A stretch of 32,307 bases of DNA from a virus. Lineage: Duplodnaviria > Heunggongvirae > Uroviricota > Caudoviricetes. Location of the stretch: the IMG/VR virus record IMGVR_UViG_2711768067_000015. One strand, 5' to 3'. The notes under the pieces are model-generated. The model saw nothing but the letters and a program-made list of their open reading frames with translations. It had not been told where the DNA came from and did no database searches. This document shows positions 1-32,307 of this stretch, piece after piece; the first letter of the stretch is position 1; the number at the start of each line of letters is the position of its first letter. Both the position numbers and the translations under genes were made by a program.

Positions 1-573
1 GTGTTATCTTACTTAATAGCAATTCATTTTGTTTTACTTGGAAATTCTTCTGATTTAAAAAGCTTTTGGAAATCTGAAGTAATACGGCGAGAGCATATGA
101 ATATCTGGAGGCTTTTCAGAGAGAAAAAACAGCGTAACAGGAATTTCCTTTTCTGGTGGCGGCTGGCTAACGAAATGTATATTAATGGTAATAAATTACA
201 TAAGAAAGCTGCTAAAAAGTTAAACAATAAAATAATTAACAATTTTGGTTGCGAGATTGGACTGGGCGCAAAAATTGGAAAAGGGCTAACAATTCCCCAT
301 CACGCTGGAATTGTTGTTCATTTTGCTGTTGATGCTGGTGAAAATCTGGTGTTACGACAGAATACTACTATTGGACAGATAGATGGTGACATACCTGGTT
401 CAAGAGTAAAAATTGGTAGTAACGTTGATATCGGAGCTAATTGTTGCATCATTGGATTATCACGTAAAATTGGGGATAATGTAAAAATAGGCGCAATGTC
501 TTTTATAAATAAAGATATACCATCGAACTGCACATATATAACTAAAAAGAACGGTGTTGTTTTGTATAAATAG
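1..573 (+). CDS. Hexapeptide-repeat (left-handed beta-helix) acyltransferase, CysE/WcaB-like; may be 5'-partial at the window edge or start at the ATG at 97
   Basis: ORF-track translation shows tandem hexapeptide motifs (GAKIGKG, IGSNVDIGANCCI, IGDNVKIGAMSFI) typical of serine/sugar O-acetyltransferases. Codon 1 is GTG and the frame is open to the window edge. Sequence is visibly AT-rich compared with the neighbouring phage genes. Confidence 0.7.
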   Translation: MLSYLIAIHFVLLGNSSDLKSFWKSEVIRREHMNIWRLFREKKQRNRNFLFWWRLANEMYINGNKLHKKAAKKLNNKIINNFGCEIGLGAKIGKGLTIPHHAGIVVHFAVDAGENLVLRQNTTIGQIDGDIPGSRVKIGSNVDIGANCCIIGLSRKIGDNVKIGAMSFINKDIPSNCTYITKKNGVVLYK

Positions 574-580
574 AGCACAT

Positions 581-619
581 AAAGCCATCGATATTTCTAT
601 CGATGGCTTTTTCTTTTTA
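581..619 (+). terminator. Rho-independent terminator downstream of the acyltransferase gene
   Basis: Inverted repeat aaagccatcgat / atcgatggcttt with a 6-nt loop, immediately followed by a T-rich tract (ttttctttttatt) on the plus strand. Confidence 0.55.
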
Positions 620-1195
620 TTGTGGGGCGACTGGCCACTCAATATCCGCTGCTACTGTTGTATCAACACGATTCAACAATACCCGATATGTCTTCCATGC
701 AGCCAGTAACGATGCCTCTTCCTCCGTCGCAATATCCAAATCTACGGCATCCTGAAGTGGCGCAATATGCTCACTGGCTACCTGCATCAGGCTGTTTTTT
801 GTTTCTTCCGCCTCCTGGATCCGGAACAGTTTTTCTGCTTCTGCATCTTTCACCCAGGATGTACCGTTCCACTTCTGAAACTCCCCTTCCGGGGATAACC
901 AGGTGACATTTTCCGGTAATGGGCCAAGTTCAGAAATAAATAACGCGTCGCCAGAAGCCACGTCATAGACGGTTTTACCCCGATGGTCTTCAACGAGATG
1001 CCACGATGCCTCATCAGTGTTGAAAACAGCCACGAAGCCAGCCGGAATATCTGGCGGTACAATATCGGTACTGTTTGCAGGCAGACCTGTATGAGGTGGA
1101 ATGTATGCATCACCTTCACCAATAAATTCATTAGTTCCGGCCAGCAGATTATAAATTTTTATGGTCTGTGGTTGTTCACTCATTCTGAATGCCAT
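617..1195 (-). CDS. tfa: Tail fibre assembly protein (Tfa-like chaperone)
   Basis: 192-aa ORF directly downstream of the tail fibre gene with overlapping stop/start. N-terminal sequence [34 protein letters not shown] matches my recollection of enterobacterial prophage Tfa proteins. Confidence 0.85.
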
Positions 1196-2307
1196 TATGC
1201 GAGCCTCACAATATAGTTAAATGCGATGTTTTTGACGGTGTTTTCCGCGTTACCAGCAGCGTTAACGGTGATGGTGTGTCCATGTGAACCAATCGCAACG
1301 GAGTGCGTGTGTGCACCAATACCGACAGTGTGCTGATGAAAACCAATACCTACAGTATGAGAATGTGAGCCAGAGGAACCTGTTGTTGCTGATGTATATT
1401 GAGTTGCCAGACGCCCAGATGTCAGTGGAATTTTCCCCCCCTGGTTTGCACCATCTGATGTTGGTATTGAATGCGTGTGACTCCCGGCGTTACTGGTAGT
1501 TTTGGTCCCATAGTCAAATAGTGAGGTTGTTTTCGTCCCGTAATCAAACGACGATGTGGTTTTCGTACCCAAATCCGTACTGGATACGCTGGCGCTGTGG
1601 GTGTGCGATTTAATGCCGTCCTGTTCCTGAGACAATACGGCACGACCACTGGCGGGCTTGCCCTTAATCGTCCAGCCACGCATATCAGGGATCACGCCTG
1701 ACGGATAAGCAGCTGCAAGTTTCGGGTATGCAGACTTGTCAAAAGTCTGTCCCTGCATCAGAGCATAACCAGATGGAACTGTATCTGATGGCCACGGGAT
1801 CGGGGCACCTACAGGAAAGGTCGAATTATTTTCCAAACCAAGATATTTAAGGACATCAGCAACAGAGCTTTTTGCCAAAATATCTCGCCCAACCTGTGTC
1901 AGGTCAGCCAAATTAGCGGTATCTTGATTGGTAAAATACGGTAATTTGTTTTCGGATGCTGAAAGATTAGCAAGTGCGGTAAGTATGGCATTAATTCTCT
2001 GATAGTTCTTATCTAATGCAGACGACATTTTTGCGATAAAGCCGGCCTGATCGCCATCGTCCTGTACATCCAGTCCACTTTCATTTGCTGTATATTGTGC
2101 TATTGCAGATGCAATAAAGCTGGCCTGCCGAATAGCCTTGTTGACTTGCGCGCTGGATGCTTTCCCTGCTGTAAATCCTGATAAAAGCGCAGGCAACGCT
2201 TCCCATTCATCCTGCGACATAACATTGGCATTTTTACCCGTTGCAAACGCTTTAAAGTCATTTTTCGCCATCAGAGTAATACTCCCCATGCCCCTACATC
2301 AAAACCA
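866..2307. repeat. Direct repeat copy 1 (about 1.44 kb) spanning the 5' part of tfa and the whole tail fibre gene; identical to 3176..4617
   Basis: ORF-track proteins from three frames are identical between the copies at a constant offset of 2310 bp (1195..2289 vs 3505..4599; 983..1216 vs 3293..3526; 1284..1499 vs 3594..3809; 1422..1679 vs 3732..3989). Borders were read directly from the sequence. Confidence 0.9.
1195..2289 (-). CDS. Tail fibre protein, copy 1 (364 aa, His-rich HxH repeats in the C-terminal tip)
   Basis: Follows the gp48-like baseplate gene and precedes tfa. C-terminus carries [28 protein letters not shown] motifs typical of enterobacterial phage fibre tips. Confidence 0.85.
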
Positions 2308-2362
2308 ACCAGCAGATTATAAATTTTTATGGTCCGTGGTTGTTCACTCATTCTGAATGCCA

Positions 2363-3505
2363 TTATGCAAGCCTCACAATATAGTTAAATGCGATGTTTT
2401 TGACGGTGTTTTCCGCGTTACCAGCAGCGTTAACGGTGATGGTGTGTCCATGTGAACCAATCGCAACGGAGTGCGTATGAGCACCAATACCGACAGTATG
2501 CGCGTGTGCACCTGCAGATGCTGCTGTGCCGGACAGTGAGTGGCTATGATTACCATCTGTACTGGTATTAGCTAACCACCCCGTAGACATACCTACTGAA
2601 CCTTGTACACCCCAGGTATTTTGACCTGAGCTTGTATAACCATATTGATAAGTATCTTTAAAAACACTGGGGTTAAATCGACGGCCATCTCTATGGCTGT
2701 GATTACCAGCTGCATTCGTGCTGCCACTTAAACTATGAGTATGCGCACCAGTGTTATTCGTGGATTTAGTGCCGTAATCAAACGATGATGTGGTTTTCGT
2801 ACCCAAATCCGTACTGGATACGCTGGCGCTGTGGGTGTGCGATTTAATGCCGTCCTGTTCCTGAGACAATACGGCACGACCACTGGCGGGCTTGCCCTTA
2901 ATCGTCCAGCCACGCATATCAGGGATCACGCCTGACGGATAAGCGGCCGCAAGTTTCGGGTAAGCAGATTTGTCAAAAGTCTGCCCCTGCATCAGGGCAT
3001 AACCAGACGGAACGGTATCTGATGGCCACGGGATTGGTGCGCCGACTGGGTAGCTTTCTGGTGGAAGATTTTTCGAGGTATAAACTTCTGCCCAGTCTTC
3101 CTCAAAACCATAACCGTCTCTTGAAGAACGGTAGAACAGACCACCATTTCTGTAATGCGCCTTCATCTGCAAACCGTTCCACTTCTGAAACTCCCCTTCC
3201 GGGGATAACCAGGTGACATTTTCCGGTAATGGGCCAAGTTCAGAAATAAATAACGCGTCGCCAGAAGCCACGTCATAGACGGTTTTACCCCGATGGTCTT
3301 CAACGAGATGCCACGATGCCTCATCAGTGTTGAAAACAGCCACGAAGCCAGCCGGAATATCTGGCGGTACAATATCGGTACTGTTTGCAGGCAGACCTGT
3401 ATGAGGTGGAATGTATGCATCACCTTCACCAATAAATTCATTAGTTCCGGCCAGCAGATTATAAATTTTTATGGTCTGTGGTTGTTCACTCATTCTGAAT
3501 GCCAT
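2363..3505 (-). CDS. Chimeric ORF: Tfa N-terminal 110 aa fused in frame, via a 41-aa linker, to an alternative tail fibre C-terminal tip cassette
   Basis: First 110 aa are identical to Tfa (617..1195). The C-terminal part aligns with the fibre tip but has a divergent central segment (about 2480..2770), flanked by stretches identical or near-identical to the fibre gene. Whether it is expressed is unknown. Confidence 0.55.
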
Positions 3506-4617
3506 TATGCGAGCCTCACAATATAGTTAAATGCGATGTTTTTGACGGTGTTTTCCGCGTTACCAGCAGCGTTAACGGTGATGGTGTGTCCATGTGAACC
3601 AATCGCAACGGAGTGCGTGTGTGCACCAATACCGACAGTGTGCTGATGAAAACCAATACCTACAGTATGAGAATGTGAGCCAGAGGAACCTGTTGTTGCT
3701 GATGTATATTGAGTTGCCAGACGCCCAGATGTCAGTGGAATTTTCCCCCCCTGGTTTGCACCATCTGATGTTGGTATTGAATGCGTGTGACTCCCGGCGT
3801 TACTGGTAGTTTTGGTCCCATAGTCAAATAGTGAGGTTGTTTTCGTCCCGTAATCAAACGACGATGTGGTTTTCGTACCCAAATCCGTACTGGATACGCT
3901 GGCGCTGTGGGTGTGCGATTTAATGCCGTCCTGTTCCTGAGACAATACGGCACGACCACTGGCGGGCTTGCCCTTAATCGTCCAGCCACGCATATCAGGG
4001 ATCACGCCTGACGGATAAGCAGCTGCAAGTTTCGGGTATGCAGACTTGTCAAAAGTCTGTCCCTGCATCAGAGCATAACCAGATGGAACTGTATCTGATG
4101 GCCACGGGATCGGGGCACCTACAGGAAAGGTCGAATTATTTTCCAAACCAAGATATTTAAGGACATCAGCAACAGAGCTTTTTGCCAAAATATCTCGCCC
4201 AACCTGTGTCAGGTCAGCCAAATTAGCGGTATCTTGATTGGTAAAATACGGTAATTTGTTTTCGGATGCTGAAAGATTAGCAAGTGCGGTAAGTATGGCA
4301 TTAATTCTCTGATAGTTCTTATCTAATGCAGACGACATTTTTGCGATAAAGCCGGCCTGATCGCCATCGTCCTGTACATCCAGTCCACTTTCATTTGCTG
4401 TATATTGTGCTATTGCAGATGCAATAAAGCTGGCCTGCCGAATAGCCTTGTTGACTTGCGCGCTGGATGCTTTCCCTGCTGTAAATCCTGATAAAAGCGC
4501 AGGCAACGCTTCCCATTCATCCTGCGACATAACATTGGCATTTTTACCCGTTGCAAACGCTTTAAAGTCATTTTTCGCCATCAGAGTAATACTCCCCATG
4601 CCCCTACATCAAAACCA
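3176..4617. repeat. Direct repeat copy 2 (identical to 866..2307)
   Basis: Same evidence as copy 1. To the right it continues into the unique gp48-like gene. Confidence 0.9.
3505..4599 (-). CDS. Tail fibre protein, copy 2 (identical to copy 1)
   Basis: Protein is identical to 1195..2289. The start overlaps the stop of the gp48-like gene, which is the native context. Confidence 0.85.
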
Positions 4618-5261
4618 CTGATAAATTCGTTATCCATATCAAAACCAAAAAATTTTGAGCCTTCCGATGGGGTTTCCACCGAAGGTGTTTCAATGCCACC
4701 CGCCCACACACCGGCGGCTTTTACTGTGAGATATCCCTGTTTAATTGCAGCAATTAACTCACGCGATACATCTGAAATATCATTATCGGGAAAGACCCAG
4801 ACCGATATCGTCATGTCCTGGTTATCGACTATCTGCATTCGCAGCCCGGATCCTGCTGTTGCCGCGTCAAGAATTGCCGGAAGCGAATCATTCCGTCCGT
4901 CCCAGTTATTAATCGCAATCTTCGCTTTAAGAATGACACGATAAGTTTCATCGCTGAGATACATGTATCCAGAATCAGGATCATATGGCCCCTGCCATAC
5001 CCCCTGATCATATCCAAGCCCGTCGGTATCCCAGCTGAAATAGACACCTGAGATAGGCTGGCTGACAACACGGCTACGTCCGATCCACAATCCCAGAATG
5101 TCAAGTTGCACACCAACCGCAGAGTCAATATCAAATGCAGTAATCAGCCCTCTGGTGGCCGCCGCAACATCAATAAGCGGCCGGGTCATCAGATCAACAT
5201 GTGCAAGAAATTTAGGTTTGGTGGCGTGGTAGTTCGTGATTAGTTCGGTGTATTTGCTCAT
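4581..5261 (-). CDS. Baseplate/tail protein, Mu gp48-like (by position and size)
   Basis: 226-aa ORF between the baseplate J-like gene and the tail fibre gene, with ATGA start/stop overlap to the upstream gene. Confidence 0.7.
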
Positions 5262-6457
5262 GACTCCACCGTTATAACGATATTTTCCGGGGTACAGTAC
5301 GCAGATTCGTTGTATCTGATATCAATGTTTGATGACGAAAAAGCCCCCGGGGATTTCCCAATCGTCAGTTCCTGAATATCGTAATAGCGTGCATTCCCGC
5401 CACTCACCACGCCAAGATTCGCCGGTGAGTAAATGCGACTTAAAAGGACCGAATCACCAATCATCAGACTATTGATATAGTCGGAAATAGCCTGCTGGAT
5501 CTGCTGCCCTATCTGTGAGGTATAACCCGTAAAAACTTTTAATTTAATCCGGGCATAAACAGGCACATCACTGGAACGCGAGAATTTGATTACATGGGGA
5601 TTGCCGTATTTATCCGGCACCGTAACGGATGTTGTACCGTGAGTGGCTGTCCCCTGACCTTTATTCCCTCTGATAGCCTGAGCAATATCCGTCACATCAC
5701 CACCATCCACAATTACAGCAACAGAGTGTGGCGGTAACCCGTTACCGTCCTCCGAACCAGTATCGTTTTCATAGAGTTTGTGGCGGGTTACACCGGTGAC
5801 ATTAGAAACAGCACCATCCAGTGCTTCAAATGGGGTTATTGATGGCAACGCAACACTTTGCGACTGGCGGATACGTAACTCCGCATCAGTTTCTGCCGGA
5901 GTGCCCACAGTGGCTGCAGCAGGATTGGTTACCGAAACCCAGCCACGGGTTGGCGTATTAATTTCAGTGATAGTTCCAGCCAGCGCCGCCACTGCGCCAC
6001 TGACGGAACATGTTGCGGTCACCATCACTGTACCATCCACGCCTACCACCACTGAAGCAGGCAAACGCCATATCACATTATTACTGTCTTTCACGCTGCC
6101 ATTAATGATGGTTGTTCCGGCAGTTCCTGTAAGAAGCAAATCAACCGTAGAGTTCGTCGCGCCTTTACGTGAAATACCATTTATTTTCACGTTACTGGTC
6201 AGTGCAGCCCCATAGCCGGTTGCCGGTGAAAAACAGTTGTAGACAGTTATCGCCGTATTATTGGCATCATGAATCGCCAGCGCCATCAGAGCCACCATCT
6301 GGCCGTCTTTGCTGTCCGGTTCGAGGTAGGCATCACTGCCATAAATCTGCTGAAAATAGCTAATCAGGGTGCTGAGTATCGTCTGATAATCAGGCGCACT
6401 GATCCCCTCCGCGGTTACCTTTGCAGATAAACCGAGAGAATCAAGGTTCAGAGCCAT
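5258..6457 (-). CDS. Baseplate J-like protein (Mu gp47-like)
   Basis: 399-aa ORF in the baseplate gene string. Size and position match baseplate wedge J-family proteins. Confidence 0.7.
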   Translation of the reverse strand: MALNLDSLGLSAKVTAEGISAPDYQTILSTLISYFQQIYGSDAYLEPDSKDGQMVALMALAIHDANNTAITVYNCFSPATGYGAALTSNVKINGISRKGATNSTVDLLLTGTAGTTIINGSVKDSNNVIWRLPASVVVGVDGTVMVTATCSVSGAVAALAGTITEINTPTRGWVSVTNPAAATVGTPAETDAELRIRQSQSVALPSITPFEALDGAVSNVTGVTRHKLYENDTGSEDGNGLPPHSVAVIVDGGDVTDIAQAIRGNKGQGTATHGTTSVTVPDKYGNPHVIKFSRSSDVPVYARIKLKVFTGYTSQIGQQIQQAISDYINSLMIGDSVLLSRIYSPANLGVVSGGNARYYDIQELTIGKSPGAFSSSNIDIRYNESAYCTPENIVITVES

Positions 6458-6810
6458 TACGCCTCCGATGTAACAGTCGTTATTCCATAGAGAGTGTCGA
6501 TTTCAGCGGAAAACATGACACGTCGGGTCGTGGTATCCACCGTCGTATTGAAAGAGAGGATTGATTTAACGCCCCGCGTTTCGAGGATGCGCTTACGGAT
6601 CGCAAGATTGTAGGTTTCCGGCTTCTGCTTACCGAGTACGGACTGGATCCACGGAGTCCCCTCGGTGGTGTCGAGAAACCATTGCCCATACCACAATTCG
6701 AATCGCGTTTTTACCGCCTGCGCCACGGCCTCCGGTGAGTTAATCAGCCAGGTGTCATCACCGCTGCCAAAGGTGTAATCGCCATCGGCGTCTTCACGTC
6801 TGTATCGCAT
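6457..6810 (-). CDS. Small baseplate protein (GPW/gp25-like, Mu gp46-like)
   Basis: 117-aa ORF translationally coupled between the spike-like and J-like genes. Confidence 0.65.
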   Translation of the reverse strand: MRYRREDADGDYTFGSGDDTWLINSPEAVAQAVKTRFELWYGQWFLDTTEGTPWIQSVLGKQKPETYNLAIRKRILETRGVKSILSFNTTVDTTTRRVMFSAEIDTLYGITTVTSEA

Positions 6811-7562
6811 CAGTTTACCCCATCGGTATTGCTTCCACCGCGCTGAACACCGCCATGAGTGTGCGTATCATCGATTGGCTTGCCGTTAGCCTTAACGCTC
6901 CCCAAGAACTCAACAGCACCAGTGATTTTTGAAGCCACACCAGAAACAACAGACCCCACCATGCCCCCCATCCAGGTTAACAGGCCATGAATGGTTACTT
7001 TCTCAGAAAAATCAGCCAGAGGGGCAACCACATCAAGACCACCCGGGGCGACAATTTTAATTTTCCGGGTATCAGGATTAAGCTCAAAATAGGTGCTGCC
7101 GTCGTCACTACGCAACTGTGTGGCACTGATATTAATACCGCTAATCTTCCTCGCCTGCGACTGGGGACCGGCTATACAAAACGCATCCGATAAATCATGC
7201 ATTCTGTCATCGACCGGCTCCTGTATCCCACCGCTCTGCCACCAGAAATCAATACAACGATCGGCAAAAACGACAAGACACTCATCCCCGGCTTTAACCG
7301 GAAAAGTCAACGTACAGCCTCCGCCGCGCGGAAATACCACTGGCACATCCACCAGCAACGGGTAATTTTTGGTAATGCGGTTACCGTCGTTATCCTTTTC
7401 AACCGAACGGATAGCTGGCTGTACAACCGCCGTCACCGCGTCGGGATCGAATGACTGAACAATGCCAGGCAAGGCGACACGGATCTGGTTCTTTGTTGTT
7501 TCCCGTTCAGATTTGAATGTTTCGGCAAGGTCGCCGCTGCGGGTCTGGTCAGATACTGCCAT
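6810..7562 (-). CDS. Baseplate spike/assembly protein V-like (Mu gp45-like)
   Basis: ORF begins at the ATG at 7562 (MAVSDQTRSGD...) with a GGAGCC ribosome-binding site; the track's longer version uses a TTG. Size and position match phage baseplate spike proteins. Confidence 0.7.
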   Translation of the reverse strand: MAVSDQTRSGDLAETFKSERETTKNQIRVALPGIVQSFDPDAVTAVVQPAIRSVEKDNDGNRITKNYPLLVDVPVVFPRGGGCTLTFPVKAGDECLVVFADRCIDFWWQSGGIQEPVDDRMHDLSDAFCIAGPQSQARKISGINISATQLRSDDGSTYFELNPDTRKIKIVAPGGLDVVAPLADFSEKVTIHGLLTWMGGMVGSVVSGVASKITGAVEFLGSVKANGKPIDDTHTHGGVQRGGSNTDGVN

Positions 7563-7581
7563 TAAGTAGGCTCCAGAAAGC

Positions 7582-7606
7582 AAAAAACCCGCCGGGTGGC
7601 GGGTTC
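7582..7606 (-). terminator. Rho-independent terminator after the 79-aa membrane protein gene
   Basis: Minus-strand hairpin AACCCGCC-ACCC-GGCGGGTT followed by TTTTTTG, 16 nt downstream of the stop at 7622. Confidence 0.6.
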
Positions 7607-7621
7607 ATTATTGAAGTTTCA

Positions 7622-7861
7622 TTACTGCTTGTTTGCTTCTAACGCTTCAGCTATTCGGCGAAGATACTCATTGTTTTTAAATGAAACCATGATGCACTCA
7701 AAGAATATTCGGCAAAATACAGCACATAACAAAAGCACTAAAGCGCCAGCAGCCTTCCCATTAACAAACGTTATAATGGCGGCAACAACCAGAAGTAACA
7801 TTGTGATGCCATACAGAACGTTGATGATTTTTGGAGTTATTAATTTATCAAATCCGAACAT
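7622..7861 (-). CDS. Small membrane protein (79 aa, two predicted transmembrane helices); moron-like cargo gene
   Basis: Two hydrophobic stretches (ITMLLLVVAAIITFV and ALVLLLCAVFCRIFFECIMV). AAGGA ribosome-binding site, with its own promoter-like element upstream and a terminator downstream. Confidence 0.6.
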   Translation of the reverse strand: MFGFDKLITPKIINVLYGITMLLLVVAAIITFVNGKAAGALVLLLCAVFCRIFFECIMVSFKNNEYLRRIAEALEANKQ

Positions 7862-7897
7862 GCGACAAATTCCTTATCGTGAAAGTAGAAGTACCAC

Positions 7898-7925
7898 ATT
7901 ATAATTACGAGTGATTAATCAACAA
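7898..7925 (-). promoter_or_regulatory. Candidate sigma70 promoter for the 79-aa gene
   Basis: On the minus strand: TTGTTG (-35), a 16-nt spacer, then TATAAT (-10), ending about 36 nt upstream of the ATG at 7861. Confidence 0.4.
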
Positions 7926-8256
7926 TCTTTTTGCATGGAAAGGAACCGATGATTTTCGGCGCATCCATGCTGTTCTGCAGCAGTTGGACATTCAGGAATC
8001 GCGTTTCGGTACCAGGGCGACGAATGTATTCAAAGCCGTAGTTGTTACCGTCTTTGGCAGGCATAAGCCCCATGTCTACTTTCAAACCATTGGTACCCAG
8101 TTCGGTGATTTTTTGAGAGGTAACTCTTTCACCGTTGATTGTCGATAACTCGCCCTGGTTTGCAACCATAGTGTAGCCACCGCATTTAACCGTGAAGCCA
8201 TCCGCCCACGCGCTGCACGCAGAAAAGACAGCTAACAGAAAAATAATACCCCTCAT
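7915..8256 (-). CDS. Secreted or lipoprotein-type small protein (113 aa) of unknown function
   Basis: N-terminal signal peptide MRGIIFLLAVFSACSAWA with an AWA/DG signal peptidase I motif (or possible FSAC lipobox). Two Cys in the mature part. Starts 4 nt after the upstream 353-aa gene. Confidence 0.65.
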   Translation of the reverse strand: MRGIIFLLAVFSACSAWADGFTVKCGGYTMVANQGELSTINGERVTSQKITELGTNGLKVDMGLMPAKDGNNYGFEYIRRPGTETRFLNVQLLQNSMDAPKIIGSFPCKKIVD

Positions 8257-8259
8257 TGC

Positions 8260-9321
8260 TCATCCCCTTTGCAAAGCCGATTGCGTATACAGATCCGCCG
8301 CGCCACGCGCTTCGCACATCATATCCATGTACCACGCCTGGCCTCTTGTATCGCCACTGTACATAATCCCGCGCACAATATAAACGCCATCCGTTGCGAT
8401 GCTGGCAGGCTGCGATGTGGTGCCGCTGAGCGTGATATTTCCGTCCGTGTTCTGGTCGGTGATCTGACCACCAGCCATCGCAATATCGTTGTTCGACAAC
8501 GCGGTACGATAGACGGAAGCCTGATCCAGCTGAATGAGCCCGTTAACCCGGATGTTCGGATTAATAAGAGCGCGGACGTTTACGCCGTTGCCGATGGTCT
8601 GCTGCGGCATGCCAATAAGCCCGGTAGCACTGTTGAGCACAATCGCTTCGTGAACATATTCATTAGTCGCCACCATCTGGCGCTGACCGTCCACGAATTG
8701 CCATGTTGCGCCACATTGCCCGGCTACATTATCCATAAGATGCCGCGTCATGCCAAAGAGTACCCGCCCCCGGGGGAATACAGTAGCAGGCATTTCAGGC
8801 GTCAGGCCTTCGGTCGCGCCTTTGTCTTCGAAGTCTTTCATCAGCGCACGGTTCACATCAGCGACTGTGTAACCGGCAGCCAGCGTCTGTGAGGTTATAC
8901 TGGTGGCAAAAGCCAGATCTGTATCGGCTGCCTGAATCAGGACGTAGGAATCAACCGGACTGTCTTTTCCTGTGACCGAGTAGCGAATTTCACCGCTGAA
9001 AATCAGTCCGTAGTTGCGGCCATCACTCTGGCCCACGTCCGCCGCATCAACCTCCCGCACGATCCCGACGTCGCTTGCCGACACCTCCGGCGCGATACCG
9101 TCGTAACCCGCCATCAGACGCACTTTCGAAAACTCCTGTCCGGTAATTCGGTTCACAGTATCTGCCGAGAGGTTATAAATTTTGATAGTCCCTACCCGGG
9201 ACGCGCTGCTGATGTTGAACCAGTCGATCGTAAAGGTGACTTTGAAATCACTTAGCTCAATTCCCTGACCGTTCCCGTCCACAAGCTGCAGCTCGAAATG
9301 TCTCATCCAGTTCTGTGACAT
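8260..9321 (-). CDS. Tail/baseplate protein (353 aa), possibly hub-like
   Basis: Long ORF in the tail gene string between tape measure and the baseplate genes. Function inferred from position only. Confidence 0.6.
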   Translation of the reverse strand: MSQNWMRHFELQLVDGNGQGIELSDFKVTFTIDWFNISSASRVGTIKIYNLSADTVNRITGQEFSKVRLMAGYDGIAPEVSASDVGIVREVDAADVGQSDGRNYGLIFSGEIRYSVTGKDSPVDSYVLIQAADTDLAFATSITSQTLAAGYTVADVNRALMKDFEDKGATEGLTPEMPATVFPRGRVLFGMTRHLMDNVAGQCGATWQFVDGQRQMVATNEYVHEAIVLNSATGLIGMPQQTIGNGVNVRALINPNIRVNGLIQLDQASVYRTALSNNDIAMAGGQITDQNTDGNITLSGTTSQPASIATDGVYIVRGIMYSGDTRGQAWYMDMMCEARGAADLYTQSALQRG

Positions 9322-9323
9322 GC

Positions 9324-9629
9324 TTACTCCGTTGATACCAGTAAATGACTGCGGCCGCCCAGGTCAGTTTTTGTGGGGTAATCCTGTGTGTTGTCATCAC
9401 AGACCACCACCAGCTTAAAACCAAGCCCCATACAGGCGTACTGCGCCAGCAGGTCAGCACCAGTGACGAGAGGAATACCGGAGATTACCGGCTCCCCTCT
9501 GTCGTTCTGCAGGTCCATAATCCAGTACAGATCGCGCCATATGATGCTAATCCGCCAGGTGACACCACCCAGGACGATGCTGAACTGCTGGTTGTCCGCT
9601 GTCAGCGGAATTTCCTGAATTGTCATCAA
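9324..9629 (-). CDS. Tail protein (101 aa)
   Basis: ORF translationally coupled within the tail gene string. Confidence 0.6.
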   Translation of the reverse strand: MMTIQEIPLTADNQQFSIVLGGVTWRISIIWRDLYWIMDLQNDRGEPVISGIPLVTGADLLAQYACMGLGFKLVVVCDDNTQDYPTKTDLGGRSHLLVSTE

Positions 9630-10213
9630 CCGCCCCCCAGTAATGACGCCACGTTACCCGTGATGCTTTTCAGCAGTGAAGTATCTGGAGGCTTTGTGGT
9701 TTTGTTGCCGCTATTCTGTACCGCCGACGTGCTGGCCCCTTCCTTCATGTTGGTTTTATCCGCGACGGTAATCTGCTGTGTCAGGGAGATAAGGACCTCC
9801 CTCAGGGTGAGGACGGCGGACAGGACGTTTTCGGTTGTCTTGTCCGTCGTCACTTCCAGCGCCCGGATCAACATGTTGCTGTACAGCCGTTTACCGGTTA
9901 CCACATCGAAGGGGATACGACTTTCCTGCAGATCCAGTAGCTCCTGATACGTCTGCTGAGGACTCAGGCCGAGCAGGCTGGTAGCCGTCAGGTTACTGGC
10001 AAAATCCAGCAATGCGCCGCCACCGGCGAAACCAACCTCCATCACCACTTCTGACGGTTTTTTATAGGCATGATCAGCGACAGCGGCCCCGACCTCTACC
10101 GGATGCTCTGTTATTTCAAGCATATCTGTATGCTTCTCTGAAATAACAACACTGGGAACAATCATTCCTATTTTTCTGCTCTGCTGATGAAAAAGTGTAG
10201 AGAGAATATCCAC
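9626..10213 (-). CDS. Tail protein (195 aa) immediately downstream of tape measure
   Basis: ORF with start/stop overlap to neighbours. Function inferred from position only. Confidence 0.6.
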   Translation of the reverse strand: MDILSTLFHQQSRKIGMIVPSVVISEKHTDMLEITEHPVEVGAAVADHAYKKPSEVVMEVGFAGGGALLDFASNLTATSLLGLSPQQTYQELLDLQESRIPFDVVTGKRLYSNMLIRALEVTTDKTTENVLSAVLTLREVLISLTQQITVADKTNMKEGASTSAVQNSGNKTTKPPDTSLLKSITGNVASLLGGG

Positions 10214-12201
10214 TAACCCACCCTCACCTGATTACTTCGCATGACCTGAGCATTTGCAGACTGTTGCCGACGTGCAACCTCATTACCGACAGCGTGCGGA
10301 TCTCCGCCACCGTAAATGTGGTAAGTATTTTGCTGGTTAACCTCTGTCACTTTGCCACTAATTCCTGCCACGGCAGCCTTATTAATCAGCTCTCGGGAAT
10401 AGATATTTCTTCCATTTTCATGCTGGATAATACTGCTCATCAATGCTGACATGGTTTGCGGATCGCTCATATTCAGGGCAGCCCGGGGATCCACTCCCAG
10501 TCGTTGCGATACAGCCCTGATATACGCAGTTGTGTTGTTATTATCAGACGCAGGTGCCCAGGTAGAGATAATTTTCTCCACACTGTTTATTCCCCGTCCG
10601 GCGTACAGCATTAACTGACGAGCAAGAGCCCGTAATCCATCAAAGGCAGTTTCAAATCTGGCAAATCGCCCGCCCGGGCGTTCAAGAGAAGCCCCTGCCT
10701 GACCAGCAAAATTAAGGTTTCCCGGATTGTTATTCCGTTCTCCTCGTTTCGTAGCCTGTGCATGTTGTTCCGGCTCATCATCACCAAACCAGCTGCGTAC
10801 CGTCCGGCCCACGCTACGGGGATCGAATCCCCAGTGCTCTTTAATCCAGTCGGCAGTACTGTTAGCGCTGTCTGTAACCATCGGCATCGCTGACGGATTT
10901 GCGCTGCCCTGATTAAGTATCTGTTTGCCGATGCTGACGGCATCAGCCCAGCGGCCATCTTTGATAGCGTTGAGCAGGTCGGCGATCATGTTCAGCATTT
11001 TGCTGAATTCGCCCATCTGGTCGATGAAGTTGCTGAAATCCCACTTCAGGGACCATGATTTGGGGTCAATATTGAGTAGTTTCGCCAGCGCTTTCGCCAG
11101 GTCGTTAACGGTCGTTTTAAGGTCACGAACCATCTTCAGCGCGGCATCGACCTCCGGTTTCCACTTGCCCCAGTCAATCAGGCTGTCGCCGCCTTCCTTC
11201 CAGGTCTGATAGTCCTCCCACAGGAGGGCAATACCCGCCGCCAGCGCGGTAATGAGGCCAATCGGCGACATCCAGAACGTACTGTTCAGAATGCGCAGCG
11301 CAATCGTCAGTGCGCCAAACAGCGAGATCAACTCCCGCGTTTGCTTATCCAGCGATTGCCACCAGGTGATGAGGCTTGATGTTCCTTCAATCAGTCTGAA
11401 GAACAGCCGCCCGATAATATCCCCGAGCGCCAGAATGCCTTTTATGGCTTTCGTCAGGGTCTGCTCGATACGAGGGAAGTTGTCCAGGATATGGCGGCGC
11501 AGGGTGTCCAGCGAACCCGCAAGCCCACCCGCAAGATTAGAGCCGATTTTGTCACGGGCCATGCCTGCCATCGCGCCAAACTCACGCAGGGAGGTCATAA
11601 ATTTGTTGGAGCTTCTGGCCGCCTCGTCAGCATTGAAGCCGATAGCTTTCGCCATTGCGCTGTACTGCCCGGAGAAGCCACCCACACCCCGGCGCATCGC
11701 CATAAGGGTATTTTCGTCAATGCCCAGCATCTGCGCATACTGGTTAGCCCGGTAATACGGCATGCCGCTGAGCTTCTGGCCTACACCTGTAAAAATAGCG
11801 GCCATGTCACGCATGTTACCGCTGGCATCCCGTGTCTGTACCCCCAGGCGATTCAGAAATCCCTCTGCCCCGGGATTGATACGAATAAACCGGGAGAGGC
11901 TTTCCAGAGAAGATCGCGCAGCGTCCACGCTGCCGCCAACCTGCGAAACCGCATAGCCAATAGACTGAATTCCCTGGACTGTCGCGCCAGTGCGCTGTGA
12001 CGCCCAGTAAAGATTATCCAGGCCGGAGGCAATCTTAGCCGTAAAGGCCACCACGGACAGTGCAGCTCCTTCAACGGCCAACCCCATTTTGATGACATTT
12101 GCAGTTGTCCCGGCGAGGACAGAACCGAATTTTTTTGCTCCAGCATCATCCACACTGAAGCCAAGCGAGACGAGAAAATCTTTAATAGTTTCAGCGTTCA
12201 T
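10213..12201 (-). CDS. Tail tape measure protein
   Basis: Long, Ala/Gly-rich, predicted helical ORF downstream of the tail chaperone. The ATG at 12201 has a GGAGAGAGG ribosome-binding site; the track start at 12222 is a TTG. Confidence 0.85.
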   Translation of the reverse strand: MNAETIKDFLVSLGFSVDDAGAKKFGSVLAGTTANVIKMGLAVEGAALSVVAFTAKIASGLDNLYWASQRTGATVQGIQSIGYAVSQVGGSVDAARSSLESLSRFIRINPGAEGFLNRLGVQTRDASGNMRDMAAIFTGVGQKLSGMPYYRANQYAQMLGIDENTLMAMRRGVGGFSGQYSAMAKAIGFNADEAARSSNKFMTSLREFGAMAGMARDKIGSNLAGGLAGSLDTLRRHILDNFPRIEQTLTKAIKGILALGDIIGRLFFRLIEGTSSLITWWQSLDKQTRELISLFGALTIALRILNSTFWMSPIGLITALAAGIALLWEDYQTWKEGGDSLIDWGKWKPEVDAALKMVRDLKTTVNDLAKALAKLLNIDPKSWSLKWDFSNFIDQMGEFSKMLNMIADLLNAIKDGRWADAVSIGKQILNQGSANPSAMPMVTDSANSTADWIKEHWGFDPRSVGRTVRSWFGDDEPEQHAQATKRGERNNNPGNLNFAGQAGASLERPGGRFARFETAFDGLRALARQLMLYAGRGINSVEKIISTWAPASDNNNTTAYIRAVSQRLGVDPRAALNMSDPQTMSALMSSIIQHENGRNIYSRELINKAAVAGISGKVTEVNQQNTYHIYGGGDPHAVGNEVARRQQSANAQVMRSNQVRVG

Positions 12202-12378
12202 TATCCTCTCTCCATTTCTCAATGCGCCGCTGGTTATCCGCTTTTACCGCCAGATGGTCATTCAAGAGAGCAATATCGTACAAATCGACAGAGCCATCTT
12301 TAAGTGCTGTATAAGGAATTAACCCGGCGTCAACCGGATTGAGAAGGTAGGACAGCCCGTCCGGCAGGCTGTTAAACG

Positions 12379-12831
12379 TCAGCCCTGTTGCAGGCTCTGC
12401 GTCGTGCTGGTAAGGGATGTAGGCAAAAAATTTCCCAGCGAATTGGCGACCACCCGCGCCACCAGATGAAGCATGACCAGCAGGTCAATATCATCAAACA
12501 TCAGTTCGCCCTGGGTAAATACCGGCACCCATCCGTCCATATGACGCCGCGATACCACCGCAAGACAGGGATGAATAATCGCATCGGTGTCATCTTCGGT
12601 CAGGGAAGACAGTTCCTCAGCGATACGCGGGAGCATGGTTTCAAACACCGGTTTTAACTGCTCGAATTTCACGGTGTCGATTTTGCCATCAGCAGGCAAA
12701 CGGGAGCGAATGCTCCCGAAATCTGACATCATTCCCGCCAGCACCGGCAGAAGTTTGCGGGTCACTTTCAGCTGGTCAAAAACGCTGAGTTTTGCCACGC
12801 GATATTTCACGCCTTTAATTTCGAATTCCAT
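12379..12831 (-). CDS. Tail assembly chaperone (G-like), with a candidate -1 frameshift extension to 12191
   Basis: 150-aa ORF between the tube and tape measure genes. A slippery heptamer and an open -1 frame run up to the tape measure start (see findings). Confidence 0.75.
   Translation of the reverse strand: MEFEIKGVKYRVAKLSVFDQLKVTRKLLPVLAGMMSDFGSIRSRLPADGKIDTVKFEQLKPVFETMLPRIAEELSSLTEDDTDAIIHPCLAVVSRRHMDGWVPVFTQGELMFDDIDLLVMLHLVARVVANSLGNFLPTSLTSTTQSLQQG
12424..12430 (-). other. Candidate -1 ribosomal frameshift slippery heptamer T_TTT_TTG in the chaperone gene
   Basis: In zero frame the codons read aaT TTT TTG (N F L). The -1 frame downstream is open for 83 codons to a TGA at 12191..12193. 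Confidence 0.45.
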
Positions 12832-12834
12832 GCA

Positions 12835-13275
12835 TTAAAACTCCCCGAGAACCTGGTCAATCTTGCCGCAGTCAAACACCCACGGCATCGTATTACCGGT
12901 TTTAGCGTTGGCGTTATCCGGTTGTTTCTGGAACGCAACACTGCGTGCCGTGATGATGTCGCCGCTGACCTTGTTGCGGATCACGATAACGTTATTCCCC
13001 CATGTGGCAGAAGACTGGCTCTGTGCGTTATACGCCAGCGACAATTTTTTATTTGTCGGTGATGTCTTCAGAAGGTTAACGGTAATTGTCCCGCTTTTAT
13101 CTGCATGAAGACTGTGCATCACTTCGCCATCAGAACCGATGGTCATGGTGTTTTTAGGACCGCCCATCGCAACCACAATCCCCTCTTCAGAACTTGCCGA
13201 ACCGTACCCGAGGTCAATCGAACCGGTCGGCCCGGTCAGCGTCGCAGTGACATCCATAAAAGAATAGGTAGACAT
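12835..13275 (-). CDS. Tail tube protein
   Basis: 146-aa ORF between the sheath-like gene and the chaperone, in the canonical myovirus order sheath-tube-chaperone-tape measure. Confidence 0.65.
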   Translation of the reverse strand: MSTYSFMDVTATLTGPTGSIDLGYGSASSEEGIVVAMGGPKNTMTIGSDGEVMHSLHADKSGTITVNLLKTSPTNKKLSLAYNAQSQSSATWGNNVIVIRNKVSGDIITARSVAFQKQPDNANAKTGNTMPWVFDCGKIDQVLGEF

Positions 13276-13285
13276 TCACTTCCCC

Positions 13286-14431
13286 TTAGCGAACAACGTT
13301 AATCTGTACGTCAGCGTAATGAACCGCGCCTGCAAGTTTTATTGCAGCCTGAATCACCGGAGCCTTACGGGCTTCACGTTCTGATTGTGCCTGTTCATCC
13401 AGCGGCTGGGCGTATACGTAATAACCTTTGGGCAGCGTGTCACCTGATGACAACTGACCAAGGTCGCCCCCGTTCCATACGCCCGGAGCAATCAGTCCAT
13501 TCTGAACGGCCTGATCCAGTGATTTTTCAACATTTGATAACAGTCGGGTAATACCGGCTTCAGTCTGGGGAACTTTCGTGGTGCTGGTATAAAGCAGGTT
13601 ATAAAGGTTGGTCTGCACATAATTCTGTAACCAGTCCAGGCCGTGGCGTTCATCAAAGAAATCGCCGTTAGCCATCACTCCCTGCTGGAGGATAGCTGTA
13701 TCATTCTGGTAGTACACGAACACATTGCAGTTTTTTGCATCAAGTGCCGATGCCTGGCTGACTGTCAGTGTTTCATACCCGACACCCGGCTCCTGCTTAA
13801 ACTTGAGCGTAATCGCGGTATTACTGCCATTGAAATTAACCGTGAATGCCCGGCCAAATGCAGATAACGCAGCGTATTTATTACCCGATGAATACTGAAT
13901 AAAACTGCGTGAATATCCGGCGGTTTTCAGTTTTGATGCCAAATCATCGCTGGATGCAGTCTGCAGGCATTTCTCATCGCTTGTCGTAATCGCCAGAATA
14001 CGGCTTACAGAAGAGGATTCGATCGCCGCAGCCACTTTCAGCCAGTCTGCATCCGGAATATCTTCATCGTCTGCAATCCCCAGCCCATACCATGAAGTAT
14101 AATCAAGCATGGCATTCACAGCCTGCTCCAGCGTCTCATGCGTGGCCTGTTCGCTGTCTCCCTTCGTTTTCACCCAACGACCAACAAAAACCTCCTGAGG
14201 TTTCGGTGATTGTGAGAAAAACACCTGCGCAGCCTTATATTCTGGTGATTCCACGCCAAAATCTTTTCCAATATCTTCCGCGGCAGAATAACGGCGAATG
14301 CGCTCACTTACCGGAATGATTGTGGACGGGCCGAGAATGAGTAATGCACCAAAATTTCGCCCTGATGCTGCACGCGGCGACATGATCACATCAACATTAA
14401 CAACGTTTGATACAGGCAAGCCCTGTGCCAT
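13286..14431 (-). CDS. Tail sheath protein
   Basis: 381-aa ORF immediately upstream of the tube gene. The window also carries baseplate J and spike homologues, indicating a contractile tail. Confidence 0.65.
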
Positions 14432-14434
14432 AGC

Positions 14435-15043
14435 TTAATCTCCGAAAAAGATGACTGGTGCTTCCACCAGCGATTTAATACCGTACTCGCGCACAACCTT
14501 CCGGCGCAGACGCACCGTCATATCGTAGCGGCGGACCCATTGCTGATTAATAAGTTCAGGGAAGGGAGTCAGACCTGTGTAATCGCCAAGAGACAGCCCC
14601 AGCGCATTCAGTGCTGCGTTGTTCTGCGGTACAGATATACCGTCACGAAACCGGGACGCATACACCATCCCCGCCGGACCATAAAACGAAGCCATACACT
14701 CAATCGTTTCATGCCGCCAGAGCTGAGAGCCATCATCGGTCTGTCTGGTGAATGCCGGACTGTCATCACCTGACCATCCGATAACCCCAAACGCACACCA
14801 GTTCGTTTCAGCCGGTAGCAGTGGCGGTTGCTCTTTCTGCCAGCGCGGACGAACCATCCCGGCAGACAGACCGGAAACGTTACGCATCCACTGGCTTAAC
14901 AGCCTGTCGAGCGCTTCGTCATAATCCGGATCGCCACTGGTTGGTATCAGCCATCCGCGCTCTGTGCTGGTGTTATTGCTCAACCGGAATTCCCCCATCA
15001 AACGGCAGCAACTCACAATGCGCCTGAACGAATCCGGCACCAT
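14435..15043 (-). CDS. Head-tail joining (neck) protein, hypothetical
   Basis: 202-aa ORF between the head and tail modules. Start is uncertain; it overlaps the upstream gene by about 70 nt in another frame. Confidence 0.55.
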   Translation of the reverse strand: MVPDSFRRIVSCCRLMGEFRLSNNTSTERGWLIPTSGDPDYDEALDRLLSQWMRNVSGLSAGMVRPRWQKEQPPLLPAETNWCAFGVIGWSGDDSPAFTRQTDDGSQLWRHETIECMASFYGPAGMVYASRFRDGISVPQNNAALNALGLSLGDYTGLTPFPELINQQWVRRYDMTVRLRRKVVREYGIKSLVEAPVIFFGD

Positions 15044-15362
15044 ACGCTGTATACGGGTCGACGAAAGTCACACGATAATCACGGCCCTGATACGTCACGA
15101 TATCGGCATCACGGCCAGTCTGTCCCTGCGTCAGTCGCTCAGTCGTCACAATCAGAATTGCACCACTGATTACCTGCCCGGCCTGCATACGACGGTTTTC
15201 CAGAGAGCGATCAACAGTTACGACTCCGGCAAACTGCTTTTTAACTTCGCTGTCGCTGCCGATCCCGTCCTCATCCACCGTTTGCACACGGCGTGTTACC
15301 CACAAATTGAAGTCGCAAAAATCGGGGTCAAAAAGCACATCTGTTACATCAAGAGTCGGCAT
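14973..15362 (-). CDS. Head-tail adaptor/completion protein, hypothetical
   Basis: 129-aa ORF in the neck gene string. Confidence 0.55.
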   Translation of the reverse strand: MPTLDVTDVLFDPDFCDFNLWVTRRVQTVDEDGIGSDSEVKKQFAGVVTVDRSLENRRMQAGQVISGAILIVTTERLTQGQTGRDADIVTYQGRDYRVTFVDPYTAYGAGFVQAHCELLPFDGGIPVEQ

Positions 15363-15903
15363 TTTTATCCCTCACAACATGGGTAATCGCTCTGCGATAT
15401 TGCCCGGTGTCAATTAATGGTTTCGCCAGTTCGGTTCCCGGGGATTCGCCAGCAGCACGCCGGGCAAGTTCCAGTGTTGCCCCCTTGCGCCCCCGACGAG
15501 CCCGGGCTTCAACAGTACTGTCAGCAAGCGGCGTAAAGCCGGTAATGGTCATGTAACGCCTGACGCCATTAGCGGCCAGTGTTCCGGCACGGTTGAGTGC
15601 GCTTTCTGCTCCCGCAGCATTACCATCAAGTGCAGCCTGCGCCGCGGCTTTGAGCTGCGGCACCGTCTGCTCTTCTGCCGATTTAACGCCGGGGACCAGG
15701 TGAGGTCGTGGCGGGATGTTCTGCTCTGGTGAGCCGTATTCGTTGAGGTAACCGATGCCCGCATTACCAAACGGAACATCATCCCGCTCGCTGTCTTCCG
15801 AAGGGATGCCGACCAGAACATCTTTTTTGGTTAACGACCTAAGCGCATCCAGAATGGCCTTAGCGTTATCCACCCTCGTTGTTACACCGCTTTTGAAACT
15901 CAT
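15349..15903 (-). CDS. Head completion / neck protein, hypothetical
   Basis: 184-aa ORF in the neck gene string. Confidence 0.55.
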
Positions 15904-16307
15904 AGCTGGCGACCACCTGCACCGAACATCGTAATCAACTGATAAAATTCAGCGCCATATCGGGTGTTATTCCAGAAACCTGCATCAGGATTCAGCGTCG
16001 CGCTGGTGTCATAACTGACGCTTACCTTATCCACGGACTTTGAGGACTGAACACCATTGGTTGAACCGCCCGGCCCGCCAGCCAGCATCGCCCGGATGTC
16101 TGCCGCCCAGAGCGTCATGTAGTGTGCAACGAACAATCCGGCAAAGTACGGAAACAACTTTTTGCTGGTGACGTTTTCGCTCAGCAGTTCATCGGCCAGA
16201 TTCAGACGAAACTGGATTTGCGCTTCGGGATATTTGGCAGGGTCAGCAAACTGCGGGAAGTCGCGGCGAAAATCACTTACCGCTGGCAGACTTTGATTCT
16301 TTGGCAT
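15900..16307 (-). CDS. Head-tail connector protein, hypothetical
   Basis: 135-aa ORF with ATGA overlap to the downstream gene. Confidence 0.55.
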
Positions 16308-16494
16308 TTTTTACCTCGTTACGCGCGTCTGTGGCTTTGCCAACGGATACTTCCGCGTGCGCACGAGTGAACCAGTGCGTGGCAACGTCTTCCTCCACAG
16401 CATGACGGCCTTTAACAAACTCGCGCCGCGAACCGTCGGGAAGCGTGAGCACAAACGGGGTATGTACGTGTATTACTGCATTATTTTTTGCCAT
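16273..16494 (-). CDS. Small head-associated protein, hypothetical
   Basis: 73-aa ORF directly downstream of the major capsid gene. Confidence 0.5.
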
Positions 16495-16535
16495 CGGGTC
16501 ATCCTTAATGGCCCCGCCAGGGGGCCATATGGCTG

Positions 16536-17477
16536 TTAAATGCCATCAACGTACGAAATGGTTTCTTTGTACACTGGCTCGACTGCACCCAGCTTGCCGT
16601 AGTAAGTGACGATCTGATACAGACCGCGATACTGCACCGGCACGCTCTGAAGCGGAACCAGCGGGTAGCGGACGTATTTTTTATCGTTGGTGTACGCAAC
16701 CATGCGATCCTTATTCCCCACACCACGGCCTTTCAGCCATTTCACCGCGCGGATATTCAGCGGAACACCGTTCTGGTGATAGCTGATGGTGTTGGTCTGA
16801 AGGTACGTCAACAGGGACTGGTTACCCGCAGATGAAACGATAATGCTGGACAACAGAGCAAACTGCTCAGGCGGGATCAGCAAATCACGCGGAACCACAG
16901 AGTAACCAGAAGCGGCCCACGCATCAGACAGCACCTGGTTAATGCTTGCGCGGATTTCGTCCGGTGTTGAGGTTGCCCACGTTTTGGCAGCGTTGTTGGC
17001 AGGCACGCCGTCCAGGGTAACAAGGCCTTTCAGGTTTAATGCTGAATCGCCAACATATACCTGTTCATCGTTATCCATCTGCCATTTCAGTTGCATACCG
17101 TCATACTTCTGCGTATCAATCGGGCGGCCGACCTGCTGAGCAGCCTGCAATTCTATGACCGTCCAGCCAAGTTCCATCCCCCACAGGTTCAGCGGGTTAC
17201 CGGATTTGCCGATATCCACGTTCACGCCAGCAATAGCGGTTGAGTCTTTGCCTACCCAGTTTTTTCCATTCGGATTTGCGCCAGTACCCGCAGCGGCGAA
17301 GCTGGTATTCGTCCAGCTGGAAATGTCATCTGCGATGGAGACGTCTTCACGCAGTTGAATATCGCGGCTCCAGGTGTACCCCACCAGTGGCAGGTTCAGC
17401 GTCTGGTCGAGTCGCTCCAGCTCCCCGATGAGAAAGGCACCAGAGCTGTCAACGGTTGCCTGATCAAAAGTAATCAT
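16536..17477 (-). CDS. Major capsid protein
   Basis: 313-aa ORF following the scaffold-like genes and preceding the neck genes. A GC-rich hairpin lies just downstream of its stop. Confidence 0.7.
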   Translation of the reverse strand: MITFDQATVDSSGAFLIGELERLDQTLNLPLVGYTWSRDIQLREDVSIADDISSWTNTSFAAAGTGANPNGKNWVGKDSTAIAGVNVDIGKSGNPLNLWGMELGWTVIELQAAQQVGRPIDTQKYDGMQLKWQMDNDEQVYVGDSALNLKGLVTLDGVPANNAAKTWATSTPDEIRASINQVLSDAWAASGYSVVPRDLLIPPEQFALLSSIIVSSAGNQSLLTYLQTNTISYHQNGVPLNIRAVKWLKGRGVGNKDRMVAYTNDKKYVRYPLVPLQSVPVQYRGLYQIVTYYGKLGAVEPVYKETISYVDGI

Positions 17478-17488
17478 TCGTCTGTTCC

Positions 17489-17995
17489 TTAAATCTTCCA
17501 GGAAATTTCTGCATTGCCGTCAGCATCACCGGCACCTGTGAATTCAGCGTTGGTCAGCACCACGTTTTTGCCACTGACTGACGTGGACATGAATCCACCC
17601 AGCGGCACTTTGATGGATTCATCAGTGGAGACGACAACGTATACCGGGTCGCCTTTTTTGATGGTGCTGGCATCAAAATCAGAACCGAGATTAACGGTCA
17701 CGTAGCCACGCTTCATGGCGTCGCCCGGGAAGTTCTTGCCACTCCCCACCTGGCGAACCATGTCCGGCTGCGAAGTGGTCGGATAAGGGCGCACGTAGAT
17801 CCCCTTCACCTTGTCTGCGGTATCACCATCTGCCAGAGGCACGAAAAAACCGTCATCATCGTATTTACCAGCCAGCCCATAGGCAGCAAAGGCGTTATCG
17901 GATTTAAGGACCACCGGTTCGACGGTTAAGTCCTGCGGGCGAGAGACAGCCCCGGCAATGCCAACAGGCATCCGGTACAGAAATACATTATTCAT
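17489..17995 (-). CDS. Head structural protein (decoration or scaffold-related), hypothetical
   Basis: 168-aa ORF between the scaffold-like and major capsid genes. Confidence 0.55.
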   Translation of the reverse strand: MNNVFLYRMPVGIAGAVSRPQDLTVEPVVLKSDNAFAAYGLAGKYDDDGFFVPLADGDTADKVKGIYVRPYPTTSQPDMVRQVGSGKNFPGDAMKRGYVTVNLGSDFDASTIKKGDPVYVVVSTDESIKVPLGGFMSTSVSGKNVVLTNAEFTGAGDADGNAEISWKI

Positions 17996-17998
17996 TTT

Positions 17999-19219
17999 TT
18001 ACCCTTTACGGTTTGCCCAGAATTCAGCGTTTTGTTTGTTCAGGGAAGCGATACTGGTCATGCCCATGTTTGGGCGCTGTGCATCGCCGGTGGTGGCGCG
18101 GGTGTTTAGCCCTTTGGCAATCTCAGACACGGCATTAAACGCCATGTCGACCGATTGTTTCGGTAATTTGCGGATATCCGCATCACCGACTATCTGGCGA
18201 ACCAGCGTTTTGTCAGCAGAAGCCAGAACCTCGCGTTTGAACGCGGTCGGTTTCATCTTACGGCTCAGATCGATACCCGGAACGATAACTTCGGCACGCC
18301 AGGCTGAGTCACCAGTAATCGTGGTTTCCTCTTCATCGTCCTCGCCGTCACCGGTCGGATTATCGTCAGGCTTATTGTCGTTATCGCCCGTCGCATTTCC
18401 TTCCAGCTTAGCCAGCAGGGCTTTCAGTAATGTTTTGAGGTCATCATCACTGTCGCCGGTTGGACCTCCGCCCATCTCTGGTGCTTTGTCCGGTAGCGGT
18501 TGCTGCGGGGACAGGTTGATGTTGAGATTAACGCCCTGCGGCAAATCCCCCTCATCTCCTGTAACCGATGCGGGAGCCGACTCCACCAGTTCGTTCATGG
18601 TGTCAGCGTCACCCGTTTTGATGGCCGTGCGCATGCGGGTCCACCAGCTTTTCTTTTGATTTGCCATTGTGTCTCTGTCTCCAATTGCACAACGATTTCC
18701 GGCTCTGCCTTTAGGGACAAGAGCCACATGGTTTCCGGTAATATCAACCTGCTCAGCCTTACCCGGCTCAGTCTGCTTATATTCCGCGTCATAGCCACAC
18801 GACACTTCGCGCAGGCCATCTTCGATCAGCTGAATGGCGTTTTCGTCTTTGACGATAAGGTCAGCCAGCATCAAATCAGACTGCACACCCGTCCCGCGCC
18901 GGACATTCTGAAGATGCCCGACCGCGAGCTCTTTCCAGTTCTCTGGATTCACCAGCCGCACATCCCCGTTTTCATCCTCGGGATGCAACACCGTGATACT
19001 CATTCCTTCGAATGAGGCAAGCGTGGCGGGATGGAATACCTGCTCAGGAGAACGCGTGACGACTATTTCACCGAACTTATCGGGTTTCAGTTTTGGCAGG
19101 TCATCAGCACCATAGAGCTGCTTACCTGTTCGTCCTATCGGCACGTCTTTGCACAGCAACGAGCCGTCAGCCAGCTGATAGCGGGTTTCCCCCAGCCGGG
19201 TATTGAAAAAATATTTCAT
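17999..19219 (-). CDS. Scaffold/prohead core-like protein (acidic, Gly/Asp-rich central region)
   Basis: 406-aa ORF upstream of the capsid gene with a highly acidic, low-complexity segment (GDSDDDLK...DDEEETT) typical of scaffolding proteins. Confidence 0.6.
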   Translation of the reverse strand: MKYFFNTRLGETRYQLADGSLLCKDVPIGRTGKQLYGADDLPKLKPDKFGEIVVTRSPEQVFHPATLASFEGMSITVLHPEDENGDVRLVNPENWKELAVGHLQNVRRGTGVQSDLMLADLIVKDENAIQLIEDGLREVSCGYDAEYKQTEPGKAEQVDITGNHVALVPKGRAGNRCAIGDRDTMANQKKSWWTRMRTAIKTGDADTMNELVESAPASVTGDEGDLPQGVNLNINLSPQQPLPDKAPEMGGGPTGDSDDDLKTLLKALLAKLEGNATGDNDNKPDDNPTGDGEDDEEETTITGDSAWRAEVIVPGIDLSRKMKPTAFKREVLASADKTLVRQIVGDADIRKLPKQSVDMAFNAVSEIAKGLNTRATTGDAQRPNMGMTSIASLNKQNAEFWANRKG

Positions 19220-19233
19220 GTGTTACCTGCGAT

Positions 19234-20007
19234 TCAGGCGGGGTAAGAATGGGAGGTGGGAAAAACAATTTCTTTATAACAGCGACAATTCGGGAACTCG
19301 CCAGCGTGACCTGTCATGCCGTCAAGCGTTGGAGGTTTGCCCCATTCGACAAATTTACCTTCCATTTCCCGATGAGAATGCCTGACATCACCATCTTCGG
19401 CTGTACGCCAGATATAACCATTCGAACCAATTGCCAGCGCACGCGCCTGATCCAGCGCGCCGGTTGCACGTCCAAGTTCAGTACGGGCAATCAGGTCAGC
19501 TCTGGACTTTGCTATATCACCCGATGCAGCTATTTCTTTAGCAAAATGTTCCGCTCTCCCACCGGTGACAACAGCTTCTATCGCCCGATTCTGGATGTCG
19601 TACACCCTGTCAGCCGCCTCGAGGGGTAGCGATTTGATGTACTTAACCTGTTCAGCAACGATGGATTTCATCACCTGCCCTGGAGGGGCACTGTTTACCA
19701 GATTGCGTAGCTCACGGCTGATGGTTTTGCTGTGTTTACGCCACTGCTCATCATTCTTGCGCACAATGTCGGCGGTAAAGTTTTCCGCGACCTTTGTCGC
19801 CCAGGGGGTGATGATTTCACTGTAGCGTTCCAGCGCCTCAATAATTTCCGTGATACTGTCATTTGAACCATCGTAGCGACCATTTACGATGTCTCCGACC
19901 GCCCGCGCTATCCTGCGTAGGCTGGTTCGATACCGGATTTCCGCCTGACGGTTCCTGCGGTTCGTCATCAGGTTCGCCGATGCCGGGCGGCGCTTCGTCT
20001 TCGGCAT
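19234..20007 (-). CDS. Head morphogenesis protein (Mu F-like / minor capsid)
   Basis: 257-aa ORF downstream of portal. Start is uncertain; the ORF overlaps the portal 3' end by about 149 nt in another frame. Confidence 0.6.
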   Translation of the reverse strand: MPKTKRRPASANLMTNRRNRQAEIRYRTSLRRIARAVGDIVNGRYDGSNDSITEIIEALERYSEIITPWATKVAENFTADIVRKNDEQWRKHSKTISRELRNLVNSAPPGQVMKSIVAEQVKYIKSLPLEAADRVYDIQNRAIEAVVTGGRAEHFAKEIAASGDIAKSRADLIARTELGRATGALDQARALAIGSNGYIWRTAEDGDVRHSHREMEGKFVEWGKPPTLDGMTGHAGEFPNCRCYKEIVFPTSHSYPA

Positions 20008-21325
20008 TCTCTATGTCCTCGTCGGTAATGGATGCCCCGATGCCGGTTACGTCAGAATTTTCGCGCAAATCAGTCATAGCGGCTTTCAGTGTCATCAGAC
20101 CATCACCCAGCGCTGTACTGATTGCGTTGGTGGTATTTAACGCCACCGTTGAACGATCGACATCAGACATTTGCCAGAGCGGGTTAAACTCAAACGTGAA
20201 ATCATCCGGGAGCGGCTTGCCAAGTTCCGAACGATGCATGATGTCCAGTATCCGCCGCACCGGAAGACGTAAACGCCTCTCCTGCAACGAGCTTACCCGG
20301 TCGTAATAGTTGGCAAGGTCTGCATCGCCGGTAGAAAATCCTTTCGGGGACTGTCCGAACAACCGCACCAGTGGGATACCAACAGCGCCACTAATCTGTT
20401 CTGCAAACTGTGATAGGATGTCATCCAGACCACTGAAGCTGTACTGATGCGTTTCAAACTTATCCCGCGAGTCCATGAGCGTCATGCCTTCATTGCTCTG
20501 GAACTGTCGAATCAGGTCGATATTCTTCAGCAACGCTTCATACGCAGGACCACCAAGTGCGATAAGCTCGCGTAGCTTCTCCACGCTGTAGGTACGCAAA
20601 TGCGCCTTGTAGACCAGCTGCGCCGCGCCGACAGTAGCGCTGTCGAACGCGGTAAGACGATCCCAGATACGCTCTACAACCGACATTCCCCATTCGTTCT
20701 CGGTCATCTTCTGCTGAAATGGCAGCGTGACGCCATCAAAGCGAATCAGGCGACTGTGATGAATGCGCCAGGCAGGAATTCCCGTTGCTGTGGTCACCAC
20801 ATCGTAAAACTCAGGTTTACCCAGGTCCGGCCCCATATCTTTAATGCGGCGGGTCAGTACCGGGTCGATCATCCAGCGGTCGAGCGGGAGAATCCCCTTA
20901 AACTTGCCCTTACCGATGGTTTCGGGTCGCAGCGGGGTCATTGGTGCCTGCCCCTCAATCATGATGAAACCCACCGCGCCGCCGTAGAGGCGCGACCATT
21001 TCAGCACGTCGTTCAGCGCATCCCAGATTTGCAACTCATCCAGTTGTGATTCGAGAATACCACGATCTTTTGCATCAATTTCCGACGTGATGCGAATGCC
21101 TTTGCGGGTCATATCATCCGGGATAGCATCGACCGCTTCGCCGATGATCCAGGACGAACGATAGGACCATTCCACCAGCATGCGGTTACGACTGGTGAAA
21201 TTAGCCCGGTAGGTGGATGCTGAGTGCTGGTTAGGTGTCTGCATCCCTACGCGGGCAATAAAATTCTCATAACCATCAGCTGTGGCCTGCGCAGTTCGCC
21301 GCAGGGCTTGTTTGTTTCGTGCCAT
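19859..21325 (-). CDS. Portal protein
   Basis: 488-aa ORF immediately downstream of large terminase (start/stop overlap at 21325), with an acidic C-terminal tail. Confidence 0.8.
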   Translation of the reverse strand: MARNKQALRRTAQATADGYENFIARVGMQTPNQHSASTYRANFTSRNRMLVEWSYRSSWIIGEAVDAIPDDMTRKGIRITSEIDAKDRGILESQLDELQIWDALNDVLKWSRLYGGAVGFIMIEGQAPMTPLRPETIGKGKFKGILPLDRWMIDPVLTRRIKDMGPDLGKPEFYDVVTTATGIPAWRIHHSRLIRFDGVTLPFQQKMTENEWGMSVVERIWDRLTAFDSATVGAAQLVYKAHLRTYSVEKLRELIALGGPAYEALLKNIDLIRQFQSNEGMTLMDSRDKFETHQYSFSGLDDILSQFAEQISGAVGIPLVRLFGQSPKGFSTGDADLANYYDRVSSLQERRLRLPVRRILDIMHRSELGKPLPDDFTFEFNPLWQMSDVDRSTVALNTTNAISTALGDGLMTLKAAMTDLRENSDVTGIGASITDEDIENAEDEAPPGIGEPDDEPQEPSGGNPVSNQPTQDSAGGRRHRKWSLRWFK

Positions 21326-22947
21326 CAGGCCTGTCTCCCTAGCAGCTCCCAGATGTTCAGGGCTGAATTCATTGGGGCATAGTTGATCATCACCGAGTCG
21401 GCAAGGTTTGGCGACCGGGTTCCATCAGGCTGTTTATCAATAACGATTTTTCCCACACCATTAATGGAATAGGTCGGCTGCGAAAGCTCGATGATGAGTT
21501 TATCTTTGAGTGCCATGCTACTGCTGATTGAGATGATTTCGTCCGGGTTGTAAGCCATACCTTCAACCACGGCGCGCCAGGTATTCTGAAAAAGTTTACG
21601 TAACCGCCACCAGCTCTGGGCTTTGGCGTTAGCGAAGAAGTCCTTGTTCAGACGTGCGGCTTGCCCGTTGTCCCCGCGAACAGCTTCATCATCCGGATCA
21701 AATACCGCGCCACTACCTCGAAACGGTGTGGCGAGTATTGACGGTCGGCGCGCAGCGTTACGCAGTTCGTTGATAGCGCGTGCATCGCCGCGAACGCCAG
21801 CGCCCAGCCCGTCCTCATCAAAGCGAAACTCTTCGAGGTTGTCCTGTTCGCAAAAACCGAAGACCTTCTCGACGGACTGATAAATGTCGCTGCCCACACC
21901 AGACCATTCCCGCACATTTTCCAGGAGGAAGCCATGACGGGTGGAAAAGGCATTTTTGTCCCTGCCTTCGTCGGCGACATCCATCGCGCCAAGTCGTTTG
22001 CCTGTTGGCTGGATCCCCAGTTTGATATGCGCATCAACGGCAGCCTGTACCCATTCGGATGGAATCAGGACGCCTTCCGCTGATGCGCTGTAGTTCAGAT
22101 CAAGTTCCTGTGCCACCACCACCGGATTATCGATTTTCTCGCATTCCCTGCGATACCACTCTTCATCCTTGCGAGGATCATCCCGCCAGTGGAATGTGAA
22201 TACCGGTATCTTCCCGCCATGACGCTTCTGAGCGAACGGGTTCGCCATGCCATTAACTGAACTCAGGTCAATACGGCAACGCGTCGTTTGTGACAACGCC
22301 GCATCAATCAGCAGAGGACGCTGAAGGAATGCAGCCTCATCAACCAGATAAAGCGTGGTACGGTCACCACGACCAATATTATCGCCAGCCTCGCCTTTGA
22401 TAACGGCACCAGTTTCAGGAAACTCAACACGCATATATGGCGCGTGCTTCTTCTCGCTCCACGAACCGCGAAACTCTACAGGTAGTGTTTCCACGAACTT
22501 GCGCGCCTTCCAGAACAATGCTTTCGGGTCACCGGTGCTGTCGACGTATTCCTCTTTACGGGAGCCGAAACCGATAACCATTTCTTTGTTGAAGAGACAA
22601 AGCGAGCAGGCCAGTCCGATCGCGGTCCAACTGAGCCCCATTTCACGGGATTTTTCGGTAATACCATTCTCCCGATTACCCCAGCGTTCCATAATCCAGT
22701 GGATCCACTCCTCCTGCTTAGGGAAGAGTAAAAACGGTATGGTCACCGGCAGGCCATAATCAATATTACGCGGGTCCGTTGTCATGCCCCAGTCGATGAT
22801 GAACTGAGCCGGATTGGTTCGGTAAAACTGTTTTAGTGCAGGCAATATTTCAGGATTCTGGCGAATGCGCTGTAGGCGTTCCATCCGCCATTCAAAAACC
22901 ATCTGGTAATCAGGATGTTTAAAATCGAAGGGGAATGGTAACGGCAT
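21325..22947 (-). CDS. Terminase large subunit
   Basis: 540-aa ORF with an ATPase Walker B-like motif ([10 protein letters not shown]) and C-terminal nuclease-like region, between small terminase and portal. Confidence 0.85.
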
Positions 22948-22949
22948 AC

Positions 22950-23501
22950 TTAGCCCATCATTTTTCTATACGCCTCTGCAGCCTGCTCCGGCGTTAAGTT
23001 GGTAATTTCTGTTCTGACTGGTCCTCCGTCAGCACCAGTCACTTCATTTTTGACGTTGTCTTTAAACGCCTGAACAGAAACATGACGCCCAAGCAACTCA
23101 AGGTTTTTAACCTTATCAGGCCATTTGATTTTCTTCAGAAGTGCGGCGCTATCTGCGGATACCATCTCCACGACATCCATTCCTGATAGCGTTGTGCGCC
23201 ATACCTTAGGCCAGTCTTTAATGGGCTTTAGCTCACCGTTTTGCAGGAGAATGTCGAGCACATCCATCTGGTCGATTTCAATAAGGCGATTAAGTACATA
23301 TTCTGCATTAATCCCAACAAGATCATTGCGTTGCGCTTTCAGTTCGGCGATTCTTAACTTGATGTCAGGTTTTGACAGGTTTTCGGATGCGGTACGGTTA
23401 GCTGTCTTTGCGCTGTACCCCGCCCGAATAGCCGCTTGCGTGGCGTTTAAATCGATGAGGTACTCGCGACAGAACATTTCTTGCTTGTCGGTGAGTGCCA
23501 T
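22950..23501 (-). CDS. Terminase small subunit
   Basis: 183-aa ORF immediately upstream of large terminase with an N-terminal helix-turn-helix-like region. Confidence 0.75.
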
Positions 23502-23523
23502 AAATTACCTTTAAGGATTTCAC

Positions 23524-23742
23524 ATGAGTGATGAATACAAACAGAAAATCGGCATTCCAGATGACCATACACTGGAGCTTGTCTCTTCTAACTGGAAAGG
23601 AGCTCGAAAAGGTCAGGATACCGATGAATACCTTTACCGTGAGTTGGACGCTGCGGGAAATGTAGTGGCCACTTATGAAATTAAAGATTCAACTTCTATA
23701 TATCCACCATTCGGAAGATCTATCTCTTATAAGAAGGTCTAA
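23524..23742 (+). CDS. Hypothetical small protein (72 aa), divergent from the terminase operon
   Basis: ORF with an AAGGA ribosome-binding site 7 nt upstream of the ATG. It is the only plus-strand ORF in this stretch that does not overlap a minus-strand gene. Confidence 0.5.
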   Translation: MSDEYKQKIGIPDDHTLELVSSNWKGARKGQDTDEYLYRELDAAGNVVATYEIKDSTSIYPPFGRSISYKKV

Positions 23743-24078
23743 GCAACCAACTGACCAGCATGGCATTTCCGATTGAACATTTACACGTCCAGGATAATGC
23801 CATGTCTATTCCACAGTTCTATCGTCACCTACCGATATTGGCGTGAACTACACGCACTTGACATCAGCAGGAGCGAAGTACGCCCCCCTCCCGTCTAGGT
23901 CGCCAGCGGCACAAAGCCATTAACCAGCTCAGGCTGACGTCGTGACATCTTGCCCGTTTACTCGCCGCCGTCGTTCGTATTCAGTTTGATGATGTAGATG
24001 TCGGACATTGAGAGCCTCTTTATCCGCTTGTGGGGATATCAGTTAAGTTATCCCGTGTAGGGTATAAGCCATTATCAA

Positions 24079-24104
24079 AGCCATTCTGCAAGGAATGGCT
24101 TTTG
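24079..24104 (+). terminator. Rho-independent terminator-like hairpin (plus strand)
   Basis: Stem AGCCATTC / GAATGGCT (8 bp), loop TGCAAG, followed by TTTTGTG. Confidence 0.45.
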
Positions 24105-24132
24105 TGATGGCAATAAAAACAGCCGCAGGAGG

Positions 24133-24381
24133 TTAGATTAAGTCTTCACGTTTTACATATTCATCGATGTGATAAAGATGCATAAACTTTTCATCATGCC
24201 CACCAAATATCTGTGTTATCGATTCGTCATCCCGGCCTTCAACAATTAAATGCTTTTCATGTGTTCCCGGCATAAATAACGCCTTTACAACATGTTCTAA
24301 GTGGTGTTTGAACTGTATGTGAAGCTCTCTTTCATCCTCAAAAGGAATATTTTCGGTAAGTTCAAAATAACGAAATGCCAT
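24133..24381 (-). CDS. Hypothetical small acidic protein (82 aa) between the lysis and packaging modules
   Basis: ORF with a GGGAGG ribosome-binding site. A perfect 12-bp palindrome lies about 45 bp upstream. Confidence 0.6.
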   Translation of the reverse strand: MAFRYFELTENIPFEDERELHIQFKHHLEHVVKALFMPGTHEKHLIVEGRDDESITQIFGGHDEKFMHLYHIDEYVKREDLI

Positions 24382-24632
24382 ATCTACCTCCCGTATAATG
24401 AGAGCTCATCATTAATGAATTTTCTTGTCATGACAATGACAAATTATTTCAGGTTCCATTAGATATAGCTTTGTAATGAACAGGCACTTATCTCAACGCA
24501 GCCCCTTACCGCGCGCCAGATGCTCAACTTCAAGCATCAGCAATGAGATGTTTAATCTGGATTCACTCCAGAAGTAATCACCACCCTGTCTACAGAGCCA
24601 GATGTGAAGAATGATGAGTAAAATTATCGCTA

Positions 24633-25100
24633 TCATCGAAGGCATTGCATCCTGATGTATTCCTGAAGCGCTCTCAGTGCTGTTTGGTCGCGGATAATTC
24701 CGTCCCGGATACCGAGAACGTTTCGTCCAGCAACTGGAGAGAGTTCGACGGAGGCATCATTGCCCATGCCGGAGGCGCTGGAGGTTTCGGCTGAGGATGG
24801 CACAGGGCATTTTCCTTTGACGAGCACCCTGCCACCATTATCAAGCTTGCGCCGAAGAGCATCATTTTCAGCTTTCGCATCAGCTAACTCCTTCGTGTAT
24901 TTAGCATCGAGTGCATCAGCATCACGCTGGCGCTGCTGCATGTCAGTAATGGTGGCGTTCGCCTTCTCCAGTTCACTGGCCTTGTTATCGCGCTGCTCTT
25001 TGTAGGCGATTGCGTTATCACGGTAATGATTAACAGCCAATGACAGGCAGACGATGATGCAGATAACCAGAGCGGAGATAATCGCGGTTAACCGACTCAT
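24633..25100 (-). CDS. Rz: i-spanin Rz
   Basis: From the internal start [19 protein letters not shown]... there is an N-terminal transmembrane helix, then a coiled-coil-like charged region. Rz1 is embedded in the +1 frame. The track's longer ORF starts at 25229. Confidence 0.75.
24674..24880 (-). CDS. Rz1: o-spanin Rz1 (lipoprotein embedded within Rz)
   Basis: 68-aa ORF entirely inside Rz in another frame, with lipobox LIMVAGC and a Pro-rich mature part ([11 protein letters not shown]). Confidence 0.75.
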
Positions 25101-25188
25101 GACATCAACACTCCAACGGCCAGAAACCACGGACACGCATCGTTGCCATTGAATGCGAGCAACGCTGCCATGAAAAAGCAAATCATGC

Positions 25189-25686
25189 TCATTGTTGCCC
25201 CCACAAACAGACTTCACGCTCAATCTCACGACGAGTCATCAGACCTTTCCATTGCTTACCGCCAGCGTATGTCCAGCGACGTAGCTGATCACATGCGCCT
25301 TTGATATCGCCCTGGTTGATTTTGCGCAGAAGCGTCGATGTTCTGAAATTGCCAGCACCCACGTTGTAAACGAATGAGTAAAGAGCGCCGCGCGTTGTTT
25401 CCGGTATATCGACTTTGATGTACGGGTTAATTTGTCTGGCTACCGTGGCAAGGTCTTTATTCAGGAGGGCTTTGCATTCTGCTTCGGTATACGTTTTACC
25501 GGGAATGATGTCTTTTCCTGTATGCCCGTGACATACAGTCCATACGCCAACGATATCTTTGTATGGTATGTAGCTGACACCTTCCAGACCATCGTTACCA
25601 CCTGGACCAGTGATTAACACTGATGCTATAGCAATAGCCCCGCCACCAATAGCAGCTGCAACAGCTTTTCGTAATGATGGAGGCAT
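25189..25686 (-). CDS. R: SAR endolysin (phage-21 R-type lysozyme)
   Basis: 165-aa ORF with an N-terminal Gly/Ala-rich signal-anchor-release segment ([18 protein letters not shown]), directly downstream of the holin with ATGA overlap. Confidence 0.85.
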
Positions 25687-25901
25687 TATTCACCTCTCGC
25701 AGCCTTTCTTCTGTCTTCTCTGATTTTGAAGTACAGATTTGTCAGATAAGTCAAAAAGCCCAGAACTAGACTTCCCAGCACACCAATTGCAGCCCACTGT
25801 GACGGACTGACCTGATCCAACCACTTTAAAAACCAGTATCCCGCACTACCAGCGGATGTTCCGTAGGCAATGCCAGTAGAGATTTTGTCCATTGATTTCA
25901 T
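25686..25901 (-). CDS. S: Pinholin (phage-21 S-type, class II holin)
   Basis: 71-aa ORF with a dual-start motif (MKSM), two transmembrane segments and a charged C-terminus; a near match to phage 21 S as I recall it. GGAGG ribosome-binding site upstream. Confidence 0.85.
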
Positions 25902-26019
25902 AGCAACGCCTCCGCAAGTAACGGATTGCGTAGTTCTTATATTGGGAAGGGAGAAAAAGAAGGCCGCAGCGTAACTATCACTGATGAGTTCAGGATAGCC
26001 AGTGGCTACAGCTCAGTTA

Positions 26020-26095
26020 TGGTGCTGGTTAACGGACTTGAACCGCTACCCATTCGCTTACAAGGCGACTGCTCTACCATTGGAGCTAAACCAGC
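26020..26095 (-). tRNA. tRNA-like gene, anticodon UGU (Thr), CCA encoded
   Basis: Hand-folded cloverleaf: perfect 7-bp acceptor stem (GCTGGTT/AACCAGC), D-arm GCTC/GAGC with GG in the loop, anticodon loop CUUGUAA, T-arm with TTCAAGT loop. There is one mismatch in the anticodon stem, and position 14 is C rather than the conserved A. Confidence 0.6.
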
Positions 26096-26100
26096 ATATT

Positions 26101-26175
26101 TGGCGGGACAGCGTGGACTCGAACCACGATAAGAAGGTTAACAGCCTTCCGTAATGACCTTTATACGACTGACCC
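26101..26175 (-). tRNA. tRNA-like gene, anticodon GUU (Asn-like), possibly degenerate
   Basis: Perfect T-arm (CGTGG-TTCGAGT-CCACG) and anticodon arm (GAAGG-CUGUUAA-CCTTC), but one U-U mismatch in the acceptor stem and a weak D-stem. Confidence 0.45.
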
Positions 26176-26266
26176 AAATAAAAAAAGCCACCGTTGCAAC
26201 TTAAGAGTCACTAACGGCAGCTTATGCCAATAGTGTTGCTCATTTGCTCAATGATGTCAACACGTT

Positions 26267-26755
26267 CTATGCTACATGTTTAATTTTCTCTACACGTTTC
26301 CGATTTTTAAACGCACTATCCAGAACCGGGTAAATCATAAACAACGAGGCATTAAGGATTTCGTCAACTTCCCGTCGACAGGTTGCGAGCGACGGTTTTT
26401 GAATGCGCCCGCCGCCACGGCATAACATCTTGCGAGGTCTTGCGACGCGATGATAGTAAGATGCAATGGCGTGCTTGGAAGAGCCATGAGCGTAGTAGCT
26501 GAGGAGGATTCCAAAGGCTTTCTTGTCAATGTACATGACGGAATCGACGACCTGAGAAATCAACATTCCATCATCATCATTACACATTGGCCTTGTCATA
26601 ACTCTTCCCGGCTCTACGCTCTCCATGAACTTCGCTATTACGCTGCTCATGCGCTTTTCCAGACGACCTGAATAAACCCATGCGCCCCACAGTTCAAGCC
26701 AGCCATTCAGCCACTCATGCTGTTCTTTGGTGAGGTTTAGTTCTCTTATGCCCAC
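26267..26755 (-). CDS. Q: Late gene antiterminator Q (phage 82/933W type, not lambda-Q type)
   Basis: 162-aa ORF directly downstream of ninI. Motifs ELWGAWV and [13 protein letters not shown] resemble 82-family Q proteins as I recall them. Start is GTG in the track. Confidence 0.7.
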
Positions 26756-27417
26756 GCGCCTTCTCCCTGTACCTGAATCAATGTGAGATTTCCGCAGAAC
26801 ACTGCCCCAGTATCGATATACATCTGGTTGGCAAATTTGAGTGGTTTCACTGCTGGCGTATGACCAAAGATAAACGTGTCCGCGCCTTTAATTTCTTTAA
26901 CGATCCCGTCTTGTGAGTTGCTGATTCGTTCGCGGTTCCAGATTACCTGCTGATGATCAACTGGCTTTCCAAATTCGTATTCGTCACAAGGATAATCGGC
27001 GTGGCAGATGACATATTTTTTACCTTTGCTCACCAGTTCGATGATTAACGGAAGTTCTTCTGCTTTATGGGCAAGAGCTTTAGCCAGAATTTCTTTGTCG
27101 TAATCGAGATTAAAGAACCAGACACCGCCATTAAGCAGCCAGTGATTGACGTTTCCACGCTCTGATAAGCCATCAATCATCATGTGCTCATGGTTTCCAC
27201 GTACAGCTCTGAACCAGGGGAATGTGATTAATTCCAGGCATTCAACGTTCTCTGCACCACGATCAACCAAATCGCCCACCGAGATAAGCAGGTCTTTTTT
27301 GTTGTCGAATCCAATCGTATCCAGTTTGTTCATCAGGTTCGTGTAGCATCCGTGCAGATCGCCAACTACCCAAATATTTCGGTATTTGCTGCCATCAATT
27401 CTTTCGTAGATATTCAT
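26746..27417 (-). CDS. ninI: NinI-like serine/threonine protein phosphatase
   Basis: 223-aa ORF with metallophosphatase motifs (GDLHG, GDLVDRG, GNHE), in the lambda nin position upstream of Q. Confidence 0.85.
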
Positions 27418-28025
27418 GCAGCCTCACTTCTGCTGTTTCGCAGTTTTTTAAGTTTCTGTTGATACTCCGCCTTGATGGCCCTGCACTCTTCGACAGTCCA
27501 GCGATGGCGGTTATGGTTTGATTCGATTTCGTCTACTGCTTCCTGCCCGATGCGGTTAATCAGTTCGACGCGATACGGAACGAGATTTCCGCTTTTATGT
27601 TGGTTGCACACCACGCATTGCTTGTGAATATTGCGTTCATCAAATCGGAGTTGAGGCGCCGCAGCAGTTGTCCGGTAATGCCCGGCATCCCACTGAGCAG
27701 ACGTGAGCGTTCCGCACGAGATACATGGTAAGTCGCGGTCTCTTTCTCTGATGAAGGCGTTTACGGCTTGTTGGGCTTGTTTAATCCAGTAACTGCGGGG
27801 CTTTAAGGCGAGTTTTCGAATCTTAAGTTTATCTTTCTGTTTCTGCTCCTCTCGTCGTCGTTTCTTCTCTGCTGCCTTTTCCGCTTTTTCGCGTTCTTTG
27901 CTTCGTCGTTCGAGTGCTATCTTGGTTCCACACTCTGGAGAGCACCACCACTGATTGGCGAATGCAGGGTGAAACCATTCCCGACATTCATCGTTTTTAC
28001 ATCGTCTTCGCGCTGGTTTAGCCAT
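27414..28025 (-). CDS. ninG: NinG (Rap-like recombination protein)
   Basis: 203-aa ORF with Cys-rich motifs; close to lambda NinG as I recall it. ATGA overlaps with neighbours. Confidence 0.8.
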
Positions 28026-28188
28026 CGTCTTCTTCCTCGTGCATCGAGCTATTCGGATCGCTCATCAGTTCTGCACAGCAGTGCTCACACACGTGAACTT
28101 CCAGCACATGCAGCTTCTGACCGCAGTTAGCGCACGTTAAAGCTCGCTCGACACTTCCTTGTTCGTAACTTCGATTTTGGTCAATCAC
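28018..28188 (-). CDS. ninF: NinF
   Basis: Hand translation gives [56 protein letters not shown] (56 aa, GTG start), matching lambda NinF as I recall it. Not in the ORF track because it is under 60 aa. Confidence 0.75.
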
Positions 28189-28363
28189 CTTGTTTTCCTC
28201 GCACGTTCTCTAAGCCACCGGATATCCCACAGGTGAGCCGTGTAGTTGAAGGTTTTTACGTCAGATTCTTTTGGGATTGGCTTGCGTTTATTTCTGGAGC
28301 GCTTCGTTGGAAGGTATTTGCAGTTTTCGCAGATGATGTCGGTGATACTTCGTCGCTGTCGTC

Positions 28364-28367
<4 letters not shown>
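28185..28367 (-). CDS. ninE: NinE
   Basis: 60-aa ORF from the ATG at 28367 ([30 protein letters not shown]...), overlapping the ninB stop as ATGA. The track's 80-aa version is an upstream extension. Confidence 0.8.
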
Positions 28368-30763
<2,396 letters not shown>

Positions 30764-30836
30764 GACTTCCCCCTCCCCCAAATAAAAAGGCCTGCGATTA
30801 CCAGCAGGCCTGTTATTAGCTCAGTGATGTAGATGG

Positions 30837-31127
30837 TCATCTTTTAACTCCATATACCGCCAATACCCGTTTCATCGCGGCACTCTGGCGACACTCCTTA
30901 AAAATCAGGTTCGTGCTCATCTTTCCTTCCCGTTCTTCCCTGGTAGCAAACCGGTAATACACCGTTCGCCAGACCTTACCTTCGATAACCAGAAGACCTG
31001 CCCGTGCCATTTTAGCCGCGGCCTGATTTATGCTGGTTACTGTTGCGCCTGTTAGCGCGGCAACGTCCGGCGCACAGAAGCTATTATGCGTCCCCAGGTA
31101 ATGAATAATTGCCTCTTTGCCCGTCAT
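30837..31127 (-). CDS. ren: Ren protein (lambda-like)
   Basis: 96-aa ORF immediately downstream of P with ATGA overlap; sequence matches lambda Ren as I recall it. Confidence 0.85.
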   Translation of the reverse strand: MTGKEAIIHYLGTHNSFCAPDVAALTGATVTSINQAAAKMARAGLLVIEGKVWRTVYYRFATREEREGKMSTNLIFKECRQSAAMKRVLAVYGVKR

Positions 31128-31825
31128 ACACTTGCTCCTTTCAGTCCGAACTTAGCTTTGATTTCTGCGATCTTCGCCAGAGCCTGTGCACGATTTAGAG
31201 GTCTACCGCCCATGACAGGAAGTTGTTTTACTGGTTCAGGGATCGCCTCACCACGGTTAATTCTCGCAGTCATATGGACAAGCTCATCTGCGGCCTTACG
31301 GCGTAATTCCGCATCAGTAAGCGCATTGGCCCGCATGTTCTGATACAGGTTGGTAACCAGCCAGTAGTGCGCGTTTGATTTCCACGGATAAGACTCCGCA
31401 TCCGGATACAGGCCTCGCTTCCGGCAATACTCGTAAACCATATCAACCAGCTCGCTGACGTTTGGCAGTCCGGCGATAACGGATGCTTCTTCCCGGCACC
31501 ATGCAACAAACTGCCCGGGTGATGGCAGAAATGGTCGATTCTGCCGACGGGCTACGCGCATTCCTGCGTTAACCTGTTCCATTGTGGTGATCCCGTTTTC
31601 CCGGAAAGCCAGAACCCACTGGCGGCGGATTTCGTTCAGTTCGTTCTGGTCACGGTTAGCCAGGCTCGCAGGGAAAGTTGCCAGTAACTGGCTGAATACA
31701 CCGTTGATTATCTGCGCTACCTGCTGTACCTGCGGCTTTTCGTCGTACTGTTCCGGCATGTTGTTGGCGCTCCGACGCATCTGCTCACGGTCAAAGTTAA
31801 CCATCTGTGCGGCGATGTTTTTCAT
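31124..31825 (-). CDS. P: Replication protein P (lambda-like helicase loader)
   Basis: 233-aa ORF; sequence MKNIAAQMVNFDREQMRR...KAKFGLKGASV is essentially lambda P as I recall it. Confidence 0.9.
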   Translation of the reverse strand: MKNIAAQMVNFDREQMRRSANNMPEQYDEKPQVQQVAQIINGVFSQLLATFPASLANRDQNELNEIRRQWVLAFRENGITTMEQVNAGMRVARRQNRPFLPSPGQFVAWCREEASVIAGLPNVSELVDMVYEYCRKRGLYPDAESYPWKSNAHYWLVTNLYQNMRANALTDAELRRKAADELVHMTARINRGEAIPEPVKQLPVMGGRPLNRAQALAKIAEIKAKFGLKGASV

Positions 31826-32307
31826 AAATCCACCCCATAAATCCAGTCAGTGTTTGTCAGGTCGAGTTTTGATTTTCCGGCTGTCACGCCAGCCTGTTGC
31901 TTGTTACGGTTGATTTCGAGTTGGGTCCACTTGTCGCGGAGTTTGGCCGGACTTAGCACGTTACCGGACCAGAAGTTGTCCTGGCATGCCCAGCGGAACA
32001 GCACGCACATGTCGCGGTGGTTACGTCCGTCACGTTCACGCATCAGGCGGATATCGTTAGCCCACCCTGCAAAATTCGGTTTTCTGGCTGATGGCGCGAT
32101 GGTCTTCACCATGTCAAACATCCACTCTGCGGCGGTCAGGTCTTCTGCTGTCCCCCACTTGCTGCCGCTCTGAATTGCAGCATCCGGTTTCACCACAGAA
32201 AGGTCGTTTTCTGGCTGGTCAGAGGATTCGCCAGAATTCTCTGACGAATAATCTTTTCTTTTTTCTTTTGTAATAGTGTCTTTTGTGTCCCCCTGTTTTG
32301 AGGGATA
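31822..32307 (-). CDS. O: Replication initiator O, C-terminal part (5'-truncated by the window edge)
   Basis: Frame is open from the window edge to the stop at 31822, with C-terminal sequence ...TDWIYGVDL overlapping the P start. The track ORF starting at 32196 uses an internal GTG. Confidence 0.8.
   Translation of the reverse strand, partial: YPSKQGDTKDTITKEKRKDYSSENSGESSDQPENDLSVVKPDAAIQSGSKWGTAEDLTAAEWMFDMVKTIAPSARKPNFAGWANDIRLMRERDGRNHRDMCVLFRWACQDNFWSGNVLSPAKLRDKWTQLEINRNKQQAGVTAGKSKLDLTNTDWIYGVDL
32225..32307 (-). other. Partial ori-lambda-like origin: AT-rich region plus adjacent iteron inside the O gene
   Basis: Minus strand reads TATCCCTCAAAACAGGGGGA (iteron-like inverted-repeat element) followed by ACACAAAAGACACTATTACAAAAGAAAAAAGAAAAGATTATTCG (AT-rich), in the arrangement of the lambda origin within O. 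Confidence 0.65.

Follow-up and report, generated by a model that had tools for sequence, protein, structure and literature searches.

A mobile CysE-like acetyltransferase gene paired with a tail fibre assembly gene at a prophage edge, a candidate for lysogenic conversion of an envelope glycan

Deszo et al. reportedly described NeuO in 2005 as the K1 capsule O-acetyltransferase carried by prophage CUS-3. This enzyme is said to act on a host surface polysaccharide that doubles as the phage receptor, and a heptanucleotide repeat tract at the 5' end of its gene underlies phase variation. WcaB (colanic acid) and EpsC (EPS), short sugar O-acetyltransferases of the CysE-like left-handed beta-helix (LbH) kind, are cytoplasmic enzymes that act on lipid-linked glycan intermediates. 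Temperate phages can also carry cargo that modifies LPS, such as Oac of Sf6 and GtrABC of P22 and the Sf phages, which changes both phage receptors and serotype (PMC3851460). Finally, the slot after tfa (gene G) in P2 forms the Z/fun hotspot, a locus of fibre/tfa swapping and DNA invertases whose known cargo consists mostly of defence systems and toxins.

We analyzed a gene predicted to encode an acetyltransferase at the left end of a 32,307-nt stretch of tailed-phage DNA (Caudoviricetes; IMG/VR record IMGVR_UViG_2711768067_000015; hereafter, the window). Compared by description, its closest analogue appears to be NeuO of prophage CUS-3, given that both are phage-borne, soluble LbH O-acetyltransferases (the window enzyme by prediction) whose genes adjoin a receptor-binding gene. 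There are also differences. NeuO-style phase variation is excluded here since a search for tandem repeats in window 1-700 found none, including at the 5' end of the gene. The relatives of the window gene are CysE/EpsC/WcaB-like, whereas the NeuD/PglB/VioB sugar-acetyltransferase model, the only sialic-acid-related one among the matches, gave only 30 bits against a cut-off of 160.8. In addition, the likely acceptor of the window enzyme would be the LPS core and not polysialic acid. Oac, for its part, is an integral-membrane acyltransferase-3 acting on the O-antigen, whereas the window enzyme is predicted to be a soluble LbH protein with the core as its probable target; and classical conversion modules adjoin int/att, whereas this gene lies at the fibre end of the genome. 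The locus shares with the P2 Z/fun hotspot its slot after tfa, and it resembles other moron cargo downstream of tail fibre genes in being a cassette with a terminator, a putative promoter of its own and deviant GC content. However, an acetyltransferase has not been described among the P2 cargo, and this one also travels with tfa outside P2-like phages. The gene would join a known kind, the phage-borne surface-glycan O-acetyltransferases, with an unusually conserved pairing with a fibre chaperone gene.

Table 1. Coordinates of the features at the left end of the window
Feature	Position	Strand	Description
Mobile cassette (moron), part within the window	1..630	+	Homology to tfa loci without the acetyltransferase starts at 631-633
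Acetyltransferase gene	1..573	+	Predicted 190-aa CysE-like LbH acetyltransferase, PHROG 2154; intact, complete; start GTG at 1, stop TAG at 571-573
Intrinsic terminator (predicted)	581..620	+	13-bp stem 581-610, 4-nt loop, T-rich tail 611-620
tfa, tail fibre assembly	617..1195	-	192 aa, TfaQ/TfaR-like; Pfam Caudo_TAP 144.8 bits
Tail fibre gene	1195..2289	-	364 aa, Collar domain and fibre repeats; served by tfa 617..1195

An earlier note on this DNA, made from the letters of the window, suspected that its true start lay beyond the left edge. Our comparison with relatives speaks against this. In four close relatives, a Shine-Dalgarno sequence, AAGGAG (AAGGAA in L001), lies 6 nt 5' of the GTG that corresponds to position 1, and an in-frame stop is found just 5' of this region, while P1-like phages have ATG at the equivalent codon. 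A 37-member alignment of the family shows hardly any variation at residues L19 and E26 near the N terminus, and the match to PHROG 2154 (see below) begins at residue 15 and reaches residue 190. A start at the ATG at position 97, as annotated in JL22, was rejected because it would remove this conserved N-terminal sequence. GTG at position 1 is thus the true start and the ORF is complete within the window, with the 5' part of the cassette, including the Shine-Dalgarno sequence and a promoter-like site, lying outside it.

The same note had described the gene as convergent with the tail genes, provided with its own terminator and much more AT-rich than the phage DNA beside it, and these three observations held. 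The gene converges on tfa, beyond which lie myovirus tail fibre and baseplate genes, and a 43-bp spacer that separates the two convergent stop codons holds the hairpin, whose stem is followed by TTCTTTTTAT. The RNA fold of this element (-18.9 kcal/mol, z = -5.9) was matched in stability by 0 of 200 shuffled sequences, and no T-run was found on the minus strand of the hairpin. We regard it as a strong predicted terminator of the acetyltransferase gene. The GC fraction is 0.34 for the gene (i.e., 34% compared with ~51% for the phage), 0.477 for tfa and 0.511 for window 4600-32307, and the gene keeps 33-37% GC in every host in which it was found. The ORF is intact in all seven copies compared (the window and six other loci, from different phages), and a dN/dS of 0.13-0.19 indicates that the protein is under purifying selection.

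To place the gene among its carriers, we compared window 1-620 with complete E. coli genomes, which gave 575 matching records in 530 of 5,426 genomes. Every match listed carries the annotated pair "serine acetyltransferase | tail fiber assembly protein", and 66 of these places are on plasmids. Most E. coli, K-12 among them, do not have the gene; its carriers include O157:H7 and other STEC as well as P1-like phage-plasmids. The carriers fall into four kinds: (i) a myovirus prophage of the window type (DUF2612, baseplate J; related to vB_EcoM-606R2 and SEN34) beside yfhH; (ii) a prophage with a Mu-type tail module beside dacD, in which the acetyltransferase is 99.8% identical; (iii) P2-like prophages of STEC, with the acetyltransferase between gpU and tfa; and (iv) P1-like phages and phage-plasmids. 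In JL22 (L002), the gene (8000-8572) lies inside the invertible C segment, which is bounded by 602-nt inverted repeats at 5401-6002 and 10263-10864 and ordered cin - S' - U' - acetyltransferase -> <- tfa - S. By these sequence comparisons, the acetyltransferase is carried on at least four unrelated phage backbones.

The limits of homology between the carriers define the mobile unit. On the left, homology ends at -327 (Mu-type tail versus window type), at -82 (P2-like) or at the start codon (P1-like), and on the right, homology to tfa-bearing phages and prophages without the acetyltransferase sets in at window 631-633. The limits at -82 and 631-633 delimit a cassette of about -82 to +630 relative to the start, terminator included, which is 88-99.8% identical across unrelated phages. 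Each upstream variant in the relatives also contains a sigma-70-like site (TTGAAT-17-TATAAT, TTTACA-18-TAATAT or TTGACA-18-TAAAAT), although these are consensus matches whose counts are close to chance; they put the predicted promoter at about -59 to -30. Given the predicted terminator, the deviant GC content, the putative promoter and the presence or absence of the gene among related phages, we classify it as a phage moron. The separate horizontal origin proposed in the earlier note agrees with a near-identical cassette on unrelated phages and its absence from most E. coli. For the same reasons, the counter-case raised in that note, a conserved chromosomal gene present at this locus, fails, and the gene is better described as mobile phage cargo.

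Turning to the product, the earlier note had read it as a hexapeptide acyltransferase, an identification that the many LbH matches in NCBIfam and the PDB, among them structure-based matches to CysE, uphold; we therefore assign the protein, by homology, to the LbH (hexapeptide-repeat) acyltransferase superfamily. An AlphaFold model (pLDDT 78.6) has five helices in residues 1-82 and a left-handed beta-helix in residues 83-190. With this AF2 model, Foldseek returned only LbH CysE structures among the matches listed (query-normalised TM 0.42-0.68), and the nearest solved structures by sequence were likewise all CysE (53 bits, and 88.6 bits with the family profile). The Pfam Hexapep score was marginally below its cut-off (26.6 versus 27 bits), and the CysE/EpsC/WcaB-like LbH models of NCBIfam all matched below their curated cut-offs. 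The match to PHROG 2154, a phage protein family without an assigned function, reached 280.9 bits (E = 6.9e-84; residues 15-190 against profile positions 5-181 of 185).

RefSeq names the gene "serine acetyltransferase" or "serine (O-)acetyltransferase". Indeed, the predicted protein shares with CysE an N-terminal helical bundle, a left-handed beta-helix, and a catalytic His with an acidic partner. In the Neisseria enzyme NgSAT, the catalytic residues are His162 and Asp147, and serine is bound by Asp96, Asp161, Glu170, Arg196 and His197 (PMC8786284). His100 of the window protein aligns with the catalytic His and Glu85, a conservative change, with its Asp partner (His158 and Asp143 in E. coli CysE); both columns are conserved in the 37-member family alignment, His100 being nearly invariant. 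However, NgSAT Asp161, Glu170, Arg196 and His197 correspond to Pro99, Phe108, Ser134 and Arg135, no aligned equivalent of Asp96 was found in the protein, and the columns of the serine-binding residues vary within the family. A variable loop at residues 126-136 would form the acceptor pocket. The protein ends ~10 residues past the last coil of the beta-helix and thus lacks the C-terminal tail through which CysE binds CysK and is feedback-inhibited. Its five N-terminal helices superpose on CysE only in part, and SATase_N was not detected in the Pfam search. Unlike CysE, the gene is also phage-borne, AT-rich, and found among glycan and tail genes. Membership of CysE was rejected on these absent serine-binding residues and on score, with TIGR01172 giving 62.2 bits against a cut-off of 210.65 and PRK11132 40.2 against 397. 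Since neither its sequence scores nor its residues qualify the protein as a CysE, "serine acetyltransferase" is to be read as a homology label and not as a function.

The best-scoring curated families were those of WcaB and EpsC, which resemble the window protein in size (~160-190 aa) and domain layout. It differs from both in its family-specific N-terminal motif, LFWWRLANEMY, and in its extra N-terminal helices. Neither assignment was accepted: EpsC (NF041874) scored 75 bits against a cut-off of 150, and WcaB 53 against 196 (52.4 against 194.65 with TIGR04016), the gene moreover standing beside tfa and not in a wca cluster. An Oac or acyltransferase-3 type was also rejected, as the model predicts a soluble LbH fold with no multi-pass AT3 domain and only a 13-residue hydrophobic helix at the N terminus. 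On sequence grounds, we propose that the protein belongs to a distinct CysE-like family, that of PHROG 2154.

We found no functional study of this acetyltransferase in the literature, and no paper that assigns it a function. The JL22 paper calls the reason for the gene "still unknown", and a paper on Citrobacter rodentium prophages merely lists "serine acetyltransferase" as a fitness factor; papers on SfIV and Hf4s had no bearing on it. The genomic surroundings of homologues offer a lead to the acceptor. At the family level, homologues occur at only ~14 loci in our genome contig scan, most matches of which are distant generic LbH enzymes; relatives that match only from residue 50 or 83 on are general LbH acetyltransferases from diverse phyla. 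Homologues that are 48-54% identical and have the N-terminal FWWR motif lie in chromosomal LPS-core clusters. In Leminorella grimontii, the homologue lies in the order rfaP-waaB-waaI-rfaY-waaZ-[homologue]-rfaL, with all neighbours above their NCBIfam cut-offs. It follows waaZ in a Halomonas genome, has LPS kinases and GT2 upstream in a Pseudomonas genome, and stands beside hldE and msbA in Halopseudomonas, where pseudaminic-acid genes and a second LbH gene also adjoin. A GT25 "LPS biosynthesis" glycosyltransferase gene (123 bits) comes after the homologue in a Xenorhabdus prophage, and a gene resembling GT9 heptosyltransferases (32.6 bits, cut-off 22) does so in a Morganella prophage; in each case, the two genes converge on a tail fibre gene. 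The window itself has no glycosyltransferase partner for the acetyltransferase.

Collectively, LPS genes surround the homologues at four chromosomal loci and in two prophages, so that an association with waa/core genes, as expected for modification of the LPS core, is present among them. The GC content of the acetyltransferase (33-37%) also resembles that of the waa, GT25 and GT9 genes (28-40%). No homologue was found in a wca or eps cluster among the loci examined, and none had cys genes beside it in the contexts examined, where glycan and phage-tail genes stood instead. Singleton homologues at island edges or on the chromosome, in Proteus, Pantoea, Orbus, Obesumbacterium, Rahnella and Salmonella, had no informative context. 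In the general arrangement of their tail genes (Wedge1/DUF2612, Baseplate J), the two prophages match the phage in the window. They were rejected as members of its phage type, given that Baseplate J is only 26-27% identical and that the window's fibre and wedge proteins had no match in them; they share its architecture and not its lineage.

We consider the tail fibre gene served by tfa to be the receptor-binding partner of the module; a second, identical copy of this fibre gene lies at 3505-4599. The allele class of tfa (TfaQ/TfaR-like) occurs in 4,682 genomes, including K-12, and the acetyltransferase adjoins it in only 528. In ~4,150 genomes, the same class occurs without the enzyme, so that the fibre must be able to work in its absence. 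Viewed from the acetyltransferase, the pairing is much tighter. In 68 of 80 IMG/VR loci, tfa lies tail-to-tail within 22-102 bp of the acetyltransferase relative, and nearly all of the others reach a contig end or have fibre/Tfa genes within a few kb. The identities of acetyltransferase and Tfa to those of the window drop in parallel (98/97, 92/92, 65/45, 62/50, 47/50 and 43/39%), while spacers and phage backbones differ among these loci. The linkage to tfa is thus old and exceeds the recent spread of one cassette. It is also compatible with hitch-hiking in a fibre-swapping hotspot of the kind described for P2-like phages.

Given these contexts, we postulate a lysogenic-conversion gene. As a self-contained cassette of (putative) promoter, gene and terminator, the moron would be expressed from its own promoter in the lysogen, and its product would be a cytoplasmic, acetyl-CoA-dependent LbH O-acetyltransferase. 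The enzyme would O-acetylate a sugar of an envelope glycan during assembly of that glycan at the inner face of the membrane, and thereby alter the cell surface. The best candidate acceptor is the LPS core oligosaccharide. Assembly of the core takes place at the cytoplasmic side of the inner membrane, within reach of a soluble enzyme that uses acetyl-CoA, and the core is bound by Mu S-, P1 S- and P2 H-type fibres. O-acetylation might accordingly mask the receptor of fibres of the neighbouring type (Mu/P1/P2/lambda-Stf-like). Together, the homologues in waa clusters or beside GT9 and GT25, the site of core assembly and the binding of fibres make an LPS-core conversion moron the best-supported reading. 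We infer the acetyl-CoA donor, the acceptor sugar, expression in lysogeny and the effect on adsorption and on the host, and it is genomic context that points to surface-glycan modification. We would give about an even chance to the whole proposal, i.e., that this lysogenic-conversion gene serves to O-acetylate an envelope glycan, probably the LPS core, and possibly masks the fibre receptor. As to the sugar or serine acetylation that the earlier note had offered, the contexts in LPS-core clusters and beside GT9/GT25 favour the sugar, and the failed CysE tests disfavour serine. Its link to surface polysaccharide clusters likewise stands through the contexts of homologues, with the LPS core more likely than the O-antigen or capsule.

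A bolder form of this proposal would make a single co-evolving "bind-and-mask" cassette of the acetyltransferase and the neighbouring tfa and fibre tip, in which the enzyme would O-acetylate the very LPS-core epitope that the adjacent fibre binds. As the enzyme would modify the epitope of the fibre itself, any phage that acquires the cassette would gain self-exclusion, and its progeny would be shielded from debris. The acetyltransferase of P1-like phage-plasmids sits inside the invertible C segment, which would then couple expression of the masking enzyme to the host-range switch. We regard this form as unlikely.

Of the explanations that compete with LPS-core conversion, the first retains glycan conversion and changes the acceptor, which could be a different polysaccharide of the envelope (an O-antigen unit, ECA, colanic acid or capsule), with conversion of serotype or capsule as for WcaB/WbbJ in the cell and NeuO in a prophage. 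The best NCBIfam matches of the protein, EpsC (75 bits) and WcaB (~53 bits), with WbbJ weak, agree with such a role, as do the distant relatives, which are general LbH acetyltransferases from diverse phyla. In addition, pseudaminic-acid genes and a further LbH gene adjoin the homologue in Halopseudomonas, so that the acceptor there could be the O-antigen or a flagellar glycan. However, the EpsC, WcaB and WbbJ scores are all far under the family cut-offs, and the informative contexts at the family level are waa core clusters or GT9/GT25 genes, not O-antigen or colanic acid clusters. We consider this acceptor class improbable though worth keeping in view; within the glycan-conversion model, we somewhat favour the LPS core over other glycans.

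The second possibility is that the acceptor is unrelated to glycans (a small molecule, an antibiotic or a protein), with the gene acting in defence or counter-defence or as a host fitness factor and owing its position to a cargo hotspot. In P2-like phages, the slot that follows tfa corresponds to the known Z/fun hotspot, with its defence systems, toxins, invertases and swapped fibre genes, and other cargo in the same slot includes a methyltransferase and hok. The protein also has weak LbH matches to maltose/galactoside and Vat-type acetyltransferases, and many homologues are singletons at island edges. On the other hand, a search with the PADLOC defence models gave only a chance-level Cas6e match (E = 0.007). 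The linkage to tfa, kept down to ~40% identity on several backbones and with differing spacers, exceeds what a random passenger would display, and LPS-gene contexts recur at the four chromosomal loci and in the two prophages. An unrelated acceptor therefore seems to us distinctly improbable.

A true short serine O-acetyltransferase, i.e., a truncated CysE isoform that boosts O-acetylserine/cysteine or disturbs the CysE-CysK complex, is very improbable: the RefSeq name, the CysE structures, the retained catalytic dyad and the precedent of CysE isoforms that lack ~75 N-terminal residues (PMC13040420) favour it, whereas the scores (62 versus 210.65 and 40 versus 397), the replacement of NgSAT Asp161, Glu170 and His197 by Pro, Phe and Arg in columns that vary, the missing C-terminal tail and SATase_N domain, and contexts of glycan and phage-tail genes and never cys genes argue against it.

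The gene merits attention since it is common, being found in ~10% of complete E. coli genomes, and carries a misleading name; its P1-like phage-plasmid carriers also spread resistance genes. Should it O-acetylate the LPS core, it would represent prophage conversion aimed at the core and not the O-antigen, which is not described in the literature that we found. Such a modification would affect the host range of phages that bind the LPS core (P1, P2, Mu and therapeutic phages) as well as LPS immunochemistry, and possibly resistance to antimicrobial peptides. The tight and long-lived pairing with tfa would then offer a testable case of a receptor-binding module that travels with a receptor-modifying enzyme. 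If the gene has no such role, it is just another passenger of a cargo hotspot that is already known.

The earlier note had also suggested that the gene might simply mark the boundary of the prophage, and the two closest relatives of the window's phage confirm this. In both, the intact genes of the prophage end at its edge with the acetyltransferase, to the left of which come a pseudogene, a 215-aa ORF, and chromosomal yfhH 1.65 kb away. Conversion cargo and prophage edge, offered as alternatives, hold together. The AT-rich 215-aa ORF is an orphan with no family match. The pseudogene translates to QTPEQWAQAGRLIASGVPR*NVAIIYDVGVSTLYKKFPVGDE, which we take to resemble the C-terminal helix-turn-helix end of a DNA invertase of the Gin/Pin/Cin type; matches to JL22 Cin as a tblastn query were also used to identify this remnant. 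The prophage with the Mu-type tail module has the same remnant alongside its cassette. The presence of this remnant in both prophage types suggests that an invertible fibre segment such as the one in P1 was probably the ancestor of the fibre/acetyltransferase module. Among IMG/VR records, three prophage contigs terminate exactly at the acetyltransferase start.

A remnant of a DNA invertase, found in the relative L003, is also present in the relatives L001 and L004; 155 bp separate it from the acetyltransferase gene, upstream of which it lies. This Gin/Pin/Cin-type remnant accompanies the acetyltransferase cassette across all three loci (see the table). Because the remnant travels with the cassette, our data suggest that the latter has its ancestry in an invertible tail-fibre segment. 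On the other side of the remnant in L003 there is a 215-aa ORF with a hydrophobic segment at its N-terminus, for which searches of Pfam, NCBIfam, and PHROGs returned zero matches, and which may be additional cargo at the end of the prophage.

The acetyltransferase gene also occurs in P2-like prophages, i.e., L005 (E. coli O103 RM8385) and L018-L021. In P2, the sheath-tube-E-T-U block follows V-W-J-I-H-G in the same direction, whereas in these prophages it is directed towards the V-W-J-I-H-G block, and the acetyltransferase gene is located at the point where the two tail blocks converge. In L018-L020, which carry a 68%-identical acetyltransferase, a truncated tfa and a methyltransferase gene are further cargo in the acetyltransferase slot.

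Features of the window and of loci carrying relatives or homologues of the acetyltransferase gene
Feature	Locus	Position	Strand	Remarks
364-aa tail fibre ORF	window	1195-2289	-	identical to 3505-4599
380-aa hybrid ORF	window	2363-3505	-	first ~110 residues of Tfa + different fibre C-terminus
364-aa tail fibre ORF	window	3505-4599	-	identical to 1195-2289
GC-rich hairpin	window	~7582-7605		after the ~78-aa ORF
Small hydrophobic ORF, ~78 aa (MFGFDKLITPKIINVLYGITMLL...)	window	~7625-7861	-	between baseplate genes
215-aa ORF	L003	8992-9639	+	AT-rich, 33.5% GC; between invertase remnant and yfhH
DNA-invertase remnant (Gin/Pin/Cin-type C-terminal end)	L003	9675-9850	-	internal stop; outside window
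Truncated tfa (87 aa) + class-I SAM methyltransferase (PHROG 2132, function unknown)	L018-L020	5617-6605		between acetyltransferase and full tfa
Acetyltransferase homologue	L007-L011	5001-5573		56% identical
Acetyltransferase homologue	L014-L017	5001-5594		50% identical
waaZ (Kdo III transferase), then homologue	L025	6132-7519
waaZ, then homologue	L034	6001-7384

More distant homologues were found both at other prophage ends and on plasmids. The L007-L011 homologue, which is widespread (594 blocks listed in the collection; a cluster of 270 contigs), is the last gene of its prophage, with genes for tail fibres and for a hok-like toxin ahead of it and chromosomal copA adjoining it. The context of the L014-L017 homologue (E. 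coli large plasmids/contigs) is non-phage and adjoins another surface-adhesion apparatus, with type IV pilus genes (prepilin peptidase, SLT) upstream and IS66 and effector-gene fragments around it. The waaZ-homologue pair of L025 and L034 recurs in Leminorella and one Halomonas genome, and this recurrence hints at a possible location of the acceptor in the inner-core/Kdo region.

Within the window, a 1,445-bp exact direct repeat (863-2307 = 3173-4617; period, 2,310 bp) gives rise to two identical fibre genes and a Tfa-fibre hybrid ORF. The closest viral contig, L113, displays the order acetyltransferase-Tfa-fibre-DUF2612-baseplate J without this duplication. The repeat has one of two origins: a recent event of tandem duplication or recombination, or an artefact of assembly. 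The window also contains a 38% GC island that holds the ~78-aa hydrophobic ORF; an overlapping ORF (7596-7904, +) had no match among PHROGs. The hydrophobic ORF and its hairpin look like a second moron, encoding a putative small membrane protein.

Follow-up and report, generated by a model that had tools for sequence, protein, structure and literature searches.

The locus behind the DUF2612 baseplate gene of this prophage raises the question of whether it carries two identical tail fibre genes, or whether one gene has been written twice. The window, i.e. the whole stretch of 32,307 nucleotides analysed, was compared with itself, and 863..2307 was found to equal 3173..4617 (1445 bp, 0 mismatches, offset 2310). 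An earlier sequence-only reading had claimed a perfect direct repeat at 866..2307 and 3176..4617, and this is borne out, the repeat being slightly longer; a perfect repeat of 1.4 kb far exceeds what chance would give. That reading also assigned to each copy the whole tail fibre ORF plus the 5' part of tfa, which is correct, but the tfa part comprises the first 111 codons (to nt 333) rather than 110. Copy 1 spans the final gp48-like codons, the tail fibre gene and tfa nt 1-333. The right-hand copy had been described accurately as lying in its native context, continuous with the gp48-like gene upstream, and the 2307/2308 junction is present as described, a 5' fragment of tfa (2309..2363) abutting the end of the gp48-like gene. 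The features, read against the public draft record CYFS01000009.1 (GCA_001286245.1), are as follows.

1..573, + strand: hexapeptide-repeat (serine acetyltransferase-like) gene, convergent with tfa; it marks the end of the fibre module
617..1195, - strand: tfa, tail fibre assembly gene, real; 192 aa, Caudo_TAP (Pfam, E 2.1e-42)
863..2307: repeat copy 1, 1445 bp at the end of the left-hand scaffold piece, which runs up to the N of the record
1195..2289, - strand: tail fibre gene written a second time, identical to 3505..4599
2271..2363, - strand: artefactual ORF, 30 aa, TfaQ residues 1-18 plus the C-terminus of the gp48-like protein, its frame running across the N at 2308
2308: junction J2; N in the record, A on the + strand of the window, T on the - strand
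2309..3171, - strand: middle piece, 863 bp, a separate contig with an N at either end in the record
2363..3505, - strand: artefactual ORF, 380 aa, Tfa residues 1-111 plus the last 269 residues of lambdoid Stf
3172: junction J1; N in the record, A on the + strand of the window, T on the - strand
3173..4617: repeat copy 2, 1445 bp at the end of the right-hand scaffold piece
3505..4599, - strand: tail fibre gene in native context; longest ORF 364 aa, phage tail collar domain
4581..5261, - strand: DUF2612 / Phage_Wedge1 (Mu gp48-like) baseplate gene, real; 226 aa, Pfam DUF2612 E 3.8e-47
28810..29832: ORF, 340 aa

The genes themselves are ordinary. The exact 226-aa DUF2612 protein is present on many contigs. 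The fibre gene, with its collar domain (E 2e-12), is followed by the Caudo_TAP gene with overlapping stop and start, one base being common at 1195, as in a fibre plus Tfa chaperone module, and tfa directly follows the fibre gene in every single-copy locus. In an exact-protein look-up the 364-aa fibre gave no protein on record, because public gene calls start the fibre at the second ATG (4581) and give 358 aa; the 358-aa query found the source record and single-copy relatives. The same look-up gave no exact protein for the 380-aa Tfa::Stf chimera.

We then read the window against its source record. Over window positions 1..11261, CYFS01000009.1 is identical at 11,259 of 11,261 positions, and the sole differences, at 2308 and 3172, are 'N' in the record. 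These two positions are exactly the two novel junctions, J2 and J1, and the bases that the window shows there are not real data. Given that N stands at both novel junctions, the duplicated layout consists of three pieces joined by a scaffolder without a sequenced junction. Gap characters, which are expected at the joins of an assembly artefact, were found at both J1 and J2, and the sequenced, reproducible junctions expected of a real tandem duplication were found at neither. The 380-aa ORF reads through the N at 3172, and in the record the codon at its fusion point contains that N. Of the two mismatches to the real tfa that had been counted within 2308..2362, the one at tfa nt 29 reflects a genuine divergence of lambdoid tfaQ from native tfa, and the other is the N-derived base. 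A literature search with the CYFS01 accession prefix found no account of the assembly method.

The structure of the joins could nevertheless be taken for a real rearrangement. At J1 (3172/3173), tfa nt 333 meets an internal part of a lambdoid stf gene; native tfa homology stops on one side and stf homology begins on the other, with at most 1 nt in common, and the junction homology at J2 is about 3 nt. Microhomology of 1-3 nt is what illegitimate recombination predicts. In a real duplication, two illegitimate joins (e.g. template switching in replication or break repair) would have doubled the stretch gp48'-fibre-tfa(1-111) and, between its two copies, taken up 863 bp of a resident lambdoid stf-tfaQ, giving two identical fibre genes and a Tfa::Stf fusion. 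The reading frame and the translational coupling signals are kept at both junctions, and read pairs presumably gave the scaffolder some grounds for ordering the pieces as it did. The in-frame joins (the 380-aa ORF at J1, and at J2 the 30-aa ORF ending at the gp48-like stop) look tidy for a real rearrangement and count against an artefact, the chance of both false joins being in frame being about 1 in 9. However, neither junction was sequenced, both being N in the record, whereas real junctions would have read coverage and be closed by a gap filler. A short-read assembler would also normally collapse a real perfect 1.4-kb repeat rather than resolve it. Prophages with 0-1 differences have a single copy, and neither junction is seen in any other assembly. 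A real duplication is accordingly considered very unlikely. Its most specific form, a single complex template-switching event that is real in the isolate, with a duplicated fibre cassette, a captured stf fragment, both joins in frame, two fibre genes and an expressed Tfa(N-terminal domain)::Stf(C-terminal) fusion, is more doubtful still. A real duplication would be a modest instance of illegitimate recombination rearranging fibre cassettes, something that mosaic tail fibre genes have long made familiar.

Comparison with other assemblies was carried out with a collapsed window, i.e. the window minus one 2310-bp unit. Such a comparison with related prophages had been proposed by the sequence-only reading as a way to see whether a single-copy locus is ancestral, and the near-identical prophages proved to be single copy. 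The collapsed window was gap-free and colinear with the single-copy loci of seven other assemblies (L003, L004, L006-L010), with 0-23 mismatches: L008, L009 and L010 were 100% identical to it, L004 and L006 each had 1 mismatch in 8271 bp, and L003 and L007 had 23 and 22, respectively, in 8271 bp. Collapsing thus restores the structure of independent assemblies, and complete genomes H1-H8 are also single copy. Except for the source record, all contigs with the exact 358-aa fibre have one fibre copy. J1 and J2 were absent from the 5,426 complete E. coli genomes searched; the best matches there had 97-98% identity and covered the query within 2691 bp, the length expected of one copy, and no match crossed J2, while the matches in the J1 region were non-colinear pieces. 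Searches for J1 in metagenome_contigs and for J2 in genome_contigs gave no match, but native-sequence controls gave 1 and 0 hits, so that these searches had almost no power.

The middle piece was then traced. It consists of the 3' 809 nt of the lambdoid side tail fibre gene stf together with 55 nt from the start of tfaQ, and in one contiguous stretch it is identical (863/863) to stf/tfaQ of the lambdoid prophage adjoining ydfJ (the Qin site) in E. coli GF8; in many other genomes it is 99.9% identical. Judged from its sequence, the middle piece is foreign to the tail fibre locus and belongs to a lambdoid prophage. It also contains stretches that are 94-97% identical to the 3' end of the native fibre gene and to the start of tfa, native tfa and lambdoid tfaQ being about 95% identical. 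An inserted piece from another locus with common repeats, as an assembly artefact of this kind should contain, is therefore present, the identity being to E. coli GF8. In the same assembly, the lambdoid stf gene from which the piece would derive is predicted to break off, at a contig end, just upstream of TGCAGATGAAGGCGCATTAC.

A mixed isolate could also supply a foreign fibre end. Some genomes would then carry the native fibre cassette and others a lambdoid-type fibre C-terminus at the same locus, and the assembler would have strung them in series. Cassette replacement does occur in this phage group, in that the fibre cassettes behind the DUF2612 gene vary among related prophages. Yet the middle piece begins inside stf, at a point without homology to the native fibre, and stops after 55 nt of tfaQ, and its sequence is that of a Qin-site prophage which many E. 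coli carry. These start and end points, together with the Qin-site identity, make a second locus in the same genome the simpler source. Moreover, no related prophage has the stf C-terminus of the middle piece behind its DUF2612 gene. We regard a mixed population as scarcely credible.

The presence of an alternative fibre C-terminal cassette and a tfa start adjoining an expressed fibre gene is superficially like the Sv/U cassettes, and the locus could on that ground be a remnant or variant of a tail fibre switch (an invertible segment or shufflon, as in Mu G, P1 C, e14 P or p15B Min) that exchanges one fibre C-terminus for another through a site-specific recombinase. All cassettes are, however, in direct orientation, and no pair of inverted repeats that could hold crossover sites was found in 1..8000. 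No crossover core of the Hin/Gin type (AAACCNNGGTTT-type) lies close to the locus; the window as a whole has 2 matches, one at 12.6 and one at 20.8 kb, which is no more than chance. Gene calls in the flanks, both of the window and of related loci, include no recombinase or invertase, and the downstream neighbour is the hexapeptide acetyltransferase gene. The N characters at the junctions in the record also speak against switching. Programmed inversion or a shufflon was rejected on the lack of inverted repeats, crossover cores near the locus and a recombinase, and its probability is close to nil.

Collectively, the duplication is very probably a scaffolding and gap-filling artefact of a short-read draft assembly, laid over an ordinary single-copy locus. 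Recombination between tail fibre cassettes, which the sequence-only reading had put forward, is not supported, given N at both junctions, a single copy in near-identical prophages, and a middle piece from another, Qin-site prophage. Its caveat that such repeats can arise by assembly collapse or expansion is the explanation which the N junctions, the single-copy relatives and the foreign middle piece back, and its interpretation as a whole is partly supported. The stretches 1195..2289 and 3505..4599 are, on sequence grounds, most likely the same physical gene, and both the 380-aa Tfa::Stf 'chimera' and the 30-aa ORF owe their existence to the false joins. The real order of the locus is most likely DUF2612/gp48-like gene, tail fibre (358 aa), Tfa and then the convergent acetyltransferase gene.

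The way in which such an artefact may have arisen can be outlined. Window 1..11261 is CYFS01000009.1 with its N characters swapped for a base, and in that record single-N gaps split the region into three pieces: a right-hand piece that ends at tfa nt 333, the 863-bp lambdoid piece, and a left-hand piece whose start lies within the gp48-like gene, 8 codons short of its end. Between the two large pieces there is an overlap of 1445 bp, in which one physical DNA is described twice. The lambdoid contig was probably drawn between them by read pairs because of the 94-97% identical stretches noted above. An edge-extension gap filler then probably followed the true sequence from either flanking edge into the false gaps, and these would never have been closed because no read links the flanking edges to the foreign contig. 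The end of the middle piece falls inside a 57-nt stretch common to native tfa and tfaQ, and the right-hand piece ends at tfa nt 333, where the two paralogues differ. When k-mer logic was applied to the tfa/tfaQ differences (tfa nt 29, 87, 333 and 337), the piece ends fell within shared sequence or at its margin; the exact stops (2307 and 3173) could not be derived. The specific software history of the record we infer solely from its single-N signature.

The main value of this case is a caution about draft scaffolds. Since the N characters are replaced by a base in the window, scaffold joins look like real sequence. Kilobase-scale perfect repeats, chimeric ORFs and 'recombination junctions' near prophage tail fibre paralogues call for a check of the original record first.

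Three known systems bear comparison with the locus. Like Mu G, P1 C, e14 P and p15B Min, it shows alternative fibre C-termini, each with a tfa-type gene, beside an expressed fibre gene; unlike them, it has direct orientation throughout, has no inverted repeats, invertase or crossover sites, and has unsequenced junctions. With the lambdoid stf-tfa modules (lambda; Qin-site stf/tfaQ) the relation is one of sequence: the middle piece is identical to the Qin-site stf 3' end and tfaQ 5' end, and the native fibre C-terminus and tfa have 94-97% identical stretches with them. In contrast to lambda, the native fibre is short (358 aa) and lies behind the Mu gp48-like/DUF2612 baseplate gene of a contractile-tail prophage instead of J/lom. 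The third likeness is to the errors of SSPACE and GapFiller, which are described as greedy and prone to false joins, with joins written as N (PMC5320598). GapFiller lengthens each gap edge one base at a time, and only an overlap of 10 nt or more between the two extensions lets it close the gap (PMC3446322); one high-throughput Illumina pipeline runs 120 GapFiller iterations (PMC5320598). The false joins of these programs, with N at the joins, extension of two edges along real sequence, and unmergeable gaps left open, have the form seen here, and here too the locus is repeated sequence, namely prophage tail fibre/tfa paralogues; the single-N signature and the overlap geometry suggest programs of this kind.

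The genes from baseplate J to the native tail fibre assembly gene tfa all lie on the minus strand of the window, and an acetyltransferase gene on the plus strand is convergent to them.

Genes of the tail fibre locus
5258..6457, minus: baseplate J gene (ORF call)
4581..5261, minus: DUF2612/Mu gp48-like gene (Pfam DUF2612)
3505..4599, minus: tail fibre gene, 364 aa as longest ORF and 358 aa in public gene calls (Pfam collar domain)
2363..3505, minus: 380-aa ORF (Pfam: Tfa N-terminal part, then collar domain and fibre repeats)
2271..2363, minus: 30-aa ORF (ORF call)
1195..2289, minus: repeated copy of the tail fibre gene, same gene as 3505..4599
617..1195, minus: tfa (Pfam Caudo_TAP)
1..573, plus: hexapeptide acetyltransferase gene, convergent to tfa

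Self-comparison of the window demonstrated that 863..2307 and 3173..4617 are the same 1445 bp, with no differences, at an offset of 2310. The identical repeat described at this offset in the sequence-only reading is present, but the true copy is 3 bases longer at the low end. The fibre gene has two candidate starts (4579..4599 and 2269..2289): the 364-aa ORF and the gp48-like gene have 19 nt in common, and the 358-aa start of the public calls is the next ATG, whose A is common to the gp48-like TGA stop.

Looked up by exact protein, the 358-aa fibre was present on 11 contigs. The layout of 358-380-30-358-192 aa was found only in CYFS01000009.1 (GCA_001286245.1, 234 kb), and on the other contigs tfa came after just one fibre gene. 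Compared base by base, the window and CYFS01000009.1 differed at 2 of 8,271 positions, and at the same 2 of 11,261 over window 1..11261. At both positions, window 3172 and 2308, the record reads "N", and they coincide exactly with the junctions J1 (3172/3173) and J2 (2307/2308). Since the window holds only A, C, G and T, the record's N characters were replaced, in both cases by A on the plus strand. Neither J1 nor J2 is backed by sequence. Given the N at each junction, the duplicated layout consists of three separately assembled pieces with single-N gaps between them, and 1445 bp are shared by the two large pieces. The 380-aa ORF, a "Tfa::Stf chimera", and the 30-aa ORF each read through an N, which also explains why the exact-protein look-up gave no record of the 380-aa protein. 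The window was evidently cut from a draft scaffold with N swapped for a base. As a practical warning, this substitution conceals scaffold joins in the window; the comparison with the record spans 1..11261, and further hidden joins may be present in 11262..32307. An IS21-family element also lies inside the prophage (28810..30611, plus), and its exact transposase is extremely common (27,443 blocks listed; at least 8 copies in chromosome CP061272.1). An IS resolved within a short-read scaffold may be another place where joins are scaffold-derived.

Genes of the IS21-family element
28810..29832, plus: istA-like, 340 aa (HTH_7/rve)
29829..30611, plus: istB-like, 260 aa

In gene orientation, J1 joins tfa nt 333 to the interior of a side tail fibre gene, with at most 1 base in common, and at J2 a tfa-type gene ends at nt 55 and is followed by the last 8 codons of the gp48-like gene. 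The piece at 2309..3171 gave a single contiguous match (863/863 identity) to the 3' end of stf and the first 55 nt of tfaQ, the side tail fibre and assembly genes of a lambdoid prophage adjoining ydfJ (the Qin site) in E. coli GF8, and it is 99.9% identical in many other E. coli. The 863 bp are no diverged version of the native fibre. At the fibre locus, a shufflon or programmed inversion system fails its defining features: neither inverted repeats nor a recombinase were present, and crossover cores were absent from the vicinity of the locus.

The window was collapsed by deleting one 2310-bp unit and was then compared with related prophage loci in other assemblies. Every alignment to loci L003, L004 and L006-L010 was colinear and without gaps. 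L008, L009 and L010 were 100% identical over 1.9 to 4.0 kb, and over 8,271 bp there was 1 mismatch each for L004 (GCA_040233745.1) and L006, 22 for L007 and 23 for L003. Therefore, at least seven other assemblies contain essentially the same prophage with one copy of the locus, and several single-copy relatives share the chromosomal site beside torT/torR/torC. A search of 5,426 complete E. coli genomes gave best matches of 97-98% identity, which covered the 5-kb query within 2,691 bp, the single-copy length, and are annotated as DUF2612, tail fibre, tail fibre assembly protein and serine acetyltransferase. A query spanning J1 and J2 found no match across J2 in complete E. coli genomes, and around J1 only non-colinear pieces of stf-tfaQ loci. 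Junction scans of two large contig collections gave no matches; native-sequence controls were almost negative too, so these scans carry little weight. A real duplication with a captured insert in this prophage is, in our judgement, very improbable: it needs two illegitimate joins, both unsequenced although the assembler had reads across them, and short-read resolution of a perfect repeat of 1.4 kb, all within a prophage whose near-identical relatives are single copy. The two identical fibre genes, for which recombination between cassettes had been proposed, are a property of the window; with N at both junctions and single-copy relatives, the underlying feature is almost certainly not real biology.

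Short-read assemblers break at near-identical stretches, and read pairs can link wrong contigs. Lambdoid stf/tfaQ has stretches of 94-97% identity to the 3' end of the native fibre gene and to the 5' end of tfa. We infer, from the single N at each join and the geometry of the overlap, that a read-pair scaffolder would have set the 863-bp contig between two contigs that in truth adjoin or overlap, creating two false gaps. A gap filler would then have extended each gap edge along real reads, writing true sequence into both gaps, and the extensions, never able to merge with the foreign contig, would have left a residual N. The small contig ends within a 57-nt stretch identical in tfaQ and native tfa, and the right-hand piece ends at tfa nt 333, where the two genes differ; both ends fit the scaffolder account. 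SSPACE and GapFiller have been called greedy and prone to false joins, with joins written as N, and one widely used pipeline runs 120 GapFiller iterations (PMC5320598). GapFiller adds single bases in turn from both edges of a gap, and closure requires an overlap of at least 10 nt between the extensions (PMC3446322). The assembly software of CYFS01000009.1 was not found in a literature search. Two points fit the artefact account poorly: both false joins keep the reading frame (about 1 in 9 by chance), and the exact stopping points of the extensions are not derived from it. Compared with a second prophage of Qin type within one genome, a population mixed for two cassettes at this locus is a less simple source of the foreign piece.

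Most likely, the locus is in reality an ordinary tail fibre module in single copy, made up of the gp48-like, fibre and Tfa genes with the acetyltransferase gene convergent to them. It is part of a contractile-tail prophage, and in relatives of this prophage a variety of fibre cassettes occupy the same position. Close relatives (97-100% in the tail module) occupy two chromosomal sites, one beside torT/torR/torC (L003-L005, L008, L012-L014), as in the source record, and one beside yfhH/yfhB/tadA (L001, L011, L015, L017-L019); in L006, the same tail module adjoins a lambda-type integrase of another prophage. In L001 (E. coli 13E0780, complete genome), the fibre homologue at 15796..16872 is annotated as a pseudogene with its N-terminus missing, and about 450 bp between it and the DUF2612 gene are unannotated. 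Two small non-structural-looking ORFs lie amid the baseplate genes at window 7622..8256 (minus), a slot that holds different small genes in related prophages.

Small ORFs amid the baseplate genes
7622..7861, minus: DUF4282 membrane protein, 79 aa
7915..8256, minus: 113-aa ORF with a signal-peptide-like N-terminus

Window 1..1195 (fibre 3' end, tfa and serine acetyltransferase-like gene) is 92-97% identical to lambdoid and other phages, including vB_EcoM-Ro157c2YLVW and JL22; in JL22, the acetyltransferase-like gene is named sacF. These matches suggest that the acetyltransferase travels with the fibre/tfa module across phage types. In L011-L025, which have the same baseplate genes, differing cassettes follow the DUF2612/Phage_Wedge1 gene, at the equivalent of window 600..4600, for example Collar 358 aa with TAP 192 aa and a hexapeptide acetyltransferase; Gly_rich_2 355/361 aa; Gp53-like_C 242 aa with TAP 147 aa; and TAP 133 aa with Acyl_transf_3. 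This variety is ordinary cassette mosaicism.

Follow-up and report, generated by a model that had tools for sequence, protein, structure and literature searches.

The tail fibres of coliphages are known for their mosaicism. In the fibre systems of lambda (Stf/Tfa), P2 (H/G) and Mu (S/U), C-termini of the Collar type carry a variable, His-rich core between conserved flanks and are served by a Caudo_TAP chaperone, and the locus described here resembles them in all these respects. Tfa proteins are themselves modular, with a variable N-terminal domain that binds the fibre and a conserved C-terminal domain for oligomerisation (PMC9608196). Invertible cassettes form another well-described group: in the G segment of Mu (Gin), the C segment of P1 (Cin), the P segment of e14 (Pin) and the Min system of p15B, alternative tip and tfa sequences lie beside the expressed fibre gene, which is also the case here. 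The lambdoid stf-tfa loci of Escherichia coli, such as those of Rac, Qin and e14, are classically linked with pin genes.

Errors of assembly provide a further point of comparison. SSPACE and GapFiller, as applied in high-throughput Illumina pipelines, are greedy and, according to their authors, liable to false joins; scaffold joins are written as Ns and then extended over many iterations (PMC5320598), and the gaps that GapFiller leaves open are mainly in repeats, where extension meets alternatives at an equal ratio (PMC3446322).

The DNA analysed here (hereafter, the window) is a stretch of 32,307 nucleotides from a virus of the Caudoviricetes, IMG/VR record IMGVR_UViG_2711768067_000015. A preliminary description, made from the letters alone, singled out an open reading frame (ORF) of 380 codons as an in-frame chimera, in which the N-terminal domain of Tfa is fused to an alternative receptor-binding tip, and offered it either as a silent reservoir for host-range switching or as an expressed adhesin. 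We have compared this locus with its source record, with other assemblies of the same element and with tail fibre sequences at large. Our analyses indicate that the chimera most likely reflects an artefact of scaffold joining and is no real gene.

Results

Layout of the fibre locus

The genes between 600 and 5300 all lie on the minus strand and are laid out as pre-H-U-H-post, where H is a repeated segment and U the only unique part between its copies. Comparison of the window with itself at a period of 2310 gave H as an exact direct repeat of 1445 bp, 863-2307 being the same as 3173-4617 (100%, no mismatch). Each copy contains the last 34 nt before the stop of the DUF2612 gene, which overlaps the fibre start, the whole of fibre gene F and nucleotides 1-333 of tfa; the first reading had overlooked this exact duplication.

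At the upstream end stands a DUF2612/Phage_Wedge1 baseplate gene (4581..5261, minus strand, 226 aa; Pfam DUF2612, E=3.8e-47), which precedes the fibre in relatives too, and whose last 34 nt before the stop open copy A of the repeat (3173..4617, minus). Within copy A lies the resident tail fibre F (3505..4581, minus), 358 aa from MAKNDF with a Pfam Collar domain; the copy ends at junction J1 (3172), where tfa nucleotide 333 meets stf. Block U (2308..3172, minus) comprises 865 bp, namely the 3' 810 nt of an stf gene including its stop, followed by tfaQ nucleotides 1-56, and at junction J2 (2308) tfaQ nucleotide 56 abuts the 3' end of a DUF2612 gene. Copy B (863..2307, minus) contains the fibre a second time (1195..2271, minus), again as 358 aa and identical to the first, and is continuous with the remainder of tfa, which encodes a full-length Tfa of 192 aa (617..1195, minus; Pfam Caudo_TAP, E=2.1e-42, residues 72-192). 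A hexapeptide-repeat (serine) acetyltransferase moron of low GC (0.35) follows on the plus strand (1..573); in every relative it marks where the tail module ends.

Two ORFs cross the junctions. The first, of 380 aa (2363..3505, minus), spans J1 and joins Tfa residues 1-111 to the C-terminal 269 aa of Stf. The second, of 30 aa (2271..2363, minus), spans J2 and consists of TfaQ residues 1-18, a junction Val and the last 11 aa of the DUF2612 protein; it is annotated as a 30-aa gene in the deposit, and it ends on a TGA that overlaps the start codon of fibre copy B, as the DUF2612 gene does with its own fibre. The frame is kept open at J1 and at J2 alike, an outcome with a chance of about 1 in 9.

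Elsewhere in the window, moron-like genes of low GC (0.42) for a DUF4282 membrane protein and a 113-aa signal-peptide protein lie between baseplate genes (7622-8256, minus), and an element of the IS21 family (28810-30611, plus), with an IstA-like protein of 340 aa bearing an rve domain and an IstB-like protein of 260 aa, occupies the lambdoid nin region between P/ren-like genes and ninB. Relatives do not contain this element, as the gene tables of contig L025 show when set against those of L016 and L020.

The chimeric reading frame and its tip

An in-frame ORF of 380 aa does exist at 2363-3505 (minus) in the letters supplied, with a frame that rests on two bases given as N in the deposit. The identity of its start with Tfa (617-1195) was correctly described, although it extends over residues 1-111 and not 110. 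What had been called a unique linker of 41 aa (LQMKAHY...PPESY) is instead native Stf sequence, which precedes the tip in a large number of E. coli side tail fibres; over the full 270 aa, linker and tip together show 99-100% identity with numerous E. coli fibres of varied lengths. The flanks that the tip was said to share with the resident fibre are borne out, both on the N-terminal side (PVGAPIPW...SSFDYGTK) and over the last ~45 residues, as is the divergent His-rich core between them, which is encoded at about 2502-2764 (first given as about 2480..2770).

The product has the Collar domain (E=1.7e-12, residues 155-202) and the tip expected of a functional fibre. The region of fibre attachment is absent: Tfa 1-111 stands where F has its N-terminal ~150 aa and Stf its long shaft. 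Caudo_TAP (PF02413) is not present as a full domain, the match (23 bits) being confined to positions 1-53 of a profile of 131, compared with positions 1-131 and 145 bits for complete Tfa; this cut in the middle of the domain, at position 53 of 131, argues against a designed domain fusion. Among 5.8 billion proteins none covers more than 71% of the 380-aa ORF, and the Tfa-N::Stf-C fusion occurs in none of them. Exact-protein look-ups of the 380-aa and 30-aa products returned no record, as is to be expected when an ambiguous codon is present in the deposited products.

It is on this evidence that the proposed function must be judged, that is, a maintained element acting as a silent donor cassette for host-range switching or as an expressed adhesin docked through its Tfa N-terminus. 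Conserved flanks of 285 and 193 bp with 94-97% identity would permit recombination with the resident tip, Tfa proteins bind the fibre through their N-terminal domain (PMC9608196), and the same tip, to judge from comparison of relatives, would be functional there on a full-length fibre. Such a function nevertheless requires the arrangement to be real, and the arrangement is conserved in no other genome or contig; a single assembly can give no sign of selection, and both the missing attachment region of ~150 aa and the Caudo_TAP model broken off midway count against it. We consider a functional element of this kind highly improbable. The reservoir or adhesin first proposed is not upheld, given borders that are Ns, junctions without homology, occurrence in one draft assembly and sister elements of simple form.

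The source record and its ambiguous bases

The source of the window is the end of a draft E. coli contig, CYFS01000009.1 of assembly GCA_001286245.1, of which it represents the terminal 32.3 kb; the contig was deposited as a single sequence of 234 kb, and a literature search on accession GCA_001286245.1 found no paper. The right end of the window (32307) is 1 nt short of the contig end and lies in a replication region like lambda O/P, so that the left part of the prophage must be on another contig.

Window and source are identical over 16746-32307, and over 1-8271 they are identical except at positions 3172 and 2308, both of which are N in CYFS01000009.1 and T in the window. Position 3172 is the first base of block U and 2308 its last, and neither border of U is resolved in the deposit. 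These Ns, at deposit positions 5100 (J1) and 5964 (J2), are the only two in the 28.6 kb examined, and both stand at the borders of U. In the deposited contig codon 112 of the 380-aa ORF reads NTG, and the sequence does not establish a frame across J1. At J1 and J2 the contig has a scaffold or gap position in place of resolved sequence. It seems that ambiguous bases were swapped for T before the first-stage reading, a substitution that can create ORFs over joins of this kind; with the two Ns shown as T, continuous ORFs of 380 and 30 aa result across them.

Origin of the inserted block and nature of the junctions

In 864 of its 865 positions (99.9%) block U matches the stf-tfaQ locus that E. coli ACN001 has at the ydfJ (Qin) site, and the match stops exactly at both joins. 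The donor type is the 3' end of a gene for a lambdoid side tail fibre of 1176 aa together with the first 56 nt of tfaQ, whose ATG in U overlaps the stf stop by 1 nt. Microhomology between the parental sequences amounts to 0 nt at J1 and 0 nt at J2. The inserted block is, in other words, a copy of another type of locus, joined on both sides without homology.

Repeats common to the paralogues are close at hand. In the fibre/tfa region, exact matches of 158, 107, 33 and 26 nt occur between U and H, and tfa and tfaQ, 92% identical overall, have exact stretches of 58, 45, 35, 31 and 30 nt among others. Copy A of the repeat ends 1 nt past the 58-nt exact match between tfa and tfaQ. The N of J2 falls on a single-nucleotide difference at nucleotide 56 (C in tfa, T in tfaQ), between exact matches of 26 and 30 nt, and the base at the N of J1 is polymorphic among Stf copies, being T in ACN001 and C in K_EC180. 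Exact stretches of 158, 107 and 58 nt approach or exceed the usual lengths of k-mers and reads, and short-read assembly therefore breaks there.

Several other accounts of the junctions were considered and set aside. A mosaic boundary at tfa codon 111 was rejected, since the variant tfa alleles of contigs L003 and L007 show differences before and after nucleotide 333 alike. A site-specific hot spot where the former linker begins was rejected too, since the breakpoints of tip fusions in database proteins all differ. Microhomology-mediated template switching meets with no microhomology at J1 or J2, and survives only as part of the improbable reading in which the arrangement is real.

A remnant or variant of an invertase-driven switch of fibre tips, of the Gin, Cin, Pin or Min type, would account for an alternative tip and a 5' fragment of tfa that adjoin a fibre-tfa pair. 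Inversion leaves other traces, however: here all copies are direct, positions 1-6000 contain 0 inverted repeats, no recombinase gene stands beside the locus, in the window or in the source contig, and the parental sequences have nothing at the junctions that looks like a crossover site. Unlike the cassettes of Mu, P1, e14 and p15B, the locus combines direct orientation with duplication of a whole gene, and has neither an invertase nor inverted sites. We regard this explanation as having practically no chance of being correct. The gene tables of the source contig give acetyltransferases and tor genes downstream of the locus. Comparison of the junctions with gix, hix and cix half-sites yielded one AAACC-like motif at J1, which was discarded as a product of the join itself that is missing from both parents.

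Occurrence of the arrangement

The exact 358-aa sequence of fibre F was found on 11 contigs, among which the duplicated layout is confined to CYFS01000009.1 and the remainder have the simple order DUF2612-F-Tfa-acetyltransferase. Contigs L004 and L006 differ from the simple layout reconstructed for the window by 1 SNP in 8.2 kb, and L008, L009 and L010 show no mismatch to the window over the shorter spans that they cover. Contigs L003, L004 and L008 occupy the same tor-gene site as CYFS01000009.1. The arrangement is missing, then, from independent assemblies of the same element. One apparent second assembly with the arrangement, beside the source contig (L005 in our set), proved to be the second fibre copy of that same contig.

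Complete genomes gave the same picture. In the best relatives among 5,426 complete E. coli genomes the locus spans about 1.8 kb, which is the simple form, and no record in this set has U joined to both flanks. A probe of 160 nt for J2 was covered to 52% at best in these 5,426 genomes, the junction itself being absent, and the probe for J1 was contiguous in none of them. Eighteen genomes that seemed to contain J1 were dismissed, the halves of the probe being non-colinear there, in opposite order and 163 bp apart in a decayed prophage. That decayed prophage lies near tRNA-Ser/hya (hyaA) and is common to the 18 genomes, which are mostly of porcine E. coli. In its copy in E. coli K_EC180 (contig L070, 3748-4931), a truncated stf is followed directly by a tfa without its N-terminus.

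No phage record contains the duplicated arrangement. With N treated as a wildcard, a 30-mer across J1 had 0 matches in viral and metagenome collections, and one across J2 had 0 matches in viral and species-representative genome collections, compared with 4 and 37 matches in the viral collection for the parental contexts of the junctions.

These results also bear on the alternative that the event is real, namely a very recent duplication-insertion in one isolate, which would have copied 865 bp from the stf-tfaQ locus of a resident lambdoid prophage into the myovirus fibre operon, either by a template switch or illegitimate recombination or by integration of a 2.3-kb circle (H + U) in a single crossover, to give the order fibre, Tfa-N::Stf-C, 30-aa ORF, fibre, Tfa. 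The sequence was deposited as one contig of 234 kb, both junction frames are open, the mini-ORF keeps its TGATG overlap with the second fibre copy, and identical repeats with a sister prophage 1 SNP away suit a recent event as well as they suit an artefact. It tells against such an event that the deposit gives N at each of the two junctions, where a true adjacency would normally be merged without Ns (PMC3446322), that there is no microhomology at either junction, that the arrangement is seen in one assembly only, and that short-read evidence alone cannot span an exact repeat of 1445 bp. We judge a genuine rearrangement unlikely.

Exchange of the tip among related prophages

The other element of the initial proposal, that a divergent core between conserved flanks is the mark of an exchangeable receptor-binding tip, is sustained: together with its linker the tip is found on long lambdoid Stf proteins, and in other samples it is carried by the full-length fibre of 380 aa of this same prophage family of myovirus type. 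Two such fibres, P0108 and P0112, each of 380 aa, combine the N-terminal ~150 aa of F with the alternative tip; they follow the same baseplate and DUF2612 genes, precede a Tfa, and occur on at least 5 contigs. Comparison of the DNA places the crossover of the tip inside the conserved flank of ~285 bp in these short-fibre relatives. Through recombination in a conserved flank, the same His-rich tip moves between lambdoid Stf proteins and the short fibre of a contractile-tail prophage family. Natural exchange of this kind is a clean replacement by homologous recombination, with no duplication and no tfa fragment. The present locus differs in just these points from the natural recombinants of lambda Stf/Tfa, P2 H/G and Mu S/U, having the fibre gene duplicated and a fragment of tfa fused to the tip.

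In a metagenome scaffold from ENA (contig L028, 4001-9143), the alternative tip is carried by the fibre of a contractile-tail prophage and is followed by tfaQ and then by chromosomal ydfJ/ydfI, at the Qin site. This order suggests a crossover, at the shared fibre flank, between a prophage of myovirus type and a lambdoid remnant at the Qin site.

Fusions of the tip to unrelated phage N-termini were observed in many proteins of public databases (among them P0001, P0025, P0059, P0075, P0077, P0088, P0096 and P0114), the partners being a portal, a ClpP-like protease, ParB, Ash, Nu1, a tape measure and terminase GpA, with breakpoints that are all different. One of them, P0114 (GpA-N with the tip, 348 aa), is present on 480 contigs, a frequency that makes a genuine deletion scar of a cryptic prophage probable; singleton fusions may be additional chimeras of assembly.

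The gene that follows DUF2612 varies greatly in this family of contractile-tail prophages (contigs L011-L015), in which the upstream baseplate genes are conserved. Its variants include a Collar fibre (358 or 380 aa), Gly_rich_2 proteins (355-361 aa), a Gp53-like_C protein (242 aa) and others.

Discussion

That the chimera might be a product of assembly was named in the preliminary description as an outcome that would undo its proposal, and in our judgement this is, with good probability, what has occurred. The two Ns are fact; the mechanism of the false join we infer as follows. The true genome would have one fibre operon in a contractile-tailed prophage, in the order DUF2612, fibre F, Tfa and acetyltransferase, and elsewhere a lambdoid prophage in which an Stf with the alternative tip is followed by tfaQ. 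A greedy scaffolder would have put the stf/tfaQ contig, of ~863 bp, inside the fibre locus, and extension of the gap from both flanks would have re-read the same true sequence, leaving a perfect duplication of 1445 bp. A paralogous contig placed between pieces that are truly adjacent, with extension of the flanks, would produce exactly pre-H-N-U-N-H-post. If this is so, the true sequence upstream of U should be stf ...GTTGCCGGACC, and that downstream should be tfaQ from nucleotide 57 onward.

The layout agrees with errors of greedy scaffolding and gap filling by SSPACE and GapFiller, in which residual Ns mark the joins (PMC5320598, PMC3446322), as they do here, where each join was left as a single N in the deposit. 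As in such errors, a paralogous contig is set between truly adjacent sequence, the true flank is perfectly duplicated, and the joins lie in or beside repeats common to the paralogues; here the joins are blunt and without homology. The duplicated flank, at 1445 bp, is longer than in a typical gap-edge duplication.

Some observations weigh against an artefact. A duplicated flank of 1445 bp is long for a gap-edge duplication; both joins keep an open frame, and the 30-aa ORF retains the overlap of its TGA with the fibre start; and the absence of spanning reads is itself presumed. Were both junctions genuine, no path other than pre-H-U-H-post would use every edge once, and for that reason a correct assembly could look alike apart from the Ns. 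Real junctions would mean a duplication-insertion made in one step without homology, in which the fibre-binding Tfa domain of the fusion could dock a second tip on the resident fibre, a combination that we hold to be improbable. It would amount to a translationally coupled array of four genes (fibre, Tfa-N::Stf-tip fusion, 30-aa ORF and fibre), followed by Tfa.

An artefact of scaffold joining remains the reading that we prefer, and it carries a caution. An attractive ORF, in frame, domain-like and furnished with conserved flanks, here hangs on two Ns shown as T. Scans of draft genomes should retain or flag Ns, and an ORF that runs across one is best regarded as unproven. Paralogues of tail fibre and tfa genes, with their exact stretches of 100-160 nt, are typical places of false joins. 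The movement of the tip among these prophages, for its part, confirms the known mosaicism of tail fibres and is nothing new in kind.

Follow-up and report, generated by a model that had tools for sequence, protein, structure and literature searches.

Between the baseplate hub and spike genes of an E. coli prophage, on the minus strand at 7582-7925, lies a small unit made up of a promoter-like site, a ribosome-binding site, a 79-aa open reading frame and an intrinsic terminator. Over 1 kb, the window (the whole stretch of DNA analysed, 32,307 nucleotides) and the prophages of E62, DEC5E and other strains are 99.6% identical. The tail module is of the myovirus type, similar to that of Salmonella phage SEN34, and includes the tape measure gene (10213-12222) and the genes for a Dit-like protein, the plug, the hub, the spike and Baseplate_J; the near-identical prophage L001 additionally carries a DUF3383 protein at the sheath position. 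The features that matter for the analysis are as follows.

8260-9321, minus strand: baseplate hub, upstream boundary of the slot (PHROG 196)
7915-8256, minus strand: 113-aa protein, predicted to be secreted, first gene of the hub-spike slot (PHROG 3443; NCBI 'STY1065/STY2022 family')
7920-7925, minus strand: -35-like hexamer TTGTTG, read from the sequence
7898-7903, minus strand: -10 hexamer TATAAT, a perfect match, separated from the -35 by a 16-nt spacer, read from the sequence
7871-7875, minus strand: ribosome-binding site AAGGA, 9 nt from the ATG at 7861, read from the sequence
7622-7861, minus strand: 79-aa DUF4282 open reading frame with its ATG at 7861 (Pfam PF14110, PHROG 12129)
7577-7606, minus strand: intrinsic terminator with a 9-bp stem, a 4-nt loop and a T-run, ending 15 nt before the spike ATG (scan, folding and comparison)
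6810-7562, minus strand: membrane-puncturing spike, downstream boundary of the slot (N-terminal PF18352 and GpV apex motif)
7571-7989, minus strand: laterally exchanged cassette, shared with E. coli Z1323CEC0003 and LWY24 (98.6% nucleotide identity)
26267-26755, minus strand: lambdoid Q antiterminator (PF06530, 87 bits)

The minus strand reads from the end of the 113-aa gene, with the -35-like hexamer in it, through the -10, AAGGA, the 79-aa frame, the hairpin with its T-run and a GGAG to the spike ATG at 7562. The sigma70-like TTGTTG-16-TATAAT site, the ribosome-binding site, the reading frame and the terminator all lie where the initial annotation had put them. That annotation had also placed the unit between two tail genes, which is incorrect on the upstream side, where the neighbour is the 113-aa protein, no recognisable tail component. 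Its gene follows the hub gene by 3 nt, and the product, with a signal peptide at its N-terminus and two cysteines (C25 and C108) that are invariant, probably reaches the periplasm by export. Nearly all relatives have a homologue in this position, at 55-71% identity where the hub is 96-97% identical, with the last ~25 residues conserved, and this exported protein is itself a candidate receptor-masking or exclusion factor. Two other gene calls at the junction were set aside: a spike start at TTG 7583, as RefSeq relatives are annotated from ATG 7562, and an antisense frame on the plus strand (7596-7904, 102 aa), as the conservation across homologues (37-100% identity) fits the minus-strand frame.

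The -35-like hexamer falls on the final codons and stop of the 113-aa gene (ATT GTT GAT TAA), and transcription is predicted to start near 7890-7894. A consensus promoter scan of the window does not list the site, because its -35 matches TTGACA at only 3 of 6 positions. The position-weight score of the site is 10.7, and sites of at least 10.6 number only 4 per strand in the 32-kb window; a site this good with a -10 ending 25-45 nt from the start codon is seen at 2.1% of 663 control phage genes. Analogous promoter-like sites are found in four other contexts in which homologues of the 79-aa gene occur. The Pantoea homologue, a diverged copy in another genomic context, has TTGAAA-17-TAAGAT (score 15.0), the Edaphovirga homologue has a well-placed TTGTTG-17-TAAAAT, and Klebsiella siphovirus-type prophages have TTGATA-15-TAATAT, with the -35 overlapping the tape-measure stop codon. 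None is found in copies that abut a tape-measure gene. These scores and placements are suggestive and make the promoter call plausible, and we consider the site at 7925-7898 to be probably active in the lysogen. An Rfam scan of 7300-8400 returned only a sub-threshold chance match to a snoRNA.

Downstream of the 79-aa gene, the terminator scan finds the hairpin GAACCCGCC-ACCC-GGCGGGTTT at 7606-7585, with nine pairs of which six are GC, followed by TTTGCTTT. The 56-nt stretch that holds the hairpin folds at -18.6 kcal/mol (z = -3.0 relative to shuffled sequences). All late genes of the prophage are on the minus strand downstream of Q, with a 71-aa frame, lysozyme, the Rz gene and terminase following it. 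The lysis cassette at 24.6-25.9 kb consists of the 71-aa frame (25686-25901, in the holin position), lysozyme and the Rz gene, and the equivalent of the 71-aa frame in L001 is annotated 'phage holin, lambda family'. In lambda and HK97, terminators in the late operon are read through during lytic growth; given the position of the late genes downstream of Q, the same would apply to the terminator at 7606-7577. An IS21-type element (28810-30611, plus strand), with an integrase-core transposase and an IstB-like ATPase, is inserted between ninG and the replication gene P, and a prophage with this insertion may be defective for induction.

A bounded slot with exchangeable cargo

Among the 12 relatives whose tail modules were compared, 9 have the terminator ahead of the spike gene, with five kinds of cargo besides DUF4282. 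In SEN34, 606R2, Mulock and several E. coli relatives, a GC hairpin with a T-run ends 20-23 nt short of the spike ATG, often with the identical sequence ACCCGCCACCCGGCGGGT, and the same position is occupied in loci L002, L003, L004 and L020-L023, even where the cargo is on the opposite strand. In YP3, GZ7 and KFu024, no terminator was found at the position before the spike gene. As judged from this comparison, the terminator at 7606-7577 is a feature of the slot and not specifically of the 79-aa gene. Since it is shared by all slot cargos, it is no evidence for the autonomy of the gene or for its arrival with a terminator of its own. Functionally, the slot terminator does the job of a moron terminator, as it prevents transcripts of the cargo from running on into the repressed tail genes. 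The alignments thus describe the hub-spike junction as a bounded cargo bay, with the conserved end of the ~110-aa secreted protein on one side and the terminator before the spike on the other.

The cargo itself is diverse. E. coli relatives with the slot terminator carry DUF2335, YafO, an HMG-box protein or an opposite-strand gene. The HMG-box cargo is a 241-aa protein so named in RefSeq, which has no Pfam match; the YafO cargo combines the YafO toxin with a 190-aa partner and occurs in a relative with a more diverged spike (69%). Phage relatives fill the slot with other, unnamed genes, or in GZ7 with a DUF4236 protein. A PADLOC scan of ten other slot cargos gave no match to a known defence system.

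The distribution of the 79-aa gene is that of an accessory gene. The unit, counted as a 349-bp cassette, is present in 86 of 5,426 complete E. coli genomes, in 84 of these at ≥99% identity, and a 1,001-bp query comprising the unit and its flanks matches 333 E. coli genomes, 41 of which cover at least 80% of the query. Relatives whose hub is 96-98% and whose spike is 97-98% identical have no DUF4282 gene and carry instead a DUF2335 membrane protein, the HMG-box protein or small opposite-strand frames. Nor does the gene occur in SEN34, vB_EcoM-606R2, Mulock, YP3, GZ7 or most related E. coli prophages.

Sequence similarity across the junction also points to transfer of the unit between prophages. 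In the prophages of Z1323CEC0003 and LWY24, the hub is 47% and the plug 54% identical to those of the window, yet 7571-7989 is 98.6% identical at the nucleotide level and the protein encoded next to the 47% hub is 100% identical. The sequence that flanks this cassette in Z1323CEC0003 and LWY24 cannot be aligned to the window by blastn. Their copy also contains 75 non-coding nt left over from the 3' end of the 113-aa gene, and the transferred copy therefore came from a window-type arrangement. The downstream border of the exchanged segment, 7571, falls between the T-run of the terminator and the spike start codon. On the other side, Yersinia phage YP3 has the 113-aa gene at 94% nucleotide identity together with another cargo, and the homology ends at ~7927, just upstream of the -35. 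The GC content is 0.37-0.395 at 7600-7999 versus 52-56% in the flanks. Taken together, these comparisons show that the unit is accessory and has moved laterally, and they largely support its reading as a moron. In Erwinia rhapontici, DUF4282 also occupies the hub-spike slot; the protein is 68% and the flanks are 58-77% identical, a similarity that fits long residence rather than recent gain.

The DUF4282 protein and its homologues

The 79-aa protein, which the initial annotation had not assigned to any family, matches Pfam DUF4282 (PF14110) with 42.2 bits against a gathering score of 27, residues 2-71 covering positions 2-85 of the 86-position profile, and PHROG 12129 over its full length (E = 8e-48). 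A Pfam scan at E ≤ 0.1 returns, besides DUF4282, a sub-threshold match to YbhQ and nothing else, and an NCBIfam scan gives sub-threshold noise only. A literature search on DUF4282 and PHROG 12129 produced nothing relevant, with the family unmentioned in the library searched. Membership of DUF4282 thus adds a name and no mechanism, as the family has no assigned function; nor is it confined to phages, as described below. The homology search recommended earlier has in this way supplied a family, and has linked the protein to no known exclusion or defence protein: a PADLOC-DB 2.0 scan of the 79-aa and 113-aa proteins gave no hits, with no family at E ≤ 1 for the 79-aa protein.

The two predicted transmembrane helices and the charged C-terminus proposed from the sequence are borne out. 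Kyte-Doolittle hydropathy gives two hydrophobic segments, at ~12-33 and 39-60. AlphaFold2, run with a 37-sequence alignment, models helices at 10-33 and 37-78 with a mean pLDDT of 86. Over the 37 aligned sequences the N-terminus has on average 1.9 K and R residues, the loop 0.7 and the C-terminus 5.7. The hydropathy and the charge bias lead to a predicted N-in/C-in topology with a periplasmic loop of 3-5 residues, and the protein is accordingly modelled as a two-helix hairpin of the inner membrane. A Foldseek search of the AlphaFold2 model against PDB and BFVD found nothing below E = 0.38, with generic helical hairpins as the only matches.

Invariant in the alignment are F4, I8-T9-P10, Y17, R51, E55 and F61-K62-x-x-E65-Y66-L67-x-R69-I70, so that the N-terminal F-DKLITPK motif and the C-terminal R51/E55 and FKNNEYLRRI are kept while the transmembrane cores vary; the conserved, predicted cytoplasmic C-terminal helix carries FKNNEYLRRIAE. 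The combination of variable cores and invariant motifs suggests specific contacts at the cytoplasmic face, beyond mere membrane anchoring, and points to conserved surfaces that make specific interactions at or inside that face. One allele of the window protein (P0070, 72 aa, on 47 contigs), which circulates in E. coli, is identical to residue 44 and then out of frame, so the DUF4282 gene has been inactivated in at least one lineage.

We collected 160 homologue loci and sorted them by their neighbouring genes. The arrangement of the window, with hub, ~111-aa gene, DUF4282 and spike in this order, occurs on 31 IMG/VR contigs of E. coli and also in Erwinia rhapontici. A second group of ~35 contigs from Klebsiella, Raoultella, Buttiauxella and E. 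coli CX08 has the order DUF3383 protein, tube, chaperone, tape measure, DUF4282, Dit-like protein, plug, holin, lysozyme and DUF2514, with a gap after the tape-measure gene of mostly 8-16 nt. In Klebsiella siphovirus-type prophages the gene directly follows the tape measure after a gap of 56-61 nt, and in Edwardsiella phage GF-2 and one relative it abuts the gene of a lytic tape-measure protein. In a lambdoid siphovirus-type prophage it lies directly upstream of gpJ, and in Pantoea lambdoid prophages it follows the lysis cassette, with IS-flanked remnants occurring as well. Across at least five types of tail module, phage-borne copies thus neighbour a tape-measure, hub, spike or gpJ gene. Three of the tail types have the gene after the tape measure and one has it before gpJ, and in the window it lies between hub and spike. 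A GC hairpin with a T-run lies 3' of all phage-borne homologues checked, and the hairpin sequences differ between contexts.

The copies that abut a tape-measure gene have a distinct layout. In the ~35-contig group, phage GF-2 and locus L178, the DUF4282 start lies 0-16 nt past the tape-measure stop and the ribosome-binding site overlaps this stop. Such a gap leaves no room for a promoter, so that these copies must at the least be co-expressed with the late genes; their best promoter scores are within the control range. A blastn search of the tape-measure/DUF4282 junction against isolated phages, run to see whether the gene is dispensable in this lineage as well, found no match. In the prophage lineage with this layout (L036-L041, L153-L184 and L187), an HP1-family holin, lysozyme and DUF2514 lie inside the tail module, right after the baseplate plug gene.

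Further homologues (37-52% identical) are chromosomal and outside prophages. One site lies between accA and yaeR-tilS, downstream of lpxB-rnhB-dnaE (L063-L069, L077 and L082, ~6001-6240), in cryptic Escherichia clades and Pseudocitrobacter; stand-alone copies among metabolic genes are found in Serratia, Yersinia and Enterobacter. Of the 5,426 complete E. coli genomes, none has the accA-yaeR paralogue. Searched with a profile, 1.84 billion representatives yield 628 related clusters at 50% identity, most of them single-domain proteins of 75-140 aa and a few with 5-6 tandem copies. In these few (P0120, 507 aa; P0131, 341 aa; P0138; P0211), each of the 5-6 tandem DUF4282 hairpins keeps F-x-x-[LM]-I-T-P and R-x3-E-x5-F-[KR]-x-N-E. 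At three loci (L025 in a hub-spike slot, L137 before gpJ and L031 in a chromosome), the 60 nt upstream of the DUF4282 start share an inverted repeat, GCTGAA-n-TTCAGC, followed by CTCTGGT. This shared leader stands in place of the promoter layout of the window; it may have a regulatory role and move together with the DUF4282 gene.

Proposed function and rival explanations

Morons have been defined as genes that are extra relative to related phages, deviate in GC content, have a promoter and terminator of their own and are expressed from the prophage (PMC3594210). The 79-aa gene is extra relative to related phages, has a deviant base composition and is followed by a terminator, one that it shares with the other slot cargos. 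The moron reading of the initial annotation is supported by presence and absence among relatives, lateral transfer, GC content, a well-placed promoter-like site, a terminator and a Q antiterminator under which late transcription would read through, and has to be amended in that the terminator belongs to the slot. On this reading the gene is an ordinary moron, and it belongs to an already named family, DUF4282.

The nearest parallel in function is HK97 gp15, a moron in the tail operon with its own terminator directly before the tape-measure gene, whose product is an inner-membrane exclusion protein that blocks genome entry in a manner dependent on the tail of the incoming phage (PMC3594210). 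As in HK97, the window has a small gene inside the tail operon of a Q-regulated lambdoid prophage, with a small product predicted to reside in the inner membrane, promoter-like elements and an intrinsic terminator directly before the next tail gene. The two differ in that gp15 has 62 aa and one transmembrane helix while the window protein has 79 aa and two, and in that the HK97 slot lies between chaperone and tape measure while that of the window lies between hub and spike; moreover, exclusion is shown for gp15 and is an analogy for the window protein. BLASTP gave no alignment of the two proteins, and hhalign a probability of 0.2%. The gp15 moron was reportedly described by Juhala et al. 2000 and Cumby et al. 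2012. T4 Imm (83 aa) is similar in size, its hydrophobic stretches are consistent with a small membrane protein, and according to the T4 record it prevents superinfecting DNA from reaching the cytoplasm; unlike the 79-aa gene it is an early gene of a virulent phage rather than a prophage moron, and hhalign gave a probability of 0.1% for the pair. A term search of a 2024 review of superinfection exclusion (PMC11436027) found nothing comparable.

We propose the following working, and regard it as about evenly balanced whether the locus is, as this supposes, an accessory, exchanged expression unit (a moron) in the hub-spike slot of a SEN34-like, Q-regulated E. coli prophage that operates in this manner. 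In the lysogen, the sigma-70 promoter at 7925-7898 would drive a ~300-nt transcript encoding the DUF4282 protein, and the terminator at 7606-7577 would stop this transcript before the spike gene and so keep the repressed tail genes from being transcribed. In lytic growth, RNA polymerase modified by Q would read through the terminator. The protein would insert in the inner membrane as an N-in/C-in helical hairpin, and its job would be to block the entry of an incoming phage genome at the inner membrane, that is, superinfection exclusion as with HK97 gp15, whose gene occupies an equivalent place in a tail operon. This last step, drawn by analogy, is a tentative suggestion. Exclusion of DNA entry is the best single guess because copies recur beside tape-measure, hub, spike and gpJ genes; its rivals are kept alive by the tape-measure-abutting copies, by the chromosomal paralogues and by the near absence of a periplasmic surface. 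In particular, a periplasmic loop of 3-5 residues offers little surface with which to meet an incoming tail. A wider claim, which we hold to be doubtful, is that DUF4282 hairpins are widespread, unrecognised inner-membrane blockers of phage genome entry, carried by phages of at least five tail architectures. On that reading the genes would sit beside the phages' own envelope-penetrating parts and would have become fixed chromosomally in Serratia, Yersinia, Enterobacter and cryptic Escherichia, and F-DKLITPK, R51/E55 and FKNNEYLRRI would mark the binding site for a channel component of host or phage.

The layout of the tape-measure-abutting copies bears on another account, by which the protein is a late-operon membrane protein co-transcribed with the tail genes and acting in the lytic cycle, for example in stopping progeny or superinfecting phage from injecting into the infected cell or in tuning the membrane before lysis, and the promoter-like site is incidental. 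The start of the gene 0-16 nt after the tape-measure stop in the ~35 Klebsiella, Raoultella and Buttiauxella contigs, GF-2 and L178, with an overlapping ribosome-binding site and promoter scores in the control range, fits this account, and the window gene is itself in line with a Q-dependent late operon. Nevertheless, we consider it unlikely for the window, where the gene is dispensable, being missing in relatives with a 96-98% identical hub and spike; promoter-like sites are also well placed in the Pantoea, Klebsiella siphovirus-type, Edaphovirga and window copies, and chromosomal copies lie outside prophages altogether. Those chromosomal copies, which imply that the function of DUF4282 need not concern phages, favour instead a lysogenic-conversion or general membrane-physiology gene (a modulator of stress, transport or the envelope) acquired from chromosomal DUF4282. 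The stand-alone homologues at 37-52% identity, at the accA/yaeR-tilS site or among metabolic genes, and a wider family of 628 clusters that are mostly single-domain proteins of 75-140 aa are what such an origin would lead one to expect. Such a role gives no reason, however, why phage copies recur beside tape-measure, hub, spike and gpJ genes, and we hold it, too, to be unlikely.

The size of the protein, its two transmembrane helices and its charged C-terminus also resemble class II holins and small membrane toxins, and a YafO toxin is among the other cargos of the slot, which would be in keeping with a membrane-damaging effector, namely an abortive-infection, holin-like or toxin-like hairpin whose triggering would make the membrane collapse. 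This is very unlikely in our estimate: no holin, toxin or PADLOC model matches, a lysis cassette is already present in the prophage at 24.6-25.9 kb, the gene stands alone with no sensor or antitoxin partner, and a constitutive lethal gene would be counter-selected, yet this one is conserved at ≥99% in 84 genomes. A class II holin as such was rejected, with no holin family in the Pfam scan and the gene outside the lysis cassette. Finally, the position between hub and spike might suggest a structural or assembly component of the baseplate. We find this hardly credible for a gene that is absent from most close relatives, encodes a predicted integral membrane protein and occurs outside tail modules and outside prophages; a tail structural protein was rejected on presence and absence, as the gene is not conserved across phages that share the tail module.

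If the DUF4282 protein does exclude phages, as we tentatively prefer, an uncharacterised family of 628 clusters at 50% identity would gain a function. The passage of tailed-phage DNA across the inner membrane is a step that is still poorly understood, and a protein of 79 aa would then be a compact tool for its study. If it has no phage phenotype, the gene is one more moron without an assigned role.

The slot has an interest of its own as a source of candidate prophage accessory genes, among them those for DUF2335, DUF4236 and YafO-linked proteins and several unnamed ones. Other cargo sites are familiar from temperate phages, such as the bor and lom positions of lambda, and the P2/P4 defence hotspots were reportedly described as cargo hotspots of temperate phages by Rousset et al. 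2022. Like these hotspots, the slot is a fixed junction between conserved core genes that holds diverse, exchangeable small genes. Unlike them, it lies inside a baseplate module and is bounded by a conserved terminator, and neither the ten other cargos nor the 79-aa protein has a PADLOC match. In KFu024 (L024, ~1700-2050, plus strand of the locus), where RefSeq leaves the slot empty and a terminator follows the 117-aa gene, the sequence read by eye appears to contain an unannotated, cysteine-rich small reading frame on the opposite strand.

Follow-up and report, generated by a model that had tools for sequence, protein, structure and literature searches.

A family of predicted periplasmic proteins encoded directly downstream of the baseplate hub in SEN34-like lambdoid myoviruses

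Virion baseplate proteins are assembled in the cytoplasm, and a gene for an exported protein in a string of tail genes raises two questions: how it came to lie there and what its product might do. We examined one such gene, which encodes 113 aa, in a prophage of E. coli. The window, by which we mean the whole analyzed stretch of 32,307 nt, belongs to a SEN34-like (Brunovirus/Wanchaivirus-type) myovirus and joins a tail module to lambdoid control and lysis genes.

Gene, expression, and export

The open reading frame (ORF) had initially been annotated at positions 7915 to 8256. Both the span and the sequence were exact, and the strand is minus, with the ATG at 8256 to 8254 and the stop codon at 7917 to 7915. 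The product has 113 aa (MRGIIFLLAVFSACSAWADGF...FPCKKIVD). The gene, its parts, and the hub gene upstream are laid out as follows.

8260 to 9321, minus strand: gene for the baseplate hub, 353 aa (E = 1e-87 to phrog_196, a baseplate hub group; E217_GP41 of Pfam matched weakly)
8263 to 8267, minus strand: putative Shine-Dalgarno sequence GGGGA, read from the sequence, within the last hub codons and 6 nt upstream of the ATG
8203 to 8256, minus strand: predicted signal peptide, residues 1 to 18 (MRGIIFLLAVFSACSAWA), with a predicted signal peptidase I (SPase I) cut after AWA (between AWA and DG)
7918 to 8202, minus strand: mature domain, residues 19 to 113, a predicted small up-and-down beta-barrel
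7915 to 7917, minus strand: stop codon TAA of the 113-aa gene, the proximal edge of a variable cargo slot

The hub gene ends with TGA at 8262 to 8260, and only a 3-nt spacer, GCA, separates it from the ATG of the 113-aa gene. Coupling to the 353-aa gene across 4 nt had been proposed from the sequence; the tight junction stands, and the spacing is 3 nt, not 4. This arrangement is common to related loci, with 2 to 3 nt between the hub stop and the start of the 113-aa gene in 70 of 76 and an overlap of 1 to 4 nt in others. The ORF is a genuine gene and not a chance reading frame. Its pairwise dN/dS of 0.12 points to purifying selection over the whole gene, with values of 0.045 in the C-terminal half, 0.11 in the N-terminal part of the mature protein, and 0.23 in the leader; the hub gene had a pairwise dN/dS of 0.067. 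The GC content of the 113-aa gene is 0.47, compared with 0.52 to 0.55 in the flanking tail genes.

How the gene is expressed bears on when its product could act. A consensus scan of the 320 nt that end the hub gene, blind to weak or non-sigma-70 promoters, revealed no conserved sigma-70 promoter and no score above 8/12. The only strong promoter-like sequence, farther inside the hub gene (8756 to 8728), was rejected, as the T of its −10 element is lost in 97% of alleles. The window also encodes a lambda-type Q antiterminator (26267 to 26755). Because a conserved promoter of its own was not detected and Q is present, the simplest reading is that the 113-aa gene is read from the late transcript and coupled to hub translation, which agrees with its earlier assignment to the late operon. 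In Klebsiella prophages, as well as in Pectobacterium and Acerihabitans elements, the gene lies just 10 to 12 nt from the spike gene, which leaves no room for signals. Such packing between hub and spike in several lineages implies strictly late expression. The other lambdoid genes in the window include a P21-type holin, a lysozyme, Rz, NinG, and replication protein P. The cassette of holin, endolysin, and Rz is thus complete elsewhere, so no spanin or holin partner is missing for the 113-aa protein to supply, and the suggestion that it serves as a lysis accessory is weakened.

The N terminus of the protein has the n-h-c layout of a Sec signal peptide: M-R, then GIIFLLAVFSA, then CSAWA followed by DG. 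This layout is shared across the family. A hydrophobic core was found in each of 238 full-length members, and an AXA-like site just before the domain or its conserved cysteine in 234 of them. A lysine or arginine occurs within the first six residues in 204 of the 238, the rest being mostly database entries that start past it. The two cysteines of the mature protein, C25 (codon 8182 to 8184) and C108 (codon 7933 to 7935, both on the minus strand), are invariant, even in relatives at about 25% identity. The 113-aa protein is therefore very probably exported to the periplasm by a Sec/SPase I leader, in line with the initial annotation, whose claim of export is supported by a leader and a cysteine pair that are conserved family-wide.

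The same annotation had offered a lipoprotein as an alternative, on the basis of the residues FSAC. The allele in the window does contain VFSAC at residues 10 to 14. However, most homologs have F, S, or G in place of Cys14, and among the 238 members a canonical lipobox (L-x-[GAS]-C) occurs in 2 and a relaxed one in 17. The alternative fails because the lipobox cysteine is not conserved. One distant member of 292 aa carries the same domain behind a true lipoprotein leader (VLSGC) and an extra N-terminal domain. That domain had no relative in Pfam or the PDB, so the fusion gives no functional clue, but its exchange of leaders likewise appears to put the conserved domain outside the cytoplasm. 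Taken with the conserved leader, AXA site, and cysteine pair, the lipoprotein leader of this member argues that the domain acts outside the cytoplasm.

Position of the family and the hub-spike junction

To characterize where the family occurs, we compared 84 loci, comprising 80 from IMG/VR and four reference records. Wherever the end of the hub was recovered, which was in 79 loci, the next gene is a homolog. Divergent copies mostly keep this place. Among nine IMG/VR loci with a copy of 31 to 37% identity, the homolog follows the hub in seven, and about 600 nt intervene in the other two. Phage ST405-OXA48phi1.2 shows the same order, as do Yersinia, Klebsiella, and E. coli prophages and elements from Pectobacterium and Acerihabitans. 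It even persists where most of the tail is gone: a small P4-like island of Pectobacterium carries the hub, 113-aa, and spike genes with no other recognizable tail genes, its remaining genes encoding an integrase, an AlpA-like regulator, Bro-N, a P4-type primase, SSB, and ProQ. The trio is retained in a reduced element as well. The surroundings of one distant homolog, which is flanked by clsA/yciY and yciI and lies outside any prophage, are purely chromosomal. Overall, 313 (about 6%) of the 5426 complete genomes of E. coli carry the gene.

The tail module can also exist without the gene. In Hafnia phage yong1, the hub is 77% identical and the 113-aa gene is absent, with other genes in its place. 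Nothing separates hub from spike in more distant relatives (Providencia PSTCR3, Acinetobacter AbTJ, Bordetella IFTN9, and Ralstonia PY059YO380), whose two genes overlap or abut, and the 113-aa gene was therefore inserted long ago and has since been fixed in a single lineage. As judged by sequence comparison, the family is confined to Enterobacterales, and nearly every examined locus is the post-hub position of a SEN34-like lambdoid myovirus. The gene is thus best described as a lineage-wide fixture after the hub, neither a core part of the tail nor sporadic cargo. This fixture had been overlooked in the initial annotation.

Downstream of the 113-aa gene, the stretch that leads to the spike gene is variable, ranging from 66 nt to 1.85 kb. 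In the window, it holds the following features.

7898 to 7925, minus strand: promoter-like TTGTTG-16 nt-TATAAT in front of the DUF4282 gene, within an AT-rich gap of 53 nt; a candidate cargo promoter
7622 to 7861, minus strand: cargo gene for a DUF4282 membrane protein, 79 aa (Pfam DUF4282, E = 1e-10; phrog_12129, E = 8e-48; GC content, 0.375)
7579 to 7606, minus strand: intrinsic terminator-like hairpin GAACCCGCC-ACCC-GGCGGGTTT with a T-run, before the spike ribosome-binding site
6810 to 7562, minus strand: central spike gene, 250 aa from the RefSeq ATG (Pfam spike N-terminal domain, E = 6e-44, and Apex motif)

Homology to relatives with other cargo marks the edges of this slot. It ends at 7915 to 7928, at the stop codon of the 113-aa gene, and resumes at 7605, in the hairpin, which itself spans 7606 to 7585 and forms the distal edge. 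The DUF4282 gene occupies the slot in 17 of 87 related loci analyzed, and the cargo elsewhere includes a YafO toxin, pairs of HEPN-like and TPR-like proteins, a T5orf172 protein, and another signal-anchored protein. The candidate cargo promoter agrees with the consensus at 9/12 positions, which is under the per-hexamer threshold of our scan. A hairpin of the form AACCCGCC-NNNN-GGCGGGTTTTTT is kept upstream of the spike gene, which RefSeq names "membrane-puncturing spike protein," in loci of the E. coli/Salmonella type, with variants in loop and stem. It is missing where the 113-aa and spike genes are only 10 to 12 nt apart. From late transcription in lambda, we infer that Q-modified polymerase would pass this terminator, which would serve promoters within the cargo.

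Other phages place different proteins at the same junction. Burkholderia phages Magia and BgManors32 have an unrelated signal-peptide protein with a cysteine pair there, encoded on the opposite strand, and phage EKP1 has two signal-peptide ORFs, one of them unannotated. The junction between hub and spike has repeatedly drawn envelope-targeted accessory proteins. To call an exported protein unexpected at this site, as was done at first, was an overstatement, because the junction is an accessory-gene slot that in other phages holds unrelated proteins that are exported or membrane-bound, as well as toxin or defense-like genes. Exported proteins in tail operons have further precedents in lom of lambda, cor of phi80 and N15, and gp15 of HK97. 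The fixed position of the 113-aa gene marks the hub-spike junction of lambdoid myoviruses as a hotspot for accessory genes, which could be useful for mining defense or conversion genes.

Fold, family, and co-variation with tail genes

Structure prediction depended on the depth of the alignment. With close homologs only, AlphaFold returned a pLDDT of 53, which was unusable; with relatives of 25 to 50% identity added, the pLDDT was 87, and the model contained seven or eight antiparallel strands. For the 95-residue mature domain, the prediction of a small up-and-down beta-barrel is confident. Three loops of this domain are the most conserved (INGERVTSQK, MPAKDGNNYGF, and NSMDAPK, at residues 40 to 49, 65 to 75, and 94 to 101), and the order of the strands would put all three at the same end of such a barrel, which suggests one conserved binding face.

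The best fold matches were ligand-binding barrels, namely, avidins and the fatty-acid- and retinoid-binding proteins FABP and CRABP. Avidin-type barrels fit better than PliC, and the predicted fold has the eight-stranded up-and-down form of avidin and streptavidin, a match that is generic. Sequence identity to avidins was 6 to 11%, and the protein showed neither sequence homology to the avidin family nor its biotin-binding residues. Foldseek searches of the PDB and BFVD yielded no significant match.

Sequence searches set the family apart. The 113-aa protein matched PHROG 3443 (E = 1e-47), as did distant relatives (E = 1e-26 to 1e-40); all relatives tested belong to this group, which carries no annotation. 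We collected 396 clusters of close homologs and 548 more distant ones, all from Enterobacterales and all either unnamed or labeled "secreted protein." When 1.84 billion representatives were searched exhaustively with a profile, no more than 41 clusters were found at the 50% level. The few giant proteins among the matches (4267 aa, 5298 aa, and others) were rejected as spurious, being repetitive surface proteins (PKD-like and Listeria-Bacteroides repeats and a C1q domain). Genome contigs scanned with the chromosomal homolog gave spurious matches only; among viruses, two distant members used as queries retrieved nothing or spurious matches.

Neither Pfam, NCBIfam, PADLOC, nor PDB sequence profiles produced a match to the 113-aa protein, and PADLOC assigned no defense model to it or to its DUF4282 neighbor. 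The PliC/MliC and Ivy families of Pfam showed no sequence relationship to it, even at E values up to 10. Homology to a known virion component, which together with an uncleaved N terminus had been named at the outset as evidence against the initial reading, was found in none of Pfam, the PHROGs with known function, PDB sequences, and BFVD. A search of the literature around DUF4282, periplasmic exclusion factors, and SEN34 turned up nothing on the PHROG 3443 family, and the paper on SEN34 contains no virion proteomics. The 113-aa protein belongs to no named protein family. Two further candidates for comparison were set aside. ST64B has a Mu-type baseplate and is unrelated, and gp42 of E217, whose gene is flanked by those for hub gp41 and tip gp43, lacks a signal peptide and bears no evident resemblance to the 113-aa protein when compared without alignment.

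We compared divergence in the mature protein with that of other tail gene products by Mantel tests at the 52 loci with all genes. The correlation was strongest with the hub (ρ = 0.68), followed by the plug (ρ = 0.63), the spike (ρ = 0.51), and the C terminus of the tape-measure protein (ρ = 0.45). There was no correlation with the C-terminal 120 residues of the fiber (ρ = −0.004, P = 0.53). Alleles of the 113-aa protein thus do not track the fiber tip, which argues against receptor masking of the Cor/Llp type. Recombination cuts across the other associations. Alleles that are 55 to 71% identical adjoin hubs that are 96% identical and spikes that are 98% identical, and such swaps argue against tight co-evolution with either. 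Mosaic breakpoints fall within the final ~40 nt of the hub gene and, near 8075, halfway through the 113-aa gene, so that the N-terminal half is exchangeable and the C-terminal half nearly constant.

Candidate roles

Which role would suit a late, periplasmic barrel encoded behind the hub? The reading that we rank first, and hold tentatively, is that of a periplasmic accessory factor that blocks entry or protects progeny. We rank it first because of the location of the gene, the company it keeps at the junction, and the precedents of Spackle, HK97 gp15, Cor, and Llp. According to this model, the protein would be made from the Q-antiterminated late transcript through coupling to hub translation. 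It would be exported, cut after AWA, and oxidized to a soluble periplasmic barrel closed by a disulfide. The three conserved loops would form one binding face for a conserved periplasmic target, which would either be a component of the host envelope or belong to the tip of an incoming tail. By binding it, the protein would prevent productive entry, resulting in superinfection exclusion, in fewer progeny wasted on infected or lysing cells, or in both. If this is true, the family would add a soluble, non-lipoprotein member to the few known periplasmic superinfection-exclusion factors, and about 6% of complete E. coli genomes, along with many prophages of Klebsiella, Salmonella, Yersinia, and Serratia, would carry it. 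As long as no phenotype is known, practical gains would be modest; the family is nevertheless common, conserved, and easy to approach experimentally.

Known systems resemble the protein in part. Spackle (gp61.3) of T4 is also a small phage protein with a cleavable signal peptide that acts in the periplasm, and neutralizing a tail tip is a plausible action for both. However, Spackle is helical and the product of an early gene, whereas the 113-aa protein is a predicted all-beta barrel encoded in a late tail operon, and our profile search of PDB sequences, which are believed to include the Spackle entries, gave no match. Cor (phi80, N15, and T1) and Llp (T5) are likewise small exported proteins encoded beside tail genes, and they are proposed to stop entry and the loss of progeny on debris. 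They differ from the 113-aa protein in being SPase II lipoproteins linked to the receptor-binding protein, whereas the 113-aa protein is linked to the hub and its lipobox is not conserved. Several points count against the entry-blocking role. The fold match is generic, the alleles do not follow the fiber tip, and they recombine independently of hub and spike. With no promoter of its own detected and tight coupling to a late structural gene, expression of the protein in lysogens is doubtful, and classical exclusion factors are expressed in lysogens. The chromosomal homolog outside any prophage, in turn, hints at a host-type function.

A narrower version of entry blocking is that the protein inhibits a peptidoglycan hydrolase in the manner of Spackle or PliC, acting on either the lytic-transglycosylase domain at the end of the tape-measure protein in related incoming tails or the phage's own exported endolysin. 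The outcome would be self-exclusion or finely tuned lysis. T4 Spackle, a periplasmic inhibitor of the tail-borne lysozyme, is a precedent. The tape-measure protein of the module is annotated as a lytic transglycosylase, and its homologs carry the Pfam SLT domain. Moreover, PliC/MliC proteins and small immunity barrels of T6SS are periplasmic, eight-stranded, disulfide-stabilized proteins of about 90 to 100 residues, and the 113-aa protein is a small predicted periplasmic barrel with one disulfide. We nevertheless consider inhibition of a hydrolase unlikely. PliC/MliC and Ivy have no sequence-family relationship to the protein, no solved structure is related to it, and PliC is outmatched by avidin-type barrels. 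Phages yong1, EKP1, and Magia have a tape-measure protein with the SLT domain but no 113-aa gene, while the satellite-like island keeps the gene without a tape-measure gene. Divergence follows the hub more closely than it follows the C terminus of the tape-measure protein, and the lysis module is lambdoid and unlinked to the tail module.

Alternatively, the protein may benefit the lysogenized host as a conversion factor, serving as a calycin- or avidin-like periplasmic binder of a small ligand or an envelope component. It would in that case change the fitness or virulence of the host and not the entry of phages. The resemblance of the predicted fold to avidins, FABP, and CRABP would suit such a role, as would the homolog between clsA/yciY and yciI, the lower GC content of the gene relative to its tail neighbors, and its presence in 313 E. 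coli genomes. Yet we find this role improbable as well. Expression in lysogens is doubtful for the reasons given above, conversion genes are seldom tied so strictly to one position in one tail module over divergence reaching about 25% identity, and the resemblance to avidins comes with a sequence identity of no more than 11%.

A third possibility, and a much less probable one, is that the protein associates with the tail tip, either as an uncleaved component of the virion or as a binder of the spike or hub that matures in the periplasm. The gene is always linked to the hub gene, and its divergence tracks that of the hub best. It is packed tightly between hub and spike in several lineages, and the trio is kept in the P4-like island and the reduced element; in addition, the strong conservation of one end of the predicted barrel suggests a conserved protein partner. 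In contrast, a family-wide SPase I leader with an AXA site is unexpected in a virion protein that is assembled in the cytoplasm. Close relatives do without the gene, as in yong1 and where hub and spike are adjacent, and its alleles swap beside near-identical hubs and spikes. There is no similarity to known virion proteins in the databases searched, and the solved E217 baseplate, which has the same type of hub, has no such subunit. One variant would avoid the conflict with export: the barrel would fold in the periplasm and bind the spike or hub once lysis has mixed the compartments. This would amount to a step in virion maturation, or to an adaptor that alters stability or host range. Such binding after lysis would explain the linkage to the hub, the packing without room for signals, and the retention in the P4-like island, but we regard it, too, as having little chance of being correct.

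Finally, we dismiss as extremely improbable an outer-membrane lipoprotein that is cut by SPase II between FSA and C and masks a phage receptor, as do Cor and Llp, receptor-masking lipoproteins that are encoded beside tail genes: VFSAC fits a relaxed lipobox and has a serine at +2, but most homologs lack Cys14, a canonical lipobox was far rarer than an AXA site (2 versus 234 of 238 members), and the Mantel tests showed no association with the receptor-binding end of the fiber.

Whatever its target, the gene can be compared with the morons of other phages, such as lom and bor of lambda and gp15 of HK97, to whose products the 113-aa protein has no sequence homology. It departs from them in having no detected promoter of its own and in being coupled to hub translation. 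It is also fixed across Enterobacterales down to about 25% identity and not sporadic, and the terminator downstream belongs to the whole cargo slot and not to the 113-aa gene. Like morons, however, the gene is inserted between genes that abut in relatives and encodes a product that is predicted to be targeted to the envelope. Its lower GC content relative to its neighbors and the downstream terminator may be further resemblances, but the terminator comes after the variable cargo and is absent where the gene abuts the spike gene. Apart from its promoter and its distribution, it is most like an envelope-targeted moron.

Mosaicism in the exported-protein gene and the adjoining cargo slot

Window 7579-7914, minus strand: variable cargo slot separating the spike gene from the exported-protein gene
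L002 3546-3884 (NC_028699 15497-15835): homolog of the exported protein in Salmonella phage SEN34

We found intragenic mosaicism in the exported-protein gene, whose two halves contrast at window positions 8077-8256 (N-terminal) and 7915-8076 (C-terminal). The N-terminal half, consisting of the leader and the first ~40 mature residues, is swapped among alleles and shares 50-67% nucleotide identity with relatives, whereas the C-terminal half is 88-98% identical in the same comparisons. Among the homologs, SEN34_20 is annotated at 77 amino acids (aa) with a start internal to the reading frame. The full 113-aa SEN34 frame, signal peptide included, can be aligned end to end. The annotated start appears to be incorrect.

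The neighboring cargo slot looks like an accessory or defense hotspot. In the window, it holds an AT-rich (GC 0.375) gene for a DUF4282 membrane protein, which is preceded by a TTGTTG-16-TATAAT element. In relatives, the place of DUF4282 is taken by a T5orf172 protein, a YafO toxin, a signal-anchored protein, or HEPN-like/TPR-like pairs, and the closing end of the slot is a conserved intrinsic terminator.

Other occupants of the hub-spike junction

L098 3457-3828, opposite strand: gene for a small signal-peptide protein, Burkholderia phage Magia (phrog_38062)
L194 2793-3251, opposite strand: gene for a small signal-peptide protein, Burkholderia phage BgManors32
L193 2832-3422: two small signal-peptide proteins at the hub-spike junction of phage EKP1
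L195 5595-6128: gp42 of Pseudomonas phage E217, between hub gp41 and tip gp43

The junction proteins of Magia, BgManors32, and EKP1 are unrelated to the exported protein and occupy the identical position between hub and spike; one of the two in EKP1 is an 80-aa Thr/Gly-rich open reading frame (ORF) that lacks annotation. E217 gp42 (177 aa) has no signal peptide and is therefore a junction occupant of a different kind. It is absent from the proteins built in the published E217 virion structure.

Family members outside ordinary prophages

L189 67-12553: island of ~12 kb in Pectobacterium wasabiae (AKVS01000035.1), adjoining rpoD/dnaG
L102 5001-5357: family member P0157 (about 25% identity), metagenome contig ERZ27284868 k141_8453

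The Pectobacterium island encodes a P4-type integrase, an AlpA-like HTH protein, Bro-N, a P4-like primase (DUF927), SSB, and ProQ; the only genes after these are those for the hub, the exported protein, and the spike. The island has the appearance of a phage satellite supplying its own tail-tip parts, and a similar reduced element was found in Acerihabitans (L107). P0157 lies in a chromosomal, nonphage context, flanked by clsA/yciY on one side and yciI on the other, with no phage genes within 5 kb.

Rearrangements and edge genes in the window

863-4125: tandem duplication in the tail-fiber region (genes on the minus strand, 617-4599), period of 2,310 nt
1195-2289 and 3505-4599, minus strand: two identical fiber genes, 364 aa each
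2363-3505, minus strand: chimera of 380 aa between the identical fiber genes
28810-30611, plus strand: IS21-family element with an istA-like transposase (rve domain) and an IstB ATPase
1-573, plus strand: hexapeptide-repeat acyltransferase-like ORF at the left window edge, beyond the fiber genes

The chimera joins the first ~110 residues of the tail-fiber assembly protein (617-1195) to a fiber-like C terminus, and the tandem duplication reflects a genuine rearrangement or else an artifact of assembly. The IS21-family element is inserted on the opposite strand in the early region, where it separates the nin-type genes from replication gene P, and it may leave the prophage impaired. The acyltransferase-like ORF, which has a Pfam score just under the family threshold, could be a surface-modification (conversion) gene.

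Follow-up and report, generated by a model that had tools for sequence, protein, structure and literature searches.

In an E. coli myovirus-type prophage that is a relative of SEN34/Brunovirus and the Mulock group, the tail assembly chaperone (TAC) gene very probably undergoes a programmed -1 ribosomal frameshift of the G/GT type, as judged from comparative sequence analysis. This reading is supported because the gene occupies the position typical of a TAC, its -1 frame carries a conserved domain that lacks a start of its own, the slippery heptamer is invariant, an orthologue has been annotated as frameshifted, and distant relatives have the two parts fused in frame. The majority of ribosomes would read 12831..12379 and release a 150-aa chaperone, and a minority would slip one base back on G_GGA_AAU_UUU_UUG, with its conserved core U_UUU_UUG at 12430-12424, and read on in the -1 frame to the TGA at 12193-12191, yielding a 213-aa protein in which the chaperone domain is followed by a C-terminal DUF6889 domain. 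If the lambda gpG/gpGT model applies here, the N-terminal domain common to both forms would coat the tape measure protein (TMP), the domain added in the -1 frame would bring in the tube protein and start tail-tube polymerisation, and neither the short nor the long form would stay in the virion. That the ribosome slips rather than RNA polymerase, how efficiently it does so and which partners are bound is what we infer.

The chaperone locus and its -1 frame

All coordinates refer to the window, i.e. the whole analysed stretch of 32,307 nucleotides, and the relevant features are as follows.

13286..14431, minus strand: tail sheath-like protein (DUF3383; Pfam E 4.9e-101); the counterpart in phage SEN34 is annotated as tail sheath
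12835..13275, minus strand: tail tube protein (KPP10_Orf10 / DUF3277; Pfam E 6.8e-60)
12379..12831, minus strand: TAC, short zero-frame product of 150 aa (Pfam Phage_TAC_15), stop TGA 12381-12379
12424..12436, minus strand: slippery run G_GGA_AAU_UUU_UUG, with three overlapping in-frame X_XXY_YYZ heptamers (G_GGA_AAU, A_AAU_UUU, U_UUU_UUG)
12424..12430, minus strand: core heptamer U_UUU_UUG, the sole part of the run that is invariant across relatives (U_UUU_UUG/U/C)
12379..12423, minus strand: dual-frame overlap from slip site to zero-frame stop, with selection on the -1 frame and not on the zero frame
12191..12424, minus strand: -1 frame extension, predicted to resume at GCC 12424-12422 after the U_UUU_UUG slip and to end at TGA 12193-12191
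12200..12316, minus strand: DUF6889 domain (Pfam PF21829), the proposed T domain, residues 173-211 of the fusion
10213..12201, minus strand: TMP, likely start ATG 12201 with GGAGAGAGGA before it; weak PhageMin_Tail match

The genes follow one another on the minus strand as sheath (14431-13286), tube (13275-12835), TAC (12831-12379), -1 ORF (to 12191) and TMP (from 12201), and this Pfam-assigned order bears out the original prediction, made from the sequence of the window, that the chaperone lies between tail tube and tape measure. The chaperone ORF matches Phage_TAC_15 (E 2.3e-30, 106 bits, cut-off 22) and PHROG 1688 'tail assembly chaperone' (E 9e-65). The extension, in turn, contains DUF6889 (E 9e-20, 70.6 bits vs a gathering threshold of 23.9) and matches PHROG 4364 (E 1.9e-23); NCBIfam holds no family for either part. 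The proposed comparison of the -1 product with T-domain proteins gave no match to lambda Phage_tail_T (Pfam, E <= 0.01), DUF6889 being the sole Pfam match to the extension.

At the site, the zero-frame codons of the minus strand read CTG GGA AAT TTT TTG CCT (LGNFL) and those of the -1 frame GGG AAA TTT TTT GCC. The heptamer that had been proposed in the chaperone frame at 12424..12430 is thus confirmed on the minus strand, 15 codons upstream of the chaperone stop. Also as predicted, the -1 frame ends with the TGA at 12191..12193 at the start of the tape measure gene, overlapping the gene that begins at ATG 12201 by 11 nt; both this start and the 11-nt overlap are annotated likewise in relatives. 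The frame is indeed open, yet its proposed length of 83 codons was slightly high, since counting from the heptamer's first T gives 79 sense codons (81 from GGG, 97 from stop to stop). Similarly, the 157-bp gap that it was said to fill is close to the 156 nt that separate the chaperone gene from a program-called TTG at 12222, but the distance from the chaperone stop (12379) to ATG 12201 is 177 nt.

The predicted long product, complement(join(12191..12424,12424..12831)), has 213 aa and ~24 kDa, with junction peptides ..SLGNFFAYIPYQ.. or ..SLGNFLAYIPYQ... In support of the frameshift reading, a T7 variant yields precisely this 213-aa fusion. Here, a junction ..SLGNFFAYIPYQHD.. would correspond to slipping on G_GGA_AAU, on A_AAU_UUU or of the P-site tRNA-Phe alone, and ..SLGNFLAYIPYQHD.. 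to slipping on U_UUU_UUG. An AlphaFold2 model of the fusion (43-row alignment) reached a pLDDT of 41 and was unusable, and a PDB sequence search with the 213-aa fusion returned no meaningful match.

Conservation of the extension and of the proposed slip site

Our comparative set comprised 140 related loci that have the site, from which we took 34 representative lineages below 93% nucleotide identity. In 136 of the 140 loci a -1 frame of 77-84 codons is kept, ending over the TMP start. NG86 estimates of dN/dS in all three frames of the 34 diverged representatives gave, past the zero-frame stop, 0.18-0.20 in the -1 frame vs 1.5-1.7 in the other two frames; within the overlap 12379..12423, the -1 frame has 0.34-0.36 whereas the zero frame has ~1.1. 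The entropy at the three codon positions of the -1 frame is 0.75/0.57/1.31. By these comparative measures, the extension is a real coding sequence, and the -1 frame is the only one of the three under purifying selection.

These data bear on whether the -1 frame is open by chance, or is the remnant of a once-fused gene that decays after an old frameshift mutation, in either case without recoding. An open frame of this length is not exceedingly rare: the original estimate of about 2 percent agrees with 1.97% of 20,000 mononucleotide shuffles (237 nt) that were stop-free over 79 codons, and a few prophage copies (L100, L116, L128 and L133) look visibly decayed. Against this stand the retention of the arrangement in 136/140 loci and in 34 lineages at a dN/dS of ~0.2, and its presence in isolated phages recorded as complete genomes, namely Mulock, SEN34, YP3 and GZ7. 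We therefore regard chance or decay as having next to no probability, and the comparative data have effectively refuted it. The original prediction had named relatives with a stop in the -1 frame or without the heptamer as grounds for refutation; this check was run and did not refute the frameshift, the exceptions being the few decayed-looking loci and one clade of 35% identity. In that clade (L141-143), the -1 DUF6889 frame is kept, but the site is a U_UUU tetramer only, an observation that counts against the frameshift reading.

Across the 140 loci having the site, U_UUU_UUN is present without exception (TTTTTTG in 131, TTTTTTT in 8 and TTTTTTC in 1), and the exact 13-mer run recurs in 124. 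Among the 34 representatives, frozen synonymous positions are confined to the heptamer: its Phe codon is always TTT, the upstream Phe being TTC in 18 and TTT in 16, the preceding codon ends in T in 34/34, and the following codon is TTN in 34/34. The rare Gly codon GGA of the run is found in 30/34. Furthermore, three relatives (L007, L008 and L010) have a -1-frame stop one or two codons ahead of the AAA that leads into the U run in this frame, so the -1 frame opens exactly at the site.

A total of 342 out of 5426 complete E. coli genomes carry the prophage module. Outside this group, eight distant clusters (50% identity) carry DUF6889 as the C-terminus of one ORF of ~190-210 aa, and 7/8 of these also match Phage_TAC_15, five of them above the curated cut-off.

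An independent small gene, with its own start or read by re-initiation after the chaperone stop, is how the gap ORF appears in several annotations, and short proteins consisting of DUF6889 only are abundant in databases. For this prophage, RefSeq lists a separate 54-aa 'DUF6889 family protein' (12355..12191, CTG start, called by PGAP), and several phage records likewise call a separate CDS. The PGAP CTG codon, however, is GAA or GAG in most relatives, and gene callers begin the small ORF at six or more distinct places. Start codons form no conserved column, the frequent ones (17/34 and 27/34) lying inside the conserved region, and one lineage (L130) has no ATG, GTG or TTG in its -1 ORF. In the window, the only such codon of the -1 ORF that gives a listed ORF is TTG 12283, with 30 aa. 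In addition, a promoter scan found no promoter-like site in the chaperone-TMP gap, purifying selection in the -1 frame starts at the heptamer and hence upstream of every proposed start, and in distant relatives the chaperone ORF continues in frame into the domain. As for re-initiation, a CTG overlaps the chaperone stop in the window (CTGA), but neither the stop position nor the CTG codon is conserved. Altogether, a free-standing gene is very unlikely, and DUF6889 is best read as the C-terminal, T-like domain that Phage_TAC_15 chaperones gain through the -1 frame.

Stimulatory signals and the probable agent of slippage

Bacterial -1 sites that depend on stimulators (dnaX, IS911, IS3) have a hairpin or pseudoknot 5-9 nt past the heptamer, an SD-like element 10-14 nt before it, or both. 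A downstream stimulatory structure, which had been suggested for 12380..12420, was looked for by single-sequence folding and RNAalifold and not found: the fold of 12423-12330 was no better than that of shuffles (z -0.48), and RNAalifold on the 34 representatives, in a search for nested (pseudoknot-free) structures, gave two invariant pairs and -0.39 kcal/mol. Upstream, RNAalifold on the 75 nt before the site gave -0.01 kcal/mol and no conserved hairpin, and an Rfam scan of 12100-12600 (E <= 1) had no match. Two candidates were rejected. The one terminator-like hairpin (12340-12321) is no more than chance would produce, lies within conserved coding sequence and is ~85 nt away from the site; the SD-like GGGUGG is located 16-19 nt upstream, beyond the 10-14 nt range, and does not occur in all lineages.

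In one assay with E. coli reporters without stimulators (PMC4066793 Table S3), UUUUUUG shifts at 0.118%, AAAUUUU at 0.070% and GGGAAAU at 0.069%, compared with 0.277% for the lambda heptamer GGGAAAG. The weak values of all three heptamers of the run count against the frameshift reading.

The same values also bear on the possibility that RNA polymerase adds an extra U at U6, so that a minority of mRNAs would carry chaperone and DUF6889 in one frame and be read normally. In its favour, what stays invariant is a T6 or T7 homopolymer and not a strong heptamer, UUUUUUG shifts ribosomes only weakly in the E. coli reporters (PMC4066793), and no ribosomal stimulator was found downstream or upstream. 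Moreover, T7 variants at the DNA level give the same fusion. Bacterial RNA polymerase, however, generally slips productively only on runs of ~8-9 or more A/T, or on shorter ones that directly adjoin a hairpin, and here the run is only T6 (T7 in 8/140 loci), with no conserved upstream hairpin. In every case, the run also keeps the X_XXY_YYZ phasing relative to the zero frame. Furthermore, the additional heptamers G_GGA_AAU and A_AAU_UUU are kept in 124/140 loci and the rare GGA in 30/34 representatives, which counts against polymerase slippage, since these bases matter to the re-pairing of tRNAs and not to the polymerase. We thus consider slippage during transcription to be quite unlikely.

More broadly, the sole universal signal is a bare U6-7 that forms a weak heptamer with no detectable stimulator, and therefore either RNA polymerase slippage or an unrecognised stimulator, such as the conserved nascent peptide or the block of conserved nucleotides upstream, might make the long form. 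We give only a low probability to such recoding other than ordinary, stimulator-free tandem slippage, coupled with some distant relatives that would do without recoding, having nothing but an in-frame long form encoded downstream of the tape-measure gene.

Relation to known systems and consequences for annotation

The ribosomal frameshift proposed here belongs to the conserved TAC frameshifts of long-tailed dsDNA phages, exemplified by lambda gpG/gpGT (Levin et al. 1993; Xu, Hendrix and Duda 2004, 2013, 2014; summarised in PMC5009743). As in lambda, a pair of overlapping ORFs separates the major tail/tube gene from the tape-measure gene, the -1 ORF lacks an independent start and stops where the tape-measure gene begins, and the G_GGA_AAG of lambda is echoed by G_GGA_AAU at the head of the run. 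Unlike in lambda, the conserved core is U_UUU_UUN instead of G_GGA_AAG, the tail is contractile, as judged by its sheath and tube genes, and the proteins, of the families Phage_TAC_15 and DUF6889, show no sequence homology to lambda G or T in Pfam (E <= 0.01). Lambda G/GT is not known to have an RNA stimulator either.

A precedent is Klebsiella phage Mulock (MN098327.1), in which CPT_Mulock_014/015 are annotated as 'tape measure chaperone' and 'tape measure chaperone frameshift product', and the CDS of the latter (QFG06717.1) spans 617 nt (3n-1), which fits a -1 join. The module is orthologous to ours, with a TAC of 57% amino-acid identity, an identical GGGAAATTTTTTG run, a -1 frame of 81 codons and a tape-measure start overlapped by the same 11 nt. 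The Mulock annotation is computational, and the genome announcement does not mention the frameshift. Unlike Mulock, the window's own lineage, i.e. E. coli prophages and vB_EcoM-606R2-like phages, carries no frameshift annotation.

A -1 frameshift with an invariant GTTTTT motif has likewise been argued for the TAC-N/TAC-NC proteins of Pakpunavirus/Vandenendeviridae and Andersonviridae (PMC12846349, 2025). The likeness to these myophages extends to a poly-T slippery motif at the 3' end of TAC-N, to an uninterrupted -1 frame through a region usually annotated as hypothetical gene or intergenic, and to a case that also rests on comparative conservation; they differ in phage family, sequence and motif, which is NNT TTT TTN here. 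The site also follows the tandem-slippage heptamer logic of the dnaX, IS911 and IS3 sites of E. coli. Those sites depend on an SD-like element ahead of the heptamer, on a hairpin or pseudoknot after it, or on both, whereas none is conserved here. The A_AAU_UUU class responds strongly to stimulators, reaching 11.4% with the IS3 pseudoknot (PMC4066793).

In summary, this is a new case of the well-known G/GT-type frameshift and leaves the understanding of its mechanism unchanged. Its main value is the correction of database annotation: RefSeq splits the E. coli prophage module into two genes, the second with a CTG start, and DUF6889 is a domain of unknown function, often mislabelled "NTP pyrophosphohydrolase", for which our literature search found no paper using the name. 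Should some distant relatives indeed do without a short form, the lambda rule on the short:long ratio would not hold throughout this chaperone family. Apart from annotation, the module adds a well-sampled family of 34 diverged lineages, in which the slip window is confined to a few codons, to the tail-chaperone frameshifts of contractile-tail phages and offers a natural test case of slippage at a U-rich site that has no obvious stimulator.

A candidate slip site upstream of the tape-measure gene

In this part of the window, where the minus strand carries every gene, the 150-aa ORF at 12831-12379 is, by its profile matches, a tail assembly chaperone, and it lies between tail tube and tape measure as the original prediction had placed it.

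Genes around the chaperone in the window (coordinates, strand, description)
14431-13286, -, DUF3383 sheath-like gene (Pfam)
13275-12835, -, KPP10_Orf10/DUF3277 tube gene (Pfam)
12831-12379, -, tail assembly chaperone, 150 aa (Pfam Phage_TAC_15, E 2.3e-30; PHROG 1688, E 9e-65)
10213-12201, -, tape-measure gene, ATG at 12201 with GGAGAGAGGA just before; start annotated in relatives

Between the chaperone ORF and the tape-measure gene lies a stretch without a listed ORF. The mechanically called tape-measure start, TTG 12222, is probably wrong, as ATG 12201 is the one that matches relatives. RefSeq and several phage records call the tape-measure protein 'lytic transglycosylase' or 'SLT domain'; in Pfam it gave just a sub-threshold PhageMin_Tail match. 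Elsewhere on this strand, a 113-aa ORF (7915-8256, -) with a signal-peptide-like N-terminus (MRGIIFLLAVFSACSAWADG...), directly 3' of a baseplate-hub-like gene (8260-9321), is a possible moron or gene for secreted cargo.

The 3' end of the chaperone reads CTG GGA AAT TTT TTG CCT in the zero frame. The predicted T_TTT_TTG heptamer is thus present in the chaperone frame, at 12430-12424 (-); A_AAT_TTT and G_GGA_AAT are two more heptamers in that frame, on its 5' side. The -1 frame (GGG AAA TTT TTT GCC ...) is stop-free as far as the TGA at 12193-12191, where its stop had been predicted, while its length, 79 sense codons counted from the heptamer's first T (97 codons stop-to-stop), falls short of the claimed 83. 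Its first ATG, GTG or TTG is a TTG at 12283. The proposed overlap of the -1 stop with the tape-measure start amounts to 11 nt at ATG 12201, and the estimated chance of about 2% for such an open frame agrees with 1.97% of 20,000 shuffles lacking a stop.

Coding signature of the -1 frame and constraint on the heptamer

Besides its Phage_TAC_15 match, the conceptual 213-aa fusion hits the Pfam family DUF6889 with E 9e-20 and 70.6 bits (cut-off 23.9) over residues 173-211, and the extension alone matches PHROG 4364. Relatives were drawn from the phage collection (L001-L011), IMG/VR (L013-L092) and GTDB, one genome per species (L093-L147); 140 of the 148 sources held the site with sufficient flanking sequence, and a thinned set comprised 34 representatives with <93% nucleotide identity. 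Entropy at the -1-frame codon positions was 0.75/0.57/1.31 across these 34. Past the zero-frame stop, the -1 frame had a pairwise Nei-Gojobori dN/dS of 0.18-0.20, against 1.5-1.7 for the other two frames; in the dual-coding stretch from the heptamer to that stop, the values were 0.34-0.36 for the -1 frame and ~1.1 for the zero frame. Judged by the domain match and these substitution patterns, the -1 frame is coding sequence, and since it is constrained in the overlap where the zero frame is not, its translation appears to begin at the heptamer and not 3' of the chaperone stop.

Among the 140 loci, the heptamer is TTTTTTG in 131, TTTTTTT in eight and TTTTTTC in one, and the -1 frame extends over 77-84 codons in 136. 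The site Phe is TTT in 34/34 representatives, whereas an invariant Phe 23 codons upstream is TTC in 18 and TTT in 16, and Asp codons likewise show a roughly even synonymous split. The preceding codon always ends in T and the following one is always TTN (34/34 each); where the latter encodes Leu, it is TTG and never CTN, while other Leu positions are mostly CTG. Such fixed synonymous choices are a direct sign of constraint on the heptamer. The rare Gly codon GGA is retained in 30/34. In some lineages the Asn codon is replaced (GGC GAT, GGC GGT, GGT AGT, GGC AGT, GGT GAT), which abolishes G_GGA_AAU and A_AAU_UUU, and NNT TTT TTN is kept throughout; from these codons, the complete triple-heptamer run is favoured, not obligatory. 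Transcriptional slippage at the U6 tract could also join the frames, but it is made less likely by three features: the run is short, it is strictly phased with the codons, and the two extra heptamers have been retained. Furthermore, three phage loci (L007, L008, L010) have a stop in the -1 frame 1 or 2 codons 5' of the -1-frame AAA preceding the U run, so that this frame becomes open right at the slip site; as the zero-frame stop follows 14-19 codons past the site, the shift is tightly bracketed.

Four exceptions look like decaying prophages, with an interrupted chaperone (L100), an indel in the extension (L116), a deletion (L128) or a stop (L133, Arsenophonus endosymbiont). In three 35% identical loci from Pseudomonadota MAGs (L141-L143), the -1 DUF6889-like frame is kept and ends over the tape-measure start, and the homologous place (~1880-1900) reads CCT TTT ATT, with a U_UUU tetramer only and no heptamer. 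Two Flavobacteriia-assigned loci, Elizabethkingia phage EKP1 (L010) and a Chryseobacterium sp. 18061 contig (L104), carry this enterobacterial-type tail module at ~70% identity, and their host assignment or sample purity looks questionable.

A fused product or a separate small gene

In E. coli genomes, RefSeq (PGAP) gives the -1 ORF a gene of its own, with a 54-aa product named 'DUF6889 family protein' (window 12191-12355, -; 2046-2210 in locus L012). Many or older records carry the legacy name 'NTP pyrophosphohydrolase', and the module occurs in 342/5426 complete E. coli genomes. Our observations argue against a separate gene with its own start: the PGAP start is a CTG, replaced by GAA or GAG in most relatives; public gene calls use at least six different starts (43-78 aa); no start codon is conserved in any alignment column, and one lineage has none in the entire ORF; Met is frequent in two columns (17/34 and 27/34), both within the conserved region; and no promoter-like site was found in the gap.

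A fused polypeptide is supported in three ways. In Klebsiella phage Mulock, one orthologue is annotated 'tape measure chaperone' and the other 'tape measure chaperone frameshift product'; the latter's joined CDS spans 617 nt (3n-1), as needed for a -1 join. In rare E. coli T7 variants, either real mutants or homopolymer sequencing errors (cluster P0001, n=16, including E. coli ISC7 CDL28562.1), as in locus L148 (1900-1912), one ORF encodes exactly the predicted 213-aa protein with both Pfam domains. Finally, the extension profile, searched against 1.84 billion cluster representatives, gave 308 matches, mostly short fragments, among them eight distinct 50%-identity clusters of 190-210-aa single-ORF proteins that end in DUF6889 and whose junction is not U-rich; Phage_TAC_15 matched in seven, above the curated cut-off in five.

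In-frame fusion clusters
P0178, P0179, P0181, P0215, P0217, P0235, P0254, P0287: distant, GC-rich relatives, N-terminal part chaperone-like

In locus L149 (473-3133; 60% GC) the junction reads CCG TTC TTC TCC, and the fusion gene follows the tape-measure gene instead of preceding it. Altogether, the Mulock annotation, the T7 variants and the distant in-frame fusions indicate that the fusion is a real polypeptide. A different arrangement is encoded on one Logan contig, where a 212-aa protein (P0076) has DUF977 (PF06163) N-terminal to approximately the last two thirds of this chaperone, probably through rearrangement of a prophage.

Efficiency of the proposed shift and relation to lambda G/GT

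The downstream stimulatory structure suggested at 12380-12420 finds no support: the fold of the 94 nt 3' of the heptamer is no more stable than that of shuffled sequences (z -0.48), and the RNAalifold consensus of the 34 representatives has two invariant pairs and an energy of -0.39 kcal/mol. The consensus fold of the 75 nt upstream reaches -0.01 kcal/mol, and Rfam returned no match. Some 13-35 nt 5' of the U run, the block CTGGTGGCGCGGGTGGTCGCCGA (12445-12467, -; alignment A4 columns 41-63) is almost unchanged, synonymous sites included, among many relatives otherwise 65-70% identical, apart from its end (CAA in the window, CGA in others); no consensus structure is predicted in it.

In an E. 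coli reporter (PMC4066793 Table S3), shifting without a stimulator and with the IS3 pseudoknot was 0.118% and 0.77% for UUUUUUG, 0.070% and 11.4% for AAAUUUU, 0.069% and 1.05% for GGGAAAU, and 0.277% and 43% for the lambda motif GGGAAAG. Hence, the three motifs of the run summed are of about the same order as the lambda motif without stimulator. Lambda makes its two products in a 30:1 ratio (review PMC5009743), and a shift of low-percent efficiency at this run is plausible.

The chaperone frameshift observation is thus confirmed and its interpretation as a programmed -1 frameshift supported. The locus is best read as following the G/GT strategy long known from lambda (Levin 1993; Xu, Hendrix and Duda 2004-2014; summarised in PMC5009743), although the chaperone sequences are unrelated to lambda's and the tail is contractile; a G/GT-type -1 frameshift would here operate in a contractile-tail prophage. 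This frameshift type is well known, and one orthologue is already annotated so; a closely similar comparative argument was made in 2025 for Pakpunavirus-like myophages, with an invariant GTTTTT motif (PMC12846349). As useful by-products, our analysis lets DUF6889 be assigned and the RefSeq gene models be corrected.

Follow-up and report, generated by a model that had tools for sequence, protein, structure and literature searches.

RNase III processing hairpins of the T7 R1.1 type are found in phage polycistronic mRNAs. The late regions of lambdoid phages carry lambda bor and other 'moron' genes (Juhala et al., 2000, as cited in PMC4104026), and the lambdoid small RNAs known so far map either 3′ of PR′ or within the early-left operon, outside the interval from Rz to terS (PMC4104026; bioRxiv 10.1101/2024.10.31.621285). 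The locus studied here occupies the same gene slot between Rz and the terminase as lambda bor and the morons of the K-12 prophages DLP12 and Qin (borD, ybcV, ylcI, cspI and gnsB). As in that slot, its small genes differ between phages, and some of them run opposite to late transcription. Relatives hold other gene sets in the same place, and such presence or absence between conserved neighbors in related phages is one mark of a moron; the cargo hotspot between lysis cassette and terminase that the preliminary description had seen here is thereby supported.

The window (the whole stretch of DNA analyzed, 32,307 nt) is a lambdoid E. coli prophage with its late operon on the minus strand, in the order Q, two tRNAs, holin, lysozyme, Rz/Rz1, the gap, terS and terL. 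The gap is bordered by the Rz spanin gene (24633..25100, minus strand; RefSeq coordinates; Pfam Phage_lysis, E 4e-29), which ends the lysis cassette, and by terS for the small terminase subunit (22950..23501, minus strand; in RefSeq; Pfam Terminase_2, E 7e-40), with which the packaging-side module starts. RefSeq contains a 100% identical E. coli prophage, in which the 72-aa and the 82-aa ORFs of the gap are both labelled hypothetical proteins. The ORFs, hairpins and mini-ORF of the preliminary description were all present where it had placed them, as was its stretch of about 390 bp without a long ORF (23743..24132, 390 bp, with no ORF of at least 30 aa wholly within). The two small genes which its title called divergent are actually convergent; it is the 72-aa gene and terS that diverge, with 22 bp between them.

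Overall, the architecture of the gap as a whole is probably that of a recombination patchwork rather than of one functional module. The lysis-side segment comprises Rz, a 50-aa ORF and the 82-aa gene, and the packaging-side segment comprises terS, the 72-aa gene and the 'non-coding' DNA with a dead phrog_6581 gene. Matches to relatives break at window positions 24019-24135, and the two segments are joined inside a conserved element of ~100 nt which is common to both parental types. Both the 72-aa and the 82-aa gene are genuine accessory genes, independent of each other: the former was present in 16/5426 E. coli genomes, the latter in 10/5426 and both in 3/5426, so they are mostly inherited apart.

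The 16-codon minus-strand mini-ORF (24008..23958) reads MSDIYIIKLNTNDGGE, is hydrophilic, and equals the first 16 codons of the dead phrog_6581 gene. When aligned with its intact counterpart in Enterobacter phage CobraSix (beginning MSDTYIIKLTTNDGGEYTGKMSRRQPELVNGF; 87% nucleotide identity), the pseudogene of this ~70-aa phage gene spans 23806..24008 (minus strand). Compared to CobraSix, it has accumulated three stop codons and a frameshift (TAC>TAA at codon 17, GAG>TAG, a 1-nt deletion and CAG>TAG), and identical defects were present in every E. coli copy examined. The intact CobraSix protein matches phrog_6581 with E 1e-35. The AAGAGG ribosome-binding site (24015..24020, minus strand), 6 nt before the ATG, does have the ideal spacing attributed to it, and in relatives the same position is the ribosome-binding site of whichever gene follows the core described below. 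As judged from this alignment, a decayed gene has left behind both the mini-ORF, which is its stub, and the ribosome-binding site. A functional mini-ORF encoding a small toxin or a leader peptide was ruled out by the stops, the frameshift and the CobraSix alignment.

Between the convergent ends of the pseudogene and the 72-aa gene is a hairpin with a perfect 9-bp stem (23759..23804), starting 1 nt past the relic stop of the former and 17 nt past the stop of the latter. Its reality was confirmed by folding beyond shuffled controls on both strands (−24.0 kcal/mol and z −5.7 on the minus strand; −17.1 kcal/mol and z −3.8 on the plus strand). The terminator scan detected no U-tract for it on either strand, and it is confined to the few genomes carrying the packaging-side module.

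The 72-aa gene (23524..23742, plus strand) lies opposite to the late operon and encodes a cytoplasmic protein without a signal peptide. It is a real gene because its pN/pS is ~0.06 (pN 0.05 versus pS 0.82). Like lambda bor, it runs against late transcription, and in the lysogen a promoter of its own would drive it; the scan of 23300..24800 found no plus-strand promoter for it. The protein had no match in Pfam, NCBIfam, PHROGs or PADLOC. In a profile search of 1.8 billion proteins, the domain matched PIN_8 proteins over their C-terminal ~70 residues (P0092, E 7e-11; P0134, E 3.5e-6; P0143, E 4.4e-5); their N-terminal part is covered by Pfam PIN_8. The window protein is free-standing, has no PIN domain, and is flanked by terS and the pseudogene, with no PIN nuclease among its neighbors. 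These matches would fit an anti-defense or decoy protein, a free PIN_8 C-terminal domain interfering with or regulating such nucleases, as would its position on the anti-late strand, typical for lysogen-expressed genes. Some family members point the same way: one carries in fusion a piece of the PADLOC candidate PDC-M68B, one lies within a type I restriction-modification locus beside DUF2188, and others have a small zinc-ribbon protein fused to them or encoded next to them. The gene contexts of distant homologues came mostly from short, uninformative contigs. However, the 72-aa protein itself is invisible to PADLOC, PIN_8 proteins are no established defense system, and the 72-aa fold is generic, which leaves the anti-defense role an unlikely one, albeit compatible with the patchwork explanation. 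With the domain common to PIN_8 nucleases and zinc-ribbon partners, an interference role becomes testable.

The 82-aa gene (24133..24381, minus strand) is co-oriented with the late operon and has a strong GGGAGG ribosome-binding site. Its product is acidic, as already noted in the preliminary description, and His-rich (18 D+E versus 9 K+R, and 9 His), with a ferredoxin-like fold. The gene always follows the spanin gene, also in prophages with unrelated lysis cassettes. Upstream of it (24408..24451, minus strand) is a promoter-like site, TTGTCA-17-AATGAT, overlapped by an inverted repeat with 16-nt arms (24416-24431 / 24436-24451). This was the one sigma-70-like site found in 23300..24800, against a chance expectation of 2.7, and hence it is weak evidence for a promoter. 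The 50-aa ORF (24493..24645, minus strand; RefSeq-annotated; phrog_11822, E 6e-37) overlaps the Rz stop codon, is of membrane type (hydrophobic N-terminus, GRAVY +0.59), and is the counterpart of Sf6 gene 65 in the equivalent position. It is absent from the preliminary description, though partly inside the range covered there.

The sole family matches of the 82-aa and 50-aa proteins are PHROG families without assigned function, and the small gap proteins had no match in a sequence search of PDB and none in BFVD at E ≤0.001. The 72-aa and 82-aa proteins, neither of which had been recognized initially, are thus both real and uncharacterized. They are unrelated to Bor and to the K-12 cargo. Of the flanking promoter and terminator of a moron, the scan showed a promoter-like site with a palindrome at the 82-aa gene only, and no canonical terminator.

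A toxin-antitoxin-like module, suggested earlier by the layout of the small genes around a structured region, would require toxin and antidote to be either the pair of small proteins or else the mini-ORF and an antisense RNA. The reading is largely refuted by the independent inheritance of the two genes (16, 10 and 3 of 5426 genomes, as given above). Moreover, these genes converge over a distance of 390 bp, with the pseudogene and the RNA element between them, and belong to separate mosaic segments, so that they show neither the adjacent, co-oriented and co-transcribed arrangement of type II systems nor their joint inheritance; family homology is missing too, since neither protein matches toxin, antitoxin or defense models in Pfam, NCBIfam or PADLOC. 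As a type I toxin, the mini-ORF would have to be intact, conserved and usually hydrophobic; it is a hydrophilic stub, created by the TAC>TAA change that truncates a 70-aa gene. The ferredoxin-like fold of the 82-aa protein recalls GhoS and Cas2, but sequence identity to these is only 3–7%, and they scored no better than ACT, S6 and many other ferredoxin-like folds. The 82-aa gene has neither a partner toxin gene nor a sequence-profile match to such proteins. Altogether, a toxin-antitoxin function of the gap is highly improbable, and as first framed the locus is an ordinary one: a slot whose cargo is two orphan genes and a decayed one.

The conserved element at the mosaic joint consists of a hairpin (P1; 24068..24111, minus strand) and a near-invariant core of ~50 nt. 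P1 is an inverted repeat with 19-nt arms (24068-24086 / 24093-24111), folding into an outer stem (24111..24107 / 24072..24068), an internal loop and an inner stem (24102..24093 / 24086..24077). The hairpin at 24079..24104 that was initially taken for a plus-strand terminator is the inner part, or tip, of P1 (z −2.9 on the plus and −3.8 on the minus strand against shuffled sequences). Among the copies, P1 has an outer stem of 5–7 bp, a CA/GA internal loop and an inner stem of 9–10 bp, and the covariance model matched window positions 24008..24120 (minus strand) with 107.5 bits. In 37 distinct copies, 98.7% of the stem cells were paired on the late strand, with double changes at 5 pairs (51 cells), whereas 0/500 shuffles reached the observed pairing and slid controls were at most 47.5% paired. 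Compensatory changes beyond controls are what is generally expected of a conserved structured RNA. The mean identity of 34 distinct inner stems was 58%, yet 97% of their cells were paired, in a comparison whose energy filter favors the sense strand. This pattern of substitutions, which extends over many lambdoid and P22-like phages, makes P1 very probably a selected RNA hairpin.

The strand on which P1 is read is, going by its base pairs and surroundings, most likely the late (minus) one. In the strand test with the 37 copies, 79 wobble pairs became mismatches on the other strand (98.7% versus 84.5% paired), and copies without any mismatch numbered 32/37 on the late strand versus 4/37 on the other. 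The flanking ORFs were co-oriented with the sense strand of P1 in 46/49 core-bearing contexts. Folding energies behaved differently: the window P1 folds with −31.6 kcal/mol on the plus strand versus −24.5 kcal/mol on the minus strand, the CCAT(C/U)ACA-type P1, to which it belongs, has an equally or more stable plus-strand fold, and the antisense fold is more stable in 27/49 core-bearing copies. What decides for the late strand is therefore the wobble counts, along with the HK97-type copies and the orientation of the genes.

Those energies would suit a plus-strand sRNA, or a long 3′UTR of the 72-aa gene, ending at a terminator at 24079..24104 and antisense to the late leader. The plus-strand fold of the window is strong (z −4.7) and is followed, on this strand only, by UUUUGUG, and copies of its P1 type frequently fold more stably in antisense. 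Nevertheless, the standard scan of 23300..24800 found 0 intrinsic terminators (1.1 expected), neither hairpin passing, and no promoter on the plus strand. Copies of the HK97 and epsilon34 types lack a U-tract on both strands and would have ~4 mismatches on the plus strand, stand-alone copies of P1 favor the sense strand in 38/42 cases, and an Rfam match is absent. A plus-strand sRNA is accordingly quite unlikely. The hairpin and the following UUUUGUG are real; P1 as a canonical terminator was rejected, since the scan was negative, the base of P1 is AT-rich instead of forming a GC-rich stem-loop with a U-tract, and the HK97-type copies lack the latter altogether. From the earlier suggestion of an sRNA locus, the structured RNA is retained, while the evidence favors a cis element of the late transcript. 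Canonical terminators adjoin P1 on its upstream side in many copies, with a GC-rich stem and T6-7 (e.g., ACCGCC-UCCG-GGCGGU-UUUUUAUU in L002). At this spot, the window has a T-run (CUGUUUUUAUU; 24112..24132, minus strand), apparently a remnant of the intrinsic terminator which abuts P1 in relatives, with no stable stem (z +0.5).

The core (24020..24067, minus strand) has the layout UUAUACCC..GGGAUAA..UAUCCC..GGAUAA. It was near-invariant in the 37 distinct copies, also at positions beyond the search pattern, although the copies had been gathered by similarity or pattern, which inflates the apparent conservation. RNAalifold predicted a hairpin, GGGAUA/UAUCCC, nested within a helix, UUAU.CC/GGAUAA. 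Within the canonical set no core pair varies, and support for pairing comes from few diverged copies alone, those of L169, L183, L210, L216 and L151, which retain the four-segment layout. With no covariation in the canonical core, an RNA fold is not distinguished from DNA palindromes (TTATCCC-N5-8-GGGATAA) serving as protein-binding sites. Inspection by eye gave no acceptable match to an IHF site or a sigma-70 promoter within the core. The core stops exactly at the ribosome-binding site of the next gene, which is one of at least five different genes (DUF2560, terS, phrog_6581 and others).

The element could also act at the DNA level only, either as a crossover 'boundary sequence' or as two operator palindromes bound by a DNA-binding protein of the phage, without RNA function. 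The mosaic joint of this prophage indeed lies inside it, junctions to different neighbors occur exactly at its two ends, the core is legible as two TTATCCC inverted repeats lacking covariation, and the Sf6 record annotates boundary sequences nearby. A recombination linker, however, does not predict a P1 inner stem that varies and still pairs, with strand-specific wobbles, and the orientation of the element is fixed relative to the flanking genes. An exclusively DNA-level role therefore appears improbable.

P1-plus-core was detected in 2588/5426 E. coli genomes (about half), in 106 phage records and in more than 120 viral contigs, the named carriers being HK97, HK022, Sf6, HK620, epsilon34 and Stx phages including Stx2. 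The first search with the exact stem yielded only 16 contigs because the P1 stem varies. Rfam 15 (23000..26400, E up to 1) returned two tRNAs and one chance match to a miRNA model (E 0.067). The element is absent from the K-12 prophages DLP12 and Qin, so curated K-12 annotation is of no help. Its exact sequence had no match in literature text and was not found in the supplements of PMC4104026; the Pas-sRNA preprint contains nothing on terminase, lysis, spanin, DUF2560, late operon or HNH, and the element is not taken up in the genome paper on epsilon34. P1-plus-core is thus apparently an undescribed conserved RNA element.

As for its function, Q-antiterminated late transcription would cross the entire gap on the minus strand, and P1 plus core might serve as a punctuation and leader element of the late transcript. 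P1 would be a hairpin recognized by a protein or an RNase, with a processing, 3′-end-forming or insulating role, separating the accessory from the packaging part, and the core would prepare the first gene downstream for translation. This RNA mechanism is plausible, with somewhat less than even confidence. A more specific version can be put forward only tentatively, namely that lambdoid and P22-like late operons carry a so far undescribed cis-acting RNA, in which a sequence-specific P1, bound by a factor of host or phage, and a two-state leader process or insulate the transcript and gate the first packaging-side gene. In such a leader, UUAUACCC, GGGAUAA, UAUCCC and GGAUAA would pair to give either two hairpins or nested helices. 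If the element does process or gate the late transcript, it would be a missing piece of late-gene control and would help explain the recurrent mosaic joints at the junction of lysis/accessory and packaging genes, where it sits in many model phages and in Shiga-toxin phages.

The P22-like regions compared were Sf6 genes 65-67 and the HK620 hkbM region. In Sf6, P1-plus-core fills the intergenic space between gene 66 and gene 67 (38500-38589). There it is preceded by gene 66 and followed by the DUF2560 gene (gene 67), whereas in the window it is preceded by the 82-aa gene and followed by the dead phrog_6581 gene. Like the 'boundary sequences' (bsq) of Sf6, annotated following the HK620 analysis, it is a short conserved stretch at a mosaic joint, but it is not so annotated in the Sf6 record, and its hairpin changes are compensatory and strand-biased. 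With the anti-sRNAs AsxR and AgvB, StxS, and lambda PreS/LPR2/6S, it shares the character of a short structured RNA in lambdoid prophages, with no sequence or Rfam match to them. Similar to RNase III sites, P1 is an irregular helix of ~19–20 bp with a conserved internal loop, placed between cistrons; the likeness to the T7 R1.1 type is one of shape and position, with no sequence relationship. In contrast to the T7 R1.1 type, the outer stem of P1 is conserved in sequence (GCCAUUA/UAAUGGC), together with the CA/GA loop, which suggests that P1 may have a specific reader.

The window is a lambdoid E. coli prophage, 100% identical to strain QML220601 over 23400..24750. Its late operon lies on the minus strand and runs from the Q antiterminator (26755..26267) through tRNA-Thr, tRNA-Asn, holin, lysozyme RrrD and Rz with Rz1 (25100..24633) to a gap, terS (23501..22950; Terminase_2, E 7e-40) and terL, so the plus strand of the preliminary description is antisense to late transcription. 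The tRNA pair (Thr and Asn per RefSeq; 26020..26175, minus strand), with Q on one side and the holin on the other, occupies the position behind PR' that is a classic site for cargo. In the mechanical ORF list, Rz is a 198-aa product (24633..25229, minus strand) of an upstream GTG start, while RefSeq starts it at 25100 with 155 aa; the longer form is probably an ORF-calling artefact. Every feature of the gap named in the preliminary description was located, including the 390-bp interval without a long ORF. The 72-aa ORF (23524..23742, plus strand) and the 82-aa ORF (24133..24381, minus strand), reported there as divergent, are in fact convergent, and a 50-aa ORF within the same range (24493..24645, minus strand) had been passed over.

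Matches to the window among 5426 complete E. coli genomes fall into two sets. The packaging-side set (13 genomes) matches from terS through the 72-aa gene into the non-coding DNA, as far as window positions 24073-24135, beyond which it carries other genes, e.g. KilA-N. The lysis-side set matches from 24019-24033 across the 82-aa gene, the 50-aa ORF and Rz, and has a P22-like packaging module on the opposite side. The two sets overlap at 24019..24135, the position of a conserved element, so a crossover within this element most likely gave rise to the prophage. The 72-aa gene was present in 16 of these genomes, the 82-aa gene in 10 and the full arrangement in 3, so the two genes, which lie on either side of a mosaic joint, are inherited independently and mostly apart. 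The region is a recombination mosaic and not a module. The small genes and structured DNA had been considered compatible with a toxin-antitoxin-like module, but every tested defining feature of such modules failed, which makes this reading highly improbable.

The conserved element consists of a bipartite hairpin, P1 (24111..24068, on the late, minus strand), followed by a near-invariant core (24067..24020, minus strand; UUAUACCCUACACGGGAUAACUUAACUGAUAUCCC(N7)GGAUAA). A stretch of about 100 nt (24018..24125) recurs in 2588 of the 5426 E. coli genomes and in 106 phage records, among them HK97, HK022, HK620, Sf6, epsilon34, CUS-3, the mEp phages and Stx1/Stx2 phages, and the core is carried by more than 120 viral contigs. 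Species-representative genomes with the element belong to E. coli, E. albertii and Shimwellia, with a few MAG contigs in addition; E. coli K-12 lacks it. In nearly all cases it is intergenic DNA that carries no annotation; the record of phage Ayreon labels it "terminator". In some copies P1 is directly preceded by a canonical GC-rich terminator with a T6-7 run, in others by coding sequence that reaches up to it, and in the window copy only a degenerate T-run is left. The end of the core coincides exactly with the start of the next gene's ribosome-binding site, and this gene varies: DUF2560 in about 60 of 132 cases, Ayreon/Stx2-type sequence in about 45, and elsewhere phrog_6581 (as in the window), a gene beginning MAENVG or terS itself. 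HK97-type loci have a second covariance-model hit (25-34 bits, ~62 nt) about 240 nt upstream of the full element, probably another P1-like hairpin; the weaker hits of this kind lie at L161 1132..1193, L156 1120..1181, L155 1631..1692 and L153 6499..6560.

Comparison of its copies identifies P1 as a conserved hairpin, very probably one under selection as RNA. Standard pairs form in 98.7% of the stem cells of 37 distinct copies, with double changes at five pairs (51 cells); none of 500 shuffles reached this level, and slid controls were at most 47.5% paired. The outer stem GCCAUUA/UAAUGGC and the CA/GA internal loop are fixed, while 34 distinct inner stems, a set pre-filtered by sense-strand folding energy, have a mean identity of only 58%, yet 97% of their cells pair. 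The hairpin is very probably read on the late strand. The 79 wobble pairs of that strand become mismatches on the other (98.7% versus 84.5% paired), and mismatch-free copies number 32 of 37 on the late strand versus 4 of 37; in 46 of 49 core-containing contexts the flanking ORFs point the same way as the P1 sense strand, and the sense fold is better in 38 of 42 copies that stand alone. A plus-strand terminator or sRNA draws on folding energies: core-bearing copies whose P1 is of the CCAT(C/U)ACA type, that of the window among them, have a plus-strand fold as stable as the late-strand one or more so (-31.6 versus -24.5 kcal/mol for the window), as is true of 27 of 49 overall. The 24079..24104 hairpin, previously described as terminator-like on the plus strand, is real and forms the inner part of P1; a canonical intrinsic terminator was found on neither strand, and this alternative is improbable.

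P1 also stands alone, with no core, in numerous other phage contexts. Such lone copies lie between late-region genes of many phages (L002 ~4114..4154, L004 988..1027, L151 3383..3419 and many viral contigs, among them L176, L179, L186, L208, L212, L224 and L225), with completely different inner stems. Often a ribosome-binding site and an ATG, or a promoter-like sequence (TTGACA...TATAAT), come next within 10-25 nt. The Sf6 boundary sequence bsq7 (CATTACCGTGATAATG; Sf6 locus L024 1685..1732) has a one-mismatch copy within the window Rz (25013..25028, minus strand); the stretch looks like a P1 reduced to its outer stem and loop, the inner stem missing (CCATTACA...GATAATGG), which may be a coincidence.

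For the core, RNAalifold predicts a GGGAUA/UAUCCC hairpin nested in a UUAU.CC/GGAUAA helix, and the same four segments could alternatively pair as two adjacent hairpins. Diverged cores, downstream of P1 in L169, L183, L210 and L216 and immediately after an 82-aa homologue in L151 (3757..3843), keep the layout UAUCCCC / GGGAUAA / UAUCCC / GGGGAUAA. This layout resembles either a switch or two DNA palindromes. No covariation was found in it within the canonical set, which leaves room for a palindrome pair (TTATCCC-N-GGGATAA). That the whole element acts only as DNA, as a boundary or operator, would suit these palindromes and is less easily matched with the strand-dependent pairing of P1; we consider it unlikely.

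Behind the core, the 16-codon ORF (24008..23958, minus strand) does have AAGAGG six bases 5' of its ATG, but it is not a gene of its own. The stretch 23829..24009 shares 87% identity with a portion of a gene in Enterobacter phage CobraSix which, from an internal Met, encodes MSDTYIIKLTTNDGGEYTGKMSRRQPELVNGFVPLATETGEWLYFAPADVKRVQF... and matches phrog_6581 (E 1e-35). Compared with it, the window copy has TAC>TAA at codon 17, GAG>TAG, a 1-nt deletion and CAG>TAG, and every E. coli copy retrieved has identical lesions. These lesions mark the mini-ORF as what is left of the start of a dead gene, 16 codons long because of the first stop, and its "ideal" ribosome-binding site is consequently a relic. 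A paralogue (MSDIYQIMLTTQTGETFTGKMSRRQRELVNGF...) after the same core stops after 41 codons (L076 ~10165, L135 ~4860); decay of genes in this family may have recurred among E. coli prophages. The 23759..23804 hairpin (9-bp perfect stem; z -3.8 on the plus and -5.7 on the minus strand) starts one base after the relic stop and 17 nt after that of the 72-aa gene. This hairpin folds more stably on the late strand, has no U-tract, is confined to the few genomes with this module and is probably a 3' hairpin common to two convergent genes.

The 72-aa and 82-aa genes are both under selection. The 72-aa gene is intact, although unannotated, at the same terS-adjoining position in Cronobacter phage phiES15, and the 47 nucleotide differences divide into 38.5 synonymous and 8.5 non-synonymous (pS 0.82, pN 0.05), hence strong purifying selection. 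The family comprises 26 clusters at 90% identity, in Enterobacterales, and 116 at 50% in a full profile search. Its domain makes up the C-terminal part of PIN_8 (PF18476) proteins (P0092, E 7e-11; P0104; P0134; P0143), has an N-terminal zinc ribbon ahead of it in P0097 and P0110, and is joined in P0115 to a fragment of PDC-M68B, a PADLOC candidate. In L249 (888..1321), the domain gene directly follows a separate small zinc-ribbon gene, and one homologue directly follows a DUF2188 gene within a type I restriction-modification locus (L027 3746..4231). Such company would suit an anti-defence role, which we regard as unlikely, though compatible with the explanation preferred below. In another lambdoid prophage, a 69%-identical homologue likewise occupies the gap from Rz to terS, on the anti-late strand and with DUF2158 and DUF6953 genes around it. 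A promoter scan of the gap region detected none for the 72-aa gene; its expression in the lysogen is suggested by analogy with lambda bor.

The 82-aa protein is acidic (18 D+E versus 9 K+R), His-rich (9 His) and matches phrog_35226 (E 1e-55), with no match in BFVD or PDB sequence searches. Its 13 clusters are all from Enterobacterales, and in Serratia and Scandinavium prophages, which have unrelated types of holin, lysozyme and spanin, the homologue is again the first gene after the spanin and points the same way. The only promoter-like site of the region (24408..24451, minus strand) lies just upstream, overlapped by an inverted repeat with 16-nt arms (TGAATTTTCTTGTCAT / ATGACAAATTATTTCA). This palindrome looks like an operator, so the 82-aa gene may have its own regulated promoter. 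The RefSeq-annotated 50-aa ORF has a hydrophobic N-terminus, belongs to phrog_11822 and corresponds to Sf6 gene 65.

Our preferred, still tentative, explanation is that P1 serves as a punctuation mark and the core as a translation leader. Q-modified RNA polymerase would transcribe the entire gap on the minus strand; P1 in the late RNA would be a hairpin that serves processing, 3'-end formation or insulation and is recognised by a sequence-specific factor, and the core would lead translation of the first downstream gene, in the window now a dead one. The 72-aa gene would be lysogen-expressed cargo on the opposite strand. The moderate interest of the region rests on an unannotated conserved hairpin family and not on the module proposed before. 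The element matched no Rfam family, and a text search for its sequence gave no match; the prophage RNAs AsxR/AgvB, StxS and PreS/LPR2/6S sit in other prophage parts. In geometry, P1 is similar to RNase III sites. The locus itself is the well-known "moron" cargo slot from Rz to the terminase, occupied as by lambda bor and, in K-12, by borD, ybcV, ylcI, cspI and gnsB.

Follow-up and report, generated by a model that had tools for sequence, protein, structure and literature searches.

Among the described systems that come closest to the locus examined here are the morons of lambdoid phages and the operators in which a ribbon-helix-helix (RHH) repressor reads an array of short repeats. Morons often encode lysogenic-conversion, phage-exclusion or anti-defence functions. 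Omega of pSM19035 is one of the RHH repressors that act on arrays of short repeats. Another, ArtA of the S. aureus plasmid pSK41, binds ACATGACATGT arrays (PMC2777438). A moron is defined as DNA that is extra in comparison with related phages, deviates in GC content and carries its own expression signals, and the cassette described below, with its predicted expression signals, fits this definition (PMC3594210). The cassette lies in a window of 32,307 nucleotides, the whole stretch of DNA that was analysed, and contains an 82-aa gene with a perfect 12-bp palindrome upstream, which the original prediction had suggested to be the operator of a dimeric DNA-binding protein. We propose that the palindrome, the symmetry of which is lineage-specific, is an ordinary -35 box whose annotation as an operator is unwarranted, and that the locus adds one more case to a familiar class, the morons that carry a sigma-70 promoter, with a small acidic protein that is uncharacterised.

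On the minus strand of the window, the Q antiterminator gene is followed by tRNA genes, the holin, lysozyme and Rz/Rz1 genes, a 50-aa open reading frame, a hexamer array, the 82-aa gene and a hairpin. Beyond the hairpin lie an opposite-strand 72-aa open reading frame and then the genes of the small and large terminase subunits. The features of this neighbourhood are:

26267-26755, minus strand: Q antiterminator gene
26101-26175, minus strand: tRNA-Asn(GTT)
26020-26095, minus strand: tRNA-Thr(TGT)
24493-24645, minus strand: 50-aa hydrophobic open reading frame, homologue of Sf6 gene 65 (phrog_11822), last gene of the lysis block
~24120-24460, minus strand: moron cassette of ~340 bp (predicted promoter plus gene), between the 50-aa open reading frame and the conserved hairpin
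24133-24381, minus strand: 82-aa gene (phrog_35226)
24071-24109: conserved hairpin CATCACAAAAGCCATTCCTTGCAGAATGGCTTTGATAAT downstream of the 82-aa gene (fold z = -3.75)

The lysis block comprises a P21-type holin, a lysozyme and Rz/Rz1. The tRNA pair stands between Q and the holin gene, an arrangement also seen in phage 21 and in late regions of the Sf6 type. The 72-aa open reading frame (23524-23742, plus strand) is oriented opposite to all its neighbours and carries the annotation hypothetical in strains S1 and QML220601; searches of Pfam, PHROG and PADLOC gave no match for it, and it may be another small accessory unit. Further away, two plus-strand open reading frames of 340 and 260 aa (~28810-30611) represent an istA/istB insertion of the IS21/IS100 family in the nin/replication region. 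Related prophages do not have this insertion, and therefore no genome of the collection covers at least 80% of that part of the window.

Pairwise BLAST against mEp460, 611R6 and Sf6 places the cassette junctions at ~24460-24470 and 24108-24119, and the flanks (24018-24119 and 24460/24470-24720) are 89-95% identical to these phages. In mEp460 the slot between the same flanks is empty, with ~30 bp between them, while in Sf6 and 611R6 it holds gene 66, which in Sf6 is unrelated in sequence to the 82-aa gene. In deposited phages, matches are confined to the sequence on either side of the 82-aa gene, and no copy of the cassette was found among them, low-stringency searches included. The GC content of the cassette is 36.7%, compared with 49.6% for the lysis genes and 51.2% for the terminase genes. 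Within E. coli the cassette is present in 10 of the 5426 complete genomes, and its carriers belong to at least two unrelated prophage backbones. The first is lambda-like with Terminase_2/TerL and is represented by QML220601, a prophage of 48 kb and the closest carrier; the second, from strain 20, resembles e14/CPS-53 and has a terminase of the P27 family together with an HNH endonuclease. Both backbones are integrated at the same tRNA-Thr gene beside proA (L048, QML220601, 43066-43141; L074, strain 20, 7329-7404), a shared site that would offer opportunities for recombination in doubly infected or polylysogenic cells.

The hairpin at 24071-24109 is probably a terminator and at the same time the boundary of the cassette. 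Its U-tract is poor. It is common to phages without the cassette; hence it did not arrive with the cassette. In several relatives a hairpin element of ~35-40 bp brackets the promoter-plus-gene cassette on both sides. Its flanks (CATTACA[AG].AG.C ... G.CT..GATAAT) are conserved, while the stem is variable with compensating changes. Besides the copy at 24071-24109 and a degenerate remnant at ~24447-24472 of the window, copies were seen in L017 (1729-1763 and 2166-2200), L019 (3889-3923 and 4326-4361) and L020 (582-617, 966-1001 and 2149-2184). The element likewise flanks alternative cargo genes or an empty slot in Sf6 (L006) and mEp460 (L004). It looks like a joint terminator and recombination boundary for moron cassettes inserted between the lysis and terminase genes.

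The protein encoded by the 82-aa gene is acidic (pI 5.3, net charge about -9) and rich in histidine (9 residues), and a confident model (pLDDT 86) gives it a ferredoxin-like beta-alpha-beta-alpha-beta fold. A Foldseek search of this model against PDB and BFVD gave nothing significant, sequence searches of Pfam, PADLOC and PDB remained without matches, and the PHROG family is unannotated. The family is very small, with 13 clusters at 90% identity among 5.8 billion proteins; a profile search of 1.84 billion representatives (50%) gave 8 matches, one of them a spurious repeat protein. The hosts are Escherichia, Enterobacter, Scandinavium, Cedecea and Serratia, and it is among unrelated lambdoid or P22-like prophages of these genera that the compact moron has moved. 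In relatives the gene is almost always positioned between lysis and packaging genes, on many different backbones. Of the histidines, H21 and H71 are invariant and H26, H27, H30 and H68 nearly so. Weak and non-significant fold neighbours of the model include the C-terminal domain of NikR, ZntA and Atox1, which are metal-binding domains, and the model gives hints that the protein may bind metal. We regard it as a reasonable, if unremarkable, candidate for functional screens.

The sequence upstream of the gene contains the following elements:

24425-24436: perfect 12-bp palindrome TTGTCATGACAA, inside the hexamer array
24425-24442: hexamer array TTGTCA-TGACAA-TGACAA (plus-strand reading), present only in the E. 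coli-type lineage
24431-24436, minus strand: putative -35 hexamer TTGTCA, one half of the palindrome, from a promoter scan and conservation in 11 lineages
24409-24418: another perfect palindrome, TCATTAATGA, of 10 bp, which overlaps the -10 hexamer
24408-24413, minus strand: putative -10 hexamer AATGAT, separated from the upstream -35 hexamer by 17 nt
24387-24392, minus strand: Shine-Dalgarno sequence GGGAGG, followed after 5 nt by the ATG

The letters on which the original prediction was based are confirmed: positions 24425-24436 read ttgtcatgacaa, and the extra half-site tgacaa adjoins at 24437-24442. The array is indeed situated upstream of the 82-aa gene, at a measured distance of 44-61 nt from the ATG of this minus-strand open reading frame. 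Read on the gene strand it is TTGTCA-TTGTCA-TGACAA, and it can alternatively be described as a 7-N4-7 inverted repeat, TTGTCAT-TGTC-ATGACAA.

The suggestion that TTGTCA could double as a -35 element is strengthened by our analysis. The combination TTGTCA-17-AATGAT was the sole sigma-70-like match on the gene strand in a 2.9-kb scan; TTGTCA fits the consensus TTGACA in 5/6 positions, the spacer of 17 nt lies within the usual 16-18 nt, and AATGAT fits TATAAT in 4/6 positions including A2 and T6. Transcription would then start at about 24399-24401. The -10 hexamer AATGAT is weak, so that an activator or another factor could be needed. For comparison, loci were gathered (16 from viral contigs and 9 further ones) and their distinct upstream regions aligned, which gave a footprint set of 11 independent lineages of the gene with protein identities of 57-89%; a scan of genome contigs for related loci found no relatives. 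The first three letters of the -35 hexamer, TTG, are identical in 11/11 lineages, the hexamer being TTG(C/T)NN and mostly TTGYCA. The spacer to the -10 hexamer is exactly 17 nt in all 11, and A2, A5 and T6 of the -10 hexamer are again identical in 11/11 (AATGAT, GATGAT, GAATAT or GAGTAT) while the neighbouring positions vary. A Shine-Dalgarno sequence is retained in all relatives as GGAGG or GAGG. This conservation of both hexamers and their spacing, with drift elsewhere, supports by comparison a promoter that would be active in front of the gene. Within the spacer, 9-11 of the 11 diverged lineages keep the motif AAAT.C (24417-24422). Conservation of this kind is unusual in the spacers of sigma-70 promoters; the motif could cause DNA curvature or be contacted by some factor.

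The original prediction had further suggested that the gene is not simply read through from the lysis operon, and this agrees with our observations: the gene sits in a separate AT-rich cassette, and that of the relatives lies just downstream of hairpins or terminators. In several of them a hairpin or a T-run terminator stands immediately upstream of the promoter, as would be anticipated for a gene that has to be transcribed independently. From its sequence and that of its relatives, the array site is probably the sigma-70 core promoter of the moron and not a repressor-binding site.

The symmetry itself does not share the conservation of the promoter. The window contains 5 perfect 12-bp palindromes versus 8.7 +/- 3.1 in first-order Markov simulations, and thus the palindrome by itself is not above chance. 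A run of three adjacent hexamers in which every unit is the same hexamer in one orientation or the other was found at a single place in the window and in 0/200 simulations, according to a test that was devised after the array had been seen. When as many as 2 mismatches are allowed, the window contains 3 matches to the 12-mer versus 1.7 expected, and none of them is convincing as a second site. All 17 E. coli-type copies, 10 from E. coli genomes and 7 from viral contigs, have the same letters in the array, but they are too alike for this invariance to be informative. In the 11 diverged lineages the positions of the TGACAA half (24430-24425) agree with the window in only 2-9 of 11 cases, and the extra TGACAA half-site is not kept. 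The dyad score at the palindrome centre is 6/6 in the window versus a mean of 1.9/6 in the 11 others, where 1.5 is expected by chance. No perfect inverted repeat longer than 5 bp was found in the 100 nt upstream of the relatives' genes; the longest ones measure 4-5 bp and are located elsewhere. In L015-type sequences the array position reads TTGATATTGCCATGCTAC. The 10-bp palindrome at the -10 hexamer is partly retained, as CATTAATG in L012 and L015, as CATCGATG in L026 and as TTCGAA in L018. We rejected it as a true operator: its dyad scores are mildly raised (~2.8-3.1 of 6), which the conserved -10 hexamer itself may explain.

A search for a protein that could bind the symmetry was equally negative. 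The original prediction had proposed looking for the palindrome elsewhere in the prophage, and no second copy with up to 1 mismatch was found in the window, in the 48-kb QML220601 prophage or in the strain 20 prophage. In viral contigs the 18-mer occurs in the cassette copies and in 9 unrelated matches, of which 8 fall within a single conserved coding sequence and 1 stands alone. Across 596 Gb of genome sequence, counted with one genome per species, it has 25 matches in scattered unrelated phyla versus ~17 by chance according to our own estimate. There is no sign of an array regulon. A literature search for the 12-mer and its 10-mer core found no paper reporting it as an enterobacterial operator. 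None of the Fur, PhoB, LexA, 434, SlyA, NikR and GntR-family consensus sequences is known to fit the array in both sequence and spacing. The motif is missing from related loci that keep the gene, the very outcome that the original prediction had named as speaking against it. Together with the single copy, the differing repressors of the two backbones and an 82-aa product without a DNA-binding fold, this leaves the idea of an operator for a dimeric protein unsupported by the sequences compared.

How the symmetry arose can be approached by comparing the array with its nearest outgroups L012 and L015. The array 18-mer differs from them by 6-8 of 18 letters at an overall divergence of 14%, which ranks it with the most diverged stretches of its length in the 324-nt cassette, and every one of these changes moves toward the perfect array. 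Independent neutral point substitutions would not produce changes that all build the repeat, and a single templated event or selection for a new site is needed. It is known from E. coli that template-switch mutation turns quasipalindromes into perfect inverted repeats (PMC7202029). We favour such a mutational origin because nothing else supports a binder. Most simply, the TGACAA half and the extra half-site would be a derived peculiarity of the E. coli-type cassette and a mutational by-product.

The alternative that survives best is that the array represents a recently evolved, lineage-specific operator of the E. coli-type cassette for a host or phage regulator. Candidates would be an RHH protein reading short-repeat arrays or a GntR-type dimer reading T-GT-N-AC-A, and the regulator would occlude the -35 hexamer and make moron expression conditional. 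The rarity of the three-hexamer array in simulations, its overlap with the -35 hexamer, where a repressor could act, and the clustering of derived changes that all create repeats are in line with such an operator. There is also a precedent in the PartA operator of ArtA, TTGTCATGACATG..., whose first 11 nt are shared with the palindrome (PMC2777438). However, the array occurs in no diverged lineage that keeps the gene and the promoter, it has no second copy in either carrier and no other regulatory context, and the literature search did not show its sequence as an enterobacterial operator. Moreover, template switching can make perfect inverted repeats without selection, and ArtA belongs to an unrelated Gram-positive plasmid. 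We therefore consider a lineage-specific operator unlikely. Slightly more doubtful is the specific proposal that the -35 region was remodelled into the array in one step or by selection and now serves as the operator of a host regulator, possibly of the RHH or GntR type. If the operator reading were true, a phage accessory gene that moves horizontally would have come under host control recently, in an event that can be dated.

It could also be argued that the upstream region contains no promoter at all, that the symmetry is a coincidence without function, and that the gene is expressed solely by read-through of the late operon. The chance-level number of 12-bp palindromes is compatible with this, as is the scan as a whole, in which promoter-like matches were fewer than in shuffled sequences (2 vs 5.1). 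Nevertheless, TTG, the 17-nt spacer and A2/A5/T6 do not change across 11 diverged lineages while the positions in between do, and hairpins or terminators stand immediately upstream in relatives, which makes mere coincidence very unlikely.

Control by the gene product itself, to which the original prediction had also pointed, would have the 82-aa protein bind the palindrome and repress its own promoter. Small phage proteins encoded beside palindromes are often autoregulators, and the predicted structure opens with a beta strand that leads into a helix. The protein is acidic, however, its modelled ferredoxin-like fold is neither HTH nor RHH and has no significant structural match, and the conservation of its orthologues is not matched by any of the palindrome. 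On charge and fold, autoregulation was rejected as highly improbable. We give the same low standing to a role at the RNA level, in which UUGUCAU-UGUC-AUGACAA would form a 7-bp hairpin in late read-through transcripts and act as a signal for processing, stability or translation. The hairpin is present in both the minimum-free-energy and the centroid structures, but the region folds like shuffled sequence (z = -0.94; 39/200 shuffles at least as stable), and this candidate was ruled out on that ground. The stem is also short and AU-rich, lies upstream of the predicted start of the cassette transcript and is missing in relatives. Finally, binding of the prophage CI or a Cro-type repressor, which would couple the moron to the lysis-lysogeny switch and has the general precedent of phage repressors on palindromic, promoter-overlapping operators, is extremely improbable. 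The cI/cro and OL regions of both carrier backbones largely exclude it: their operators (AGTAC-N5-GTACT in QML220601, CTTGTACC-N5-GGTACAAG in strain 20) do not resemble the palindrome, and the repressors have an S24 peptidase domain but no DNA-binding domain in common, yet the palindrome is identical in both prophages and has no further copy in either.

Taken together, these observations make it likely that the site serves as a moron's core promoter and that the symmetry of the array is incidental. An AT-rich cassette of ~340 bp has been inserted between the end of the lysis block and the conserved hairpin ahead of the terminase genes, bringing a predicted promoter with its -35 hexamer at 24436-24431, a 17-nt spacer, the -10 hexamer at 24413-24408, a start near 24400 and the GGGAGG sequence. 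From this promoter, host RNA polymerase would express the 82-aa gene in the repressed prophage, and during lytic growth Q-antiterminated late transcription would pass through the cassette as well. One half of the palindrome would function as the -35 hexamer, and the rest of the array could have resulted, for example, from the perfection of an inverted repeat by template switching.

Compared with the described systems, the array shares with the repeat-array operators of RHH repressors such as ArtA of pSK41 the units of 6-7 bp, the mixture of direct and inverted orientations and the overlap with a promoter (PMC2777438). In contrast, those systems belong to Gram-positive plasmids, with a cognate RHH gene adjoining the operator and several operator copies, whereas the cassette is not accompanied by an RHH gene, and its array is present once and is not conserved. 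The likeness to ArtA is a resemblance only and not membership; it illustrates what arrays of this type are capable of but provides no evidence for the function of the array site. The position of the cassette corresponds to the variable slot behind the lysis genes of P22-like and lambdoid phages (Sf6 genes 65-67, the hkbM/hkbN region of HK620), with the same flanks, namely the gene-65 homologue on the upstream side and the CATTACAAAAGCC...GGCTTTGATAATGG hairpin on the downstream side; unlike in those phages, the occupant here is a different gene with its own predicted promoter region of 80 bp. From the lambdoid morons of the HK97/HK022 concept, for example HK97 gene 15, the cassette differs in its cargo, an uncharacterised acidic protein of 82 aa from a very small family, and in the absence of an intact terminator upstream of it in the window; since only a degenerate hairpin remnant is present there, late read-through into the cassette is also expected. 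Its position is comparable to that of lambda bor, which follows Rz. In all other respects compared, it resembles these morons: it is an extra, putative transcription unit among conserved late genes, is missing from syntenic phages, differs in GC content, carries its own predicted promoter with a hairpin downstream, and has moved between unrelated backbones.

Follow-up and report, generated by a model that had tools for sequence, protein, structure and literature searches.

Two tRNA genes in the phage 21-type late leader of a lambdoid prophage and their probable relation to tRNA-cutting nucleases

[quoted passage not shown] We consider it highly probable that both are functional tRNAs of a phage 21-type late leader, with tRNA-Thr acting as a replacement that resists the P2 nuclease OLD and tRNA-Asn likely playing a parallel part. 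The observation is correct, and the pair is already known; the role of tRNA-Thr in the contest between mobile elements has also been published already.

The tRNA pair and its place in the late leader

The earlier note had proposed two adjacent minus-strand tRNA genes between Q and the holin, and an ARAGORN run gave both of them exactly, in coordinates and anticodons, as the only tRNA genes of the 32.3-kb window, namely Thr(tgt) and Asn(gtt). Rfam agrees. With cmscan, both genes match RF00005 over its full length (model positions 1-71 of 71); tRNA-Thr scores 61.5 bits (E = 3.5e-11) and tRNA-Asn scores 55.3 bits (E = 1.7e-9), the latter being 26 bits over the gathering score of 29 bits. The features of the region are as follows, in the order of late transcription.

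26267-26755 (-): Q21-type late antiterminator gene; Pfam Phage_antitermQ, E = 8.8e-25; 98.0% identity to phage 21 Q
26225-26260 (-): late promoter pR', mapped from the phage 21 record OL657228
26255-26260 (-): -35 element of pR', TTGACA; 100% identity to phage 21
26237-26252 (-): Q-binding element (QBE), ATTGAGCAAATGAGCA; 100% identity to phage 21
26232-26237 (-): -10 element of pR'; 100% identity to phage 21
26225 (-): transcription start; 100% identity to phage 21
26218-26224 (-): sigma-dependent pause element, overlapping tR'; 100% identity to phage 21
26176-26223 (-): late-leader terminator tR', curated in phage 21; 100% identity
26101-26175 (-): tRNA-Asn(GUU), 75 nt including the encoded CCA; ARAGORN and Rfam
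26096-26100 (-): spacer of 5 nt between the tRNA genes, from the sequence
26020-26095 (-): tRNA-Thr(UGU), 76 nt including the encoded CCA; ARAGORN and Rfam
25944-26012 (-): long hairpin with a U-rich tract, in the 118-nt spacer from tRNA-Thr to S21
25686-25901 (-): S21 class II holin (pinholin/antiholin dual start); Pfam Phage_holin_2_1 'Bacteriophage P21 holin S', E = 4e-35
25189-25686 (-): R21-type SAR endolysin; Pfam Phage_lysozyme, E = 5.8e-46; 96.0% identity to phage 21 R
24633-25100 (-): Rz-type spanin; Pfam Phage_lysis (Rz), E = 2e-29

The Pfam matches to Q and to the P21 holin S thus confirm where the pair lies. The Q-holin interval holds no credible open reading frame, only plus-strand frames antisense to the tRNAs, which bears out the remark in the earlier note that no toxin-like frame is found there. 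The flaws it had listed were also read directly from the sequence. In tRNA-Thr, a C stands at position 14 in place of A14; tRNA-Asn has two mismatches, U4·U69 in the acceptor stem and U13·U22 in the D-stem. In addition, cmscan flagged a G27·A43 mismatch at the top of the anticodon stem of tRNA-Thr. The conserved tertiary nucleotides (U8, A14, G18G19, U33, purine 37 and the T-loop GTTCRANYC) are all present in tRNA-Asn, and A14 is the one missing from the set in tRNA-Thr. The C14 is kept in the 21-type variants, while the relatives in N4, P1 and CMS have A14; it does not prevent function, since an identical tRNA-Thr rescues in published work.

Both genes would also be charged as their anticodons suggest. 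The asparaginyl-tRNA synthetase of E. coli recognizes G34, U35, U36 and the discriminator G73. The window tRNA-Asn, with the anticodon loop CUGUUAA and G73 followed by CCA, carries all four of these together with U33 and A37, and is a predicted acceptor for Asn. For the threonyl-tRNA synthetase, the identity set comprises G35, U36 and the acceptor pairs G1-C72 and C2-G71. The loop CUUGUAA and the acceptor stem GCUGGUU/AACCAGC of tRNA-Thr provide these, and it is likewise a predicted acceptor for Thr.

The leader in which the pair is embedded follows the curated gene order of OL657228: -35, QBE, -10, start, pause element, tR', tRNA-Asn, tRNA-Thr and S21. The tR' hairpin folds at -20.2 kcal/mol (z = -6.1), seven U in a row come after it, and the end of tR' directly abuts the first base of tRNA-Asn. 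The first late gene past the tRNAs is S21 (92.6% identity to phage 21 S). By this arrangement the pair fits a phage 21-type late-leader cassette, lying past the tR' of a Q21-type pR' and before the first lysis gene; being placed between tR' and S21, it should therefore be made only when Q antiterminates. A consensus promoter scan upstream of the tRNAs gave no separate site, which is weak evidence because the same scan overlooked the curated pR' and tR'.

The spacer between tRNA-Thr and S21 also holds a strong structure. The fold of 25895-26022 (minus strand, 128 nt) reaches -38.5 kcal/mol (z = -4.0). The hairpin at 25944-26012 precedes the ribosome-binding site of S21. It carries no annotation in phage 21, and at the equivalent place in phage L a terminator is annotated; it may serve to terminate the leader a second time, or help to process the 3' end of tRNA-Thr. 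According to the phage L authors, excision of the tRNA from the late mRNA is not known (PMC8022706).

The match with phage 21 is close. The tRNA-Asn gene is identical at 75/75 positions in phage 21, Sf6 and phage L, and the tRNA-Thr gene is identical at 76/76 positions to that of phage 21, which is the published 'tRNA-Thr21'. HK446 and the window agree at 166/166 positions across the pair region. An alignment of some 270 bases that takes in the tRNAs and the late-control elements shows only three substitutions between the window and phage 21, all of them outside the tRNAs and the control elements, including one at 26098 in the inter-tRNA spacer. The flanking genes are less alike than the control elements (92.6-98.0%), and the 1.1-kb region as a whole matches phage 21 at 96.6% identity and many E. 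coli prophages at 99%. Phage 21, HK446, Sf6 and SfI have the same pair in the same order of Q, pR', tR', Asn, Thr and S. On the other hand, the flanks of the window prophage differ from the phage 21 type, with a tail module of the myovirus type and, in ninB, an insertion of the IS21 family.

This IS21-family element of about 1,954 bp occupies 28724-30677 and has imperfect terminal inverted repeats starting with TGTCA. It encodes IstA with an rve domain (28810-29832) and IstB (29832-30611), and sits in the 5' end of ninB on the opposite strand, so that the Pfam match of NinB begins at profile position 25. With the replication genes on one side of it and Q on the other, it could lower the expression of Q, the tRNAs and the late genes in this prophage.

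The pair is widespread. It is annotated in phage 21, Sf6, SfI, JLK-2012, SPN9CC and others, and is discussed in the SfI paper, where the ACA bias is noted and the role of tRNA-Asn is called unclear (PMC3636060), as well as in the phage L paper (PMC8022706). In the HK446 record (NC_019714.1, 35092-35257) there is no feature annotated beneath the 166/166 match, and the description of HK446 as a single-tRNA phage in a 2026 preprint is in accord with this gap. Prophages of 369 out of 5,426 complete E. coli genomes contain the pair, with the PGAP labels tRNA-Thr and tRNA-Asn. With the cassette present in about 7% of complete E. coli genomes, it may shape prophage induction and superinfection in strains bearing P2 or P4.

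The content of the cassette varies around a constant Asn gene. Among 120 viral contigs from IMG/VR, 96 have Asn-Thr, 7 have Asn-Gly(UCC) and 4 have Asn-Phe(GAA)-Thr-Arg(UCU), plus several further combinations; tRNA-Lys(UUU) is absent from every cassette variant in these 120 contigs. The cassette Gly(UCC) gene has 95% identity to host glyT and keeps the CNG motifs, and Gly(UCC) is among the OLD targets reported in the preprint (10.64898/2026.07.10.737580). One contig (L120, 1279-1512) shows Asn, then a chimeric tRNA-Thr whose first 25 nt are of the phage 21 type and whose last 51 nt are those of E. coli thrU, and 3 nt further on a Gly(UCC) gene near-identical to host glyT. On the host chromosome tyrU lies between thrU and glyT, and it is missing in this contig. 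The arrangement suggests that a phage tRNA gene has recombined with host ones.

A tRNA cluster in a lambdoid late leader is not confined to the phage 21 type. In Stx-phages of the 933W type, the tRNA genes ileZ-argN-argO lie between Q/pR' and stx. Like the pair, they follow Q and precede cargo or lysis genes; they differ in being rare-codon readers for Ile and Arg, in the Q type and in the toxin cargo, which the window lacks. An ileX gene near stx2 is cited in the SfI paper (PMC3636060).

tRNA-Thr, the OLD nuclease and codon supply

Published work on OLD bears directly on the tRNA-Thr gene. Govande et al. 2025 found that P2 OLD is the effector of the classic P2-lambda interference, and that it kills by cutting the host tRNA-Thr(UGU) thrU, a single-copy gene and the sole reader of ACA, at two anticodon-stem sites after the C of paired CNG motifs (PMC12445682). 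In the same study, tRNA-Thr21 of phage 21 guards cells and withstands OLD cleavage by means of a shorter anticodon stem and C28U/G42A, and protection by the related rescue tRNA-Thr6 needed the UGU anticodon (PMC12445682). From the preprint, the Thr(UGU) tRNA of HK446 is a strong counter-defence that restored plating of the OLD-sensitive phages HK97, HK542 and Bas34; alone it did not rescue lambda, and HK446 also needs the protein inhibitor Oad2 (10.64898/2026.07.10.737580). An extra host thrU gives no protection against OLD while the phage tRNA does (PMC12445682; 10.64898/2026.07.10.737580), and therefore the sequence differences between the two matter.

The earlier note had raised the idea that prophage tRNAs serve as decoys against anticodon nucleases. 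The part concerning nuclease defence is upheld by the experiments on an identical tRNA-Thr. A decoy or competitive-inhibitor mechanism is ruled out for tRNA-Thr, as the phage tRNA persists without sparing host thrU from degradation, which indicates replacement (PMC12445682; 10.64898/2026.07.10.737580). In other words, a P2 prophage kills lambdoid-infected cells through their only ACA-reading tRNA, and phages of the 21 type bring a copy that is cut-resistant and late-timed.

The window tRNA-Thr has GUCGC at positions 27-31 and GCGAA at 39-43, with 27 and 43 unpaired, so that UCG and CGA stand where the host has CUG and CAG, and this matches the description in PMC12445682. By the altered CNG motif and the shortened stem, it is predicted to fall in the OLD-resistant class of tRNA-Thr21. 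The tRNA-Thr of P1, unlike that of the window, keeps the paired CNG motif and the full 5-bp stem. Apparent defects such as G27·A43, and possibly the mismatches of tRNA-Asn, can be adaptive, which calls for caution before a pseudogene is declared from flaws in a cloverleaf.

The mechanism we propose is as follows. The leader would be transcribed from pR' and the tRNAs reached only upon Q-driven readthrough of tR', so that they would appear together with the late mRNA for lysis and virion proteins. They would be freed from the late transcript by RNase P and the 3'-processing enzymes of the host, with the CCA already encoded. In lambdoid-infected cells OLD would cut the anticodon stem of thrU and ACA decoding would be lost; the phage tRNA-Thr, escaping OLD through C28U/G42A and the stem shortened by G27·A43, would restore it. 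The tRNA-Asn would most likely act in parallel, as a cleavage-resistant stand-in for host tRNA-Asn(GUU), as a supply for AAC-rich virion genes, or both. Owing to their late expression, the tRNAs cannot aid the translation of early genes. A Q gene that shuns ACA would agree with late expression of the tRNA; this was looked for and not seen, as Q has one ACA.

The main competing explanation is that the tRNAs do nothing except raise the pools for codons over-used in the late genes, nuclease resistance being incidental. ACA accounts for 21.5% of the Thr codons (14.7 per thousand) in the 29 late genes that follow the tRNAs. Textbook codon tables for E. coli give about half this value. With ACA at about twice the typical E. 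coli level, tRNA-Thr therefore adds decoding capacity even without defence; the single-copy thrU as sole ACA reader is in favor of such a benefit too, as are the 6 ACA among the 16 Thr codons of S21 and R21. Other cassettes add Arg(UCU) and Gly(UCC), readers of the rare AGA and GGA. Similar figures for ACA were given for SfI, 17.3 vs 7.1 (PMC3636060), and in the capsid gene of phage L 24 of 25 Asn codons are AAC (PMC8022706), compared to 14 AAC and 5 AAT in the putative capsid gene here.

Against this, Asn codons show no skew in the late genes (52% AAC), and the host already possesses several tRNA genes for Asn. Two rare codons, AGA and ATA, are enriched as well in the late genes here without matching tRNAs. 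For Thr, over-expressed host thrU fails against OLD where the phage tRNA protects. The suggestion of codon compensation in the earlier note is thus supported for Thr and not for Asn: codon supply can add to the case for tRNA-Thr and does not explain tRNA-Asn. As the sole cause of the pair we regard it as doubtful, although still a serious candidate.

It is improbable that the pair serves mainly in RNA processing, with the tRNAs as RNase P and 3' sites that detach the pR' leader, terminator hairpin included, and set late-mRNA stability or the timing of lysis. The start of tRNA-Asn immediately after the U-tract of tR', the further strong hairpin between tRNA-Thr and S21, and the conserved position of a cassette whose tRNA content varies would all suit such a role. 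However, the strict conservation of anticodon loops and identity elements is needless for a processing signal alone, the protection by tRNA-Thr6 required its anticodon (PMC12445682), and lambda, P22 and many other lambdoid phages lack a tRNA at this place (PMC8022706).

State and role of tRNA-Asn

The earlier note had taken tRNA-Asn to be degenerate, possibly a pseudo-tRNA or a non-canonical RNA, and the evidence contradicts this reading. In its favor are the two non-Watson-Crick pairs, U4·U69 and U13·U22, and a centroid fold in which the D-stem is not formed. The 120 viral contigs, all with the D-arm signature of tRNA-Asn, comprise 21 sequence variants of the gene, and covariation was analysed on 19 distinct full-length variants. 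Six pairs are altered on both sides, with 90% of the cells paired; examples of compensatory change are 6-67 (A-U to G-C), 7-66 (G-C to A-U) and 28-42 (A-U to C-G). For tRNA-Thr, eight pairs are altered on both sides and 95% of the cells are paired. None of 500 shuffles reached the covariation score of either tRNA, and slid controls gave 0-3 pairs (0-2 for Asn).

The mismatches themselves are retained in the same variants: U4·U69 is kept in 17 out of 19 and U13·U22 in 19 out of 19, and they are therefore conserved features and not signs of decay. For comparison, G27·A43 is kept in 22 of the 24 tRNA-Thr variants. The anticodon loop, G73, G18G19, T-loop and CCA of tRNA-Asn are intact, ARAGORN accepts the gene, its Rfam score is well above the gathering score, and it is identical in phages of E. 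coli, Shigella and Salmonella and, over the pair region, in HK446. In the P22-like phage L, the Asn gene is kept intact while its neighbor has degenerated to a 72-nt remnant that ARAGORN rejects. Taken together, score, invariance across genera and covariation rule out the pseudo-tRNA reading, to which we would give hardly any weight, and tRNA-Asn appears to be a normal, chargeable tRNA under purifying selection.

The phage L remnant (L006, 1286-1357) is labelled 'tRNA-Leu(TAA)'. Its acceptor and D-arm are common to the 21-type tRNA-Thr, but the anticodon arm is another one and the variable region is very short; the copy has either degenerated or been re-purposed. As for origin, the 21-type tRNA-Asn resembles host glyT (69% identity) more closely than it does host asnT (62%) (26101-26175 against L004 674-748), and its D-arm GUAUAA.GG..AUUAC with U13·U22 is common to the unusual D-arm of glyT. 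This may hint that tRNA-Asn was derived from a Gly(UCC)-like scaffold through a change of anticodon.

Neither of the two OLD studies mentions the phage tRNA-Asn. It was overlooked although OLD and PARIS both cut the corresponding host tRNA: OLD cleaves host tRNA-Asn(GUU) more slowly than thrU (PMC12445682), and for AriB of PARIS it is a secondary but biologically relevant target beside Lys(UUU) and Thr(UGU). The determinants of AriB are a U36-A-A-U39-C40|A/C41 site and U16, and those positions alone do not fully decide cleavage. The relevant positions of tRNA-Asn compare as follows.

Positions 28-30: host asnT CGG (CNG motif); phage tRNA-Asn AAG
Positions 40-42: host asnT CCG (CNG motif); phage tRNA-Asn CUU
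Positions 36-41 (AriB site): host asnT U36AAUCC; phage tRNA-Asn UAACCU
Position 16: host asnT U; phage tRNA-Asn A

At the AriB positions the window tRNA-Thr has UAAGCG and A16, and the host has UAAUCA and U16. Both window tRNAs have thus lost the AriB site and U16, and by these determinants they are predicted to belong to the AriB-resistant class. We found no published test of the lambdoid pair against PARIS.

These differences carry no statistical case for adaptation at the determinants of tRNA-Asn, and such a case was dropped. With only 62% identity to asnT, one would expect 4-5 stem positions to differ anyway, and the paired CNG motif (CAG/CUG) is back in the Klebsiella-type variants of this Asn gene. 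The tRNA-Asn of P1 retains the AriB site (UAAUCA). Moreover, as tRNA-Lys(UUU), the prime target of AriB, is missing from the cassettes, the pair cannot fully neutralise PARIS.

The pairing of the two specificities recurs outside the lambdoid phages. P1, N4 and the plasmid-phage CMS-2020a have the same anticodons in the same Asn-then-Thr order, and their Thr genes are 81-87% identical to that of the window; their Asn genes are from another lineage with 58-63% identity. Hence, across lambdoid phages, P1, N4 and a plasmid-phage, two unrelated Asn(GUU) lineages each precede a related Thr(UGU) gene, and this points to some functional coupling of both specificities. In P1 the genes lie in the C1-controlled ban operon region, so that context and regulation are unlike those of the window.

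A further parallel is phage T5, which encodes its own versions of the tRNAs that a Toprim tRNase attacks, altered at the cleavage site or close to it; neither the T5 versions nor those of the window have U at position 39. T5 differs in being virulent and in having about 24 tRNAs, including tRNA-Lys, compared to a pair without Lys in a Q-controlled late leader, and the lambdoid genes are only 61-64% identical to those of T5.

We put forward, tentatively, that tRNA-Asn(GUU) could be a second nuclease-resistant replacement, and the late-leader cassette a device dedicated against the Toprim tRNases of competing P2 prophages (OLD) and of P4 satellites (AriB of PARIS). We hold this wider proposal with much less assurance than the role of the pair stated at the outset. 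If it is true, the extra cassette members Gly(UCC), Arg(UCU) and Phe(GAA) would track the target lists of the nucleases, and the independent recruitment of two Asn lineages would reflect selection by nucleases that hit both tRNAs.

The least probable explanation, that the tRNAs make up for a host tRNA gene broken by prophage integration, was raised as a possibility for HK446 (10.64898/2026.07.10.737580) and recalls the integration of the relatives SfI and phage L into thrW (PMC3636060, PMC8022706), but it is ruled out by the att-site context and the anticodon mismatch: in a near-identical prophage in NZ_CM136170 the integrase adjoins ybhC with no tRNA gene annotated at the junction, thrW reads ACG (anticodon CGU) and not ACA, thrW-integrating phages rebuild an intact thrW (PMC8022706), Q-dependent late expression is useless to a lysogen, and the virulent N4 has a related Asn...Thr set.

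Other features at the left end of the window

Two further observations concern the tail-fibre region. Rfam gives a match to 'IS009' of 199 bits at 654-852 (minus strand), wholly within a tail-fibre assembly gene at 617-1195 (Pfam Caudo_TAP), and it probably represents conserved coding sequence and not an independent small RNA. Next to the tail-fibre genes, an open reading frame at 97-573 runs on the opposite (plus) strand and has hexapeptide-repeat transferase motifs; judging from these, it may be an acetyltransferase moron.
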